From contig CAYQOM010000002.1 in assembly GCA_964419145.1 (NCBI GenBank), positions 726,511 to 790,510 on the forward strand: a stretch of DNA of 64,000 bases, given 5' to 3'. The first letter of the stretch is position 1; every line of letters starts with the position of its first letter. A model generated the notes under the pieces. It was not told where the DNA came from and searched no databases. It was given only the letters and a program-made list of their open reading frames with translations. Below are positions 1 to 64,000 of the stretch, piece by piece. The translations under genes were made by a program, and so were the position numbers. This DNA comes from an uncultured Roseivirgaceae bacterium. GTDB taxonomy: Bacteria > Bacteroidota > Bacteroidia > Cytophagales > Cyclobacteriaceae.

Positions 1-1522
1 GCAGAATAGCCGGTAAATCACTAATGCTTGCACTGATCTGAACATCTGAGTCACCTACTTTCAAATTGAAGTGGTCAATAACAGCTTTGTGTCCATCCAT
101 GCTGGCTTTAATATCCAGATCTTGTATGGGCAGGTGATAGGATGGTGTGGTGAAGCTCAGGTTTTTAACATCCAATTCAGTGAAGTAGGATTCGTTCAAT
201 CGTTCAATGCTTCTTTCAGGCCTGGATAAATCAACGATGTCATGAAAGTTCATGGTGAGTGCAACTTCACCCTTCAAATCCTGCAAATCGGTTATGTTCA
301 GGAATTGAGCCAGAAAATCAAGTTGAAATTCGGAACGAATTTGCATGTCAATTTCCGGTGAATTGAAATTCTTTACTTTCAGATTGCCGCTGAACGTTCC
401 TGCTTCGGGTTTTGCAGAGAAATCCAGTAAATGAAATTCCATTGTCTGTACCGTTCCCGAATCACCGGTAGTAAAGTGTCCTTTAAAGAATAGGTCATCC
501 AATCGCTTGCTTGAGATTTTATTATTGAAGAAGGCATCTTCACAACCGAAGTCGGCCGTAACCCGTGGGTTATAACCGTTAGCGGCTTTGCCTGTAATAG
601 ACGCATTGAAGAAAATCTTTCCGGCATTTTCATAGCGCTGAAAAACCGGATCAAGTTCTTCCGGTGCAAAGGCCAGGAACAAATCGAAGTTGGGCTTGTT
701 TCCTTCTATCCGGATGTCCAGGTTTAGATCATCATCCACATTCACAGAGCCATCCACTTTAAAATAAGCCCGTTCCAATCGAAGTTCAGAAGGCTGCACC
801 GTAAGGATATGCTTTACTTCATCATAGTCGAGTTGTGTGTGTACTTCAAAATGTTTATGCTTAACAAAAGTTGTGTCGCCCGCTGAAATAATGTTTAATA
901 GAAAGCGACTGTCAAGCGCTATAAGCATGTGATCCTCAACATCTTTGAATCTTGATTTTGCATCGTTGATAAAGAACTCCAATACCAGGTTGTTGGCTTC
1001 ATTGATTTTCAGAATATCAATATCGCTGAGTTGAATCATTTTCAAATCCATGTGAAACTCTTCACTGGCATCTTCAATTTCCTTGGTGGTGGTTAGCGCA
1101 TTTGAAATATTGAACGATCCATCGATATGCTGTATGAGTTTAATGGTTCCATTCGAAAGTTTTAACGACTTCACTTCAAACGTTCCCCGAAGCAAAGTCC
1201 AGATGTCGAAGCCGAGGTATATATCCTCAACTTCAACCAGGGGCTTATCCACTTTTTCTTTGTCTTCGTAAATGCGTACATGATCCAGGTCGATGGAGAT
1301 GTATGGAAAATTGGCAAACGGGGAAATGTGACTATCGTCAATTTCCAATGTTCCGGTAAAGTCTTCATTAAGTGTGGCGATTAATTCCTGTACTACGGTA
1401 TCTTGTTTCCAAAAAAGCAAACCGGTAAGGATACCAAACAGAAGTGCGGGTATCAGAATGACCAGGGCAATTAGTTGTTTAAGTCTTGTACGTGATAATT
1501 TTTTAGGATTCAACTCTGTCAT
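1..1522 (-). CDS. AsmA-like envelope biogenesis protein, N-terminal ~507 codons (C-terminus lies beyond the window edge)
   Basis: Absent from the ORF track because it runs off the window. The minus-strand ATG at 1520-1522 opens a frame that I translated without a stop down to base 1. The N-terminus MTELNPKKLSRTRLKQLIALVILIPALLFGILTGLLFW is a single TM anchor. It is followed by a long beta-rich region (…TLEIDDSHISPFANFPYISIDLDHVRIYED…). The family call is by resemblance only. Confidence 0.5.
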   Translation of the reverse strand, partial: MTELNPKKLSRTRLKQLIALVILIPALLFGILTGLLFWKQDTVVQELIATLNEDFTGTLEIDDSHISPFANFPYISIDLDHVRIYEDKEKVDKPLVEVEDIYLGFDIWTLLRGTFEVKSLKLSNGTIKLIQHIDGSFNISNALTTTKEIEDASEEFHMDLKMIQLSDIDILKINEANNLVLEFFINDAKSRFKDVEDHMLIALDSRFLLNIISAGDTTFVKHKHFEVHTQLDYDEVKHILTVQPSELRLERAYFKVDGSVNVDDDLNLDIRIEGNKPNFDLFLAFAPEELDPVFQRYENAGKIFFNASITGKAANGYNPRVTADFGCEDAFFNNKISSKRLDDLFFKGHFTTGDSGTVQTMEFHLLDFSAKPEAGTFSGNLKVKNFNSPEIDMQIRSEFQLDFLAQFLNITDLQDLKGEVALTMNFHDIVDLSRPERSIERLNESYFTELDVKNLSFTTPSYHLPIQDLDIKASMDGHKAVIDHFNLKVGDSDVQISASISDLPAIL

Positions 1523-1601
1523 CAACGATTAGGAATTCTGTTACACTTCGCTGACAAAGATATTGAAATGTGACTAAACTGACTTGTATCTTCTGTGAAG
1601 A

Positions 1602-2648
1602 TCAGGTTATTTCCGTATCGAGGCGTGTGGTTACAAAAGTTTGTTCTGTTTGGCCCAGTGTTGATGTTCGTTGTTTGGTTTCGGCTGTTGCAATGGCTAC
1701 GGATTCTGCTTCTTTGCAAATAAACTGATGTTCTGATATGCGTAGTAAGTTATCGTAAGGGCCGCTTTTTGAAATGAGCTTTACCATTATCGGGGCGGTT
1801 TCAACAATAATGAATAGGAGAATGATAAATACATTGGCCCACCAGATGGCGCTGCTTTGTTGGGTCAGGCGGCTGAGTGCTTCAAGCCTTGCAGCGGGAC
1901 CGTCACGTTTACTGCGTTCAAGGGTTAACAAGGTAGCATTTAGTATGGAATCCTGCTTGCCCAGATTGGCTTCAAGCATTTGGATGCGTGCAGCACTACG
2001 ATCAGTCAATTCGCGAAGTTCTGCTTCTGCTTTATCGGCATCGGCTTTTTTAAGTTTATAAATGGGACCAAGGTTTCTGCGTTTGCTTCCACCTGTTCCA
2101 TCAGCTTCTTGTTGTGCCGCCTTAACCAAAGCGTTTCGTTGTTGTTCTTTTTCAAGGATTTCCGTTTTCAAATCGTTGATCTGGTTTTGCATGGATAGTA
2201 GGGTAGGGTCGAAGCGATTGCGGGTTTCAGTTTCTTGTCGCTTAAATACTTCCTGCTCCATAATAACCAACTCGGGTTCAATCTCCTTTTCAAATATTTT
2301 TAATTCCAGAGGTTTTGCAATAATCAATGAAATGGCAATGGCCAGCACAATACGGGGTGTTGCCATTATCCATTCGCGTTTTGAGTTGTTTTCCTTGCGC
2401 ATGCTGGAAACGATGTACCGATCAAGATTAAAAATCATCAACCCCCAGATGAGGCCCAGAATTCCAGCAATCCAGTAACTGTTGAACACAGTGAATAGGG
2501 CATAACCGGAAGCCAATGCGGCAAACACACCTGTAAAAAATATGGTGGCTCCAATGCCAACGTACTTGCTTGTTTCGGTCGGACATTCTTCCAGTAGTTT
2601 TCTATCAACACCGGAAGCAAAAAGAAAGAAGGAAGTGATTCGCTGCAT
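1602..2648 (-). CDS. DUF4407-like membrane protein with central coiled coil
   Basis: 348 aa. The N-terminal motif is FLFASGVDRKLLEECPTETSKYVGIGATIFFTGVFAALASGYALFTVF. TM helices flank a long charged coiled-coil segment (…EKEQQRNALVKAAQQEADGTGGSKRRNLGPIYKLKKADADKAEAELREL…). This matches my recollection of the DUF4407 family. Confidence 0.6.
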   Translation of the reverse strand: MQRITSFFLFASGVDRKLLEECPTETSKYVGIGATIFFTGVFAALASGYALFTVFNSYWIAGILGLIWGLMIFNLDRYIVSSMRKENNSKREWIMATPRIVLAIAISLIIAKPLELKIFEKEIEPELVIMEQEVFKRQETETRNRFDPTLLSMQNQINDLKTEILEKEQQRNALVKAAQQEADGTGGSKRRNLGPIYKLKKADADKAEAELRELTDRSAARIQMLEANLGKQDSILNATLLTLERSKRDGPAARLEALSRLTQQSSAIWWANVFIILLFIIVETAPIMVKLISKSGPYDNLLRISEHQFICKEAESVAIATAETKQRTSTLGQTEQTFVTTRLDTEIT

Positions 2649-2782
2649 GCTTGAAGTAACGATTAGGTTTTGGTGATCGTATACATCAAACCCAATAAAT
2701 ATGCCATGAATAAAATCAAAGCATATTCACAAGCTCAGGTAGTAAAGGCGATCAACTTGTACGCGTGTGAACAGGTCAGTGT

Positions 2783-3925
2783 TCACTTTTTAACAAGCTG
2801 CTCGGTAATGGTTAGCGCAATCCGGTATAAACCAAGTTTTATAGTTTTAAAATCACTGCTATTGGTTTGGAGTGCCATGCACACATTATGTTCAGGGAAA
2901 TAGATGAGCTCGGTAAGGTACCCGGGAAAGAATCCGCTGTGGCCATACGCAACCCCCATTGGGGTTTGACGGATGATAACGCCCAGCCCGTATTTGGAGT
3001 TGGGTCCGAGTTTTGCGGGTACACCGTCCAACATCAGCGACATGGATTCTGAATTTAGCACCTGACCGCCATATAATAGTTTTCCCCAACGGGCAAGGTC
3101 TTCGGTGGTCGAGTAGATGCCGCCTCCCGTCCATTCAAATTGTGGATTAATAATAAAGTCACCATTATCCTTCACCACTCTATCCTGACCACCAAACGGA
3201 TTGTCTTTTCCGGCATAGGCTTGTGCCAATCCCGGTAAATTGATTTTATCAGAAGGGAATGTGTTTGATAAATTAAATGGCGTAAGAATTTCTTTTTGCA
3301 ACCTAGTATAATACGGTTGCCCGGTAATCTTCTCAAGGATCATTCCGAGCAGAATATAATTCGTATCTGAATATTCCCAGCCTTCCCCGGCTTTGAAAGA
3401 TGGTTGCTCATCCAATATGTATTGCAGCAGCTCTTCGGGTTTCCAGGTTTTGGTTGGAGCTTTTGTAAGATCGACTGCAAACTGTTCTTTGAATTCGTAC
3501 CGCATAATTCCGCTGGTGTGGTTCATGAGCATCTTTACGGTAACATCATTGGCATTGGGTATTCGCGCAAACCAGCTGTGATGAGCAAGATGGGCAGATA
3601 CCTTTTCTTCTAGCTTAAGTTTACCTGATTCAACCAGTTTTAAGGCAACAGCAGCCACATAGGTTTTGCCTACACTGCCTTGTAAAAATCTATCGGATGG
3701 TTTTAATGGAGCGTTGGCTTCCTTATCTGAAAAGCCGGATGAGAAATTGAGAGGGGCATTTTCTTCTGTAATAATCGATACACTTAGTCCGGGAAGATTT
3801 CCGACAATCCGTAAGGAATCGACAAGTGATTTGATTTTTGCAGGATCAACCTGTGCATGGGTTAGCGCTGGTACCAACAGCAGTGCCGCGCATAAGCAAG
3901 TAAGTTTGTACAATATAGATTTCAT
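2783..3925 (-). CDS. Secreted serine hydrolase, beta-lactamase/transpeptidase-like (class C-related) family
   Basis: 380 aa with a signal peptide (MKSILYKLTCLCAALLLVPALTHAQ). It has an SxxK motif (GSVGKT) and a Y-x-N motif (YSDTNY), and the overall length is typical of the family. Confidence 0.8.
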   Translation of the reverse strand: MKSILYKLTCLCAALLLVPALTHAQVDPAKIKSLVDSLRIVGNLPGLSVSIITEENAPLNFSSGFSDKEANAPLKPSDRFLQGSVGKTYVAAVALKLVESGKLKLEEKVSAHLAHHSWFARIPNANDVTVKMLMNHTSGIMRYEFKEQFAVDLTKAPTKTWKPEELLQYILDEQPSFKAGEGWEYSDTNYILLGMILEKITGQPYYTRLQKEILTPFNLSNTFPSDKINLPGLAQAYAGKDNPFGGQDRVVKDNGDFIINPQFEWTGGGIYSTTEDLARWGKLLYGGQVLNSESMSLMLDGVPAKLGPNSKYGLGVIIRQTPMGVAYGHSGFFPGYLTELIYFPEHNVCMALQTNSSDFKTIKLGLYRIALTITEQLVKK

Positions 3926-3984
3926 CCTGCCGAGATAGCCTGATTTTGACTAACTCACAAAAGGTATGTGTTAACCGGTATTTA

Positions 3985-4386
3985 TTATTTGTTAACCAGG
4001 TGTTTATCGATGAGGGCTTTAAGGGAAACCACGGTATCGGAAACCATGGGTTTAACAAAAAAGTCCAATACATAGGGGTTGGTGCCTACCGATTCCCGGT
4101 CGGTTTTGTCGGATGATGATGTGACAATGAAAACCATGGTATTCTCCGGACTGGCGAAAGTTTTCAATTCCTCCAAAAATTTCCATCCATCCATCACAGG
4201 CATATTTAAATCGAGCAGAATGATGTATTTTGTATGTCGTGTATAGTCCCTTTCAAGGTATTGAATGGCTTCAAGACCATTTTTGAATACCAACGGAGAA
4301 TCGCTAAGTTCATGTTTAATGATGAGGTGCTTCATCATCAACACAACAACGGGATCGTCATCTACTATTATTACCTGGTGGCTCAT
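3985..4386 (-). CDS. Single-domain response regulator (receiver only)
   Basis: 133 aa. It has the acidic pocket IIVDDDP, the phospho-acceptor context IILLDLNMPVMDG, T/S at FIVTSS and Lys at FFVKP. There is no output domain. Confidence 0.85.
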   Translation of the reverse strand: MSHQVIIVDDDPVVVLMMKHLIIKHELSDSPLVFKNGLEAIQYLERDYTRHTKYIILLDLNMPVMDGWKFLEELKTFASPENTMVFIVTSSSDKTDRESVGTNPYVLDFFVKPMVSDTVVSLKALIDKHLVNK

Positions 4387-4389
4387 GCG

Positions 4390-5394
4390 CTAGTCCTTAA
4401 TTACTGATTGCGATTTATCAACTATATCTTTAATGATTACATCCACTTCTTCTGCCGAAGAGACAACGTGGCCGAGATACATTTCTTTTTCTTGCTCGTT
4501 AAGCCCCCCCGTTTTAATCAGATCAATCAATCCGATTAATCGTGCAACGGGTGCGCGTACAATGTGGGATTGCGTCCAGGCGATGTCGCGTAACCTGTCG
4601 TTTTGGATTTCGATGGCCGTCATGTGCCGTAGTTTTTCGGTAACATCTGATGCCTGCACAATGGTGGCTTGCAGACCCTTAAAATGAATGGCATTGATGC
4701 TCAATTCAACAAAAATTTCATCTCCATTACTTTTCCGGTGCTTATAGGTGCCCGGCAAGGTGCGTGGTCCGGTGCCAGCATTCAATGCCGTTATAAATGT
4801 ATCGAGTCCATCATCAGCCCATAATTGATTAAGGGTAAACGACAGAAATTCATGTTGACTGTATCCATAATGTTGGATGGCGGATTCGTTTACATCTAAA
4901 AAGGCCAGGCTGCCCTGATCATACACCCAAAGTGGAGCAGGGCTTAAATGGAACAAATCCATGTAGCGCTTTTCTGATTCCTTCAGTGACTGAACAAACC
5001 GATGCCGCTCAATAGCGTAAAGAATACTCTTATAAAGTACCAACGCATTGATGGTGTCTTTCACCAGGTAATCGGAAACACCGAGCGAAAGTGCTTTTAT
5101 GGCAAAGTCCAGGTCGCCATAGCCGGTAAGAATGATAACCGGATTTGTTACGCTTAGTTTGCGGGCTTCTTCAATCAGGTTCTCGCGACTGATATCCGGC
5201 AAGGAAAGATCAAGCAGCACGATATTGAAATTGCCATTTTCATTTTGATACAGTTGCCTGAATTCTTTAAATGTGCTGGCCTTAAAAATACTGACCTTTA
5301 GCAGGTGCTCTTCCAGGTACTCTTCCACCAACAATTGATCTCCTGGGTTATCCTCTACGATCAGTATCCTATAGTGATTAGTATCGGGCTTCAT
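4390..5394 (-). CDS. REC-PAS protein ending in a DHp/HisKA-like helix, with no ATPase domain
   Basis: 334 aa. The receiver shows ILIVEDNPGD and NIVLLDLSLPD. The PAS module is KRYMDLFHLSPAPLWVYDQGSLAFLDVNESAIQHYGYSQHEFL. The C-terminus carries an H-box-like segment WTQSHIVRAPVARLIGLIDLI, and the protein ends about 60 aa later. No N/G1/G2 boxes are present. Confidence 0.75.
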   Translation of the reverse strand: MKPDTNHYRILIVEDNPGDQLLVEEYLEEHLLKVSIFKASTFKEFRQLYQNENGNFNIVLLDLSLPDISRENLIEEARKLSVTNPVIILTGYGDLDFAIKALSLGVSDYLVKDTINALVLYKSILYAIERHRFVQSLKESEKRYMDLFHLSPAPLWVYDQGSLAFLDVNESAIQHYGYSQHEFLSFTLNQLWADDGLDTFITALNAGTGPRTLPGTYKHRKSNGDEIFVELSINAIHFKGLQATIVQASDVTEKLRHMTAIEIQNDRLRDIAWTQSHIVRAPVARLIGLIDLIKTGGLNEQEKEMYLGHVVSSAEEVDVIIKDIVDKSQSVIKD

Positions 5395-5487
5395 TAAGGT
5401 TAAGGCTTTCGATGGTGCTGATTTTTATTCAATGTAAGGCAATTGGTCAGACTCCGCATTCGGTTTAATGAAGTAAGCTAACAATTT

Positions 5488-8400
5488 TTAAGATATCTTT
5501 TTCTCCACCGAAATATTATCCCCGACCTGCTTTTCACTAACCAGGCTATGGGGAAGGGTGAAGAAAAACGTACTTCCCTGATCCGGCTCTGACTCCACCC
5601 AAATACGCCCCCCGAAGTTTTTGATAATCTTTTTTACGATGGAAAGTCCGATACCGGTTCCACCATATTGATCGCGGGTGTGCAGGCGCTGAAAAATGAC
5701 AAAGATTTTGTCGTAGTATTCTTTGTCTATGCCAATACCATTATCCTGAACGGAGAACAACCAGTTATTCTCTTGTTTTTCGGCCTTAATGTTGATTTGA
5801 GGTGCAACATCTGGCTTCGCATACTTTAACGCGTTTCCAACCAGGTTTTGAAATACCTGTGTGATGGGTAACCGATGCACGTAAAGTGCCGGAAGTTCAT
5901 CCACCTGTATGTTGGCTCCTTTGGCTTCGATATTATCGCGTTGTATGGCTGTTAATTCCTTCACCAGTTCATTCAGGTCAATCCATTCGGGTACCCCGGT
6001 ATGGCGGCCAACGCGCGAAAACTCCAGCAGATCAAGAATGATTTGCCGCATGCGTTTGGCACCATCGACAGCAAAATGGATGTATTGGTGCGCCTTGTCA
6101 TCAAGCACGTCCCCATATCTGCGCTCCAATTGAGTAAGGAAGCTGCTAACCATGCGTAAGGGCTCCTGTAGATCGTGCGAAGCGATATAGGCGAACTGTT
6201 CCAGTTCGCGATTGGAGAGTTCCAGATCTTTCTTCTGTTTGGCCAGTTGCCTGTTTAATTGCTGAAGCGAATCCTCGTAATCTTTTCGATAGCTGATGTC
6301 GGTCATGGCTCCAACAACCCGTTTGGCTCTACCAAATTCATCGCGTATAAATACGGCCCGGTCAATGACGAACGCATAGTTACCATCGGCCATCATAAAC
6401 CGGTATTCTTCAAACCAGTTGGTGGTTTTCGGATCATTTAGTGCGCGATTAATTTTATCCAACGTTTTCTGTCGATCGTCAGGGTGTATCAAGCTGACCA
6501 ATAAATCGAATGAAGGTTTTATGGTTTGCAAGTCATAACCAAATTGTGTACTAAATCCCTTACCCCAGAACAATTCATTTTTTGAAGCGTCAAAATCCCA
6601 CACCGCATCGTTGGTGGCTTCTGCAATTTTTTCAAAGCGTTCGTTCGATTGTTGAACTTCCCGTTCTGCAATTTTACGGATGCTTACGTCTTTAAAGTAA
6701 ACGGATAATCCCTGTTCAGAAGGATAAGCACTCACTTCAAACCATTGATCAGTTGCCGGGTAATATTCATCAAATTGAACGTTTTCGCCTGTGTCCATCG
6801 CCCGATGGTATTCGGTGTAAAACTTCAACCCAATAGCATCAGCATATTCTTCCCATAAATTTTTACCAATGACGGCCTCCCGCTTTTTACCTAATACCTT
6901 TTCTGCTTCCTTGTTCCAATAGAGTACTGTCCAGTTCCGGTCTAACGCAAAAAATGCATCACCGATACTTTCAAGAATGGTATCTCTTTCGTGCAGTAAT
7001 TGCTGACGGGCCAGCTCCAGCGTTTTCTCTTTATGTATATCCTGGAAGCTGCCGAATAAGCGAATGACTTTTCCATTATGGAATTCGGCCTGGCCGATGC
7101 TACGAACCCAGCGTTCATTGCCTTTAGCGGTGATGATGGGAAGTTGAAAATCCCATGGTTTACCGGTACGCATCCCTTCTTCAACTTTTTCGCGAACAAG
7201 ATTGCGGGTGTCCTCTCGATAAAATCCTATACCGCTATTCAGATCAGGTATAAAATCATCTTCCACTTCATGAATTTCACGGGTTATTCTGGACCAATAC
7301 ACCGTGTCCTTGATCGTGTCAACTTCCCAGCTACCGATTCGGGCAAGTCGCGCAGCGTTTGCGAGCAATTGTTCCAGTTCTTTTACTTCGGTAATATCGC
7401 GTCCATAGGCAAAAACAAATCCATCTTCGCCAAAAACATCAGAAGAGCTCCATTCAATCCACCGGTATTGACCGGATTTTGTCAGATACCGGTTAGTAAA
7501 ATTATTGGCCTTGCGGTCACCGGTAATGGTTTCTTTATATTCCTTAACAGTATCACTTAAATCATCCGGGTGAATAAATTTACTAAAGAGTTGGCTGGTG
7601 ATCTCTTCTTCCGTATAGCCCAACAATTTACAAAAGGCAGGATTTACCTTAGCAAAGTGCCCGTGAGGAGAAGCTATGGCGAGAATGTCAGGCGAACTTT
7701 GAAACAAGTGGAGCATCTCTTCTTCCTGCTGTTTACGAACCACCTCGCTACCGAGGTAGCTGATTAGCGGATAGTACAGTTCCAGTTTTGGTTTGTCCCA
7801 GCTTAACGATTGATGTGAACAAAAGACCAGAACACCCACTACTTTGTTGTTGTGAAGTAAAGGCATTCCGAATGCAGCGCGTAATCCTAACTGTCGGGCA
7901 ATGCTATGCCGTAAAAATACGTTCTCCTTATCTACGTTGTCCCAAACCTTAGCTTCGCTGTCGCGCCAAACCACTCCAGGCAAACCTTCTCCTTTTTTTA
8001 ACTGCCCGAGTTTCCTGCTTTCTTCAACATAAGCTTCCAGTGATGCTTTTTCAACGTGTATGGATAGTAACTTGAGGTGACTTTCATCAGCACTGGTCAA
8101 CCAAAGCTCTGCTGTCTGATAATCATTAAACAGCGCCAGGTATTCGCACACCTGGTTTGAAATAGTTCGTAATGGATTGTGGGTGGCGAAAAATTCTGAA
8201 ACCTGTTGCTGAATTTGCTTTTGATGTAGCCGTTGTTGTTTTTCTGATACATCGCGCAACACGCCAATCATGCGTATGGGTTTGCCTTTCGCATCACGAA
8301 TCAGGTATCCAATTTCTTCAGTATAGGCGTATGTACCATCGGCCCGTTTAAACCGGAATTCCTTGTGCCATTTATTTTCTTTCGGATCGCTCATGAAGTG

Positions 8401-11400
8401 ATCCCAGGCGGGCTGGTTTGCTTTGGCATCTGCCTGATGCATCAATTTTACCCAGTCGGCCAACGTAAACGTTTTGTTATTAAACTGATGACCAAAGGTA
8501 CGCTCAAATCCATCACCCCAGGTATACACATCTGTTTCAATATCCCACTCGTAGATGGCATCGTTGGTTGCTTTGTTGATGTAGTTGAAGCGTTCGTTTG
8601 TTTCCTCCAGTTTCCGAAGCATACTCTCCCGCTCAGTTACATCGTGGGAGGCTATAATCAGGCACGGCCTGTTATTGTACGTGATTCTTCTTCCTAAGAT
8701 ATCCACCCGTATCAACTTACCGCTTTTAACCTGATGGGTAACCATTCCAAACTGAATCAAATCGCTTGTGCTGGTATGTACTTCTTTCAAAGCTTGATGA
8801 ACGACAGGAAGTTCATTTTTCGGACGAACATCCAAAATGGTCATATTCAGAAACTCTTCGCGTGAATAACCATAGGCCCTTATAGCAGACTCATTTACAT
8901 CCAGAAACTTCAAGGTTTCCAGATCGAATATCCATTTCGGTATCGGACTGGTGTTGAACAGGTCAATGTATTTCTTTTCAGATTCCTGAAGTTTTTGAAG
9001 GGCTTCAATGCGTTGGGTCACATCGCGGAAGTTGTCTACGATTCCGTTGATGCCCGGATCGTGAAGCATATTGGTGATGGTGGCCTCTAGCCAACGCCAG
9101 CTTCCATCTTTATGTTTTGTTCGGGATGTATAACCCTGGATGGGTATGCCGGGTTTCTGAAGTACTTCTTCCATTTTTGCAGCCACATGAGGCGCGTCAT
9201 CCGGGTGAAGTACCTCAAACAGATTTAAGTTAAGGGCTTCTTCTTCTGTATAGCCGAGCACACGCATTATAGAAGGGGATACATAGAAGGGCTTTCCGGT
9301 TATATCCAGAATAACAAGTGCATCCGCACCATTCTCAACCAAAGCCCTGAAGCGTCTTTCGCTTTGGATCAGTAAATTTTCTGTTTTTCTGCGTTCGGTA
9401 ATGTTTTGGGCTGTTCCATACAAGCGAACGACTTTTCCTTTTTCATCTTTTTCCGCATATCCATACTCTTCAATTATTCGTTTTTCGCCAGAAGGAGTAG
9501 TGATGCGATACTCGATATGAAACGGTTCACCGGTTTCCTGCGACCGTTTACTGGTTGTAACCACCAATTCGCGATCGGCTTCATCAACCAGGCCTACAAA
9601 GGAACCATGTGTTTCTTTAAAGACTCGTTCTTCATCGCCAAATACATCATACAATGCATCCGACCAGGTGAGTCTGTCAGTTCGAAAATCAAAATTCCAA
9701 TTTCCCATTTTCGCGACCCGTTGCGCTTCATTCATCAACGCCTCGCTTTCCTGAATCAACCTATTTGCTTCTAAAATCTCACTGGCATCGCGGGCAACAC
9801 AATAGATTAATTTTTCTTCATTATTGCGGCTGATTGACCAACTTAATGGAACAACATTTCCATTTTTATGAATGTACCGGTTTTCATAATGGTAGGTGGT
9901 TAATCCTTTTTCAGCAGCAGCTACTACCTCGGGTATTTTAGGCGCATCTTCCGGGTGAATGAAATCGGTATATGGCCGCCCGATAAATTCTTCAGGTTTG
10001 TAGCCAAGGATATGCTCAACAGCAGCACTTACTTTAATGAAAATGCCTTGCTCGTTTAATACACAAATCATATCCAGCGACTGATCCATGAGCTTTTGTA
10101 TCTCGGCATAGCTTTCCTCAAGTTGCTGCTGCTTTTGCTTGAGTTGATTGGCTACAGTAAGCTGATCAATAAATAAGGATAATGTAGTGGCAATGGATTC
10201 AATTAATTGGTTTTCTTCTGGAAGAAAGACAGTTCCATGCGGTCCTGTGCGTTGTTCGAGGTACGAGACTGCGATTTGTAAATTCTGTCCATCATTGGTT
10301 GTACGTTTTGTGGATTGAAACCACGGGGTTATTTCGCAAGCAGTTGAGGTAAATACTTCGGTGCCGTAGGTAATGGTGGCACAAGCAATATCATCATGTT
10401 GCCAACCTTGTGGAATAATGTCAACCGCTTGTTGCAACAACTCATCGATGGTGATGCCTGGCTTGTTCAGGTTAGAAATGGCCGATAAGCAAGCTTGTTC
10501 TTTTACACGTTCTTTTAAGGCGAGTAGGGTTGAGGCCAGTTCCAGTTCAACCGTTTTTCGTTCGCTGATTTCCGTGTGTGTACCCATCATCATCAACGGC
10601 TTGCCATCTTCTGTCCAGGTAACTATACGGCCACGGTCGTTCACCCACACGGCATGTCCGTCTTTGTGGATCATCCTACACTCAAGGTCATAATATTCAC
10701 GTTCCCGATTGAAACAAGCCTTTAATTGTTCATCAGAACGAGGAGCATCTTCCGGATGCACAAGCCTGTACCAGGTTTCAATGCTGATGGGTTTTAATTC
10801 GTTGAGTGTATAGCCAACAATTTCAGCCCAACGTTCATTGATCACCAATTCACCGGTTTGCACGTTCCATTCCCACGTGGCTACCCGTGTGGCTTCAATG
10901 ATGTTACCCAACCGTTCGGATTGATGCTGCCATTCGCGTTTATGCTTTTCAGCACGAAGTCGTGTTCTGCGAAGCTCCAGTAACTGCATTACCTGGCCGG
11001 CTAATGACTTCAATGCTTCTTGCTGCCCCTCATCCAACGACTTTGGTTTTGAGTCGATCACGCAAAGTGTTCCAATGGCTATACCTTCGGGCGTGACGAG
11101 CGGAGCTCCGGTATAAAAAACAATGTGGGGCTTTCCGGTAACCAACGGATTTTTAGCAAAACGTTTGTCCTTGCGTGCATCATTAACAATAAATAAATCA
11201 TGTCCATTGTTCAGCGCATGTGCACAAAACGATTGCTCAATGGGGGTTTCCTGAAGATCTAATCCATAATGCGATTTGAAAAATTGTCGTTTGTCGTCCA
11301 GTAACGTAATCAGGCTGATGGACGTATCGCACAGGTAAGCAGCCAAACGGGTAATGTTGTCAAATTCGGACTCGGGTAATGTGTCCAGAATCTGGTATGT

Positions 11401-11442
11401 TTCCAGTGCGTTGATTCGGTTAGTGGCGTCCGAGTTCGTCAT
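5488..11442 (-). CDS. Giant cytoplasmic multi-sensor histidine kinase (GAF - PAS repeats - GAF - PAS repeats - HisKA - HATPase_c)
   Basis: 1984 aa with an N-terminal GAF domain (…ITRLAAYLCDTSISLITLLDDKRQFFKSHYGL…). Many PAS/PAC repeats are recognisable from recurring W…W/…DITERK-type ends, and there is a second GAF around …GLPGVVWRDSEAKVWDNV…. The H-box is ASHDLQEPLRMV, the N-box is LVGNALKY, G1 is DNGIGI and G2 is GGTGIGLSI. Confidence 0.9.
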   Translation of the reverse strand: MTNSDATNRINALETYQILDTLPESEFDNITRLAAYLCDTSISLITLLDDKRQFFKSHYGLDLQETPIEQSFCAHALNNGHDLFIVNDARKDKRFAKNPLVTGKPHIVFYTGAPLVTPEGIAIGTLCVIDSKPKSLDEGQQEALKSLAGQVMQLLELRRTRLRAEKHKREWQHQSERLGNIIEATRVATWEWNVQTGELVINERWAEIVGYTLNELKPISIETWYRLVHPEDAPRSDEQLKACFNREREYYDLECRMIHKDGHAVWVNDRGRIVTWTEDGKPLMMMGTHTEISERKTVELELASTLLALKERVKEQACLSAISNLNKPGITIDELLQQAVDIIPQGWQHDDIACATITYGTEVFTSTACEITPWFQSTKRTTNDGQNLQIAVSYLEQRTGPHGTVFLPEENQLIESIATTLSLFIDQLTVANQLKQKQQQLEESYAEIQKLMDQSLDMICVLNEQGIFIKVSAAVEHILGYKPEEFIGRPYTDFIHPEDAPKIPEVVAAAEKGLTTYHYENRYIHKNGNVVPLSWSISRNNEEKLIYCVARDASEILEANRLIQESEALMNEAQRVAKMGNWNFDFRTDRLTWSDALYDVFGDEERVFKETHGSFVGLVDEADRELVVTTSKRSQETGEPFHIEYRITTPSGEKRIIEEYGYAEKDEKGKVVRLYGTAQNITERRKTENLLIQSERRFRALVENGADALVILDITGKPFYVSPSIMRVLGYTEEEALNLNLFEVLHPDDAPHVAAKMEEVLQKPGIPIQGYTSRTKHKDGSWRWLEATITNMLHDPGINGIVDNFRDVTQRIEALQKLQESEKKYIDLFNTSPIPKWIFDLETLKFLDVNESAIRAYGYSREEFLNMTILDVRPKNELPVVHQALKEVHTSTSDLIQFGMVTHQVKSGKLIRVDILGRRITYNNRPCLIIASHDVTERESMLRKLEETNERFNYINKATNDAIYEWDIETDVYTWGDGFERTFGHQFNNKTFTLADWVKLMHQADAKANQPAWDHFMSDPKENKWHKEFRFKRADGTYAYTEEIGYLIRDAKGKPIRMIGVLRDVSEKQQRLHQKQIQQQVSEFFATHNPLRTISNQVCEYLALFNDYQTAELWLTSADESHLKLLSIHVEKASLEAYVEESRKLGQLKKGEGLPGVVWRDSEAKVWDNVDKENVFLRHSIARQLGLRAAFGMPLLHNNKVVGVLVFCSHQSLSWDKPKLELYYPLISYLGSEVVRKQQEEEMLHLFQSSPDILAIASPHGHFAKVNPAFCKLLGYTEEEITSQLFSKFIHPDDLSDTVKEYKETITGDRKANNFTNRYLTKSGQYRWIEWSSSDVFGEDGFVFAYGRDITEVKELEQLLANAARLARIGSWEVDTIKDTVYWSRITREIHEVEDDFIPDLNSGIGFYREDTRNLVREKVEEGMRTGKPWDFQLPIITAKGNERWVRSIGQAEFHNGKVIRLFGSFQDIHKEKTLELARQQLLHERDTILESIGDAFFALDRNWTVLYWNKEAEKVLGKKREAVIGKNLWEEYADAIGLKFYTEYHRAMDTGENVQFDEYYPATDQWFEVSAYPSEQGLSVYFKDVSIRKIAEREVQQSNERFEKIAEATNDAVWDFDASKNELFWGKGFSTQFGYDLQTIKPSFDLLVSLIHPDDRQKTLDKINRALNDPKTTNWFEEYRFMMADGNYAFVIDRAVFIRDEFGRAKRVVGAMTDISYRKDYEDSLQQLNRQLAKQKKDLELSNRELEQFAYIASHDLQEPLRMVSSFLTQLERRYGDVLDDKAHQYIHFAVDGAKRMRQIILDLLEFSRVGRHTGVPEWIDLNELVKELTAIQRDNIEAKGANIQVDELPALYVHRLPITQVFQNLVGNALKYAKPDVAPQINIKAEKQENNWLFSVQDNGIGIDKEYYDKIFVIFQRLHTRDQYGGTGIGLSIVKKIIKNFGGRIWVESEPDQGSTFFFTLPHSLVSEKQVGDNISVEKKIS

Positions 11443-11511
11443 GAGCTACGAGGTGCTTCTTGCAGTTGATCTGTTAACTGGGTAGAGATTAAATTTACTA
11501 AAAAGTTTTAG

Positions 11512-11883
11512 TTATTGTTCACTATAATCAATGAATCGTTTTATCCGTAAAGCAAGTTCGGTCATACTAAAAGGTTTCAAAATATAGTCATCTACCCCCG
11601 ATCTGAATCCCTCCAATACTTTGTCTTCCTGATCAGCATTGGCTAACAGAATTACAGGAATTTGTTGTCCAAGATTTTCGCGTATATAGGCGACCATTTC
11701 AAGCGCAGAAAACTGCCCCGGTTCAAGTTCAGTAATTACCATGTTGAAGGATAATTTGCTCAGCATCACCATCGCTTCGCGGCCATTAGAGGCTATCACT
11801 ACTTCGCCTAATTGCTCCCGTGTAACGATGAACCGTATCAGGTTTGCTACTGCTGGGTCGCTATCGCACAGCAGTATTTTCAT
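11512..11883 (-). CDS. Atypical receiver-only response regulator (Glu at the phospho-acceptor position)
   Basis: 123 aa with a CheY-like fold pattern (ILLCDSDP … ILKPF). Where the phospho-acceptor Asp is expected the sequence reads MVITELEPG (E52, codon gaa at 11728-11730). The conserved Thr/Ser position reads VILLANAD. Confidence 0.75.
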   Translation of the reverse strand: MKILLCDSDPAVANLIRFIVTREQLGEVVIASNGREAMVMLSKLSFNMVITELEPGQFSALEMVAYIRENLGQQIPVILLANADQEDKVLEGFRSGVDDYILKPFSMTELALRIKRFIDYSEQ

Positions 11884-12221
11884 AGTATAATGTTGCGGCT
11901 GCTCAGCCGTTGTTTTAATTCTTCAATGGCTTCCATGCAATGCTGACTAAAGGTTTGTTGTGTGTGCTGGTTGATGTTTTCAATTCCCTCCGTTTTTATC
12001 CGGGCATTGATATCGTCAGCGAATTGCTTCAGCTTTTCCTGATCAATATAACCCAGTGTGGCTTTGGCCTGGTGATGTGACTTTATGTAAATCTGGCCAT
12101 CTTGTTGTTCAATAGCTTGCACAATGCTTATGCGCAGTGCCTGCAGGTTTACAATAAATGACCGCACAAGCTCGCGCGCGAATTCGACATCGGTCTCCAA
12201 AAAGCGTTGTAGTATGCTCAT
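11880..12221 (-). CDS. HPt-like phosphotransfer protein (putative)
   Basis: 113 aa and apparently all-helical. The candidate phospho-His motif is KSHHQAKATLGYI (compare HxxKGxxxxxG). Both neighbours overlap it by 4 nt: the hybrid kinase upstream and the receiver downstream. Confidence 0.4.
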   Translation of the reverse strand: MSILQRFLETDVEFARELVRSFIVNLQALRISIVQAIEQQDGQIYIKSHHQAKATLGYIDQEKLKQFADDINARIKTEGIENINQHTQQTFSQHCMEAIEELKQRLSSRNIIL

Positions 12222-13882
12222 CGTAAGGTGTGTTGATAAAGATATTTTTTAAGTTTAGTATGTAATTCAATCGGGCTAAAGGGTTTTGTAATCAGATCAT
12301 TCATTCCCACTTCTAAAGCCTGTTCGCGTTCCGTATGAATGGCAGATGCCGTTAGTGCAATAATGGGTAACTCAAATGGACTATGACCGGCTTTTCGGAT
12401 CAACGAGGTTGCCTCGTATCCATCCATCACGGGCATTTGTAAGTCCATCAATACCAGGTCAAAAGTTTTTCGTTGTACCAGATCAACGGCATCTTTGCCA
12501 TTGGTAACGTGTGTGATTCTGGCTCCCCAGTTTTTCAGAAATTTTTTGGCGATGAGGGTATTGGCCTCATTATCTTCTGCCAGCAAAATGGTGGCGCCTT
12601 CAAATGAATGCGGCTCGTCCGAAAGGGTGGTGGGTTTGCGGGCAGACATCTGTACGCCTTCTGGAATATCAAACGATAACACAAATGAAAATTCAGATCC
12701 TGCACCAGCTTCACTTTGCAGGTGTATGGCGCTGCCTTGCATTTCAAGTAAACGCTTGGTAATGGCCAGACCAAGGCCTGTTCCACCATACCTGCGTGTA
12801 ACCGATGAATCGACCTGGCAAAATTGTTCAAACAGCCTTTCTTGCTTTTCTTTTGGTATGCCGATGCCGGTGTCTTTAACAGAAAAGCGCACCTGTACAC
12901 GTGTGGTATCAAGTTGTTCTACCTGTGCGTCCATAACCACTTCTCCGCAGTCGGTGAATTTCACCGCATTATTTACCAGATTGTTCAATATTTGCGACAG
13001 TCGGACGGGATCTCCGGTTACAAATTCCGGAAGTTCATCGTCACGCTTCAGTTTTAGCTTGATCTGCTTATCCTGTGCGCGCAACAGGTTGGCATTTTTA
13101 ATTTCAGACAGTAGTTCCGACAGGTTAAAAGGAATGTTCTCAATAGCAATGCCACCAGCTTCAATTTTACTGAAATCAAGAATATCGTTTACGATAGCCA
13201 TCAGGTGGTTGGCGCTGAACTTTAATGTTCGGATGTACTCGGCCTGGTGGGAAAGGTGTTCTTCCTCCATTAGTATGTGGGCGATGCCGGAGATGCCATT
13301 CAGCGGAGTTCGAATTTCATGACTCATAGTAGAAAGAAAACTGGCCTTCGCTTTTCCGGCCTCTTCCGCTCTTTGCTTTTCTTCTATTAATTCGCGCTGG
13401 CGTTTTTTGAGTTCCAACAAGCGGATCACAGAATGACTTAATGTGGTGAGTGCTTCTCGCTGTTGCTCTGTTAGCTTGCCGGGTTTGGTATCAATTACAC
13501 ATAGGGATCCAATCTGAAGTCCATCGGGTGTAGTTAATGGTGCGCCCGCATAAAAGCGGATGAAAGGTTCACCCGTAACAAAGGGATTTGCACTGAACAT
13601 AACATCTGTCGCAGCGTTTTCAATTTCAAGAATTTCTTCCCCCTGAATAGTTTTGTTGCAGAAGGCCAGTTCGCGATCGGTACAGGTAGCTGAAAAACCC
13701 ATATCGGATTTTATCCATTGCGTTTTCTCATCCAAAAACGTTATTAGTGCAATGGGTTTATCGCATACGATGGCTGCCAGCTTGGTAATTTCGTCAAACT
13801 GCTTTTCGCGTAAACCATAGTCGATGGCATACTCATTCAACGCTGCAAGGCGCTGCTGTTCCAATTCATAGCTCAGTTTCAT
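12218..13882 (-). CDS. Hybrid histidine kinase (GAF - HisKA - HATPase_c - REC)
   Basis: 554 aa. The GAF N-terminus is paralogous to that of the giant kinase. The H-box is MSHEIRTPLNGI, the N-box is LVNNAVKF, G1 is DTGIGI and G2 is GGTGLGLAI. The C-terminal receiver shows ILLAEDNEAN and DLVLMDLQMPVMDG. Confidence 0.9.
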   Translation of the reverse strand: MKLSYELEQQRLAALNEYAIDYGLREKQFDEITKLAAIVCDKPIALITFLDEKTQWIKSDMGFSATCTDRELAFCNKTIQGEEILEIENAATDVMFSANPFVTGEPFIRFYAGAPLTTPDGLQIGSLCVIDTKPGKLTEQQREALTTLSHSVIRLLELKKRQRELIEEKQRAEEAGKAKASFLSTMSHEIRTPLNGISGIAHILMEEEHLSHQAEYIRTLKFSANHLMAIVNDILDFSKIEAGGIAIENIPFNLSELLSEIKNANLLRAQDKQIKLKLKRDDELPEFVTGDPVRLSQILNNLVNNAVKFTDCGEVVMDAQVEQLDTTRVQVRFSVKDTGIGIPKEKQERLFEQFCQVDSSVTRRYGGTGLGLAITKRLLEMQGSAIHLQSEAGAGSEFSFVLSFDIPEGVQMSARKPTTLSDEPHSFEGATILLAEDNEANTLIAKKFLKNWGARITHVTNGKDAVDLVQRKTFDLVLMDLQMPVMDGYEATSLIRKAGHSPFELPIIALTASAIHTEREQALEVGMNDLITKPFSPIELHTKLKKYLYQHTLR

Positions 13883-14579
13883 GTGCCGTATTTTCTTCTA
13901 CCGGAATGGTTACACTAAAAGTTGATCCTTCTTTTTCATTGGATATAAACAAAAGGTGCCCGCCTGCCTTTTCAACCAGTTTATCTACCTGGAACAACCC
14001 CATGCCTAAGCCGCTGGAGGATTCATGGCCACGGAAGAACGGTTGAAACAGTTTGGGTTGAAGTTCTTTGGGAATGCCCACGCCATTATCGCTTACCTGT
14101 AAGATGGTACAGCGGTGATTGGCCAGTACGTATATGCTTACTTCCTTGCTTGTTTTGGCTAAATCCTGATAGGCGATTGCATTGCTGACCAGGTGCTTTA
14201 AAATCAGTGAAAATGTATACCGATCTATTCGCCAGGGTTCGGTTACATCAATTTTTTTGGTAAGCTTAACACCCATCCGATCAATGGTGTTTTGGAATGG
14301 CTCCAATATCGAGTCTATCAATTCTTCGCAGTTCGCTTCTACAGCCTTTTTGATATAGTGACTCGTAACCAGGTATTCCTGAAACGACCGAAGCATTTTT
14401 TCCATTTTTTCAGCCGATTCGTAAATCATGTGCAGGCATTCGTCTATTTCCTGCGTATGCGGGTAATGTTCCGCGATGTTAACGAGTCCTTTAATTGAAG
14501 CTACGGGGGCACGCAAATCATGCGAACAACTCTCCATAAACCGATCTACCAGTTGATTTGCCGTGAAGTTGGTTGTCAT
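13866..14579 (-). CDS. Sensor-less histidine kinase core (HisKA + HATPase_c)
   Basis: 237 aa. The H-box is CSHDLRAPVASIKG, the N-box is LVSNAIAY, G1 is DNGVGI and G2 is SSGLGMGL. There is no TM segment and no recognisable sensor domain. Confidence 0.8.
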   Translation of the reverse strand: MTTNFTANQLVDRFMESCSHDLRAPVASIKGLVNIAEHYPHTQEIDECLHMIYESAEKMEKMLRSFQEYLVTSHYIKKAVEANCEELIDSILEPFQNTIDRMGVKLTKKIDVTEPWRIDRYTFSLILKHLVSNAIAYQDLAKTSKEVSIYVLANHRCTILQVSDNGVGIPKELQPKLFQPFFRGHESSSGLGMGLFQVDKLVEKAGGHLLFISNEKEGSTFSVTIPVEENTAHETEL

Positions 14580-14782
14580 TGTAAGGGTTTTTCTTGTTGA
14601 AGGGTATTTTTGTTTTCCGAAAGAAGGATTTTATTGCTCATGGTTTTTCGCGATAAATTCTTCTGCCATAGAGTTGGAGCATAAAGGCTACTGGCGTTTT
14701 GTGCATATAAGGTGTAACCAAACATCATCGCGGCCAGCGTAATCAGTAAAATCAGCAACAGTTGATTCGTCTTTGCTTTCAT
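14576..14782 (-). CDS. Small membrane-anchored or secreted protein (hypothetical)
   Basis: 68 aa with a hydrophobic N-terminus (QLLLILLITLAAMMFGYTLYAQ). Its stop overlaps the downstream kinase start by 4 nt, and it is the first ORF after a 223-nt intergenic gap. There are no family motifs. Confidence 0.35.
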   Translation of the reverse strand: MKAKTNQLLLILLITLAAMMFGYTLYAQNASSLYAPTLWQKNLSRKTMSNKILLSENKNTLQQEKPLQ

Positions 14783-15005
14783 GTTCTGCCTTTTAATTCC
14801 AATACAAAGGTGGACCGGTTATAGGGCCAATCCGACAGGGAAATACTGACTTTTATAAAATCAGGAGTACTGGTAAAAAGATGAATGAAATGGCCCGAAA
14901 AGGCCCTATGTAGTAGGAAGTTTACATTTCGTCAATTCTGAAGAAAATGAACTATCAGGAAAAACCCTGAGTGAGTGAGTAGGGGAAAACCCTGATTTTT
15001 TCAAG

Positions 15006-15404
15006 TTATCTGGCCAAATTAGTGGTAATGAGTGAACGCACCGTCTTCATGAGGTTATCAATGCTGCATGGCTTTTTCAGGTAGATGTTGGCTCCCGCTG
15101 CAAGCCCTTCAGCCTGATCTTCGGGTGTAGCCTTGGCCGAAAGAATGATGATGGGGATGGGTGAGGTGCTGGTTTGTTTTTCAGCAGCACGCACTTCACG
15201 AACAACCTCAAGTCCGTTCATCTGGGGCATCACAATATCGGTTACAATAAGGTCTGGATTGATTTCGCGGTAGGTAGTAAACCCTGCTTGGCCATCGCGT
15301 GCCCAAACCACATCAAAACCTTCCATGCGCAGTACATCCCTGATGTTTTCGCCAAGGTCTTCCGTGTCTTCAATCAGTAATATGCGCATGGCCATAACTT
15401 TCAA
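15006..15404 (-). CDS. Single-domain response regulator
   Basis: 132 aa with ILLIEDTED, DLIVTDIVMPQMNG, IIILSAK and YLKKP. There is no output domain. Confidence 0.85.
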   Translation of the reverse strand: MKVMAMRILLIEDTEDLGENIRDVLRMEGFDVVWARDGQAGFTTYREINPDLIVTDIVMPQMNGLEVVREVRAAEKQTSTSPIPIIILSAKATPEDQAEGLAAGANIYLKKPCSIDNLMKTVRSLITTNLAR

Positions 15405-16600
15405 TTATGATGATTTATTTCTGTTGTTGCTACCGGCAACTGTACTTCAACGGTGGTTCCTTCGTTAAGCCGGGATTGTAACCTGATGGATCCTTTTAAT
15501 AATTCTACAGCCTTTTTTACAATGGATAATCCAAGACCAGTTCCGGCAATAGAAGCGGCATTGCTGCCACGTTGGAAGGCCTCAAATAATTTTACCTGGT
15601 CTTCTTCAAGAATGCCAATACCCTGATCGGAAACGGTTATGATCAGCAGGTCGTTTTCCTCCACGATATTCAATAAAACTGAATCCTTTCTGGGCGAGTA
15701 CTTAATGGCATTGGTTAGCAGGTTGATGAAAATATTCCGGAATAACTTCTCGTCCGTGTCAATTTCCCTGGAGACCACCGCGTAGTTCAACTCAATGCGG
15801 TGTGTATTGCGTGTGCTGTTCTGTACATCTTCAATGATTTTATCAACCAGGTTACGCAATTCAATTTTTGATTTAACCACCAGTATCTTTTTGAGATCAG
15901 TTCGGCCGGCCATAATCACATCTTCAAGCAAGGCTGTCATATGTGTAACCTGTTTTTCGATTTTTTTGAGTTTACTTCTTATTTCGGCTTCTTCAATCTT
16001 TTCGAGGTAATCATGCAAATACTCAGCTGCAAAGCGAATGGTTGATAGGGGGGTTCGGAACTCGTGTGAGGCAATGGCAACAAACTGATTTTTCAGATCA
16101 ACCAACTGTTTTTCCTTTTTAATAGCCTCCTCCAGTTCGCGGGTTCTTTCCTGAACCAGTGCTTCCAGTTTTTTGCGGGAAATTTCCTCCGAACGCATAA
16201 TTAATTCCTGGTTGTGCTTTCGCTCCACGGAGTAGCGTATGGTTTTCTCCAACAACTTTTCATCGTATTCTCCTTTTATCAGGTAATCCTGTGCACCCTG
16301 TTGCAAGGTGCCCAAGGTTACTTCTTCATCCACCAACCCGGTAAGCACAATTACGGGAGCTTGCTTAGCCAGCGGATAAATTTTCATGAAGGTTTGAATG
16401 CCCTCACTGTCCGGGAGAAAAAGATCCATGAGGATCAGGTGAAACTCCTGGTCATTGAGCAGTTTTATGGCGTCCGACACGCGTTCGGTATGGTGGATTA
16501 CATAAGCCGGGAGCGAAGTGCGTTTTAGAAATTCCTTAATCAGGAAGAAGTCTCCAGGGTTATCTTCGAGTATGAGTACGTTGGGCTGCGGCTGGCTCAT
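15401..16600 (-). CDS. Hybrid kinase with N-terminal receiver (REC - coiled coil - HisKA - HATPase_c)
   Basis: 399 aa. The receiver shows LILEDNPGD and HLILMDLFLPDSEG. The H-box is ASHEFRTPLSTI, the N-box is LLTNAIKY, G1 is DQGIGI and G2 is GTGLGLSI. Confidence 0.9.
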   Translation of the reverse strand: MSQPQPNVLILEDNPGDFFLIKEFLKRTSLPAYVIHHTERVSDAIKLLNDQEFHLILMDLFLPDSEGIQTFMKIYPLAKQAPVIVLTGLVDEEVTLGTLQQGAQDYLIKGEYDEKLLEKTIRYSVERKHNQELIMRSEEISRKKLEALVQERTRELEEAIKKEKQLVDLKNQFVAIASHEFRTPLSTIRFAAEYLHDYLEKIEEAEIRSKLKKIEKQVTHMTALLEDVIMAGRTDLKKILVVKSKIELRNLVDKIIEDVQNSTRNTHRIELNYAVVSREIDTDEKLFRNIFINLLTNAIKYSPRKDSVLLNIVEENDLLIITVSDQGIGILEEDQVKLFEAFQRGSNAASIAGTGLGLSIVKKAVELLKGSIRLQSRLNEGTTVEVQLPVATTEINHHN

Positions 16601-16617
16601 GGTAATCGTGTAACGGG

Positions 16618-17055
16618 TTACACCGGCTTTGGTAACCGCACAATGCTGATCCAGTAATCTTCAATGGCATTAACAATCTCTAAAAATTTATCGAGGTCAA
16701 CAGGTTTGGTTATGTAGCAATTGGCGTGATTTTTATACGCGTTTATGATGTCCTTTTCTGATGAAGAGGTAGTGAGCATAACCACCGGTATGGATTTTAA
16801 TTCCGGGTCGTTTTTTATTTCGGTCAGTACTTCTATGCCATCTATTTTAGGGAGATTGATATCCAATAAAATAAGATCCGGCCGTTCATTGTCCCTATAC
16901 TCATCTTGGTTGCGAAGAATTTTTAAAGCTTCTTCGCCATCGCGGGCTACGGTTATTCGGTTGTTAATTTTCCCATTCGATAACGCCTCGCGTGTAAGCA
17001 CAATGTCTCCTTCATTATCCTCTACCAGTAAAATATGTACTTCCATTGGGGACAT
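16618..17055 (-). CDS. Single-domain response regulator (Rcp1-like)
   Basis: 145 aa with ILLVEDNEGD, DLILLDINLPKIDG, VVMLTTS and YITKP. Confidence 0.85.
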   Translation of the reverse strand: MSPMEVHILLVEDNEGDIVLTREALSNGKINNRITVARDGEEALKILRNQDEYRDNERPDLILLDINLPKIDGIEVLTEIKNDPELKSIPVVMLTTSSSEKDIINAYKNHANCYITKPVDLDKFLEIVNAIEDYWISIVRLPKPV

Positions 17056-17151
17056 TAGAAATTTTAATTTTGCGCAAACATAGGCACGTCCGTTTGGAAT
17101 ATCTTATACGATGTAAGATAAATCAAAAAAAAGAAAAAAGCATGACTTTCA

Positions 17152-19110
17152 TCATGGTTTTGTGTCCGCTATAAGGCTATCGGTCGCGTTTTTTGATAAT
17201 GTAAAGTGAAAAATACTACCCCTATCTTTTTCCGTCTCTACCCATATTTTTCCGCCATGGGCCTCTACGATTTTTTTACACACTGCCAGTCCGATTCCGC
17301 TTCCGGAATATTCTTTTGCCGTATGCAATCGCTTAAATACTTTGAAAATGTCCTGGTGGAATTCTGGTGCAATGCCAATACCATTATCGTGTACACTAAC
17401 CTGGTAATACTGTCCAAGATCAGCTCCGGTTATTTTTACTTCCGGGGTTTTATTTCCCCTATATTTTATGGCATTGCCGATCAGATTTTGAAACAGGCGC
17501 ATCAGGTTGGAGTGGTGCCCTTGTATTTCCGGAAGATCGGGTTGTACGGTAACGATGGCGTTGCTTTGTTCGATAACCGGTCCAAGATTCTCCACCGCCT
17601 CATTAATTATAATGTTCAGGTTGCAGGTAGCAAATTCTGTGCGCTGTGTTCCGGTTCTCGATAGTTCGAGTAAATCTTTCAACATGGCATCCATTCGTTT
17701 TGCTCCACCCAACGCAAAGTCCATATATTGGCGCGTGTCTTTATCCAACGCGTTGTGCAGCTTCTTCTCGGTTAGTTGCAGGAATCCGGTTACCATGCGC
17801 AAGGGTTCACTTAAATCGTGCGAAACGGCATAAACGAATTCTTCAACCTCATCATTTTTCGCCTGCAACTTTTTGTTCACCACTTCAATTTTATGCTGAT
17901 AGGCTTTCAGCGCGCTGATATCGCGCATAACCGATGAGTAATACCCGTCTTCCTCGTTCGTGCCTTCGTGATACAAAATAATGTGTGATATTTCCAGTTC
18001 GCGACCATCCGGCAATACCAATGTGCTTTCACCTTTCCAGGCTCCATCTTTTTTAGCCACCGGTAAGCCGGTCTGTTGAAATTCGTTGAGCGAATTTTCA
18101 ACGAACAGGTGCTTAATGTTTATGGTATTCAGCGAATGATTTGGTTGAAGTTTTAATAGAATAGCCAATGATTTATTAAAATAAAGGGGTGCGCCATGCG
18201 CATTGTATATCATCACCAGGTCAAGTGTGGCTTCAATAATGGAGAATAATCTTCGCTTTTCTGTTTCCACGCGATCTATCTGAGCGCTGATGAAACGCGA
18301 CAGGTACACGGTAACTAATGTTACCAGCACCATGGCACCAATAGCTACTGTGGAAATGATCAATGCTTCATTGGTGAAAAATCGGTTGCGCAAATAGATT
18401 TGAAATGCCCCACTGGATAGAACCAGAAAGGCTGTGAGGGGAAGAAAACCGCGAAGTAAACGCGCATAGGTTTTTTCACCATAAAAAAGAAGAAGGGGAA
18501 AGGAGTTGGTTCCGTTTGCAATGATCAGCGCCAGCGATAAAGCAAGAAACCCAATGCCGGTGGTTAGCGCAATGGGAATGGTGGTTTGTCCATATAATAA
18601 CGGTGTGTTGTATAAATAGCCCACCAACACAATTAACGTACTGGTGAAAGCAAGCACAGAAAAAATGCCGGACACGATTCGCGACCATTTTTGCTTGCGG
18701 GTAATCAGCAACAACGAAAAACAACAAAGTAAAAACAGGTAGGCTGTAATGGGCGACATACGGCCAAGAGGAACGAGGCCAAACATCTGATCTGATTCCT
18801 TAGGCAGCAGACCATCTTCGAGGGCAAAACCCGGAATGCCGGCAACCGTAAGCAAAACATTGATGGAAAACAATCCCAGTAAAGCCACAACTACTAAAAC
18901 CGCCCAATGATATTTGTGTGAACTGTAGTGGGTGATTAATCCTGCTGCCATCAGCAAAAAGCACGTGGCTGTGAGCGGAGCCATAGGAATATACGATTCC
19001 GATAAGCTGGCAAGCCATAACGTATCGGTAAGCCATGCGACCCAGGTTGCAAGTGACAACAAAGCGGTAACACCGATACAAATAAGAATAGTGGCGCGAA
19101 GCGAATTCAT
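17152..19110 (-). CDS. Polytopic membrane sensor histidine kinase (multi-TM N-domain - PAS - HisKA - HATPase_c)
   Basis: 652 aa. The first ~270 aa are a series of hydrophobic helices, followed by a PAS domain. The H-box is VSHDLSEPLRMV, the N-box is LIGNAIKY, G1 is DNGIGI and G2 is GSGIGLAV. Confidence 0.85.
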   Translation of the reverse strand: MNSLRATILICIGVTALLSLATWVAWLTDTLWLASLSESYIPMAPLTATCFLLMAAGLITHYSSHKYHWAVLVVVALLGLFSINVLLTVAGIPGFALEDGLLPKESDQMFGLVPLGRMSPITAYLFLLCCFSLLLITRKQKWSRIVSGIFSVLAFTSTLIVLVGYLYNTPLLYGQTTIPIALTTGIGFLALSLALIIANGTNSFPLLLFYGEKTYARLLRGFLPLTAFLVLSSGAFQIYLRNRFFTNEALIISTVAIGAMVLVTLVTVYLSRFISAQIDRVETEKRRLFSIIEATLDLVMIYNAHGAPLYFNKSLAILLKLQPNHSLNTINIKHLFVENSLNEFQQTGLPVAKKDGAWKGESTLVLPDGRELEISHIILYHEGTNEEDGYYSSVMRDISALKAYQHKIEVVNKKLQAKNDEVEEFVYAVSHDLSEPLRMVTGFLQLTEKKLHNALDKDTRQYMDFALGGAKRMDAMLKDLLELSRTGTQRTEFATCNLNIIINEAVENLGPVIEQSNAIVTVQPDLPEIQGHHSNLMRLFQNLIGNAIKYRGNKTPEVKITGADLGQYYQVSVHDNGIGIAPEFHQDIFKVFKRLHTAKEYSGSGIGLAVCKKIVEAHGGKIWVETEKDRGSIFHFTLSKNATDSLIADTKP

Positions 19111-19159
19111 TTAATGATGTGAGTTAAACGATAGGGTATGGGGCCTGCTCATCTATTTT

Positions 19160-22100
19160 TTAGCTTCTGAATTTGGGAATAGAAAAATAGAATATGCTTC
19201 CTTTACCTGGTTGTGAGTTAACACCAATGGAGCCGCCATGGCGCTCCACAATTTTTTTACAGATGGCCAGGCCAATCCCTGTGCCGCTGTGTTCAGATCG
19301 GTTGTGTAGCCGTTGGAATACGATAAAGATCTTATCATAGAATCGTTCATCAATACCAATGCCGTTATCTTCTATTTCCATATACCAGTATGCTGTGTTT
19401 TCACGGCTGCGGATATGAATTTGTGGAGTTTGATCGGGCTTGCGGTATTTAACGGCATTCGAAATCAGGTTTTGAAAAAGTTGGAACATCTGTGTGCGTA
19501 TGGCATGCACGGTTGGAAGTGTTTGCACATGGATGGTTACATGGTTCTCCTGAATAAGCGATTTCAATGATGCGCGAACATCTTCCAGGATGAGGTTCAG
19601 GTTTACCGATTCGAACGGCTGTGCCTGCGTTCCCAGTCGAGAGTAGGCGAGCAGATCAAGAATCAGTTGCTTCATGCGTTCAGCGCCATCCACGGCAAAA
19701 TGAATATAATGCTGTGCCTGCGCATCCAATTGGCGGTTGTATTTCTTTTCCAACAACTGTAGAAAACTGCTCACCATTCGCAAAGGCTCTTGTAGATCGT
19801 GGGATGCTACGTACGCAAACCGTTCCAGTTCCTGGTTGGAAGCAGCCAATTCTTCGGCTTGCTTTCGCAGATCTTCATTTAATTCACGCAAGGTTTCTTC
19901 TGTTTTTTTCAGGCTGCTGATGTCCTGCATGTAGCCATACCACATCACACCGCCATCGGGTTTGCGTTCAGGACGAGCTGAGGCTTGAATCCATTTTACC
20001 GGGCCAATTTTTTCGTTGGTGCGAAACTCAACTTCCCATTCGGTAAGGCTTTGGTATGATTCAATGATCGATCGTTTAAACTGCGCAGCATCATCATCGT
20101 GAATGAGTGTAAATTCAGTAATCGGATTTTTGATTATTTCGTCTGCTTTTACAGCAGGCCAAATCAATTCAATACCCTTGCTCATAAAAGGAAAGCGCAT
20201 GGTTCCAGAGGCATCCATTTCGAATTCATAAATTACAGCAGGAACTTTATTGGTGAGCTTGATCAAGCGTTGATGGCTCTCTTTCAAACGTTGTTCGGCC
20301 AGGTAACGCTCGGTAACATCAATACTTACAATAATCATGGCGCGTCTGCCTTCGTACTGCACCTCATGCCCGGCTAATGACACATAAATAATATCTCCGT
20401 TTTTCTTTACGTGTCGCCAGCGCCCCAAGCGTTGCGTTTCATTACGCGGTTGTTGTCGGTTTATTTTTTCGATCATGTACACATCTTCCGGAGGTCGGAT
20501 ATCCTTGATCGTCATGGAAAGGAACTCTTCTCGGCTGTATCCGTAGTGTTCAACTGCAGAATTGTTCACCTCCAGTATCTCCAGGGTTTCAACATCAAAA
20601 ATCCATTTCGGTAACGGACTGCTATCAAATAAAAATTTATACTTTTCCTCTGAGGCTTTCAGTGCCATTTCGGCTACTTTTGTTTCAGTTATATCGGAAA
20701 ACACATAAACGATTGAGCGAATACCCTCTTCATGAAGCAGGTTGGTGTAGTTGCCATTGACCCAGATGTATCTGCCATCACTGGCTTTTAATCGGTGAGT
20801 CTTGCGAACGGATGTTCCGGGTGCTGCAATCAGTTTGGAAAAAAATGCAATATCTTCAGATTTTTCATCTGGATGATTGAGGGAACCTAATGTTATCTCC
20901 TGCAAATTTTTTAAGGTGTAACCGGTAATCCGTTGTACGGAAGGACTTTGAAACCTGATTGTTCCATTTTGGTCAATCAACACAATGCCATCCGAAATAT
21001 TTTCAATAATCTTTCTGAAATACCGCTCACGTTTTTCAAGCGACTCTTTGGCTTTTTTTCTTTCGGTAATGTCCAGCCCAACACCAATCAGGTACGATTG
21101 ATCATTTAGGGTTACATGTATCCCGTTGAAGTAATAAGGTATTTTTAAACCACTTTTTGTAAAAAAGTGTGCGTCCACCTCATCCTTTCCGGATTTGAAA
21201 ACATTTTCAATTTTTTCACGAAGCAATTCTTTTTCATCTTCATCAAAAAAGTCGATCGGGCTCATGCCTGCCATTTCTTCAGCTGAATATCCGGAGACCA
21301 ATTCAAAATTCTTGTTCCAGCGAATGAACTTTCCATTGACATCATACAAATAGAAAATTCCCGGAAGACTGTTTATGATGAAATCGGATAATGTACGTTC
21401 GTTGGCCAGTTCAAGTTCGGTTTTCTTAGCTGCTGTATTGTCTTTATAAAATAACGTGAGTCCATCGGTGGATGGATAAATCTTTACAGAAAACCATTTG
21501 TCCATAGGAGGGTAGTAGCTCTCCGCTTCAACCACTTTACGGGTTTCCATGGCCTCGTGATACTTGTCCCAGAAAATGGTATCTTTCATACCGGGGTGCA
21601 CTTCCCATATGTTTTTTCCAATGGTTTCTTCACGTCCCAGCGGATGAGTGGCTAATGCGGCATCATTTAAAAACGTATAGCGCCAGTTGTTGTCAAGCGA
21701 CACTACGCCATCGGTAATTCGGTTCAATACGTTTTCCTTTTCCTTGTAGGCATTGAGAATGGCTTGTTCTGATTTTTTACGTTCCGTTGCATCTTTAAAA
21801 TAAATGGAAAGGCCGTCTGGAGATGGATAGATGTGATTTTCAAACCACAGGTCATAAGGTGGATAATATTCCTCCAGGTAAGTGTATTGCTGTTTCTCCA
21901 TCGCCTCGTAATAGGCTTTGTAAAAGGGTTGGCCGACACCTTCCGGAAATTCTGTCCAGATGTGTTTGCCGATCATTTTTTCAGGATTTCGATTGAAGAT
22001 TTTACCGGCTCGCTCGTTCATGTAGGTGTAACGCCAGTTTGTATCAAGTGCCACAAAGGCATCGCTCACCCGTTCAAGTGTAGCTTTGTAATTTTTCTGG

Positions 22101-22984
22101 GTTCTCTCCAACTCCTTTGTTCGATTGGCAACCAGATCAGTGAGTCGCGAAGGCTGAACCACCAGGGTATAGGTATAAAAACTTGCCACTACCGAAAACA
22201 ACAAGCCCAACAAAGCAAACCCCGCCACACTCTCCAGTCCAATAGGTTTAAGCGGAGCGACATAGATCTTCCAATCTCCCTGTGGAATGGTCATGCTTAG
22301 TGCACCTGCTGAGGCGGACGACAATGATGAATCGATAAAAAATTCCTCTTCGCCCGTGGTAGGATTGATCTTCGAAAATTGATAGCGAAAGCCTTCGGTT
22401 CCATTGTTAAGCCCGGCAGCTTCCAGTAAGGTAGAAAGCCTGATAATGACTACCGCAAATCCCTTAAAACTATCCCCATTAAATATGGGCAATCGGCCAA
22501 CGATGCCCTTTCCGCCCTGCTTCAATTCAAATGGACCGGCAAAGTAAAGCGAACGAAGGGAGATGGCGCGTTCGGCTTCGGGTCTTGTTTTCGGGTCTTC
22601 CAGAATATCATACCCAATTGTAGACTCATTTCCCGTTAAGGGGTAAACGTGTGTAATCACCCCACCTTGGGTAAGCTGCAGGGCATCAATAAAAAGATTA
22701 GTACTTAGAATAGTTCGGGCAACGGTATCAAAATGTTGAGGTACGCCATACTCGGTAACGATAAACGAAAGTGTTTTCGTTGCGCCCAGGCTATTACTAA
22801 GCGCTGTGGCTAATTTATTACGTACGGTACCCAATTCGGTTGATACTGACTCTTCTTCAGCTTTTTTATTAATGAGGTACTGCTGATAGGTAAGGCTTTG
22901 TGTAAGCAATAATGCTGCAATGAACACACCAAGGGCTGCCAGCAAAGGTTTTTCCAGCGGATTAAAGAGAATTTTTTTTTCCAT
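19160..22984 (-). CDS. CHASE-like extracytoplasmic sensor / multi-PAS histidine kinase
   Basis: 1274 aa. One TM helix is followed by a periplasmic domain with …VYPLTGNESTIGYDILEDPKTRPEAERAISLRSLYFAGPFELKQGGKGIVGRLPIF… (CHASE-like), then a second TM helix and at least 6 PAS repeats. The H-box is ASHDLQEPLRMV, the N-box is LISNAVKY, G1 is DNGIGI and G2 is GTGIGLAI. Confidence 0.85.
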   Translation of the reverse strand: MEKKILFNPLEKPLLAALGVFIAALLLTQSLTYQQYLINKKAEEESVSTELGTVRNKLATALSNSLGATKTLSFIVTEYGVPQHFDTVARTILSTNLFIDALQLTQGGVITHVYPLTGNESTIGYDILEDPKTRPEAERAISLRSLYFAGPFELKQGGKGIVGRLPIFNGDSFKGFAVVIIRLSTLLEAAGLNNGTEGFRYQFSKINPTTGEEEFFIDSSLSSASAGALSMTIPQGDWKIYVAPLKPIGLESVAGFALLGLLFSVVASFYTYTLVVQPSRLTDLVANRTKELERTQKNYKATLERVSDAFVALDTNWRYTYMNERAGKIFNRNPEKMIGKHIWTEFPEGVGQPFYKAYYEAMEKQQYTYLEEYYPPYDLWFENHIYPSPDGLSIYFKDATERKKSEQAILNAYKEKENVLNRITDGVVSLDNNWRYTFLNDAALATHPLGREETIGKNIWEVHPGMKDTIFWDKYHEAMETRKVVEAESYYPPMDKWFSVKIYPSTDGLTLFYKDNTAAKKTELELANERTLSDFIINSLPGIFYLYDVNGKFIRWNKNFELVSGYSAEEMAGMSPIDFFDEDEKELLREKIENVFKSGKDEVDAHFFTKSGLKIPYYFNGIHVTLNDQSYLIGVGLDITERKKAKESLEKRERYFRKIIENISDGIVLIDQNGTIRFQSPSVQRITGYTLKNLQEITLGSLNHPDEKSEDIAFFSKLIAAPGTSVRKTHRLKASDGRYIWVNGNYTNLLHEEGIRSIVYVFSDITETKVAEMALKASEEKYKFLFDSSPLPKWIFDVETLEILEVNNSAVEHYGYSREEFLSMTIKDIRPPEDVYMIEKINRQQPRNETQRLGRWRHVKKNGDIIYVSLAGHEVQYEGRRAMIIVSIDVTERYLAEQRLKESHQRLIKLTNKVPAVIYEFEMDASGTMRFPFMSKGIELIWPAVKADEIIKNPITEFTLIHDDDAAQFKRSIIESYQSLTEWEVEFRTNEKIGPVKWIQASARPERKPDGGVMWYGYMQDISSLKKTEETLRELNEDLRKQAEELAASNQELERFAYVASHDLQEPLRMVSSFLQLLEKKYNRQLDAQAQHYIHFAVDGAERMKQLILDLLAYSRLGTQAQPFESVNLNLILEDVRASLKSLIQENHVTIHVQTLPTVHAIRTQMFQLFQNLISNAVKYRKPDQTPQIHIRSRENTAYWYMEIEDNGIGIDERFYDKIFIVFQRLHNRSEHSGTGIGLAICKKIVERHGGSIGVNSQPGKGSIFYFSIPKFRS

Positions 22985-23115
22985 CAGGCAGCTTGAATAG
23001 TAGGAGGATTAATGCCTTCATAAGATAGCACAATGAAACGAGATAATCCTAATCTCAAGGATGTGCGGCAATGGATTGTTGGTGGTTTGACGAACTACTA
23101 ATCAAGGTAGGTTTT

Positions 23116-24912
23116 CTAGTTGCAGTTCTTCATAATTGCTTCTGTGGCGGGTTCGTATTGCATGTCTTTAGCCGTAGCCAGATCCAGGCAGCCATCCAGT
23201 TTGCGCGAGGTATGGATTTTGATCATGCCCCGTTTGTAAAATACGCTGGCATCATTTGGATAAACCCGAATGGATTCGCTGTAATCGGCTATGGCGCCTT
23301 CGTAATCTTCAATCATCTCTTTTGCTGCAGCCCGGTTATCGTAATAAACCGCCTCATTGTTTTTGAGCGCTATAGCTTTTGTAAAATCCTTGATGGCACC
23401 TTTGTAATTTTCCTCGTGATATTTGCACAACCCAATAAGGTTATGGATGTCGCTGTTATCGGCTTCTAATTTCAGGTAGCTGGCAAATTGTTCTGTTGCC
23501 AATGCATATTCATGCAATTCGTACAAAGCCCTTCCATGGTTTTCGATGTATTGTGTGTTTTCAGGATTAAGTTTTACAGCAATGGAGAAGCTGTTACGGG
23601 CGCTATCGTATTGCTCCAACCGGTATTCTGAAACGCCTTTATAATTGAACAATTCTCCGCTTCGCAGATTGAGCGATAATGCTTTGTTGTATGCCAGCAA
23701 GGCATCCTCAAACCTGTCTAACTGCGCCAGTGAAACGCCTCGCTTGTAATGTGCTTCCGCATCTTCCGCGTCAAGGGTCAGGGCTTTATCAAAATCAGCA
23801 ACCGCCTGCTCGTACTGGCTCATGTTCATGTTTGCTGTTCCTCTGTTTTTATACGTCACTACACCTGGGCTAAGGCTCAACGATTTGTCGTAGTCTTTAA
23901 TGGCTCCACCATTATCACCCAGGTAGTATTTCGCTAATCCACGATTATTGTAGGCGGTTGAATGGTAGGGATCAATTTCCAGTGCTTTGGAAAAATCAGC
24001 GATGGCATCGTAGTATTCCTGTTGTTGCAGCCTGGTAAAACCGCGCGAGTTGTGCGCGCGAAAATTGCCACCATCTTCAGTGATTATTTTGGTATAGTAA
24101 TGCACAGCGCTGTCATACTGCTTTGTTTTAAAAAATCCATCGGCTATGTCGAATAAGGAGTTTTGTTGATTTGTTTTGTTGGCTTTCATCGCCAACACAT
24201 GTGCAGGAACCTCAAAAAGTGAATCGGCAAGTGCTAAATTGGTTTCAATACTTGAAAATCGGGCTTCGTAAGGCTGATCACTTCCAGCGTCCCGTATGTA
24301 TTGTGGAAAAACAAATTCATCATAAATTTTATACTGGCTGAATATCCGTTCACCTCTCTCATCTACTATTTTGTAAAGCAGGTGATCGGTTGTGCCGATG
24401 TAATAACGTGATTTAACGCGTGGTTTTGTTTTAGTGAGCTCCAGTTCATAAGCTTCAATGGAATCCAGCTTCGTTTTCCCCAGCAACTTCAACCGATAGC
24501 CGAGTTCCTGGTACTGTAGAAGGGTTTTGTTGGCATAGTCAAAATTGTTGTCCTCGCCATTTTTATGACTTTCATCTTCGTCAACCGGGGTAACGCTATG
24601 CTTGTCCTCCAGGGCATTATATTCCCATTTTATGGAGTCATTTGTCATTAATATAAACGTCAGGTTTTGAAACTGCATCTCCATACGAAAGGTATTGGGA
24701 AGCCTGAAATACACGACCAGTGGAAATGAAAGTTTTTCCATGCTCATGGTGCCCTGCAGCTTGGTTGATTGATAGATGCTGTCGTTTAGTGTTTGCTTAA
24801 GTGCTGTGCGATAGTTATCTACAATTGACTTTTCAGTTTGTGAAAAACTGATTTCAGTGGAAAGAAAAATGATAAGGAAAAAAGCAATGGAATAATCAAT
24901 AGGGGACCTCAT
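23116..24912 (-). CDS. Secreted TPR-repeat protein with an N-terminal ~240-aa beta-rich (LolA-like?) domain
   Basis: 598 aa with a signal peptide (FFLIIFLSTEISFSQ). The C-terminal ~350 aa are tandem 34-aa TPR units (recurring …A…Y…AI…DP….AYNNRG… patterns). Confidence 0.75.
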   Translation of the reverse strand: MRSPIDYSIAFFLIIFLSTEISFSQTEKSIVDNYRTALKQTLNDSIYQSTKLQGTMSMEKLSFPLVVYFRLPNTFRMEMQFQNLTFILMTNDSIKWEYNALEDKHSVTPVDEDESHKNGEDNNFDYANKTLLQYQELGYRLKLLGKTKLDSIEAYELELTKTKPRVKSRYYIGTTDHLLYKIVDERGERIFSQYKIYDEFVFPQYIRDAGSDQPYEARFSSIETNLALADSLFEVPAHVLAMKANKTNQQNSLFDIADGFFKTKQYDSAVHYYTKIITEDGGNFRAHNSRGFTRLQQQEYYDAIADFSKALEIDPYHSTAYNNRGLAKYYLGDNGGAIKDYDKSLSLSPGVVTYKNRGTANMNMSQYEQAVADFDKALTLDAEDAEAHYKRGVSLAQLDRFEDALLAYNKALSLNLRSGELFNYKGVSEYRLEQYDSARNSFSIAVKLNPENTQYIENHGRALYELHEYALATEQFASYLKLEADNSDIHNLIGLCKYHEENYKGAIKDFTKAIALKNNEAVYYDNRAAAKEMIEDYEGAIADYSESIRVYPNDASVFYKRGMIKIHTSRKLDGCLDLATAKDMQYEPATEAIMKNCN

Positions 24913-25045
24913 AAAACTGGAGTAAATCTAAAGGCCTAAAAATACGATATGAACGTTAGATTCACCAAAATTTCGTTTTACCAAATCAAAATCACATGAT
25001 TTTTAGCGCATGATTTTGTATACTTGAAAGAACGTTACCTACAGC

Positions 25046-25618
25046 ATGCAACGTACTACTGTATCTGATGAACTCACTCAATACTTAATCCGAATTGGAG
25101 AAGGTGATGCGGAAGCTTCACGGTTAGCGTTTCCTTATATTTATACAGAGTTGCAACGGGTTGCGAGGAGCGTCCGTTTTCAGTTTCATGGTGTCGATAC
25201 ATTAAACACAACAGCCATTATTCATGAGGCTTATCTGAAATTATCGAACACTGATAATCGCTGGCAAAGCAGTTCTCATTTTTATTGTGTGGCAGCCAAA
25301 GCCATGCGCCAGGTATTACTGAATGCCGCACGAGCTAAAAATTCAGACAAGCGTGGCGGAGAGGTGCAACATACTTCATTGGATGGACTTCATGATCTCA
25401 TCACACTTTCTCCCGAAACAAGTGAAAAGTTAATCGACTTTGAAGATCTCCTTCAGCAACTCGAACAACAGGATATACTATATGGCCGGATAGTGGAATG
25501 CCGCTTTTTTGCCGGTATGAGTATTGATGATACTGCCGAAGCGTTGCGGGTTTCTCCGGCAACTATAAAACGTAAATGGCAACTCGCCAGAAACTGGCTT
25601 TACATTCATCTTTCCTGA
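25046..25618 (+). CDS. ECF-type RNA polymerase sigma factor (Ser/Thr-kinase-associated ECF family)
   Basis: 190 aa. The N-terminus ELTQYLIRIGEGDAEASRLAFPYIYTELQRVARSVRFQ is typical of the Sigma70_ECF/TIGR02999-like family as I recall it. The region-4 HTH is MSIDDTAEALRVSPATIKRKWQLARNWL. Confidence 0.85.
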   Translation: MQRTTVSDELTQYLIRIGEGDAEASRLAFPYIYTELQRVARSVRFQFHGVDTLNTTAIIHEAYLKLSNTDNRWQSSSHFYCVAAKAMRQVLLNAARAKNSDKRGGEVQHTSLDGLHDLITLSPETSEKLIDFEDLLQQLEQQDILYGRIVECRFFAGMSIDDTAEALRVSPATIKRKWQLARNWLYIHLS

Positions 25619-25632
25619 TTCAACCATATTTT

Positions 25633-28071
25633 ATGAGGTACTCATTTGAACTGCTCGAAAAGCTTTACGTTGAATGTCTTGACAAATCGGAAGGGGAGCG
25701 CCTGATATTCATTGAGGAATCTTGTTCTGATAATCCGGAATTAAAACAAACCCTTATCCGGATGTTAAGTGTGGATGAAGGCGCTGATGATTTTTTTGAT
25801 CTTTTTCAGAAAACAATAGCTGGTTCAATGCTTGGCACAAGAAACCCAGAGTTAGAGTCAGGAAGCCAGGTTGGCAAGTACACCATTAAAAAGTTAATTG
25901 GCAGGGGCGGCATGAGCAACGTGTACCTGGCTGAGCGATCGGATGGAGAATTTGAGCAGTTAGTTGCCGTAAAGTGTTTGCCACATGCTCAGAAACATAT
26001 CGCGCTGGATAAAGCGGAGCAGCAATTGCTTGCCAAGCTTCAGCATCCGGGTATTGCTACATTGTACGATGCCGGTAAAACAACAGCAGGAATTTCTTAT
26101 TTTGTTATGGAGTATATCGATGGCAAGCCCATCGATGATTACGTTGAACAACACGACCTGACAACCCGCGACAGGCTTGATTTATTTCTACAGGTTACCA
26201 AAGCTGTGTCGTATGCACATCGGCACCTTATTCTCCATCTTGACTTGAAGGCTTCAAATATTTTAGTCACAGAAACAGGTCAGGTTAAGTTGCTCGATTT
26301 TGGCATTGCCACAGCATTGCAAGAAGAAGTGCCTCAGGAAAATTTTTTTCTTGGAACGCCTCAAATTGCCGCGCCCGAGCAAATGTCCAATACACCGCTT
26401 ACCTTGGCAACCGATGTGTATCAGCTGGGCATATTGTTGCACAAACTACTAACCGGAAAATTTCCAGGTCAACCGGAAGAATCTGATCGGGGCATAACCC
26501 GGGCGGATTTATCTCACTGGGCTGATCAGGAACGAAGAGCGCTAGACTCCATTCAATTTGAACTTCGGGCCATTATTAACCGATGCCTTGAGAAAAATTC
26601 ATTGAACCGGTATGCCAATGTTGATGAATTAGCTGATGACATTGAGAATTTTGTGCATCACCAACCGGTAGCTGCGGTTAATGGTGGGCGAGGATATAGG
26701 TTTAATCGTTTTATAAAAAGAAATCGTGTAGCTGCACTAAGTGCCATGCTGGTGTGTATATCATTAGTAATTGGAACGATGGTCAGCTTATGGCAAGCCT
26801 ATGAAGCGCGTGAACAGCGCGATCTCGCCATTCGGAACGAACAAGTATCTGCAGCAACCAAAAATTTTCTTATTGATTTATTCATGGCTGCGCATCCCAG
26901 TAAATCGAAAGGTGATACCCTCACGGTTTTTCAATTTCTTGATTTGGGTTACGAACGTTCTTCGACTTATGATGGATCGCCCGAAATAAAGCTCGATATG
27001 CTGACCACGTTTGGTAAGCTTTACCGTTCGCTGGGTGATTATAAGAAATCAAGTGCTGTGTTAGACAGTGCATTTGATTTTGCCCGTGAAGCCAAATTGC
27101 CGGTTTCGGTTTCGTACATACAAGCCATAGAGCAGTTAGCACTTTACCAACGCGATGTGGGTAACTATGACTCAGCACAAACGCTGTTGAATCATGTGCT
27201 TCGCTTATATGATGAGATCCAGTATCCAAAGCAGGATAGTGTATACACCACTTCTTTAAAATACCTGGCTTTTGTAGTAAAACTAAAAGACGAACCGGAC
27301 AGTGCCATTAGACTAATTGAGCAAGTAATAGCGTTGGAAGAAAGCATCTGGCCTGAAGCCAACAATCTTAAGTTGGCCGAGAGCTATTACATACTTGGTA
27401 CTATCTATAAAGATCAGAAGGAGTACGAAAAATCGATTGCGCAAATTTCCCAATCGCTAGCCATATGCCAATCGGTAATGGGTGAATATTATCCGGGTAC
27501 GCTGGCCAATTTCAATTTACTGGCCACGCTTCATAATCAAGCTGGTCAGCACGATCAGGCCTTGCAATATGCGTTACGAACACCAGCAATTGCTGTAAAG
27601 CTTTTTGGTGAATGGCACAGTGAAACAGGCACCACTATGGCAAACCTCGGTAAATTGCTGTTGGATCTCGATCAATACGACAGTGCATACAAGTATCTAT
27701 CAAGGGCTCATCAGATCAGAGAGAAGATTTTTTCTAGCAAACCACATGTTCATACCATGATCTCTTTGAATAACCTGATTAATCTTTTCCATTTAACCGG
27801 ACAAATTGATTCAGCGAGTTTATACCTGGAAAAGGGACTGATGATGAGTCGTTCTGAACGCATACAGGACCGCCAGCGGGTAGTCACCTATCGGTTAGCT
27901 GGTGAAATTTTTAAGAGTCGCGGCCAGTATGATTCTGCGTTGCGGTACTACCAGCAATCATTAATGTTGAGCAAGGATAATATGATACAGGATGATGATC
28001 CGCGTCTGACCTACTTGCGTTCGAAAATACAGGAAACAGATTCCTTGCGTTCAACTGCGATTGCTCCATAA
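25633..28071 (+). CDS. Ser/Thr protein kinase - TM - TPR repeat protein
   Basis: The track ORF starts at 25576 and overlaps the sigma gene. I prefer the ATG at 25633 (MRYSFELLEKLY…), 15 nt after the sigma stop. Kinase motifs are GRGGMSNVY (G-loop), VAVK, HLDLKASNIL (catalytic loop) and LDFGIA (DFG). One TM helix (AALSAMLVCISLVIGTMVSLW) is followed by ~400 aa of TPR-like repeats. Confidence 0.85.
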   Translation: MRYSFELLEKLYVECLDKSEGERLIFIEESCSDNPELKQTLIRMLSVDEGADDFFDLFQKTIAGSMLGTRNPELESGSQVGKYTIKKLIGRGGMSNVYLAERSDGEFEQLVAVKCLPHAQKHIALDKAEQQLLAKLQHPGIATLYDAGKTTAGISYFVMEYIDGKPIDDYVEQHDLTTRDRLDLFLQVTKAVSYAHRHLILHLDLKASNILVTETGQVKLLDFGIATALQEEVPQENFFLGTPQIAAPEQMSNTPLTLATDVYQLGILLHKLLTGKFPGQPEESDRGITRADLSHWADQERRALDSIQFELRAIINRCLEKNSLNRYANVDELADDIENFVHHQPVAAVNGGRGYRFNRFIKRNRVAALSAMLVCISLVIGTMVSLWQAYEAREQRDLAIRNEQVSAATKNFLIDLFMAAHPSKSKGDTLTVFQFLDLGYERSSTYDGSPEIKLDMLTTFGKLYRSLGDYKKSSAVLDSAFDFAREAKLPVSVSYIQAIEQLALYQRDVGNYDSAQTLLNHVLRLYDEIQYPKQDSVYTTSLKYLAFVVKLKDEPDSAIRLIEQVIALEESIWPEANNLKLAESYYILGTIYKDQKEYEKSIAQISQSLAICQSVMGEYYPGTLANFNLLATLHNQAGQHDQALQYALRTPAIAVKLFGEWHSETGTTMANLGKLLLDLDQYDSAYKYLSRAHQIREKIFSSKPHVHTMISLNNLINLFHLTGQIDSASLYLEKGLMMSRSERIQDRQRVVTYRLAGEIFKSRGQYDSALRYYQQSLMLSKDNMIQDDDPRLTYLRSKIQETDSLRSTAIAP

Positions 28072-28076
28072 AAATA

Positions 28077-28101
28077 GGCAGGCTGCATTTTGCAGCCTGC
28101 C
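28077..28101. terminator. Bidirectional intrinsic terminator hairpin between convergent genes
   Basis: ggcaggctgc-atttt-gcagcctgcc forms a perfect 10-bp GC-rich stem with a 5-nt loop. On the minus strand it is followed by tattttta. It lies 6 nt after the kinase stop and 92 nt after the minus-strand lipoprotein stop. Confidence 0.7.
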
Positions 28102-28192
28102 AACAGAAGAAAACTACTACCCACGCTATGATACTATGTTCGTGTATCTATCCGTGGCAAATGTATTTCTTCTGTACCTGAAACATACTTAA

Positions 28193-29644
28193 TTAATTTT
28201 GCTGAATGTTGCCAGATGCATTGTTGCTGAAGGTATTCCCATTTTGTGTTAAGTTAATGGTGCCTGCAGCAGTCAATAGACCATACGTCTGACTGTTTGA
28301 TATGGTACTATTGGTAAGGGTTAATTGTGATCCTGCACCTGAACCAAACATGTAAATGTTGGCGCCCCGACCGGATGGATTTCCACCATACGATACAACA
28401 CCCTGATTGATTTTATTCAGGTTTGAGGGTGACGCAATTTCAATGCCTTCCCATGATCCGGCTGATTGCGTAAGCGCACTAAATGTGATTTTATTGGCGG
28501 CTGTACCGTCAGCGATTAAAGCACCCTCATCAGTTACCCATAATCGAAGTCCTGCATTGAATAGGGAAGTAGCGCCTGCTTCAAAGGTTACATTACTTCT
28601 TAGCTCAGCGCTGCTATACCAATGATATGGAATAGGGAGTGCCGGAATGGTTCCCCCATTCTCAAAACGTACATTCGTATTTCCTGCTGCTGCTACTTCA
28701 ATGGCTTGTGTACCATTATTGGCGTAGGTTGAATTTTTATCTAATGATGTAATTCCGCCAGCTCCCAGACGAATCGGGGCAGCATCATTGTTGCTAATGG
28801 TGTTGCCGCTGTATTCTGGAATCAAGCCACCGTTACCATCAATAAAGACTCCATATCCTGCCGTTTGAGTAATGGATGTTTGCTGGATAATGACTCTGGC
28901 TGTTACATTGCTTTGAATGTGTACCGCGGTTTTCTGGCCACCCATTACTGAACTTCCTGCATGCAGCAAGTTCACATGGATCAGTTTGTTATTTACATTG
29001 TTGGATGTAAACGAAAGGCCACGCCAGCTCCCTTTTACCTGATCGCTGCCACGTAAAATAATTTTTTTGGATGAAGTTCCTTCCGCATTCAGGTACGCGG
29101 CATTTCCATTCATCCAGAAGCGAACATCGGCCCCAAATTCAATAACAACGCCTGCGCCAAGCGTAACACCGGCAGTAGCTTGTATGCTGGATGGCGCGTA
29201 GTAATCGGGTATAAACTCTTCTTCAAACAGATCCGGATAGGTGGTGTTGGTGCTGATGGAGGTGGGAAGTACGCCACCGATGTAGAGTTTTTTAATGCCT
29301 GAAACTAGTGCGCCTCGCGAATCCTCAACTTCAATTTCAATTCTGTAAAGTCCCGCAATATTGGTGTTGAAGGCGGCATTGGTTGCACTTGTATTGGTGA
29401 GTACAGGTGCTGAACCTGCCGGTGATTCAATAATGGTCCAGGTGATGTCAAGTGGGTCGCCATCAGGGTCGGTAGCCGTAATAGTAATGTTGCTTGCCGT
29501 ACCCGTACGACCGATAATATCGTCACCAATCTGTAAGGTAGGTGCGTTATTTTCCGGAGCCGGTTCATCGTCCTTACAGGCGTTGAAAGTGATGAGCGCA
29601 ACCAGCATAATTGCACTAAAAAGATGTTTTGCATGTGTTTTCAT
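28193..29644 (-). CDS. Lipoprotein with a PKD/cadherin-like Ig domain and right-handed beta-helix repeats
   Basis: 483 aa with a lipobox (…LITFNAC). The Ig-like segment reads …ITITATDPDGDPLDITWTIIESPAGS…YRIEIEVEDSRG…. It is followed by Gly/Asn/Thr-rich repeats of ~22-25 aa typical of parallel beta-helices. Confidence 0.5.
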   Translation of the reverse strand: MKTHAKHLFSAIMLVALITFNACKDDEPAPENNAPTLQIGDDIIGRTGTASNITITATDPDGDPLDITWTIIESPAGSAPVLTNTSATNAAFNTNIAGLYRIEIEVEDSRGALVSGIKKLYIGGVLPTSISTNTTYPDLFEEEFIPDYYAPSSIQATAGVTLGAGVVIEFGADVRFWMNGNAAYLNAEGTSSKKIILRGSDQVKGSWRGLSFTSNNVNNKLIHVNLLHAGSSVMGGQKTAVHIQSNVTARVIIQQTSITQTAGYGVFIDGNGGLIPEYSGNTISNNDAAPIRLGAGGITSLDKNSTYANNGTQAIEVAAAGNTNVRFENGGTIPALPIPYHWYSSAELRSNVTFEAGATSLFNAGLRLWVTDEGALIADGTAANKITFSALTQSAGSWEGIEIASPSNLNKINQGVVSYGGNPSGRGANIYMFGSGAGSQLTLTNSTISNSQTYGLLTAAGTINLTQNGNTFSNNASGNIQQN

Positions 29645-29903
29645 AGGTTTTTTGGTTTTCTTCTACCGGTACACACACGGTTTTCAGGTAAACTGGCTCA
29701 ATGAATGTGACTTTTTTTTGAAGGCTGTCTGGGTTATAGTGCCTTGCATTACCTCTTTAACAATTGGGTAATTTGAATTTCGAGCATTGGTTCACTGCCC
29801 GTTTTTTATTGGTTGTCGATAAACTATTTTTATCTTCGTATGGGATTAACTCCTATTCGATTGGCAAGTCAAAGGTATCTACAGCTTGGCTTTGTTGGTA
29901 GGT

Positions 29904-30992
29904 ATGACATTGACATTCAACAACCTCACTTCTGATAAGGATTTTCTGGAACGAATTCTGGATTTTCTACCCTATCCGTTTATACTTTCTGAACTCAAAG
30001 CTGGCACATACAGGAATTTTTACCTCAACCGAAAGTTTTATCAAGAGATAGGGTATGGCCTGGAGGAAATTCCTACCATTGATGCATGGTTTCTTCATGC
30101 TTATCCAGACGAAAAGTATCGACAAGAAGTGATGAGCGGATGGTCGATCAAGCTTGCTGCGGCCCAGGAGGCGAGGGAAGATGCCGTCATGATGAAGGTA
30201 TTAATCCAGACAAAATTGAATGGTATGCGGTGGTATGAGGTTAAGGCCTCCATCATCGATAATATGCAGGTTGTGGCTTTTGTTAATATCCATGAAGAAG
30301 TACTTCAGCAACAAGAACTGAAAAAGTTAAACGAGAATAAAAACCAGGTGCTTTCAGTTCTTACACACGATTTGCGTTCACCTATTCAAAGTCTTCAGGG
30401 TATTATGAAGCTTGCTTTTCGCGATGATCTTTCGCAGGCTGAATTTATTAAACTTCTTCGCGATTTACATGAGCGAAGTCGAAATATACTAGACCTGCTG
30501 GATACCACCTTACTCTGGGCTAAGTCAAATTTCAACACCATTCAGTTTAAGCGTATACCCGTAGATGTAAAGCAGATTGCTCAGCAAGTACTTTTAGCAT
30601 ACGATAATTTTGTTCAAATTAAACAACTTCATGTGGCGTTGAATGTATCGGAGGACAGACCCATTTCAGATCCTGATGTTGTCAATATTGTTTTGAGGAA
30701 CCTGATATCCAATGCCATCAAGTTTACCCCAATGGGTGGAAGAATTGAAATCAGGGGTGCTGAGCGTAATGGAGTTTATGAACTTGTTGTTCAGGACTCA
30801 GGTATTGGAATGGATCCGGAAGTTGTTAGAAAGGTGATGGCCGAAACCGGCATTAGTTCACGCGGAACATTGAATGAGCACGGCATTGGTATTGGTATTT
30901 CACTGTGTTTGCAATTACTGTCACGAATAAACGGAGTGTTATCCATAGAGAGCGAGCCTGGACAAGGTACGCGGGTGCAGATTTGTTTTTAG
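29904..30992 (+). CDS. Cytoplasmic histidine kinase (PAS-like - HisKA - HATPase_c)
   Basis: The track start at 29886 is a TTG; the ATG at 29904 is preferred. The H-box is LTHDLRSPIQSLQG, the N-box is LISNAIKF, G1 is DSGIGM and G2 is HGIGIGISL. Confidence 0.8.
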   Translation: MTLTFNNLTSDKDFLERILDFLPYPFILSELKAGTYRNFYLNRKFYQEIGYGLEEIPTIDAWFLHAYPDEKYRQEVMSGWSIKLAAAQEAREDAVMMKVLIQTKLNGMRWYEVKASIIDNMQVVAFVNIHEEVLQQQELKKLNENKNQVLSVLTHDLRSPIQSLQGIMKLAFRDDLSQAEFIKLLRDLHERSRNILDLLDTTLLWAKSNFNTIQFKRIPVDVKQIAQQVLLAYDNFVQIKQLHVALNVSEDRPISDPDVVNIVLRNLISNAIKFTPMGGRIEIRGAERNGVYELVVQDSGIGMDPEVVRKVMAETGISSRGTLNEHGIGIGISLCLQLLSRINGVLSIESEPGQGTRVQICF

Positions 30993-31011
30993 AGAATATC
31001 GCCTGGTACCC

Positions 31012-31392
31012 TTATCGTTTATTTTCAGCTGTAAAAAATAACACGAGCAATACTGCCAAAATAAGTACACTGTATTCAACACCACCACTGCCATGGCCCA
31101 CCACAAACCAACCGTTTGGCAAGTGAACCATAAGCAATCCTGAAGCAATAATCAATGTGTGGAAAATTATACAATAGCGAACTTTAATTCCGAGTGCCAG
31201 TAAACCTCCACTGATAATCTCACCTATGGTGATCGCCCAGGCAATGGGTACACCAATCAGTAAACCTTTACTGTTTAAATAGGTTCCAAAATCAGCTACC
31301 GATTCGTGGTAAAGGCGTGCAATGCCATGGGTAATAAAGATGATGCCCATGGTAACCCGAAGCACCACTAAAGAATATTGGAATCGGTTCAT
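31012..31392 (-). CDS. DoxX-family membrane protein
   Basis: 126 aa with 4 TM helices. The N-terminus …LRVTMGIIFITHGIARL… is DoxX-like. Confidence 0.65.
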   Translation of the reverse strand: MNRFQYSLVVLRVTMGIIFITHGIARLYHESVADFGTYLNSKGLLIGVPIAWAITIGEIISGGLLALGIKVRYCIIFHTLIIASGLLMVHLPNGWFVVGHGSGGVEYSVLILAVLLVLFFTAENKR

Positions 31393-31418
31393 GCGTTCAA
31401 TATTTCGATACCTTTGAT

Positions 31419-33035
31419 ATGCTGCTGGTTGCGAATTTAAGAACCAATCTCAGTAAGAAACGTATGAAGAGCCATATGAATTGGTGCTATCCGCTGATAT
31501 TGGCTTTTGGGCTTAGTTTTCCGGCTTTTTCTCAACATCACACAAATGGCAATATTTCGCAAGCTGATTCTTTATTGGAGCTGGCCAAAAATTTTCAATG
31601 GATCGACTCCTATCAATCTTTGAAGTATGCTGAGCAGGCCCTGGCACTTTCCCGAAATCTTCAATATGAGCAAGGTATTGCCATAGCTAATAATCTTAAA
31701 GGATTTTGCTTTTGGTCGTTTGGTGATAACGACCTGGCTATTGAAGTTGCGTTGGAAGCCCTGGAAATCGTCAAAGCCATTGGTCACACACGTGCCGAAG
31801 CAGAAAGCTATTACATTCTCGCCCGCGCGTACATGGATTTGAACGAACAGGAGAAATCAAACGAGTACATTGCAAAGGCAGAACACACAGCCTTGAATGG
31901 TAGCGACTGGGAACAGCTCTGCAGCATTTATAACCTGCGCGGGGTAATCAAGTTTGTGCAAGGCCAGAAGGACAGCGCACTCTATTATTATACCAAAGCC
32001 TATGAAGTAGGAAAAACTCACGGAGTAGCACCAATTAATTTTCCCCGAATTATTTCAAACATCGGTGAGTGCTATGAAGATAACCCCGGGTTGGCTTTCA
32101 AACACTTTCATGAAGCACTACGACTGGCAAAGGAAACCAATAACCGGATTGCAGAAGCCTCTATCACAGATATCATCGGGCATGCTTCTTTAAGGGCGAA
32201 TGATTTAAAAAATGCTGAACTAAACTTACAAAGCGCGCTTGGATTGGCTCGGTCATTGGGGCTACGCAGGGTCATTCGCCATGCATATGCAGGTCTGGTG
32301 GATATAAAATTAAAACAGAATAGGGGAGATGAAGCGATAGTTTACCTGCAACAATACTATGCGGTTCGCGATAGTTTATTAAGCTCATCCAAAATCCGAC
32401 AGATTGTTGAACTGGAGTCGCGGCATGCCCTGCAACTCAAAGAGCAACAACTTCAATTGCTTAAAGCAGAAAATCGCATTCAAACGATCTGGAAAAACCT
32501 GATGATTGGAATGGTTGTGCTCCTGGCGTTCCTCTTAATTGCGCTGTATTTTCTTCAACGTTATCGCTATCGAAAAAATCGCGATATGCTTAACCTGGAA
32601 ATCGACTACCTCACCCGCCAACAGCAGGAAACGCTGACAAAGTTCAAAGATCAGTTGGTAAACGATTCAGCTGAAGCCCTGGAATCGCACGATCAAAAAT
32701 TATTAAAAAAGGCAATTGCCGTTGTTGAACACCACATCAGCGACTCTCAGTTTGGTGTGGAAGGCCTCGCAAATGAGCTGAACATGAGCCGAACTAACTT
32801 GCATCGAAAGATTAAATCGATAACGGGATTTCCTCCAAGTGAACTCATCCGAAGCATACGCCTGCGAAAAGCCGCCAAATTGATTGCCCGTAAGGTGGAT
32901 AGTGCCGCACAGGTTGCCCTGATGGTTGGCTTTGATGATTACTCTCATTTTTCAAAAGCCTTTAAAAAACATTTTGGGGTTTCACCTTCCGGTTATTTGC
33001 ATTACACCGAGGCATCCGAGCAGTTGCACGCTTAA
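31419..33035 (+). CDS. Membrane-anchored TPR sensor fused to an AraC-type HTH transcriptional regulator
   Basis: 538 aa. It has a signal/anchor segment (CYPLILAFGLSFPAFSQ; the true start may be the ATG at 31464), TPR-like repeats and a TM helix (MIGMVVLLAFLLIALYFL). The C-terminal AraC HTH reads …LANELNMSRTNLHRKIKSITGFPPSELIRSIRLRKAAKLI…GFDDYSHFSKAFKKHFGVSPS. Confidence 0.8.
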   Translation: MLLVANLRTNLSKKRMKSHMNWCYPLILAFGLSFPAFSQHHTNGNISQADSLLELAKNFQWIDSYQSLKYAEQALALSRNLQYEQGIAIANNLKGFCFWSFGDNDLAIEVALEALEIVKAIGHTRAEAESYYILARAYMDLNEQEKSNEYIAKAEHTALNGSDWEQLCSIYNLRGVIKFVQGQKDSALYYYTKAYEVGKTHGVAPINFPRIISNIGECYEDNPGLAFKHFHEALRLAKETNNRIAEASITDIIGHASLRANDLKNAELNLQSALGLARSLGLRRVIRHAYAGLVDIKLKQNRGDEAIVYLQQYYAVRDSLLSSSKIRQIVELESRHALQLKEQQLQLLKAENRIQTIWKNLMIGMVVLLAFLLIALYFLQRYRYRKNRDMLNLEIDYLTRQQQETLTKFKDQLVNDSAEALESHDQKLLKKAIAVVEHHISDSQFGVEGLANELNMSRTNLHRKIKSITGFPPSELIRSIRLRKAAKLIARKVDSAAQVALMVGFDDYSHFSKAFKKHFGVSPSGYLHYTEASEQLHA

Positions 33036-33221
33036 TCGGGCTTGGTTTTATGTTCCACCCTGTTGTGCTAAGGTTTCAAATTACGGCCACGCTACATGGT
33101 TGAAACATAAGACCATGCAAATGGGAGATTTTCACAACCCCACCATGCAGCCATCGGGGTAGTTTTGCCGTTCATTTAGGCAATTGGATTAAAATTAATC
33201 GCTAAACTTTTTTAACGTAAC

Positions 33222-33323
33222 ATGAATGCAACAAAGGGAAAACGAGTGTTAGCCTTATTAATGGGCATAGGTGTGGTGACTTTTATCGTAATGAAAATTC
33301 TGCAAGACGGTCTTGCTTTGTGA
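33222..33323 (+). CDS. Possible 33-aa small membrane protein (unannotated small ORF)
   Basis: An ATG…TGA frame that I translated by hand gives MNATKGKRVLALLMGIGVVTFIVMKILQDGLAL, a Lys/Arg-rich N-terminus followed by one TM helix. It ends 39 nt upstream of the methyltransferase start. There is no other support. Confidence 0.2.
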   Translation: MNATKGKRVLALLMGIGVVTFIVMKILQDGLAL

Positions 33324-33362
33324 AAATCTCTATCAACTATTAAAATAAAATCAAACAAATAC

Positions 33363-34217
33363 ATGACAACGACAACAGCAATCAACCCCAATCAGGCATT
33401 GTGGGAAAAAGGTGATTTTACACGCATTGCAGAAACCATGCGCACAAGTGGTGAAGCATTGGTTAAGCAGTTAGGTATCTTGAGGGATCATTTTGTTTTG
33501 GATATTGGCTGCGGAGATGGAACTACCGCAATACCAACTGCGCGACTTGGTGCACGAGTACTTGGCGTTGATATTGCCCGGAACCTTGTAGAAGCCGGAG
33601 CCATGCGCGCCAGGCAGGAGCGGTTACAGAACATCTCCTTCCAGCATGGTGATGCCTGCAGCCTTGACCTTCCTGATAAATCCTTTGACATGGTGATGAG
33701 TATTTTCGGAGCCATGTTTGCCCCCAAGCCAACCGAAGTGGCTAAAGAACTTGTTCGGGTTACTAAACCCGGTGGAAGAATTATTATGGGCAACTGGATT
33801 CCGGGCGACCCGACCTTGGTGGCACAAATTCTCAAGATCAGCTCCGTGTATACACCTCCGCCCCCCGAAGGATTTATCAGTCCGATGTTATGGGGCGTTG
33901 AGAGCCACGTAGTGGAACGCTTCGGAGCAGCTGGCATTGATCCAAAACAAATTTCCTTTCATCGCGACACCTATACCTTTCACTTTACCGGCACGCCACA
34001 GAAGTTGGTTGAAAACTTTCAAACCTATTATGGCCCAACCATGAATGCCTTTGAGGCCGCTGAAAAAAATGGAAAAGCACTTGAGCTACAGCGGGAACTT
34101 GAAGATCTGTTCAAGAGTCAGAATACAAGTAAAGTTGAGAACCAGACTATTATTCCTGCTACATTTTTACGGGTTACGGTTCAGGTACCGGATAAATCAC
34201 GTTCGGTTTTGATGTAA
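33363..34217 (+). CDS. Class I SAM-dependent methyltransferase
   Basis: 284 aa. Motif I is VLDIGCGDGT, the post-I acidic residue is in VLGVDIA, and motif II/III is FDMVMSIFGAMF…PGGRIIM. Confidence 0.8.
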   Translation: MTTTTAINPNQALWEKGDFTRIAETMRTSGEALVKQLGILRDHFVLDIGCGDGTTAIPTARLGARVLGVDIARNLVEAGAMRARQERLQNISFQHGDACSLDLPDKSFDMVMSIFGAMFAPKPTEVAKELVRVTKPGGRIIMGNWIPGDPTLVAQILKISSVYTPPPPEGFISPMLWGVESHVVERFGAAGIDPKQISFHRDTYTFHFTGTPQKLVENFQTYYGPTMNAFEAAEKNGKALELQRELEDLFKSQNTSKVENQTIIPATFLRVTVQVPDKSRSVLM

Positions 34218-34228
34218 ACTCATGCGTT

Positions 34229-36504
<2,276 letters not shown>

Positions 36505-36516
36505 AACACATACACC

Positions 36517-36903
36517 ATGACACAGTCCACTACAAAGCGCAACACCATCCTGTTTTGGATTTTTACGGTATTATTTTGTGCCTTCATGATGATGTCTACC
36601 ATTCCCAACATCCTTTCTGCACCGGAATGGGTTGAGGTTTTTAAAATGCTCGGGTATCCGTTGTACATGCTACCCTTTATTGGTGTAGCCAAATTGTTAG
36701 GTATCATCGCCTTGCTGATCCCTGGCTTTCCACGGCTAAAGGAGTGGGCTTATGCCGGTATGTTTTTTGACTTGACAGGAGCCGTTTATTCCGGCTTGAT
36801 GACGGGTGGATTCCATCCACAAATGCTGATCATGCTAGTGCCCTTTGTGTTGGGAGGATTATCGTATGTGTATCATCACAGAAGACTAGAATCAGTTAAG
36901 TAA
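36517..36903 (+). CDS. DoxX-like small membrane protein
   Basis: 128 aa with 4 TM helices. The family call is by general resemblance (…GYPLYMLPFIGVAKLLGIIALLIPGFPRLKEWAYAG…). Confidence 0.5.
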   Translation: MTQSTTKRNTILFWIFTVLFCAFMMMSTIPNILSAPEWVEVFKMLGYPLYMLPFIGVAKLLGIIALLIPGFPRLKEWAYAGMFFDLTGAVYSGLMTGGFHPQMLIMLVPFVLGGLSYVYHHRRLESVK

Positions 36904-36906
36904 AAA

Positions 36907-36931
36907 GGGCTACCCATAAAATAGGCAGCCC
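36907..36931. terminator. Terminator hairpin between convergent genes (best fits katG)
   Basis: gggctacc-cataaaata-ggcagccc forms an 8-bp stem with one mismatch. On the minus strand it is followed by ttttta. It lies 30 nt downstream of the katG stop. Confidence 0.55.
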
Positions 36932-36960
36932 TTAACTGGATCGGTTTTAATGTATTAGTA

Positions 36961-39171
<2,211 letters not shown>

Positions 39172-39319
39172 TTAGTATTTAAGCGTTTAATTATTTACGA
39201 ATGTTTATTCGACAACTGTGCAGTATACCAACTGCGCATCAGTTTGTCTATGACTAAAGTCAACCTTCAAGATTACATTCGATAGCGTAATAAATCAAAT
39301 TGATTATATTTATAGTCAT

Positions 39320-39334
39320 ATAGTTAATATCTAT
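39320..39334. promoter_or_regulatory. OxyR-type binding half-site (ATAGnTnnnAnCTAT) overlapping the oxyR start codon
   Basis: atagttaatatctat matches every fixed position of the ATAG-N7-CTAT OxyR element as I remember it. The oxyR ATG is at 39333. Further ATAG/CTAT tetrads and a 9-nt direct repeat tctatgact (39247-39255 and 39330-39338) lie in the 167-nt katG-oxyR divergent region. Confidence 0.5.
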
Positions 39335-40268
39335 GACTTTAACTCAGCTAGAATACGTAGTGGCGCTGGATACGCACCGCCATTTCTTGTTGGCCTCGGA
39401 AAAATGCTTTGTCACCCAGCCTACCTTAAGCATGCAAATTCAAAAATTGGAAGATGAGCTTGGTGTGAAACTATTCGACCGAACCAAGCAGCCCGTTATC
39501 CCAACAGAAATAGGAGTGAGCATTATTGCACAGGCTCGGATAGTATTACGAGAGGCCGGTATGATCCGGCAATTAATTACCGACCAGAAAGATGCACTTA
39601 CTGGCGAGTTGCGCATCGGCATCATCCCAACGTTGGCGCCCTACCTGTTGCCTCCTTTATATAAGGAGATGCGGGAAAAGTATCCACAGCTAAACCTGGT
39701 GATCAAGGAAACAATAACCGAAGAAGTGATTCACGAGCTGAAAAACAACCGGCTGGATTGCGGCCTGGTGGTAACGCCTTTAAAAGATCCTTCCATAAAG
39801 GAAGATGTTTTGTTTTATGAAGAGCTGTTTGTTTACGTATCAAGGAAAAACGCGTTAGTCGATAAAAAGTATGTGTTACCCAACGACATTGATCCGAACC
39901 AACTGTGGCTGTTGGAGGAAGGACATTGCTTTCGTTCGCAGGTTTTGAACTTATGTGAATTGCGAAAGCGAGGTGATTTTCATGTGAGGTACGAAACCGG
40001 CAATATTGAAACCCTTAAACGCATGGTGGATAAAAGTGACGGGATAACCATTTTACCTGAACTGGCCGTGATGGAATTCAGCAAACCCCAACTAAAACTC
40101 GTCAAGCGATTAAAAGAACCTAGCCCCGCACGCGAGGTAAGCCTGGTAACCCACCGCGATTACATCAAAAGCAAACTAATCAAAACCTTAAAAGAAGAAA
40201 TTCTGAACATTGTGCCCAAGCCGATGCAGAAGTTGCAGAGTAAGAAGGTGGTGGAGATTAATTATTAA
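39333..40268 (+). CDS. oxyR: LysR-family hydrogen-peroxide sensor OxyR
   Basis: 311 aa. The LysR HTH is MTLTQLEYVVALDTHRHFLLASEKCFVTQPTLSMQIQKLEDELG. The redox Cys pair in GHCFRSQVLNLC has the same 9-residue spacing as E. coli C199/C208. The gene is divergent from katG. Confidence 0.85.
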   Translation: MTLTQLEYVVALDTHRHFLLASEKCFVTQPTLSMQIQKLEDELGVKLFDRTKQPVIPTEIGVSIIAQARIVLREAGMIRQLITDQKDALTGELRIGIIPTLAPYLLPPLYKEMREKYPQLNLVIKETITEEVIHELKNNRLDCGLVVTPLKDPSIKEDVLFYEELFVYVSRKNALVDKKYVLPNDIDPNQLWLLEEGHCFRSQVLNLCELRKRGDFHVRYETGNIETLKRMVDKSDGITILPELAVMEFSKPQLKLVKRLKEPSPAREVSLVTHRDYIKSKLIKTLKEEILNIVPKPMQKLQSKKVVEINY

Positions 40269-40299
40269 TGCTGAACTTTTTGATTGATGATGCCGAATT

Positions 40300-41184
40300 C
40301 TACGCATTTTTATACCGCGTAATATCCAATGCTATGCCCATGTAGTTTCCATTAGGCAACATGGAGTTCGCCCAATTGAACCACAGCTTCTTTCCTTCGC
40401 GGTTGATGATACTCGTTTCCATGGATTCGATTTCTTTTGGCAGGATATTCGGGTAGTTCAAAATGTAATCCCGACTGATCCAACCTTCTCTTAGATTTTG
40501 TGAACGCCACCATCCATCTTTGATCAGCTCGCCCGGTTGGTAGCCCAGTACACTGTGCACCGAAGGACTTACAAATACAATTTCACCTGCTTTATTGGCT
40601 ACTATCGACATAACGTTTAGTTTTTCAAGGTGGGCGTGTGAGTGTTTGATGCCGGAAAGTAGCTTTAAGCGTACAGTGATCACAATCCCGAAAACACCAA
40701 GGGCCAGCATTAAATTGAAAAAGGCGATCAGGTTTTCGCTGCCTAAATCAAAGCCGGCATAGGCAACCTGGGCCGCCAGTAGAATGATAAAACACTGTAT
40801 TCCATAATAGAATAAACTATTAATAATGATGGAACTTGCACCCACCACCAGGATTAAAATAGTTACTGCGTTGGGATCGAATTTATTGATGACCACAAAC
40901 GCAATAACATAAAAAAGGGTGCACATGTATAAGAAGAACGAAAACCACGCGATGATGATACCTCGCTTAGACCGGAAAAAAGTAATGGTAAAAAATATAC
41001 ATCCCAGCGCAATGATCGCCCAACGAATCCCGTCAAGGTCTTTCAAGTCGGGTAAAAAACGGTCATACAATAGCTTGGTTATGGCCGCAGTAACAGTAAA
41101 TAGAGCGATGACCAATCGTACGGAGCCGATTGACTGGCGCAATAAGACTTTACTGACAAATGGGTTCTTCGTCTCTTGAAGCAT
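40300..41184 (-). CDS. Polytopic membrane protein with a C-terminal PAS domain (no output domain)
   Basis: 294 aa. About 6-7 hydrophobic helices are followed by …MSIVANKAGEIVFVSPSVHSVLGYQPGELIKDGWW…REGKKLWFNW…GIALDITRYK, a PAS/PAC signature. Confidence 0.6.
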   Translation of the reverse strand: MLQETKNPFVSKVLLRQSIGSVRLVIALFTVTAAITKLLYDRFLPDLKDLDGIRWAIIALGCIFFTITFFRSKRGIIIAWFSFFLYMCTLFYVIAFVVINKFDPNAVTILILVVGASSIIINSLFYYGIQCFIILLAAQVAYAGFDLGSENLIAFFNLMLALGVFGIVITVRLKLLSGIKHSHAHLEKLNVMSIVANKAGEIVFVSPSVHSVLGYQPGELIKDGWWRSQNLREGWISRDYILNYPNILPKEIESMETSIINREGKKLWFNWANSMLPNGNYMGIALDITRYKNA

Positions 41185-41394
41185 AAGGGTTTAGGTAAGG
41201 TTGAGGTAAGATTAGCAAGAGTCTATTCAACTAAAAAGTCAAAATTGAGGTAAATCTTACTCCCGGAGGCGGAATAAGGGATACTTTACTGGTTCTCTAT
41301 TAGGTAAGGTAATGTTGAAATTCGATACAAACACTTAACGATGGTTTGTTATTTTTACCGTTCGGTATATTTCTTTTCCATTAATTATAATAAG

Positions 41395-41913
41395 ATGAAT
41401 CGCATGAGATTATTTTTGTTCGTCCTTTCTGTAATTCTTTTTTCATGCAGCGAGGATGAAGATCCGATGCCCACCAGTGAGGCAATGTTGGGCACATGGT
41501 CAGTTACCGCCATCAGTTATAAAGGGTCAACCACCACAACAGTTTCAGGTGTAAGCATTAAAGCGGATTTCACCGGAACCGGTAAGGATATGGATTTGAC
41601 TACCACTTTTAGTGAAAACCCAAATACCGTTACCAGCGAAGGTAGTTATACGATTGTGTTGACTACCACCATGCTGGGACAAACCACTACAGAGGAGTAT
41701 CCTTTTGATGAAGCCGTTATTGATGGCACCTGGACATTGGAGGGAAGGACGTTGACTATAACCAACGGAGCAATCACTCAGGATGCAACAATAACCCGCC
41801 AAACCAGCACGGTATTAGAGGTAAAAATCAAACTTGAGGAAACAGAAAGCGATCCAAATTTTACAGTGACCACAAAGGTGGATGCGGTATATACTTTTGA
41901 AAAGCAGTTATAA
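41395..41913 (+). CDS. Small lipoprotein, lipocalin-like beta-barrel (hypothetical)
   Basis: The internal ATG at 41395 gives MNRMRLFLFVLSVILFSCSED (lipobox FSC). The Thr-rich beta-strand pattern with GTWSVTAISY…DGTWTLEGRTLTI resembles lipocalin-like domains. Confidence 0.45.
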   Translation: MNRMRLFLFVLSVILFSCSEDEDPMPTSEAMLGTWSVTAISYKGSTTTTVSGVSIKADFTGTGKDMDLTTTFSENPNTVTSEGSYTIVLTTTMLGQTTTEEYPFDEAVIDGTWTLEGRTLTITNGAITQDATITRQTSTVLEVKIKLEETESDPNFTVTTKVDAVYTFEKQL

Positions 41914-41936
41914 AGCGATATTGGGGTAGAACGTGT

Positions 41937-42278
41937 TTAGTCAATCATTACACCTATCGCGTACTCCCTTTTTAACCTGCGCTCCACCACAAACGGCACA
42001 ATCGGCAGGAGAGAGGCAATAAAATACCCCACCACACGACTAAAACTCCAGGCATATTCTTTCCAGCACAACACCAACCACAAGCCATAAAGCATAAACA
42101 AAACACCGTGGACCCAGCCCACAACGGTTACGGCTAAAGGAAAATCAAATAAATACTTTAAAGGCATGGCAATGCCTAACAATAAAACGTAGGAGATACC
42201 TTCCAGTAAGGCTATTGTAGCAAAGGTTTTAACTCGATTGTTCTGCATGCGAAATGATAAGCTTGATTCCGGCCGCAA
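41937..42278 (-). CDS. DUF3817-family integral membrane protein
   Basis: 113 aa. …FATIALLEGISYVLLLGIAMPLKYLFDFPLAVTVVGWVHGVLFMLYG… matches my recollection of the DUF3817 signature. Confidence 0.55.
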   Translation of the reverse strand: MRPESSLSFRMQNNRVKTFATIALLEGISYVLLLGIAMPLKYLFDFPLAVTVVGWVHGVLFMLYGLWLVLCWKEYAWSFSRVVGYFIASLLPIVPFVVERRLKREYAIGVMID

Positions 42279-42578
42279 AAATGTAACGGGGTGGTCAATA
42301 ATACAAATGTTTGTTTGATCAGCTTTGCGGCAAATGTATTAGCTAGCTGTTTCTATTTAAAGCCTGAAAATCAATTTGCTGGAACGTTTTAAATTATTGC
42401 TCCTGGCAGATTAGAATTCTGTACAAATTTTTTGTCATGACCGTTGTTATCAATCATCCAGATTTTTTACAGTGACATAAATTTTTATCGATCGCGATAA
42501 CGATCATTGATTGAGCATAATTGTGCATATAAAATTGTGCTCGTAAGTAGAGTTGCTTACCGATGTAAAAAAACTTTT

Positions 42579-43754
42579 ATGAAAATCTCAAAAATCACAA
42601 CGTGGCTGAGCCTGGTAGTGATCAGCGCGTTACTCATCACAGCGTGTGAAAATGATTTGTTTAATGAATTCCCTGTAGGAGAACAGGGGGGAGGTGGTGG
42701 TAGAGGAGGAAGCGTAGCCGCAGCCGAGACAACTGTTGCTACTAACCTTTCATTTCCGGTTATCTGGTCAGAAGGTGTTACTAAAACATTGCGCATACCA
42801 CCGGCTGGCTATACAACTGAGATGTATAAAATTGGTGGCGATTGGTGGTATGTGTGGGGTGAGGATCCTATAGATCCACAAGCGCCATTATACAGCTGCC
42901 ATCCAGCCACAATGGGTGAGGAGTGCTTTGGTCCAGTTCCACCTGCTGACTTGTTTAAGGCCTACGTACAGAAGGATGCCAATAATTACTGGCAAGCTTA
43001 TGCGGCCAATGCAACGGATTTGATGAATATCGACTTGATTGACTGGGGCGATAATCTGGAATCAGTTCCTTGGACGTTGACCTCCAGGGTGAGAACTGAA
43101 GTGGTATTGTATGAAAATCTGCTGGAGCCTGTACGCGAATATGCCATGCGGCATGTTTATGGCTGGGGAACAGATGAACTGCACGGACTTCAGGCAACTA
43201 CAGAACAAAATCCTGTGCCCATATATGGCCCAGGTACACAAGCTACCGTATTTTCACCGCACGCCAGATTGACAATTCAAAAACTTGTTAGTGAAAATCC
43301 TGCTATTAGCTGGAATGCAGCTGCTCATGCATGGTCAGGAACTGATGTATTGCCTCCCGTTTTCAATAAAGCTGTATGGGAAGCTAGTGATGGCCCAGGT
43401 TATTATAATGCTGAAATCAATATTAAAGGCAAATTAATTTATGGCTATACCTGGGACGTTAAAAAAACAAATAATGGAGCCGGTACTTATCGCATTACGT
43501 TCAGCTTCGATGCCACGGGACCAGCAACTACATTGAATACCTTCTTTGATGGAAATTCTCAGGTTCTTCTTCCAGAAGAAATTGTGATTGAAGCCGAAGA
43601 AAGCCAAGGAGGAACAGCCTATATTGATATTGCCAATAACCTCACCTATATAGATGTTGTTATTTTACCTGGTAAAAGTGGTGGAGCTAAAGGTGGCGGT
43701 AACAGTGGTGGCGGTGGTAAAGGTGTTAAAGGTGATGGAAAACCTGTTAAGTAG
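42579..43754 (+). CDS. Orphan lipoprotein with Gly-rich N- and C-terminal tracts (hypothetical)
   Basis: The ATG at 42579 gives MKISKITTWLSLVVISALLITACEND (lipobox). It is followed by EQGGGGGRGGS, a ~330-aa Trp/Tyr-rich globular region, and the tail GKSGGAKGGGNSGGGGKGVKGDGKPVK. Confidence 0.5.
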   Translation: MKISKITTWLSLVVISALLITACENDLFNEFPVGEQGGGGGRGGSVAAAETTVATNLSFPVIWSEGVTKTLRIPPAGYTTEMYKIGGDWWYVWGEDPIDPQAPLYSCHPATMGEECFGPVPPADLFKAYVQKDANNYWQAYAANATDLMNIDLIDWGDNLESVPWTLTSRVRTEVVLYENLLEPVREYAMRHVYGWGTDELHGLQATTEQNPVPIYGPGTQATVFSPHARLTIQKLVSENPAISWNAAAHAWSGTDVLPPVFNKAVWEASDGPGYYNAEINIKGKLIYGYTWDVKKTNNGAGTYRITFSFDATGPATTLNTFFDGNSQVLLPEEIVIEAEESQGGTAYIDIANNLTYIDVVILPGKSGGAKGGGNSGGGGKGVKGDGKPVK

Positions 43755-43780
43755 CTAATACCACACCTCACTAATAAAAT

Positions 43781-43814
43781 AGCCCATATCATTTTGATAT
43801 GGGCTTGTTTTTTT
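43781..43814. terminator. Strong intrinsic terminator, usable in both directions
   Basis: agcccatatc-atttt-gatatgggct forms a perfect 10-bp stem followed by tgttttttt on the plus strand. On the minus strand it is followed by tattttatt. It sits between the convergent lipoprotein gene and the end of the transport supercluster. Confidence 0.8.
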
Positions 43815-43935
43815 AACGTTCTCTCAGCTTTCCTTCACCTTCGGTATCTCATACAAAATAGGCTATGAACTGCACCCCAAACTCTGGAAATGCCTGTTGG
43901 TACCAGATTTTCAAGCAATTTACACTCCGGTTCGA

Positions 43936-44646
43936 TCACCCACTCACAAACTTCTCCCTGAACTGCAGGTTGAACATGCCATACAACAGGCAAAGCACGG
44001 TGAGTATCATAAGATAAAGCCTGTTCTTGTAAATAACCGTCAGCCAGATAAAGTCACTCATGCCCCGTGGTTCTGAGAAGGGGTTGAGAAAAACGTTGTA
44101 GGCGCTGTATTCCAGCAGCTCAAAAAAAATGAAAAATATGAACGACACGATCACCATCACGATAGCAGTCCCGTTGCCATTCTTGATCAAGGTAGATAGC
44201 ATAAAAGCCAGTGAGGATAGAAATGTGATGGGGAAGAGCACCTGACCGATCATGGGCAGAATGCTAAAGCGGTACAGCGTCAGGTCTGCCAGAACGCCCA
44301 GGATTACTAAAATGACAGCCGCGATTCCAATCGTCAAGAAAAACCGCACGAGCCATACTTTGTATCGGTAATTCGGAATACCAAAAATGGTTTCCAGCAT
44401 TTTGGAGTCATCGTCATTTTGAATACCATAAGCCATGGGGTAGAAGATGAGCAGCAATCCCGGGAAAACCAGGAAGCCGTATATCAGAGCTTCATTAAAG
44501 TCTGAATCACCTTCGAGGATTGTAATCAGGATGATGAATCCAAAGAATAAAAATGCTGCCACCACAAAGTAAACAAACTTGTTACCAAAAATTACTTTGA
44601 CGTTATAGGTTATCAACTTATATAACAGCAGGAGATAGCTCTTCAT
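43936..44646 (-). CDS. ABC-2-type transporter permease (6 TM), last gene of the supercluster
   Basis: 236 aa with six hydrophobic helices. Its start overlaps the stop of the RND::ABC fusion gene by 4 nt (ATGA). The family is inferred from topology and coupling to the NBD, not from a diagnostic motif. Confidence 0.6.
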   Translation of the reverse strand: MKSYLLLLYKLITYNVKVIFGNKFVYFVVAAFLFFGFIILITILEGDSDFNEALIYGFLVFPGLLLIFYPMAYGIQNDDDSKMLETIFGIPNYRYKVWLVRFFLTIGIAAVILVILGVLADLTLYRFSILPMIGQVLFPITFLSSLAFMLSTLIKNGNGTAIVMVIVSFIFFIFFELLEYSAYNVFLNPFSEPRGMSDFIWLTVIYKNRLYLMILTVLCLLYGMFNLQFREKFVSG

Positions 44647-47600
44647 ATTTTTTTCGTTTTACTTTTCATCAACCATAAGTAAGCATCCTCAAGATTTGCA
44701 CGCACGGAAACAGCATCGGCTCGTGGTATTTCATCAGATAAGCACTTCACCCGTATGCGATCACCTTCGCGCATATGATGAACGATCAGGTAGTTTTCTT
44801 TCTCCACTTCAAATTGTTCTGGAGTCAAATGGAACTCCCAAACTTTCTCATGCGCCAATTCGGCCATGGTTGTTGGGCTGCCAATATATTCGATATTGCC
44901 CGAGATGAGCACCGCCAGTTTGTTACAGCTGCTGGCAATGTCTTCAATGATGTGTGTAGAGAAGACCACGATCCGTTCACGACTAAGCTCCACAAGCAAA
45001 TTTCTGAATCGGATTCGTTCCAATGGATCAAGACCTGCAGTTGGCTCGTCCACCACCAATATCTTCGGTAGGTGAAGCAAGATTTGAGCAATGCCGATTC
45101 GTTGCTTCATACCACCAGAAAAGGAGCCGATCTTCTTATGCTGATGCTCATCCATGTGGACGGCTCTCAATACGTATTGCACACGCGCTTCGCGTTCCTT
45201 ATGATTGGATATCTTCCGTAAGATGGCCTGGTAATCCAGGAACTCATACGGTGTCATGTTTTCGTAGGTACCAAAAGCTTGAGGAAGATATCCGATGAGG
45301 CCCTGGAGTTCTTCTCTTCGTAACGTAGTGTCATGACCGTTAATCCAAATCTTACCGTAACTCTGATCCAGAATACCGCAGAGAATGCGCATCAGTGTTG
45401 TCTTGCCTGCGCCATTAGGTCCTAATAATCCGAACATGCCTTGTTCAATCGTGAGACTCGCACCTTTTAGTGCCTTGAACTCCGATTTCTTTGGTTTTAT
45501 AAAAGGAATGGCGAGCAATAGTGTATAGTATAGCCTTCTGATCTTCTTAAACCGCCCGGTGATCGCATTAACATCAACCGGTTTTTCCTTAAACCTTTCA
45601 GACACGCGCACGAAGTAAAGTCCCAGGAACCAAAGTAAGATCAGGATAATCCCGAATGCCTTGATCTGCACATCGCTGTATAAATAAACAGAGCTTACTA
45701 TTGGAAATCCCCAGTACAATAAAGTATAACTGATCCGCATCAACCTTTTTCTATAGGGAATCAATTGTTTGATGGTGTGGAAGATGGAGAGCGCCAGCAC
45801 ATGGAACAAGATCATAAAGACCAGTTGCCAGAATGCCTTATCCAAATGGAAATAAATAAAATAGACCAGGAAGGCGATCAAAGCACTTTGCCAGATCAAA
45901 TCTTGCAGAACCTTGCGCCATGTCACGGGTTCCTCACCGCGTGTTTCAAAGAGATTTTTGTTTCCTTTCCATTCCCTGATCCAACGCTTATCGCGACCGT
46001 ACACTTTTGTCAGGTTTTGGATCTTGATGTGCATGGCCTCACCGGGCGCAACCATTTTTGCATTCGCCTGGCGTAGGGAAGTCATAATGAAGTGTGTAGA
46101 ACCCGGAATTAGAATAATAGCGCCAATGAATGCGATCATCTGCAGGAGCAAGCCCTCCATGCGGAGTGATATAAAAACTCCTGCCGCAATCATGAGCGCG
46201 ATCTGGATGACCTTAATACTCGCTTTAAGATTCCTGAACCAGTGCAGCACACTTTCCAGCCCGGCACTCATTGTTGGGATATAGAAAAGAGTCAGTATCG
46301 TTGCAAAGGCAAGTCCGCCCATCACGGTAACGGCAAACGGCTGTCCAACGCTCACCACATACTCAGCTTCACCAAGGGCCAACGGCAGCATGGCAGTAAT
46401 CGTTGTGAGAGAGGTTATCATGATTGGCCGAACACGTGAAATGCCACTCATCATGAGCGCGCGATATTTCGAGTATCCTTCTCTTCGCAGGATGCGCGAA
46501 TAGTCGATGAGTATTATGCCATTGTTTACCACAACACCCAACAAAATCAGGAAACCGATCAAGGTGTTTGCACTTAACAATGAATTGCCGGTAAGCGTAA
46601 GACCCAAAAACGCGCCAATGGCGGCCAGGGGAATGGAGAACATGATCACAACGGGTAAGTACAACGACTCAAACACCGCAGCGAGGATCATGAAGATGAT
46701 AATGATGGCGGAAAAGATCAGAAAGTAGAATTCATCAAACAGTCCCTCATCATGAATCGCTTCAACTACGATGCCGGAAGGGATGTTGACACCAGCTACG
46801 ATCTGATCAATCTCTATTCGGGAGGCCTCGAGCAGGGATTCTGAATTCAAAACTTCATCAATAAAGGTATACGTGATTTGTATTCGTTTTTCCTGGTTTG
46901 AGCGGGTAATTGTGCTTTCACCGGATGAGTACAAGGCGTTACCAATTTCAGAAAATGAATGTGTAGCACCTGTTGTACTGCTCACTGGCATCTCACGCAA
47001 GTCGCGCATTTCCTTCGCGGTATTAACAACCTGATTTTGCGTGCGAATGGTTATTTCATAATCTTCGCCACCGCTGATAAAGTTGGAACCTGACTCGAAG
47101 GAAGGTTGAAAATCGTTAAGGGCCACCGCCACATTTTGTAACGTGATCTGATTCTCGCTCATTCGTTTTTGATCAAAGGCCAGGTGTGCCTCAGGACGCT
47201 CCGGACTCAGATTCATGGAATGCTGTTTGATGGACTGCAGACCACCAACCATCTTATTGATGTCGGTTGAGATAGACTGCATCAATTCAAAATCCTGACC
47301 TTTGATCACGATGCGCTCCGTAGGCGTTCCTATTCCCAACATCCGTTCAAAATCATTTTGGGCTGAACTACCGACACCACCTCCATCGCCACCACCATTT
47401 TGTACAGGAGGTCTATCGAGCGAGATGGTAACGTCATCAAAATCTTTGGAGATGCCTGTCAGTTGTTCGCGCACTTCGCCTACTGAAATAGTATCCAGGT
47501 CATTGAATCCGTCAACCAGTTTCACCGTTAGCACCGCATCCGTTTCGGAAACCTGACTGATCAATTCTTTAACCACTGGTATTCCCATCACCTTTTCTTC

Positions 47601-49352
47601 GATCTTCCTGATCCGCGCATCGCTCGATTTCAATGTGCTGCCTTGCGGCATGGTGACAAACATGTTCATCTCGGTAGATTCTACTTCAGAAGAACCCGCT
47701 ATACTGACCAAAAGACTAAGGCCGATTGAAACAAAAAACAAAACCAACCCAGCCATCACCGTAAACATGGGTCTGCGGAAGCAAGACTTCAGCAAAACCA
47801 TGTACATCTGGATAAGTCGCTGACGGATCGAGGCGTTCCGGATCAAAGGCGCTTTCTGTTGATCTTCTTTGCTTATGGCCGAGTCGGTCAACATGGGGAT
47901 GAGCACCAGGGCGACAACAAGTGAAACCAATAATGTGGCGATGATGGACACACCGATATGGGTGCCGATAAGCGTAACAAGAAAATTGGACGAGTAAATA
48001 AAAGGCAGAAACACAATTACGGTTGTGAGCGTACCCGCAATTACGGACCGCATGACCTCTTGTGTTCCCCGCACAACGGCTTCTTCGCGGTTCACTTTGT
48101 TCACCACATGACGATAAATGTTTTCGATGACCACCACACTGTTGTCTACCAACATGCCTATGGCCAGGGCCATTCCGATCAGCGTAAGGCTATTGATGGA
48201 GATGTCATATGCATAGAAGAAATTGAATGCAGCATAAACGGAGATCGGTATCGAGAGCGCTATGCTCAGGATGAATTTGATCCTGCGGAGAAATATCCAA
48301 AGAACAAATATGGCCAGCAGCCCACCCGTAATGGCCAGGTCTTTAATCGCATCAATATTGCGCGACATCATCTCGGCAGTATTATTTTGCACTACGATCT
48401 GTACATCCATGGGCTCCAGATCTTTGTTGATGACGTCAATAGCGTCAAGCGTTCTTTCCGATAGGGCAATCAGGTTAGCTTGCGGGTCTTTCGATATCCG
48501 GATCGAAACAGCATCTTTTCCATTAACCCGGCTCAGTGTAGTTTGCTCTTTTACTCCGAAGAATACATCGGCCACATCACTCAGCAGTAGCGGACCTTGC
48601 TCGGATACCACCAGGTTTTGAATGTTCTTAATGTCTTGTAATTCGGCTGTTACATGAACAAAAACTTTTTGTCCTTCCATGTGCACCTGCCCGGCAAAAG
48701 CACTCTTGTTCGCGTTCCGCGAGAGCACATTGCTGATCGTATTGGGTGTGATGCCGTTTGCCTCGCATATCGCATCATGCATGATGATCTCAACCGTCTT
48801 CTGCCGGCCGCCAAAAACTTCTACGCCACCCACACCGTCCACATCGTTTAATCGGTCAACTATGTATTGGTCAGCCATATTCCTGACGCGGTCAACTCCA
48901 CCGCTGCCCAGCACCTGAACATCCATAAATCCGTTGGTGAATTCTTCTGTATCGATCTTGATAATGTTCACCAGGAACTCAGGCGTAAGGCTCGACTTGA
49001 TCGCGCCAACCTTTTGCTCCAGTTTGAGGTAAGCGTATTTGATGTTAACGCCTTGCTGAAACGAAATGAAAATCATTCCCTGTTGGCTGTTGGCATTCGC
49101 GGTGATTTCAGCGACACCTTCAAGCGTACTGATGGCACTCTCCAGCGGCACGATAGCCTGACGTTCCATATACTTGGGGTCGACTTCCGTGGCTGATTGC
49201 ACCTGAACGATCAACACTGGCAATTCAACATTAGGGAACAGCTCAACGGCAAGCTTGGTATAGGAGATATAGCCCATGAAGGTCATACCGATGAACAACA
49301 TCGATACAAGCACTTTCCTCCGGATGATTGTCTTTAGCAAACTGTTACCCAT
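44643..49352 (-). CDS. RND efflux permease (AcrB-like, 12 TM) fused through extra TM helices to a complete ABC transporter ATP-binding domain
   Basis: A 1569-aa uninterrupted ORF.
- aa 1-~1032 are RND: the N-terminus is …IRRKVLVSMLFIGMTFMGYISYTKLAVELFPNVELP…, the TM4 motif is AIGMLVDNSVVVIENI and the TM10 motif is GVVVNNGIILIDY.
- aa ~1033-1106 are two extra TM helices.
- aa 1107-1122 read MHIKIQNLTKVYGRDK, the NBD strand 1.
- aa 1123-1291 are four more TM helices.
- aa 1292-1569 are the NBD core, with Walker A GPNGAGKT (45399-45422), Q-loop GYLPQ, signature FSGGMKQR, Walker B ILVVDEPTAGLD and H-loop FSTHI. Confidence 0.85.
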   Translation of the reverse strand: MGNSLLKTIIRRKVLVSMLFIGMTFMGYISYTKLAVELFPNVELPVLIVQVQSATEVDPKYMERQAIVPLESAISTLEGVAEITANANSQQGMIFISFQQGVNIKYAYLKLEQKVGAIKSSLTPEFLVNIIKIDTEEFTNGFMDVQVLGSGGVDRVRNMADQYIVDRLNDVDGVGGVEVFGGRQKTVEIIMHDAICEANGITPNTISNVLSRNANKSAFAGQVHMEGQKVFVHVTAELQDIKNIQNLVVSEQGPLLLSDVADVFFGVKEQTTLSRVNGKDAVSIRISKDPQANLIALSERTLDAIDVINKDLEPMDVQIVVQNNTAEMMSRNIDAIKDLAITGGLLAIFVLWIFLRRIKFILSIALSIPISVYAAFNFFYAYDISINSLTLIGMALAIGMLVDNSVVVIENIYRHVVNKVNREEAVVRGTQEVMRSVIAGTLTTVIVFLPFIYSSNFLVTLIGTHIGVSIIATLLVSLVVALVLIPMLTDSAISKEDQQKAPLIRNASIRQRLIQMYMVLLKSCFRRPMFTVMAGLVLFFVSIGLSLLVSIAGSSEVESTEMNMFVTMPQGSTLKSSDARIRKIEEKVMGIPVVKELISQVSETDAVLTVKLVDGFNDLDTISVGEVREQLTGISKDFDDVTISLDRPPVQNGGGDGGGVGSSAQNDFERMLGIGTPTERIVIKGQDFELMQSISTDINKMVGGLQSIKQHSMNLSPERPEAHLAFDQKRMSENQITLQNVAVALNDFQPSFESGSNFISGGEDYEITIRTQNQVVNTAKEMRDLREMPVSSTTGATHSFSEIGNALYSSGESTITRSNQEKRIQITYTFIDEVLNSESLLEASRIEIDQIVAGVNIPSGIVVEAIHDEGLFDEFYFLIFSAIIIIFMILAAVFESLYLPVVIMFSIPLAAIGAFLGLTLTGNSLLSANTLIGFLILLGVVVNNGIILIDYSRILRREGYSKYRALMMSGISRVRPIMITSLTTITAMLPLALGEAEYVVSVGQPFAVTVMGGLAFATILTLFYIPTMSAGLESVLHWFRNLKASIKVIQIALMIAAGVFISLRMEGLLLQMIAFIGAIILIPGSTHFIMTSLRQANAKMVAPGEAMHIKIQNLTKVYGRDKRWIREWKGNKNLFETRGEEPVTWRKVLQDLIWQSALIAFLVYFIYFHLDKAFWQLVFMILFHVLALSIFHTIKQLIPYRKRLMRISYTLLYWGFPIVSSVYLYSDVQIKAFGIILILLWFLGLYFVRVSERFKEKPVDVNAITGRFKKIRRLYYTLLLAIPFIKPKKSEFKALKGASLTIEQGMFGLLGPNGAGKTTLMRILCGILDQSYGKIWINGHDTTLRREELQGLIGYLPQAFGTYENMTPYEFLDYQAILRKISNHKEREARVQYVLRAVHMDEHQHKKIGSFSGGMKQRIGIAQILLHLPKILVVDEPTAGLDPLERIRFRNLLVELSRERIVVFSTHIIEDIASSCNKLAVLISGNIEYIGSPTTMAELAHEKVWEFHLTPEQFEVEKENYLIVHHMREGDRIRVKCLSDEIPRADAVSVRANLEDAYLWLMKSKTKKI

Positions 49353-52300
49353 GTGATACCGCTAACTTTTGTTTTTTCTTGCCACGGATCCGGCTGACAA
49401 TATTTTCTATGCTCTCGTAGTAGCAGGGGATGATCACGAGGGTCAAAAGTGTAGACGTAACCATGCCACCGATTACAGCAATAGCGATGGGTGCACGCAG
49501 TGCTGCGCTCTCTCCGAATCCCAACGTCAAGGGCAGCAGACCCAGAATGGTTGTCATGGTTGTCATCATGATCGGTCTGAGTCTGCGTTCTGCCGCGTCA
49601 AGAATGGCCTCGCGCAACGGCATGCCATTTTCCTTGTTCTGATTGATGCAATCCACAATCATAATGGAGTTGTTCACTGCAATGCCGCCCAACAAAATGA
49701 TGCCTATGAATCCCATCATGTTCAGCGGCATCCCCAGCACAAAGAAGGCGAGTATGGCACCTACTACTGCAAAGGGTATGGCCAGCAAAATGGTGAATGG
49801 ATGCAACAGCGATTCGAATTGAGAGGCAAGCACCATGTAAACCAATATGATGGATAGGATGAGTGCGAATGTTAAGTTCTGAACAGACTCCTGGCGTCTT
49901 ACTTCCTGGCCAGCTACTTTGATCTTGTATTGCGGGGGCACCGATAGTTTCGATAGCGAACTTTCAATTGATTTGACAACGCGATCATAGGGCTCGTCTT
50001 GATTCACACGGGCTCCGATCGTCACCGTTCGGGTTTGATCTTTTCTGTAAATGGAGTTGCTGGCATATTGAACATTTACCTGGGCGATCTCTGTTAAAGG
50101 AAATTCACGTTGGCCACTTTTGATCTTTATGTTTTGCAATCCTGCCAAAGAAACGCCAGGCACTTTTATTTTGATATCTTGTATTTCCCCACCGCGCTCA
50201 ATGGTTCCGGCTTGTTTGCCTTCCAGTTGGTCTTTAATCTGGGTAATGATTTCATCGATCGATAAATTGAAGATTCCGGCCCTGTATTTATCGATGTCAA
50301 CTTGAATCTGCGGCACGCCTTCCTCCAGGTTCGACACGGGATCAAACACGAGTTTGTTGGAAGTCATCGCGAGCATCACCGAATCGGAGAGGGGCTTTAG
50401 CTTTTCGAAATCTGCACCACTTACTTCAATTACCAGCGGCATTTGCTCGTCACCCATCACAGCGTAGAGTGCACTTTCATCATTGGAGAATGTAGCTTCC
50501 AGGCCAGGGATGGATTCAAAGTATGCTGAGAGTTTGGCCGTGACCGGGGCAATATCCAGTTCAATGTCTTCTTTGAATATCAGCTTGAGGTTAGCCTTGT
50601 TCTCATTGTATACGTTTTCATTCTTGATTCCCGATTGGCTTTGCTGAGGCCCGATGTGCGAATATATTTTGTCGATCTGTCCTTCAAACAATTGTTGAAG
50701 TTGCCCTTCGATCTGGCCAACCGTAGAAGAAGTTCGGGAAAGGGGAGTGCCGTTCGTCAACGTAATGTCCACAGAAATGGCACGTGTATCCGACTGGGGC
50801 ATGTATTCACTACCGATAATGGGAAGCAACAAAGCCGTACCCGCGATCATGACCAAGGATACCGTGATCCACGCTGTCTTGTGACCCAGCATTTTTTCGA
50901 GCAGTGACCGATACCATGGAAACCGTATATGTTTTTCATCAGCGAAAACTTTCTTCTCCTTGGCAAACACCTTGTCCTTTCTGAAAAATTGACTGAACAG
51001 CATCGGTATAACCAGGATGGCCACAAAGAGTGATGCGAACTGCGAGAACGCAACCGTCCACGCCTGATCTTTGAAGAGCTCACCGGAAGGGCCTTGCAGA
51101 TATACGATTGGCAAGAAAACAACAATACAGGTAAGCGTAGAAGCGGTGATCGCACCACTGACTTCACTTGTGCCTTCAATGGCAGCATCCATCACGCTCA
51201 ATCCTTCCTCTCGCTTTCGGAATATGTTCTCCACCACAACGATAGCGATGTCCACAAGCATACCTGCACTCAACGCCAATCCACCGAGTGTCATAACGTT
51301 CAGCGTGAGTCCATTGAAGTACATCAAATTGAATGTGGCAATGATGGAGATTGGGATCACCACACTGATGATGAGTGTAGAGCCAATTCTTCGCAGGAAA
51401 AGAAACAAGACAAGCACGGCAAAAAACACACCGAACAAACCGGATTCTTTCACCTCATCAATGGCGCCCTGGATAAACCTTCCCTGGTTTTGGATGATCA
51501 CAAACTCGTAACCGGGAACGGAAGTTTTTAACTTCTCCAGTGATGCCATCAGTTCATTGACCGCGTTAACGGTATTGTAATTGGTCTCTTTATAAATGGA
51601 CATTCCAATGCTTCGCTGCTGATTCACCCGAACAATACTGGTTGGCTCCTTATCTAAAGTCTTGATGGTGGCCACCTCCCGAAGTAAAACCGGAACCTGA
51701 TCGGATAAAGCAGGGGTGTTGTTGGTTGTAGTCGTAGTGGTTGTTGAAGGGAGTGCAGGTGAAGTGGTTGTTGCATTTTGACGACTGGTGTAGCCCACTA
51801 CTAACTCTTGCAAGTCTTCGGGCTTTGAAACAATGCCCAGGCCTTTGATCACATACTTTCTGCCCAACTCTTCAATAAACCCACCGGACACGCTTCGGTT
51901 ATAGTTTTGAATTTTAGTAACAAGGTCATTTACGGTCAGACCGTGAGCGGCCAGCAGGGCAGGATCGGTCTCCACCACCACTTCTTTCTCTAGCTCGCCT
52001 GACAAACGCACCTCAGCAATTCCCGGCAACTTGACCAACTCGTTCCTGAAATTATTCTCAGCCACACGTCTTAATGCATCGGTGTCATTAGACGCTGGAT
52101 TATATATCCCCAATATCATGACCGGAGCTGCATTCGGATCGAATTGCGAAATCACAAACTCCTCGATCTCATCGTTCAATGAAAATGCCGACAGTGATTT
52201 TTGAAGATCAAGGAATGCCTCGTCCATGTCCTTGCTCCAATCGTACTGTACGGTAACGCGGCCATAACCCGTTTGGCTCACCGAGCTTACTTCAACAGCA

Positions 52301-52530
52301 CCACTTTGCCGGATGGCAATGGATTCTATATTTTCAATAAACTGCTTCTCAACTTCCGAAGGTGGTTTGATACCCGCCTTGAGTTCAACGAATAACGTGG
52401 GATTCTTCATTTCCGGAACCAACTCAATGCCGAGTTTGTCGAATGAGATGAAACCCAATAGAATGACGGCCAAAACAAGCATCAGGATTGATACCGGGTA
52501 AGTGACCGCCAATGAGACTATCTTTTTCAC
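49345..52530 (-). CDS. RND efflux permease (AcrB/HAE-type), first of a tandem pair
   Basis: 1061 aa. The N-terminus is MKKIVSLAVTYPVSILMLVLAVILLGFISFDKLGIELVPE. The TM4 motif is SAGMLVDIAIVVVENI and the TM10 motif is GGIAVNNSIMIVDC. The two-fold repeat architecture is typical of the family. Its stop overlaps the RND::ABC start by 8 nt. Confidence 0.9.
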   Translation of the reverse strand: MKKIVSLAVTYPVSILMLVLAVILLGFISFDKLGIELVPEMKNPTLFVELKAGIKPPSEVEKQFIENIESIAIRQSGAVEVSSVSQTGYGRVTVQYDWSKDMDEAFLDLQKSLSAFSLNDEIEEFVISQFDPNAAPVMILGIYNPASNDTDALRRVAENNFRNELVKLPGIAEVRLSGELEKEVVVETDPALLAAHGLTVNDLVTKIQNYNRSVSGGFIEELGRKYVIKGLGIVSKPEDLQELVVGYTSRQNATTTSPALPSTTTTTTTNNTPALSDQVPVLLREVATIKTLDKEPTSIVRVNQQRSIGMSIYKETNYNTVNAVNELMASLEKLKTSVPGYEFVIIQNQGRFIQGAIDEVKESGLFGVFFAVLVLFLFLRRIGSTLIISVVIPISIIATFNLMYFNGLTLNVMTLGGLALSAGMLVDIAIVVVENIFRKREEGLSVMDAAIEGTSEVSGAITASTLTCIVVFLPIVYLQGPSGELFKDQAWTVAFSQFASLFVAILVIPMLFSQFFRKDKVFAKEKKVFADEKHIRFPWYRSLLEKMLGHKTAWITVSLVMIAGTALLLPIIGSEYMPQSDTRAISVDITLTNGTPLSRTSSTVGQIEGQLQQLFEGQIDKIYSHIGPQQSQSGIKNENVYNENKANLKLIFKEDIELDIAPVTAKLSAYFESIPGLEATFSNDESALYAVMGDEQMPLVIEVSGADFEKLKPLSDSVMLAMTSNKLVFDPVSNLEEGVPQIQVDIDKYRAGIFNLSIDEIITQIKDQLEGKQAGTIERGGEIQDIKIKVPGVSLAGLQNIKIKSGQREFPLTEIAQVNVQYASNSIYRKDQTRTVTIGARVNQDEPYDRVVKSIESSLSKLSVPPQYKIKVAGQEVRRQESVQNLTFALILSIILVYMVLASQFESLLHPFTILLAIPFAVVGAILAFFVLGMPLNMMGFIGIILLGGIAVNNSIMIVDCINQNKENGMPLREAILDAAERRLRPIMMTTMTTILGLLPLTLGFGESAALRAPIAIAVIGGMVTSTLLTLVIIPCYYESIENIVSRIRGKKKQKLAVSHG

Positions 52531-52548
52531 AAGAGACTTGTTTAGAAA

Positions 52549-53607
52549 TTATTGAATAACGCTGACTTTCGATTTGTTTCTCAGGGTTTCAAAACCTGCG
52601 ACCACGAGCCGGTCATTGACCTTCAGCCCGTTGGTAACTTCGATTACATCGGCATTCTCCAGTCCGGTAGTTATTTTCTTTTCAGTTGCTATACCATTTT
52701 CTACGGTAAACACCACCTTACCATCTTGACGGGAGATAATGGTTTGTTTTGGGATAACGATGGTATTGTCACGTTTCTCAGATAGAATGAATGCTTTGAT
52801 AAACATGCCAGGTCGCAACGATCGTTTTGCATTGTTTATCTCCAGCACACTTTGAAACGTTCGGGTATCCGCATTAATGGCTGGGGAGATCTGGCTGATC
52901 TTCCCATAAATGGTATCGTTCGCTACATTATAGTTAGCAATTTGAACGGTCTGGTCCATCGTTACTTCAGGCAAATGTTTCTCAGGGAGCTTTACATCCA
53001 TCAACAGTTTATCGTATTGCATGATTTTTAAAAGCATCTGCCCTTGATCGATTTTTACGCCATTCGTGTGATACGGTAATTCTACAATCACTCCATCAAA
53101 GGGAGCGCGTATGGTCATCTTAGCCTGTTGTATCTCCGCATTCTCAAACGCATACTTGGCATTGACGTATGATATCGCAGCATTTTTTAATTCGGTTTGT
53201 GTAACACCGCCTTTGTCATACAAGGACTGTTGCTTCTTTAGATTATTGTCGGCAAGCTCGAGGTTGAGTCTCTTACCTTCCGTCTGAAGGTTGTTTTCAA
53301 ATTCCTTGTCTTCCAGTCGGATCAACACTTGTCCGGCTTTAACTGCATCGCCCAACGCGAAAGGTTTTCCGGTTGATGGATTACGTTGCAGTTGGTAAAC
53401 ACCACCAATCTCGGATTTCATGGCACCTTCCTTAAAGGCATACACGGTGCCTGTAGTTTCAATGAATCGGGAGATGCTCTGTGGCTTGATGCTTATCACC
53501 GACACGGGGATCTTGATCTCCGTTTTAATGTTTGCGTCTTCCGAGTTGCAGCTTGCCAGTGCAATCAATACCAGCAGGGGAAGGATTTCTTTAATATGCT
53601 TTTTCAT
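52549..53607 (-). CDS. Efflux RND periplasmic adaptor (membrane fusion protein), lipoprotein
   Basis: 352 aa with a lipobox (LIALASC). It has a lipoyl/hairpin pattern (…AGQVLIRLEDKEFENNL…coiled coil…TIRAPFDGVIVEL…) and a C-terminal beta-barrel. Confidence 0.85.
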   Translation of the reverse strand: MKKHIKEILPLLVLIALASCNSEDANIKTEIKIPVSVISIKPQSISRFIETTGTVYAFKEGAMKSEIGGVYQLQRNPSTGKPFALGDAVKAGQVLIRLEDKEFENNLQTEGKRLNLELADNNLKKQQSLYDKGGVTQTELKNAAISYVNAKYAFENAEIQQAKMTIRAPFDGVIVELPYHTNGVKIDQGQMLLKIMQYDKLLMDVKLPEKHLPEVTMDQTVQIANYNVANDTIYGKISQISPAINADTRTFQSVLEINNAKRSLRPGMFIKAFILSEKRDNTIVIPKQTIISRQDGKVVFTVENGIATEKKITTGLENADVIEVTNGLKVNDRLVVAGFETLRNKSKVSVIQ

Positions 53608-53636
53608 TCTGTATGATGTTGGGTTCAGTTGGATGA

Positions 53637-55148
53637 TTAATTTTTAGGGATAAGCACAGGCTCTTGTGTTTCAAAATCGTAAAGGGATTGAATCTTTAGG
53701 TTGAGCAATTCAATTTTATAGTTAATCAACGCATCGGCCAGTGCGCTCTTCTTTTCCGAAAGCTGGCTTTGAAATCTATTGAGATCGATACTGGTCAGGT
53801 CGCCATTCTTGTATCGCTCAAGATTCAAGTCGTAGGTCAACGTGGCGTTCTTTACATTTTGTTGAGCGATGGTTATTTGATTTTCCAGATTTTGCAGGTT
53901 CCGGTAAATCTTCCTTATACTGATGATGATGTTATTTTTTTCTACATCCAGGTCAACTTTCCTTATCTCGAGTGAGGTGTTGGTTGCGTCCATTCGTGCC
54001 CTGTTCTCACCCCAGTCGAAGATGGGTATGCTAAAGGAAATGGCTACTCGCGGATTAACGGCAGGCGACTCATACACCATAGGCGCGCGCTCGTTATCAC
54101 CAAAAACAGCTAATGACAAGCTCACCGAACCTTTAAATTCATTCAACGCCTTCGTTCGAATTAATTCAAACTGCGATCGCTCAATGTCTATCGAACGCTG
54201 TCGCAATTCCATTCTGTTGTCCAGTCCAAACTGAAGTGCTTGGTTTAAGTCCACTTTCCGGGTAATAAAATCAATGTTCACCTCAACGGCTACTTGTTCA
54301 GTCAAGTCCATGCCGAGTAAAAGTTTGAAGTCATCGGCAGCATTATCGAGCAATACCTGATTGGTTTCCATGGTCGACTTGGATGTGGCCAGGTTGAGTT
54401 CGGCCTGATAAAGTTCTTCTTGCGCCAGCAGGTCAGCGTCTACTTTGTTCTTCGTGATTTCGTAACTGATTCTCTGATTCTCATATTCATCTTTCGAAAT
54501 CTGGAGCGTGTTCTGTCGCTGGTAAAAAGTATAAAACGACTGCGTAACGCTTTGTTCCAAGCTTAATAATTGCAATGAATTGCTGATGGTGGCATTCTCC
54601 AGGTTCAACTCCAGTTCCTTTAACTGAATCTTTGTTCGGTTGTATGTAAAGATGGGCTGGTCTAATTGAAGATATAAGTTGTTGCTGTACGTCTTGGTTC
54701 GGACATCCTGAAACTCGGAATAGTTATCTCTGTACCCAAACCGGTTGATTAACGATATGCGGCCATCGGTTGCCAAAATGGGCTGGCTCACTGAAAAATT
54801 GGCGAATGAATTATAGTCTCTGTTTGTGTTCCATAGCGAAAACAAATCGTTGAACATCCGGCTCTGGTTGAAATCGAACGGGGTAACGTCTAACGCGAAC
54901 TTTGACTTTAAAGCCGCGCGTTGAGCATCCAGGCTGCGCTGACTACCATACAGATTCAACATTGATTTTTTTATGTTTAGACTGCTCTGCTGTGCAATCT
55001 TAATCGCTTCGTTCAGCGTGAGTTTACGCTGCGCGTTCGCGCTCGTCCAGCTAAGTACGATGCATGCCAGCAAGAGAAATCCAGTTGTTAAACGCACGAA
55101 TCGTCTATTGTTCCATTTCATTGTTTTCCTTAAACCCATGTGATTCAA
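53637..55148 (-). CDS. TolC-family outer membrane efflux protein
   Basis: 503 aa with a signal peptide (…VLSWTSANAQ). The start LTLNEAIKIAQQSSLNIKKS is typical of the family. The internal duplication of long helical segments is consistent with an OEP/TolC fold. Confidence 0.8.
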   Translation of the reverse strand: MNHMGLRKTMKWNNRRFVRLTTGFLLLACIVLSWTSANAQRKLTLNEAIKIAQQSSLNIKKSMLNLYGSQRSLDAQRAALKSKFALDVTPFDFNQSRMFNDLFSLWNTNRDYNSFANFSVSQPILATDGRISLINRFGYRDNYSEFQDVRTKTYSNNLYLQLDQPIFTYNRTKIQLKELELNLENATISNSLQLLSLEQSVTQSFYTFYQRQNTLQISKDEYENQRISYEITKNKVDADLLAQEELYQAELNLATSKSTMETNQVLLDNAADDFKLLLGMDLTEQVAVEVNIDFITRKVDLNQALQFGLDNRMELRQRSIDIERSQFELIRTKALNEFKGSVSLSLAVFGDNERAPMVYESPAVNPRVAISFSIPIFDWGENRARMDATNTSLEIRKVDLDVEKNNIIISIRKIYRNLQNLENQITIAQQNVKNATLTYDLNLERYKNGDLTSIDLNRFQSQLSEKKSALADALINYKIELLNLKIQSLYDFETQEPVLIPKN

Positions 55149-55198
55149 ATTTTGAAGTTGGAGTTTGTCTTTTATTTAATGTTTTATCTATTATCTGC

Positions 55199-58100
55199 TC
55201 ATTGCTTAACCCACTTCACCGCATCCGCATACACAGTCCAGAGCTCGCACTCATCCGTCAACGAAACACTGCCACCGGTTTTATTGAAATAATACGAACC
55301 CAGATAATTCCAGCCCGGCTCTGCATTTGTGATATTGTACTTGAGGTTGTCCGTTCCATCGGCATTTTGAATGATATAGTTGTAATCGAATTGCTTGCCT
55401 TCAGCACTGCGACCCGTCCAGGTGTTTTGGTTTTTGCCGCGCATGTATACATACAAATCGTAGAAGCCAGCCTCTTTCAATTCAGCAGTCCACGTGGCGA
55501 CCTTTTCACCATTTCCCGACCTTGTGAAATGTGCCGAGCGGATAATACTACCAAAAAAATCAGATCCCGTGGTGGCCAGCCAACTCGAGTATGAGCTATC
55601 CCACTCGCCATAGTACTTCTGCTCGGTGGCTTTTCGGCTATCCATGTAGGCTTTCAACACCGTGGGCTTGATAGGACTGAAGCTGCTGAAACCGGAATCC
55701 TCATTGTCAACGATTACTTCATATTGAATCGGGACTTCTTCTTTGTCAACAACCCGTTCACCATCAAATAGAATTCCGCCCGCGCGGCTAGACAAAGTTC
55801 CCATAGATATGTTGATTACAGAGGGAATATTTCTTGAAATGATAGTATTGATAGTGAGTGAATTCGGTTTTTCATCGAGCAAAAAGCCAAGAAGCTTCGT
55901 CTCGCCTTGCTTGATTACCGAAAGTTTCCCCGGAGCTTCTTCTTCAACGTCCTCATTCACCTTGTTGTAATACTCATCATCATCCGTGTTTTGCTTGCTG
56001 TTGAACTTTACTTCCAGTACACCATCACTATCACCCGAATTTTTCACTTTCACCAGCACTTGATACCGTTTTCGGTCAACGTCTGTTACCTCATATTTCT
56101 GAATATCCAGAATTTCGAAAGCTGGTTGAGAAGTTTCTGAATACACTTCGCGGATAACCGGGTCAATATCAATTTGAAATCGCGAAAGCATCGCTTTCCG
56201 GAAATCCTGATAATCGCTTAGTTGATGTTGATGGTTGTTTACCCAATCGTATAAGAAAGTTTTGAATTGGGTTTCACCCATGGTGTTGCCCAGGTAGGAG
56301 AAGAGGTACTGGCTTTTCAGCGTTACCGCTTTGTTGATTTTGCTGAACTCTGCCTCCGTCAGGATTTTCGTCATTGAAGTAGTGTGCATCAGGTTGTTGC
56401 ATTCCTCCGTGAACGAGATTCCGTTCATGGACCGGGTATAGTCGTTCTGAACTTGTTTGTCATTTCTAAGGTAAGTGGCCATACTCCGGTTTAGCAGCGG
56501 CCAATCCCGACTCACTACACCTGAATTGAAATCATAATAAATAGGAAAGAGAGAATAGTCAGCATTGTCGAAATCCTGACCTTCATTCACCCATCTTTCT
56601 CCAATTTGTTTGGTGAAAACTTTCCGTACCAAATCGTTAAAGACATTGGCTTGTTTCTGTTTGTCTGTGAGCACTTGATTTGTTTTGGCAGCTTGCGTAT
56701 TCATGTCCAGGAGTTGCCGCCTGAAATCGAACTGCCGTATTTCACCACCTTCTTCCGGCCAGAAAACTGTTTCGGGTTGGATAAATGCCATGTGACTCTC
56801 GTATATTTTTCTGTAAGCCGTAAGCATCATGGGCACTTCAACAAACTGCATCCTTTTGAAAGGATACTTGAGTTGTTGCGCGTCTTCATATTCAGTGGCT
56901 ACATCGGTAATCAGGTAGCTGAGTGTATCGCCCAGTTGATTGAGTTGCTTCACGAAGAAATCATTCTTTGGATAATGAAATACTGAATAGGTGATGCTAT
57001 CCACTACGATCTCTTTTTTTGCATAAGCACCAATAACAAGTGAGATGTGCGGCAGCGGATATTCAGGCTTGAAGTGGTAGGTATCTCCCACGAGCACAAC
57101 TTCTCCTTGTGAAATAGGCGTTTGGCCGGCAGGAGCTTTAACCATCAATTCAAACGTGATGAAGGATTGTCTCTCTTTAGCTGCCGATTCTTTATTATAA
57201 CCAACTTCTGTGTCTGGATACCAAAGCACATCTTTGGTTAGCAATACATAATCATCCTCCAGAAAACCATACTTCTTGGGTAAGGAAAACATAAAGTGGT
57301 CATTCGCAGTTTCATAGCGTTTTTGATCAACTTCAAGATGCGCGACTGATTCCAATACCGAACCATGGTATTGAATCTGAACTTTTGTTTCAGCATCCGG
57401 TTCAAGGGCAACACCCTGGCTTATGGAAATAATTTGTAAGTCTCTTGTAAACTCGGTGGGTTTATCGTTCAGGAGTACGGCATCAACAGTAAGACCGGGA
57501 TTCAATGTGAAATAGATCGTATCAAGCCGCTCACTCGTATTATTTCTTACCCGCATGTTCGAATGGCTAACAATCTCATTGCCGACCCACTCCAATTCGA
57601 TGGTATGTGAGTTTATCTCAGCGTTTGGCTTATTTATCCACCGGCCGTTAACTGCTATCATCTCTTGCCGCATATCCATGGAGCTTTGCCGCATGTTCCA
57701 GAGATTGAACATGATAAAAGAGGATAGTAGAAGCAGCGCGGCACCCACTACAGCCGTAGCCCGATGTGAGGTCTTGTGGCCGGCCAATCGGTCCAGTAGA
57801 AATGCCGTGATGAAAAGAAACGCGATGCCTGTAATCAAATAGAATGTGCGTTGCCACAGCGCAAATTCAATATCGATGAAGCCCGTCATCTCGGAAGCCA
57901 GCATGGAAAGCCGAAACGAAGTGAAATCCAGGATGTTTGAAAACTTATCGAAATAATAAATCAACTGAACGCCAGCTAAACCAATAAGCAACACGATGGA
58001 GATCGGTTGATTTCGGATAACGGTTACCAACAGAAATGCTATACCTGTTGTAAATACAATACTGGGAACGCTCGTGAGCAACGGATAAATAAGGAAAGCC

Positions 58101-58531
58101 GTTGGGTTGATGGTAGCAAGCGGATTGGTCAGCCCCACAATCAATGGTATGCAAAGTAAAACGAGATTTAAAAGGAAGAAGAGTTTAAAGAGCGCCAATG
58201 CCTTCCCCAGAACGTAATCCAGGTTGGATATCGGTCGAACAAAAAAGACTTCATTGGTATCCAGTTTTTTATCTTTCTTCACTAACCCGGTTGCTAAAAA
58301 GATAACAGCAGCGGCCTGGGGTATGCTGATCATCAACAAGCTGGAATAGGGAAGCACCCAGCCGTTGGCCAACTCGCTCCACCGTGGCGTACCGATAGCA
58401 GAAAACACCGCTAAGTTGAAAATCGTGAGGAAGAAAATACCGGCCAAGGCAACAATCCTGAAAAACCAATTTCGCCACAACACCCTGGACTCGAATGCAG
58501 CAATCGTCAATATGTTTTTAACCGACATCAT
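55199..58531 (-). CDS. ABC-2-type permease (7 TM) fused to a large (~820 aa) periplasmic domain, possibly M1-aminopeptidase-like but lacking HExxH
   Basis: 1110 aa. The first ~290 aa contain seven hydrophobic helices, which should place the remainder outside the cytoplasm. The following region (…NSHTIELEWVGNEIVSHSNMRVRN…IYFTLNPGLTVDAV…) resembles the N-terminal beta domain of M1 peptidases. I found no HExxH anywhere in the translation. The C-terminal ~130 aa form a beta-rich module (…GFYDLYVYMRG…PGWNYLGSYYF…). The start overlaps the ATPase stop by 4 nt. Confidence 0.6.
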   Translation of the reverse strand: MMSVKNILTIAAFESRVLWRNWFFRIVALAGIFFLTIFNLAVFSAIGTPRWSELANGWVLPYSSLLMISIPQAAAVIFLATGLVKKDKKLDTNEVFFVRPISNLDYVLGKALALFKLFFLLNLVLLCIPLIVGLTNPLATINPTAFLIYPLLTSVPSIVFTTGIAFLLVTVIRNQPISIVLLIGLAGVQLIYYFDKFSNILDFTSFRLSMLASEMTGFIDIEFALWQRTFYLITGIAFLFITAFLLDRLAGHKTSHRATAVVGAALLLLSSFIMFNLWNMRQSSMDMRQEMIAVNGRWINKPNAEINSHTIELEWVGNEIVSHSNMRVRNNTSERLDTIYFTLNPGLTVDAVLLNDKPTEFTRDLQIISISQGVALEPDAETKVQIQYHGSVLESVAHLEVDQKRYETANDHFMFSLPKKYGFLEDDYVLLTKDVLWYPDTEVGYNKESAAKERQSFITFELMVKAPAGQTPISQGEVVLVGDTYHFKPEYPLPHISLVIGAYAKKEIVVDSITYSVFHYPKNDFFVKQLNQLGDTLSYLITDVATEYEDAQQLKYPFKRMQFVEVPMMLTAYRKIYESHMAFIQPETVFWPEEGGEIRQFDFRRQLLDMNTQAAKTNQVLTDKQKQANVFNDLVRKVFTKQIGERWVNEGQDFDNADYSLFPIYYDFNSGVVSRDWPLLNRSMATYLRNDKQVQNDYTRSMNGISFTEECNNLMHTTSMTKILTEAEFSKINKAVTLKSQYLFSYLGNTMGETQFKTFLYDWVNNHQHQLSDYQDFRKAMLSRFQIDIDPVIREVYSETSQPAFEILDIQKYEVTDVDRKRYQVLVKVKNSGDSDGVLEVKFNSKQNTDDDEYYNKVNEDVEEEAPGKLSVIKQGETKLLGFLLDEKPNSLTINTIISRNIPSVINISMGTLSSRAGGILFDGERVVDKEEVPIQYEVIVDNEDSGFSSFSPIKPTVLKAYMDSRKATEQKYYGEWDSSYSSWLATTGSDFFGSIIRSAHFTRSGNGEKVATWTAELKEAGFYDLYVYMRGKNQNTWTGRSAEGKQFDYNYIIQNADGTDNLKYNITNAEPGWNYLGSYYFNKTGGSVSLTDECELWTVYADAVKWVKQ

Positions 58532-59418
58532 ACCAGCGACACGCCAAATTCATTCTCCATGAAATATACATATGCGTGTTCCAGGTTTGGATTGGCTGCT
58601 TGCGCAACAGGATGGGGCCTTTCATGGGCAATCACCTGCACTTCCCAATTTCCTTCAACCGGAATGGTTGACACCACCGGATACTTTGCTTTGAGTGTAT
58701 CAAACTCTTCATCGTTCAATAATACCTGCCACACATGGCCCCGCACCCGGTCAATCATGCCTTCGGGCGAGCCTTTGAAAGCCACCTCACCTTTGTTAAG
58801 CATCGCCATGTTATGGCATGTACTGGAGATGTCGCCTACAATGTGTGTGGAGAGTATAATCGTAACGTCTTTCTGACTGAGATCGGAAAGGATGTTACGA
58901 AAGCGAATGCGCTCCTCCGGATCAAGACCGGTGGTGGGCTCATCAATCACCAACAAGCGTGGTTCACCAATGAGTGCCTGCGCAATCCCAAGCCTTCGTT
59001 TCATTCCACCAGAAAGTTTGTTGGCCATTCGATCACGCACATCCAGTAAACCCACCTGATCCAATAATTTATCAACTTTGGCGATTCGCTCTTTTCTTTT
59101 CAATGATGTGGCGAGTTGCGCGGCATAATCCAAAAACTCCCACGTTTTTAGTTTGGAAAAAAAGGTGAAGTCCTGAGGCAGATAACCCACCAGTCGCCTG
59201 ATTTCATGACGGTTTGTATTGATGTCCATGCCATCCATCAGCACTGTTCCCGAAGTTGCTTTCTGGGCCGTAACCAGTATCCGCATAAAGCTTGACTTCC
59301 CCGCTCCGTTTGGCCCGAGCAGCCCAAACATACCGCTCCCGATTTGCAGGTTGATATTCTTAATGGCAGCATGGCCATTGGGGTAAATTTTAGAAAGCCC
59401 GGATATCTCAATATTCAT
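58528..59418 (-). CDS. ABC transporter ATP-binding protein (ABC-2/DrrA-like) with a C-terminal ~75-aa extension
   Basis: 296 aa with Walker A GPNGAGKS, Q-loop GYLPQ, signature LSGGMKRR, Walker B LLVIDEPTTGLD and H-loop LSTHI. It is clearly paralogous to the NBD fused to RND-2. Confidence 0.92.
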   Translation of the reverse strand: MNIEISGLSKIYPNGHAAIKNINLQIGSGMFGLLGPNGAGKSSFMRILVTAQKATSGTVLMDGMDINTNRHEIRRLVGYLPQDFTFFSKLKTWEFLDYAAQLATSLKRKERIAKVDKLLDQVGLLDVRDRMANKLSGGMKRRLGIAQALIGEPRLLVIDEPTTGLDPEERIRFRNILSDLSQKDVTIILSTHIVGDISSTCHNMAMLNKGEVAFKGSPEGMIDRVRGHVWQVLLNDEEFDTLKAKYPVVSTIPVEGNWEVQVIAHERPHPVAQAANPNLEHAYVYFMENEFGVSLV

Positions 59419-59544
59419 GAAGTGGTGATTTCATATTGTTCGAATTGAGAATTGTATGGATGATTGAAAGCGCTCACAAAAGACTACGTTACAGAGAAGA
59501 AGATTTTGCTGATGCTTTGTTACAAATGCCCTTGATATTTAAAG

Positions 59545-60234
59545 CTAATACGATAACAATCGGCTGCTTTTGTCCTTCTTTAAGTGAATCTCTCCAATAT
59601 CACTCAGGCTCAAGGAAGCACTGTTTTTCATAGAACCTTGTAAGATGCCGACAGGGGAGAGGATGTTTACTCGTGATCGTTCAATCTGTGCTGATAAGGT
59701 ATCGAGCGTGGTGCCCGACACATCTAAATAAGACTGATCAAGGTCAACTTCCATTTTGGTTAGTTGACTATCCGTTACCCAGAGGCTTGCCGACTTTTGT
59801 GAAAGGTATAACCGATTTTGCTGTAGCCCATTCACGGTAGCATTAGCAGTGTTAATGGTAATTCCTTTCAGTTGTGACTGAGGTACGAATACAGCTATTT
59901 TGACTTTAGCATTTTCTTCATGAAAATCTGAGAGGGTAAGCGTATCACCAGAAACTGAATACTTTAATTTTGCTAGCCAGTTGCCCGTAAAACTGCGCAC
60001 CTCCAATCGCGGGCGATCCGATTCGATTACCTGCACATTTTTTTCTACGTCCTTTATAATGAGATGCGAAATGGCTGTGAGTTCCACCGTTTCGGCTATG
60101 CTGTTAGTATCATCAATAACGCTGGGTACGCCATTCAGCCTCAACTCAGCGAATGCCGCAGTTAGGTAAAGAAAGATGAATCCCAAAAATCCGATAAGTA
60201 TTTTATTGCTGAGTTTCATATTAGTTCCATTCAA
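59545..60234 (-). CDS. Membrane-anchored beta-rich protein (hypothetical; DUF2807/GIN-like?)
   Basis: 229 aa with an N-terminal TM helix (ILIGFLGFIFLYLTAAFA) followed by repetitive short beta-strand segments. The start overlaps the GntR stop by 4 nt. The family guess is weak. Confidence 0.4.
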   Translation of the reverse strand: MNGTNMKLSNKILIGFLGFIFLYLTAAFAELRLNGVPSVIDDTNSIAETVELTAISHLIIKDVEKNVQVIESDRPRLEVRSFTGNWLAKLKYSVSGDTLTLSDFHEENAKVKIAVFVPQSQLKGITINTANATVNGLQQNRLYLSQKSASLWVTDSQLTKMEVDLDQSYLDVSGTTLDTLSAQIERSRVNILSPVGILQGSMKNSASLSLSDIGEIHLKKDKSSRLLSY

Positions 60235-60581
60235 GATTCAAGATGTTTTTTTAACTCTTCGGCACTGATGCCGAGCAGGGCTGCCTGCCTGAGAAATTCG
60301 GGTAAGACTTTATTGAAGAATTCCTGCTTCTTGTCTTTGAGAATAATGGTTTTCGCTTCGGGATTTACGAAGTACCCGATGCCTCGTTGATTTTCAATAA
60401 TGTTCATTGCCTGAAGTTCACTATAGGTACGCATAACGGTATTCGGATTCACACCCATTTCAGCAGCCAGTTCCCTCACAGAAGGTATCTTTTCACCAGC
60501 AGGAAACTCGCCACTCACCACTTTCTCGGTAATGGTATCTGCTATCTGCAGAAAAATGCTTTTGCCTTCTTGAAAATGCAT
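60231..60581 (-). CDS. GntR-family transcriptional regulator, YtrA subfamily
   Basis: 116 aa. The winged HTH is …GEKIPSVRELAAEMGVNPNTVMRTYSELQAMNIIENQRGIGYFV…. The short helical C-terminus is typical of YtrA-type regulators. Confidence 0.85.
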   Translation of the reverse strand: MHFQEGKSIFLQIADTITEKVVSGEFPAGEKIPSVRELAAEMGVNPNTVMRTYSELQAMNIIENQRGIGYFVNPEAKTIILKDKKQEFFNKVLPEFLRQAALLGISAEELKKHLES

Positions 60582-60582
60582 A

Positions 60583-61371
60583 CTACACCTCCCGTTCTTT
60601 TAACTTCCTGTACGCCACAAAGAGCATTACTGCTGTGCCTGCAAAAAGCGCGATGGTCACTGCTTTCAAAGCACTATCCTCTTGCAATGGAATTAACCAC
60701 ATGTGTTCAGGCGGATTGTATTGTCCCACCCCCAGGTGCTCAATAACAATGTAACTATACCCAACAAAAAACATGACGACCATCGCCACAGCAAAAAGTG
60801 ATTTAACCAGGGGTTGTTTGGTGAACATGGCGGCACCCGTGAACGCTAACGAAAGCGCAAACAATACCGCACCTGTTACGAGAGAATAAATCAGGAACTG
60901 GTAATCGGGCGGCACATCATCAATCAGTACCAGGTTCTGTATGCCAATGGGATTGAATGTTTCCTCCGTAAATATGGAAAAGAAGTATCCCTGTACGTGG
61001 AAGGTTATCCAAAACAGCAAGGGTAATGATATCAGGATGATTCCGATCCGACTGACAAACTCAAAGGTGAATTTCTCCAAGACCGATGCAGGTATCATCA
61101 GGTAATGAATGGTACTCTCTTTCGACCGGAATGCCGGAAAGGCGTGACCGACATAGAGAATGCCAAACACCGTGACGAACCCAATCAGGAAACCCTGGAA
61201 GTTTTCTAAGCCATGAGGTCGAAGATCAATACCAATCTGCGTAAGAGACAATACAATAAAAATGACTCCCACATAAGCGCCTGTTGAAAGCAATAGCAAC
61301 TGTGCGTTGTGAATAAAATGCTGCTTGAAGAGCAACAAAAAACGTTTCCGGCTGAATATATTATTTGACAT
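60583..61371 (-). CDS. Polytopic membrane protein (putative permease partner of the YtrA-module ATPase)
   Basis: 262 aa with about six hydrophobic helices. It overlaps the upstream ATPase gene by 11 nt. There is no diagnostic motif. Confidence 0.55.
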   Translation of the reverse strand: MSNNIFSRKRFLLLFKQHFIHNAQLLLLSTGAYVGVIFIVLSLTQIGIDLRPHGLENFQGFLIGFVTVFGILYVGHAFPAFRSKESTIHYLMIPASVLEKFTFEFVSRIGIILISLPLLFWITFHVQGYFFSIFTEETFNPIGIQNLVLIDDVPPDYQFLIYSLVTGAVLFALSLAFTGAAMFTKQPLVKSLFAVAMVVMFFVGYSYIVIEHLGVGQYNPPEHMWLIPLQEDSALKAVTIALFAGTAVMLFVAYRKLKEREV

Positions 61372-62191
61372 ATTCTCTCATTTTTTCGGTTCCATTGGAA
61401 ATCGCATTGAATAACAACTCAATGTCAACAGAAGAACTTCCGTCTGTTTGCGGTGTGATCACTTTGTAGCCACCGGGCACCATCTCACGGTACAAAATAT
61501 GCTCACCTTCCGGTGATGCCGTGGTGGCAAAATGCAGTTTTGAAGCGATCTCATAGATGTTCTTTTGCATGATGAATTTCCCTTTTTCAAGCATGAGTAC
61601 CCGGTCGATCAGGTTTTCAACATCACGAACCTGATGCGTGGATATGATCACCAGTTGATCCGCATCCAACGAGCCCGCCATCACCCTTCGGAAAATTGAC
61701 TTGGATGGAATATCCAATCCGTTGGTAGGTTCATCTAAAACCAGTAGCCGGCATTTCGTGGAAAGTGCGAACGAGATCAGGAATTTCTTTTTCTGACCAT
61801 AGGAAAGTTCGTTGAGGCGTTTGTTTTCGGGCAGCTCAAAGTCGGTGATTAACCGATTCAGAAGCGCCAGATCAAAGCGTGGATAGAATCCGGAATTCGC
61901 TTTTACATATTGCTTGATGGTAACACTGGGATGATGAAATTCTTCGGGCAGGAAATACATATCCTGCAGCAGTGATGGCTCGCGTTCAGCCGGTTGCTGC
62001 TCCATAATGCGCACTGTTCCCTCCGTAGGGCGCAGCAATCCAATCATCAGTTTTAGCAAAGTTGTTTTGCCGGCTCCATTCTTACCCAACAGCCCCACAA
62101 TGCTACCGGAATGCAGTTCACAGTTAAGCTCCTGGAAAAGCGGCTGAATTTTTTTGGAGTACCTAAAACCTAAGTCGTTGATAATAACCAT
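61361..62191 (-). CDS. ABC transporter ATP-binding protein (YtrB-like, degenerate signature)
   Basis: 276 aa with Walker A GKNGAGKT, signature LSYGQKKK, Walker B LLVLDEPTNGLD and H-loop ISTHQ. Confidence 0.9.
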   Translation of the reverse strand: MVIINDLGFRYSKKIQPLFQELNCELHSGSIVGLLGKNGAGKTTLLKLMIGLLRPTEGTVRIMEQQPAEREPSLLQDMYFLPEEFHHPSVTIKQYVKANSGFYPRFDLALLNRLITDFELPENKRLNELSYGQKKKFLISFALSTKCRLLVLDEPTNGLDIPSKSIFRRVMAGSLDADQLVIISTHQVRDVENLIDRVLMLEKGKFIMQKNIYEIASKLHFATTASPEGEHILYREMVPGGYKVITPQTDGSSSVDIELLFNAISNGTEKMREYVK

Positions 62192-62202
62192 TATATCTGA
62201 TT

Positions 62203-62228
62203 TACTGTATTACTTAACTAATACAGTA
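62203..62228. promoter_or_regulatory. Candidate operator: perfect 10-bp inverted repeat upstream of the YtrA-module operon
   Basis: tactgtatta-cttaac-taatacagta has exactly reverse-complementary arms. It lies 12-37 nt upstream of the minus-strand ATG at 62191, in the divergent intergenic region. YtrA/GntR regulators typically bind such palindromes. Confidence 0.45.
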
Positions 62229-62362
62229 CAATAATGGAGTATTGTTTTTAGTTTTCCAAGTATGTGAGCATAGATTAACAAGTTTAATTTTTGGACGCAT
62301 GCCGCTATATTGGAGGTTTTGGGTAAATATGACTGAGAGTCAGTAGTTTAGCTCGAAAAGGT

Positions 62363-62887
62363 ATGACATCCCATTTCACACCGGAGCAAGAAGCGCAGCC
62401 TGATTTCTACACCATGCCTGCTGGCTTAGCCAGGTTAAAAAATATATCCGGGTTGGCACAAATGGTGTTTGCCGTATTGATGTTAATCATCGATCATTAC
62501 TTCATTCAGGAACAGGCCGTTGTGCTGGCCTGCGTGGCTATGTTTGCATTCGGATTTTTTTTAGTGGGCGTACGAAATCAAACCCTGATTTCTCCATCGC
62601 GTAAGTTGATTAAGATCACCCGTGGATTCTTCTTCATCACCTATACCGAAATGTTTGCACACTATGATGTGGAAAGGATACAAGTCATTTTGAAAACCCA
62701 TATCGGAACCGACTCCAACGGAATAGGCCCCACACAACAACAGAAAACTATTTTTACTTACTACGTTCAGGTGGTGTTAAAGAGAGGCACAATCAAAACC
62801 ATTCTTACGGGATCAGATAAAACTGAAATGGAAGCCTTTTCCCAGAAGGTGGCAACGGCATTAAACGTTCCTGCTCAAGGTGTTTAA
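62363..62887 (+). CDS. Hypothetical membrane protein (2 TM + small cytoplasmic beta domain)
   Basis: 174 aa with two hydrophobic helices (LAQMVFAVLMLIIDHYF and VVLACVAMFAFGFFLVGV). There are no family motifs. Confidence 0.4.
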   Translation: MTSHFTPEQEAQPDFYTMPAGLARLKNISGLAQMVFAVLMLIIDHYFIQEQAVVLACVAMFAFGFFLVGVRNQTLISPSRKLIKITRGFFFITYTEMFAHYDVERIQVILKTHIGTDSNGIGPTQQQKTIFTYYVQVVLKRGTIKTILTGSDKTEMEAFSQKVATALNVPAQGV

Positions 62888-63005
62888 TACTTTTTAAAGA
62901 GAGGGGAGCAGCAACTCTTTTTATCGGGCTTTGGAAGTGCGTACCTGACGGAGCATTAGCACAAGTAGGGGGTGAAACGTAGATTCGACAATGGGAATTG
63001 ATGCG

Positions 63006-63656
63006 TTAGGGTTGCTTCATAACCTGGATAACATCATATTTTATTAATTCCCAGTGCTTCCCTTTTAGACAAATCGGGTCAAAGTCGTCATCGGCCATTG
63101 TGAAGTTGGTAAAATTAGCCCGAATCAATCCCTCATCGTGGTTGTAAGGATATCGCATGCTATGCAACTCAATCATTTGGCTTGGAGAATACTGTTCTAA
63201 TAATTCATGTAAATCCCAGAAATCCTTTTTTCTGGCAACTCGCTGAACGAGGTCAATTTTCATGGCGATAATTTCTTCAATCGTTGCTAGTCGATAGGGT
63301 GCATATAACAATGCTGGTTGAATAAATGGCTCGGTATAGTACAAGTCAAGCTTGATGGATTCGCTTTCATTGTCACCAATTAAATACGAGACTCCCATTC
63401 CGATTACTCCTGGCTGTGGCTCCGAGACATATGCGAAGTTCTCTCTTAGAAAATTATCAATGCCGTTAAAATCAATGGAATCATAGGCAGCATCTGTAAA
63501 AAGATCAATGTCAACTGATGTGCGATGACCTAACTGAAGGCTAAGCGAAGTACCACCCACAAGTCTGAATTGCTCGAACGGATCATTGTCCATTATTTTA
63601 GTCAATGCAGATTTAAGCAGCGGAGTTACTGTATTCCAGAATAATCCGTCAGGCAT
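63006..63656 (-). CDS. Nucleotidyltransferase AbiEii/AbiGii-type toxin (type IV TA / abortive infection family)
   Basis: 216 aa. The N-terminal motif FRLVGGTSLSLQLGHRTSVDIDLFTD matches the AbiEii (former DUF1814) nucleotidyltransferase signature as I recall it. The gene sits 4 nt downstream of a small HTH-type ORF. Confidence 0.65.
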   Translation of the reverse strand: MPDGLFWNTVTPLLKSALTKIMDNDPFEQFRLVGGTSLSLQLGHRTSVDIDLFTDAAYDSIDFNGIDNFLRENFAYVSEPQPGVIGMGVSYLIGDNESESIKLDLYYTEPFIQPALLYAPYRLATIEEIIAMKIDLVQRVARKKDFWDLHELLEQYSPSQMIELHSMRYPYNHDEGLIRANFTNFTMADDDFDPICLKGKHWELIKYDVIQVMKQP

Positions 63657-63660
63657 GTGT

Positions 63661-64000
63661 TTAACCTGGTTTCTGCGTGAATCGTTTGATTTCTAAATCT
63701 CCGAAGAATCGGGTTATTTCCGCTTTCTCTTCACTGTTACCACGTTCAAAAACCCGTTGAATTACAGCTCGTTTTTGGCGATGCCAGTCAATTTTCTTCA
63801 TGTCAGTATCCCAAAACAATCCACTTCTTAATTTGGATAGATCAGGCTTCGTGTTTCCAAGCAGCTTGTGTTTCTCTTGCTTAATATCATAAAAGACTTG
63901 AAGCATCATAAAGAAGCCTTCCGTTAAATTGAGCTCTTGCTCAATTTTCAATGCAAGAGCGGTATTCATGCTTCGTTTGCCTTTCGTAATTGCTCCTAAA
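63661..64000 (-). CDS. Putative cognate antitoxin, partial (XRE-type HTH tail plus a C-terminal domain; N-terminus beyond the window)
   Basis: The track begins it at the ATG at 63969. The frame stays open to base 64000 (…LGAITKGKRSMNTALALKIEQELNL…). This reads like helix 3 onward of an XRE/HigA-type HTH (GKR-x-ALKLE), so the true start is probably outside the window. Confidence 0.45.
   Translation of the reverse strand, partial: LGAITKGKRSMNTALALKIEQELNLTEGFFMMLQVFYDIKQEKHKLLGNTKPDLSKLRSGLFWDTDMKKIDWHRQKRAVIQRVFERGNSEEKAEITRFFGDLEIKRFTQKPG

What the first reader, a model, noticed from the sequence alone, without database searches (positions are those of the whole stretch)
58528..59418. The standalone ATPase and the RND-fused ATPase are close paralogues with a shared extra C-terminal domain, suggesting a heterodimeric NBD pair
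The two NBDs share long identical strings: GMFGLLGPNGAGK, GYLPQ.F, EFLDY.A.L, SGGMK.R.GIAQ, DEPT.GLDP.ERIRFRN.L and STHI..DI.S.C. They also share a ~75-aa extension beyond the ABC core (…HVWQVLLNDEEFDTLKAKY…NLEHAYVYFM versus …KVWEFHLTPEQFEVEKENY…NLEDAYLWLM). Each is translationally coupled by an ATGA overlap to a different permease: the 1110-aa protein with 7 TM helices and a periplasmic domain, and the 236-aa protein with 6 TM helices. The third ATPase in the region (61361-62191, LSYGQ signature) is clearly a different subfamily. The simplest inference is a heterodimeric ABC transporter whose two halves are encoded at opposite ends of the operon, one half being part of the RND polypeptide.
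Basis: partly seen in the sequence, partly recalled or inferred. Interest (0 to 1): 0.6.

Follow-up and report, generated by a model that had tools for sequence, protein, structure and literature searches.

The report
Two ABC motors in RND-ABC cassette
A free ABC ATPase and an ABC ATPase fused to an RND efflux pump are old paralogues that are always inherited together in one conserved export gene cluster; they probably act in one machine, perhaps as a mixed pair, but that pairing is not shown.

Summary
NBD-A (58528-59418, 296 aa) and the C-terminal NBD-B of the 1569-aa RND fusion are 41% identical over 273 residues, C-terminal extension included. The third ATPase is 29% identical, core only. 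Both ATGA overlaps are real.

"Close paralogues" is overstated. Each NBD is as similar to dozens of other free NBD clusters (38-46%) as to the other. They form separate, well-supported clades on an unresolved backbone. The shared extension is the ACT-like R/basket domain common to the whole subfamily (TM_1403, NosF, ABCA), so it is no special link.

The proposed refutation is not met. Eleven loci show the canonical gene order wherever the contig reaches, and three rearranged loci also carry a free NBD, a fused NBD, a large permease and a small permease. In a 401-genome phylum sample, fusion, permA and permB occur in the same four genomes only.

Two points favour one mixed assembly. In the rearranged loci the free NBD sits beside the small permease and the large permease beside the fusion, so NBD-permease adjacency is swapped. 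A three-chain fold put NBD-B on NBD-A, but weakly (ipSAE 0.40 against 0.00) and about as chance would.

Against it: both NBDs have fully canonical ATP sites, and the best-studied analogue, PmtABCD, forms two separate homodimers.

My odds: heterodimer about 0.45, two homodimers about 0.35.

The parts
58528..59418 (-). NBD-A, a free ABC ATPase of 296 aa: core residues 1-225 (58744-59418), then an ACT-like C-terminal domain plus terminal helix, residues 226-296 (58531-58743)
   Evidence: Pfam ABC_tran E 1.2e-30. AlphaFold model has pLDDT 96, with the extension folding as strand-helix-strand-strand-helix. Full-length structural matches are to TM_1403 (4yer), NosF and ABCA4/7.
58528..58531 (-). ATGA overlap: the NBD-A stop codon overlaps the permA start codon
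   Evidence: The minus-strand sequence reads ...CTGGTATGATGTCG....
55199..58531 (-). permA, 1110 aa: one ABC-2-type membrane domain (7 hydrophobic segments in residues 1-280) and an extracytoplasmic region of about 820 aa with weak M1-peptidase-like and Golvesin_C matches and no HExxH
   Evidence: Its membrane-domain profile matches both TMDs of two-TMD/M1 permeases (E 2.7e-10 and 9.7e-13).
53637..55148 (-). TolC-like outer membrane factor
   Evidence: Pfam OEP E 2.6e-32.
52549..53607 (-). Periplasmic adaptor (MFP)
   Evidence: Pfam HlyD_D23 E 4.4e-24.
49345..52530 (-). RND1, 1061 aa
   Evidence: Pfam ACR_tran E 5.5e-206.
44643..49352 (-). RND2-linker-NBD-B fusion, 1569 aa. The RND part is residues 1-1030. 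Two hydrophobic segments follow, then NBD strand beta-1 (residues 1107-1119, nt 45996-46034), four more hydrophobic segments, and the rest of NBD-B with its C-terminal domain (residues 1283-1569, nt 44646-45506).
   Evidence: Pfam ACR_tran plus ABC_tran, hydropathy and many full-length homologues.
44643..44646 (-). ATGA overlap: the fusion stop codon overlaps the permB start codon
   Evidence: The minus-strand sequence reads ...AAAATATGAAGAGC....
43936..44646 (-). permB, a 236-aa ABC-2-type permease with 6 hydrophobic segments
   Evidence: Orthologues lie beside the fusion in every canonical cassette seen where that end is present; in Marivirga a DUF559 gene sits between them.
61361..62191 (-). 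Third ABC ATPase. It belongs to a different subfamily and to the neighbouring GntR/YtrA-type module, not to the cassette.
   Evidence: 29% identical to NBD-A over the core only. Best NCBIfam hit is PmtA-like. A GntR regulator lies at 60231-60581.

Best explanation
NBD-A and NBD-B are two old, fully catalytic paralogues of the ABC-2 (type V exporter) ATPase subfamily that carries an ACT-like R/basket domain.

Shown: they are fixed parts of one co-inherited cassette. Its parts are a free NBD, a large permease with a periplasmic domain, an adaptor, RND1, an RND2-NBD fusion and a small permease, with or without an outer membrane factor.

Inferred, and my best guess: the four ABC parts build a single heteromeric ABC-2 transporter. 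NBD-A and NBD-B would form the ATP-sandwich dimer, held together by their C-terminal domains, beneath a permA/permB membrane pair. This unit would be tethered through the RND2 polypeptide to an RND1/RND2 trimer. ATP-driven extraction of a substrate from the inner membrane or cytoplasm would then be coupled directly to RND/adaptor/outer-membrane export. One fused NBD per pump would fit an RND1(2):RND2(1) trimer, but that stoichiometry is speculation.
For: 1. Co-occurrence. Eleven loci show the canonical order wherever the contig reaches: G000, G001, G009, G339, G182, G365, L009, L010, L011, L019 and L028. More partial ones (L031, L034, L036, L038) agree.
2. In one 401-genome phylum sample the fusion, permA and permB (E < 1e-80) were found in the same four genomes and nowhere else. 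The same holds for a 41-genome relatives sample.
3. Rearranged cassettes keep all four ABC parts but swap adjacency. L020 and G438 have MFP|NBD|small permease|RND1|~900-aa permease|fusion|OMP. L021 has 908 aa|NBD|small permease (4-nt overlap)|MFP|RND1|fusion.
4. The small permeases there are permB-like (hhalign 80% and 94%). The L020 902-aa protein is permA-like (BLAST E 8e-7). The L020 fused NBD lies inside the B clade (99/99). The same NBD lineage therefore sits next to different permease types in different lineages, which fits one complex more easily than two fixed modules.
5. permA has a single TMD, homologous to the TMDs of relatives that carry two different TMDs in one chain.
6. A fold of two NBD-A plus one NBD-B with ATP/Mg placed NBD-B on an NBD-A through Walker A, D-loop and H-loop, and through C-terminal-domain strand 248-253 (A) against 240-245 (B). 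This recurred in 3 of 3 runs, with ipSAE 0.40 against 0.00 for the best control; the tool's verdict was 'weak support'.
Against: 1. Both NBDs keep every catalytic motif: Walker A, Q-loop, SGGMK, DEPT, D-loop and H-loop are invariant across 70 sequences. There is none of the site degeneracy common in obligate heterodimers.
2. Relatives with only one NBD gene (the two-gene modules, including one in this genome) must use NBD homodimers.
3. In the window each NBD is translationally coupled to its own permease. That is the layout of PmtABCD, where experiments showed two separate homodimeric transporters, PmtAB and PmtCD (PMC7527219).
4. The three-chain fold is uninformative on preference. With two A and one B, two of the three possible pairs contain B, close cousins pass this test anyway, and the A-A score was not reported.
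5. Homology of the L021 908-aa protein to permA is not established.
6. No physical or co-evolution data exist.
Confidence: 0.45

Rival explanations
1. There are two separate homodimeric ABC-2 transporters in one operon: (NBD-A)2(permA)2 and (RND2-NBD-B)2(permB)2. They cooperate functionally with the RND pump but do not mix subunits, as PmtAB and PmtCD do not.
For: NBD|permease pairs with ATGA overlaps. Both NBDs are fully canonical. Single-NBD relatives are necessarily homodimeric. PmtAB and PmtCD were shown to be two distinct homodimeric complexes, and PmtC dimerises through an ACT-fold basket domain of the same kind as this C-terminal extension (PMC7527219).
Against: The NBD-B lineage sits beside the small permease in canonical cassettes but beside the large permease in L020 and G438, where the free NBD is next to the small permease. 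Fixed cognate pairs would therefore have had to swap partners. Neither module was found on its own in 401 plus 41 genomes. Two fused NBDs must also meet, which needs two RND2 protomers per trimer or a bridge between two trimers.
Confidence: 0.35
2. A mixed membrane pair with a single NBD type: permA and permB form the TMD heterodimer, energised by a homodimer of the free NBD-A, as in LptB2FG or CcmA2BC. The fused NBD-B has a different role, such as driving or gating RND2 directly or acting as a regulatory ATPase.
For: In L021 the order is large protein|NBD|small permease, which looks like a self-contained three-gene ABC unit next to MFP|RND1|fusion. In L021 the NBD follows RND TM12 directly, with no membrane linker. 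Both RNDs read D-I or D-N in TM4 and Asn in TM10, where my recollection is that AcrB has D407/D408 and K940, so an alternative energy input is conceivable.
Against: In canonical cassettes permB is translationally coupled to the fusion, not to NBD-A. NBD-B keeps the complete ABC-2 NBD plus dimerising C-terminal domain and is more conserved than NBD-A (65% against 59% at the same divergence). That is typical of an NBD engaged with a TMD and a partner NBD. No RND is known to be driven by an ABC domain.
Confidence: 0.12

Closest known systems
PmtABCD of Staphylococcus aureus (ABC-2/type V exporter operon with two NBD and two TMD genes)
   Same: It has two paralogous NBD genes, each followed by its own 6-TM ABC-2 permease. 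The NBD carries an ACT-fold C-terminal 'basket' domain and a terminal helix that packs back on the NBD; the basket provides about 40% of the dimer interface (PMC7527219).
   Different: Pmt forms two independent homodimeric transporters and has no RND, adaptor or outer membrane partner. Here one NBD is part of an RND polypeptide, one permease carries an ~820-aa periplasmic domain, and NBD-permease adjacency is not conserved across lineages.
ABCA full transporters (ABCA1/ABCA4/ABCA7), and ABCG5/G8 as heterodimeric type V exporters
   Same: ABCA proteins are the best sequence matches in the PDB for NBD-A (ABCA4 E 2e-58). They also match structurally across NBD plus R-domain. ABCA proteins have two non-identical halves, each with a TMD bearing a large extracellular domain, an NBD and an R-domain, and the two R-domains pair with each other.
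   Different: These are eukaryotic single-chain or half-transporter proteins with no link to an RND pump. Here only one TMD has a large external domain and the parts are separate genes.
NosF of NosDFY and TM_1403 (4yer): bacterial ABC-2 ATPases with an R-domain
   Same: They give full-length structural matches to the NBD-A model, including the C-terminal domain (TM-score 0.74-0.79).
   Different: In the solved NosDFY complex the NosF chain is present in two identical copies. I did not check TM_1403's partners. Sequence identity is only 27-32%.
ABC transporter permease/M1 aminopeptidase two-gene modules of Bacteroidota
   Same: The NBD subfamily is the same (39-42% identity, same C-terminal domain). 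The permease TMDs are homologous to permA, and one copy lies in this same genome.
   Different: They have a single NBD gene and a ~1200-aa permease with two TMDs and an intact HExxH motif. They lack RND, adaptor, second NBD and small permease.
MdtABC / MuxABC heteromeric RND pumps
   Same: Two adjacent paralogous RND genes sit with one adaptor, which implies a mixed trimer. MdtB2C stoichiometry (from my own knowledge) is the model for a single RND2 per pump.
   Different: No ABC parts. RND1 and RND2 score equally against the MdtB and MdtC models, so no orthology can be assigned.

Membership tests
ABC ATPase (PF00005) | Walker A, Q-loop, signature, Walker B with catalytic Glu, D-loop and H-loop all present | tested here: met
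   Both NBDs match ABC_tran (E 1.2e-30 and 7.9e-29). G35/K41, Q82, S136/G138, D159/E160, D166 and H192 are invariant in 70 aligned A-type, B-type and free sequences.
ABC-2/type V NBD subfamily with an ACT-like R/basket domain (NosF, TM_1403, ABCA, PmtC type) | A C-terminal domain of about 65 aa with strand-helix-strand-strand topology, followed by a terminal helix after the NBD core | tested here: met
   In the NBD-A model (pLDDT 96) the elements are E229-234, H236-245, E248-254, E257-263 and H279-290. Full-length matches are to 4yer, NosF and ABCA4/7. NBD-B aligns through this region, but its own structure was not modelled.
GldA / DrrA equivalogs (NCBIfam TIGR03522, TIGR01188) | Score above the curated cut-off | tested here: not met
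   NBD-A scores 172 against GldA (cut-off 402.6) and 185 against DrrA (cut-off 312). NBD-B scores 167 and 155. They are related, but not members.
Obligate heterodimeric ABC NBD pair | The two NBD genes always co-occur | tested here: met
   Every locus that reaches both ends holds both NBDs. In 401 genomes the fusion and permA co-occur exactly, in 4 of 4.
Obligate heterodimeric ABC NBD pair | Asymmetric ATP sites, one of them degenerate (common but not obligatory) | tested here: not met
   All catalytic motifs are canonical in both clades.
Obligate heterodimeric ABC NBD pair | Physical A-B interaction preferred over A-A and B-B | tested here: inconclusive
   In the fold of 2 A + 1 B + ATP/Mg, NBD-B takes the head-to-tail position on one NBD-A, with ipSAE 0.40 against 0.00 for the best control ('weak support').
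Pmt-type double homodimer | Each NBD keeps the same cognate permease as its neighbour across lineages | tested here: not met
   Canonical cassettes pair free NBD|large permease and fusion|small permease. L020, G438 and L021 have free NBD|small permease.
Heteromeric RND pump (MdtBC-like) | Two adjacent RND paralogues with one adaptor; 2:1 stoichiometry | not testable with these tools
   The adjacency, with an 8-nt overlap, is seen. Stoichiometry cannot be derived, and the MdtB and MdtC models do not discriminate between the two RNDs.

The most novel reading that the evidence does not exclude
The cassette may encode one asymmetric super-complex. A single ABC-2 heterotetramer (NBD-A/NBD-B over permA/permB) would be built onto the one RND2 protomer of an RND1(2)RND2(1) trimer. 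ATP hydrolysis by a mixed NBD pair would then feed, or even power, an RND/adaptor/outer-membrane conduit whose RND subunits lack the usual Asp-Asp/Lys proton relay. This would be an ATP-coupled RND exporter with defined 2:1:1:1:1 stoichiometry.
Probability: 0.2. Interest if true: 0.85.

Novelty: new variant of a known kind. Interest (0 to 1): 0.55.

Why it matters
RND pumps (driven by proton-motive force) and ABC pumps (driven by ATP) are treated as separate energy classes of tripartite efflux. This cassette ties them together covalently. Whether its two ATPases pair with each other decides the architecture of the whole machine. A mixed pair implies one ABC unit per RND trimer and a 2:1 RND heterotrimer. 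Two homodimers imply two separate ABC transporters docked on, or beside, the pump. The cassette is conserved in several Bacteroidota lineages, including Bacteroidales such as Tannerella- and Parabacteroides-like organisms, and in more distant rearranged forms. Its substrate and mechanism are therefore of general interest for envelope biogenesis or efflux in this phylum. Four full-text literature searches, two of them aimed at RND-ABC fusions, found no paper describing an RND-ABC fusion or its NBD pairing.

Tried and rejected
1. P0123 as a natural 'free NBD-B + permB' intermediate. Rejected: it is an A(1-~165)::B hybrid with its crossover at Walker B/D-loop. The same N-terminal 150 aa is joined to quite different C-termini in other metagenome proteins, so it is probably an assembly chimera. 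I removed it from the tree.

2. permA + permB as a split two-TMD/M1 permease. permA matches both TMDs, TMD2 slightly better. permB matches TMD1 only weakly (E 1.2e-3, probability 19%), so the idea is not supported.

3. Charge complementarity on the C-terminal-domain interface strand (A 'WEVQV' against B 'IRVKC'). It is not conserved: G182 and G365 have 'WKITV'.

4. Sister relationship of the A and B clades. The backbone is a star, and the AU test gives p 0.36 and 0.39, so the question stays unresolved.

5. Assigning RND1 and RND2 to MdtB or MdtC to infer stoichiometry. Both score alike.

6. A census of cassette architectures with the search for related loci. The patterns chosen were generic NBD motifs and the scan saturated. 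Only L034, L035, L036 and L038 were useful.

7. The three-chain competition fold. I realised afterwards that chance alone favours a pair containing B two times in three, so it carries little weight.

8. Homology of the L021 908-aa protein to permA: not significant.
Full report
WHAT IS THERE. The minus strand of the window carries seven tightly packed genes:
- NBD-A, 58528-59418, 296 aa, Pfam ABC_tran.
- permA, 55199-58531, 1110 aa: seven hydrophobic segments in the first 280 residues, then about 820 residues with weak Peptidase_M1 and Golvesin_C matches and no HExxH.
- A TolC-like outer membrane factor, 53637-55148.
- A periplasmic adaptor, 52549-53607.
- RND1, 49345-52530.
- A 1569-aa RND2-NBD-B fusion, 44643-49352, matching ACR_tran plus ABC_tran.
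- permB, 43936-44646, 236 aa, six hydrophobic segments.
Both ATGA overlaps (NBD-A/permA and fusion/permB) are in the sequence.

CHECK OF THE OBSERVATION. NBD-A and the C-terminal domain of the fusion align over 273 residues at 41% identity (E 3e-68), and the alignment runs through the C-terminal extension. The third ATPase at 61361-62191 is 29% identical over the core only. Its best family match is PmtA-like, and it belongs to a neighbouring GntR-type module. One detail needs adding: the first strand of NBD-B (MHIKIQNLTKVYG, residues 1107-1119) is separated from the rest of the domain by about 170 residues containing four hydrophobic segments. Earlier notes of this scan had already followed that up.

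HOW CLOSE ARE THE TWO NBDS? Not especially close.
- An exhaustive search with NBD-A against 50%-identity cluster representatives returns the fusion-type NBDs (40-46% identity) interleaved with dozens of free ~290-aa NBD clusters at 38-46%.
- Split by region, A against B is 45% in the core and 28% in the extension in this genome, and 12-26% in the extension in other cassettes. Either NBD against unrelated free members gives 46-53% and 20-26%.
- In a careful maximum-likelihood tree the fused NBDs form one clade (99/99), and the cassette-type free NBDs form another (core 100/99). The NBDs of two-gene 'NBD + ~1200-aa permease' modules group together too, well supported for a five-member core (100/99). 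The backbone is unresolved.
- Forcing A and B together costs 3 log-likelihood units (AU p 0.39), so a sister relationship is neither supported nor excluded.
- Within every cassette the two NBDs stay at about 41% identity, so there is no sign of gene conversion.

WHAT IS THE SHARED EXTENSION? An AlphaFold model of NBD-A (pLDDT 96) shows a strand-helix-strand-strand unit followed by a terminal helix. Full-length structural matches are TM_1403 (4yer), NosF of NosDFY, and ABCA4/ABCA7 with their R-domains. By sequence, ABCA NBDs are the best hits in the PDB.

The same kind of domain was characterised in PmtC as an ACT-fold 'basket'. There it supplies about 40% of the NBD dimer interface and is essential, and a terminal helix packs back on the NBD (PMC7527219). 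The motif GKVW...NLEDAY runs through the whole subfamily. The extension is therefore a subfamily trait and a likely dimerisation module. It is not a feature that links these two proteins in particular.

IS THE PAIR CONSERVED? Yes, as part of the whole cassette.
- The fusion family is large. A search with its last 530 residues returned thousands of hits, and the best 120 were at least 75% identical, from genera including Chryseotalea, Marivirga, Fulvivirga and Marinoscillum.
- The canonical order NBD-A|permA|(OMP)|MFP|RND1|fusion|permB is seen, as far as each locus reaches, in G000, G001, G009, G339, G182, G365, Marivirga (L009), Marinoscillum (L010), Chryseotalea (L011) and two metagenome or MAG contigs without the OMP gene (L019, L028). 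L009 and L011 cut the start of NBD-A, and in L009 a DUF559 gene separates the fusion from permB.
- Partial canonical loci come from Bacteroidales and other Bacteroidota (L031, L034, L036, L038).
- The cassette is patchy. It occurs in 3 of 25 genomes of the window's genus and 4 of 401 sampled genomes of the phylum.
- In that same 401-genome sample, permA (E < 1e-150) and permB (E < 1e-80) occur in exactly the four genomes that have the fusion.
One locus (L018) is cut 1.2 kb upstream of the adaptor gene and is uninformative.

REARRANGED CASSETTES. Three more distant loci keep the same set of parts in a different order.
- L020 and an independent genome, G438 (46-69% identical proteins), have MFP|free NBD|small permease|RND1|~900-aa permease|fusion|OMP.
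- L021 has 908 aa|free NBD|small permease (4-nt overlap)|MFP|RND1|fusion.
- The small permeases match the permB profile better than the permA-TMD profile (80% against 59%, and 94% against 11%).
- The L020 902-aa protein matches permA (E 8e-7), and the L020 fused NBD lies inside the B clade.
- Homology of the L021 908-aa protein to permA is not significant, although it has six N-terminal hydrophobic segments.
The fused NBD lineage therefore neighbours the small permease in one architecture and the large permease in another. If neighbourhood marked two fixed, self-contained modules, cognate partners would have had to swap. If all four parts form one assembly, gene order is free to vary.

RELATIVES WITH ONE NBD. 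This NBD subfamily also occurs in two-gene modules, including one elsewhere in this genome (G000 C2:258485-259303). Their ~1200-aa permease has 12-13 hydrophobic segments, meaning two TMDs, and an intact HExxH M1 domain. Those systems can only use NBD homodimers, over two different TMDs fused in one chain. The single TMD of permA is homologous to both of those TMDs and slightly closer to the second, which is the one followed by the M1 domain. permB is only marginally similar to the first. A 'split permease' origin is thus suggestive for permA and unproven for permB.

FOLD TEST.
- NBD-B was placed on one NBD-A through Walker A, D-loop and H-loop, and through a strand-to-strand contact of the C-terminal domains (A 248-253 with B 240-245).
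- The contacts were reproducible, with 77-78% shared between runs.
- ipSAE was 0.40 against 0.00 for the best of three controls, and the tool's verdict was 'weak support'.
This shows that an A/B dimer of the usual kind is sterically plausible. It does not show preference. By chance two of the three possible pairs contain B, close cousins of true partners pass this test, and the A-A score was not reported.

ARGUMENTS AGAINST A HETERODIMER. Both NBDs keep every catalytic motif, so there is no degenerate site. The window's layout of two NBD|permease pairs is that of PmtABCD. [quoted passage not shown]

WEIGHING. My prior favours two homodimers because of the Pmt precedent. The strict co-inheritance raises the mixed-assembly reading a little, and the swapped adjacency raises it more. 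The canonical ATP sites lower it somewhat. The fold adds almost nothing. I end at about 0.45 for one heteromeric ABC unit (NBD-A/NBD-B over permA/permB, tethered to the RND trimer through RND2). I give 0.35 to two separate homodimeric transporters, and about 0.12 to a permA/permB pair energised by NBD-A alone with NBD-B serving the RND. The remainder is unassigned.

What is shown: paralogy, subfamily membership, the nature of the C-terminal domain, catalytic competence by motif, and obligatory co-occurrence. What is inferred: who pairs with whom, the stoichiometry and the function.

PITFALL FOUND. P0123, a cluster representative that looked like a free NBD followed by a true permB orthologue, is a hybrid. 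Residues 1-160 are 80-95% identical to Bacteroidales NBD-A, and the remainder is B-like, with the crossover at Walker B/D-loop. The same N-terminal half is joined to quite different C-termini in other metagenome proteins. These are most likely assembly chimeras. I removed P0123 from the final tree.

NOVELTY. Four full-text searches found no paper on RND-ABC fusions or on this NBD pair. Databases call the fusion 'efflux RND transporter permease subunit'. Paired ABC-2 NBDs with ACT-like domains are known, so for this finding I rate it a new variant of a known kind. Earlier notes of this scan had already described the cassette, the fusion and the split NBD on this same window. My results agree with them and add the rearranged architectures, the phylogenetic placement of the two NBDs and the Pmt precedent.

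Noticed in passing
L029 (protein P0123); also proteins P0279, P0280, P0281, P0310: These are hybrid NBDs. The N-terminal ~160 aa is Bacteroidales NBD-A type (80-95% identity) and the rest is NBD-B type, with the crossover at Walker B/D-loop, followed by a genuine permB orthologue. The same N-terminal half is joined to unrelated C-termini in other contigs, so they are probably metagenome assembly chimeras. They distort NBD trees.
   Followed up: yes
L020, L035+L115 (G438), L021: Alternative cassette architectures with the same parts in another order. The L021 fusion has a contiguous NBD with no membrane linker. The L020 fusion has a 45-aa soluble insert at the same beta1/beta2 position where the window's protein has four hydrophobic segments.
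   Followed up: partly
G000 C2:258485-259303 and the adjacent 1205-aa gene (L015:4816-9340): A third member of the same NBD subfamily lies in this genome. It is paired with a ~1200-aa permease that has two TMDs and an intact HEVAH M1-peptidase motif. The same two-gene module is widespread in the order (L012-L017).
   Followed up: partly
window 49345-52530 and 44643-49352: Both RND paralogues read MLVDIAIVVVEN / MLVDNSVVVIEN in TM4 and IAVNNSIMIVD / VVVNNGIILID in TM10. From memory, E. coli AcrB has Asp-Asp and Lys at the corresponding positions. If that is right, the usual proton relay is altered in both.
   Followed up: no
L009:14994-15401 (Marivirga): A DUF559/MTES_1575 endonuclease-like gene is inserted between the fusion and permB, breaking the translational coupling seen elsewhere.
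   Followed up: no
window 59545-62191: Directly upstream of the cassette on the same strand lies a separate module: a PmtA-like ABC ATPase, a 262-aa membrane protein, a GntR-family regulator and a 229-aa protein. It may regulate the cassette.
   Followed up: no
G180:C5:56456-59658 (L032): The permB profile weakly hits (E 5e-6) the 241-aa permease of an NBD|241 aa|514 aa locus that resembles GldA/GldF/GldG. permB may therefore be a distant GldF-like ABC-2 permease.
   Followed up: no
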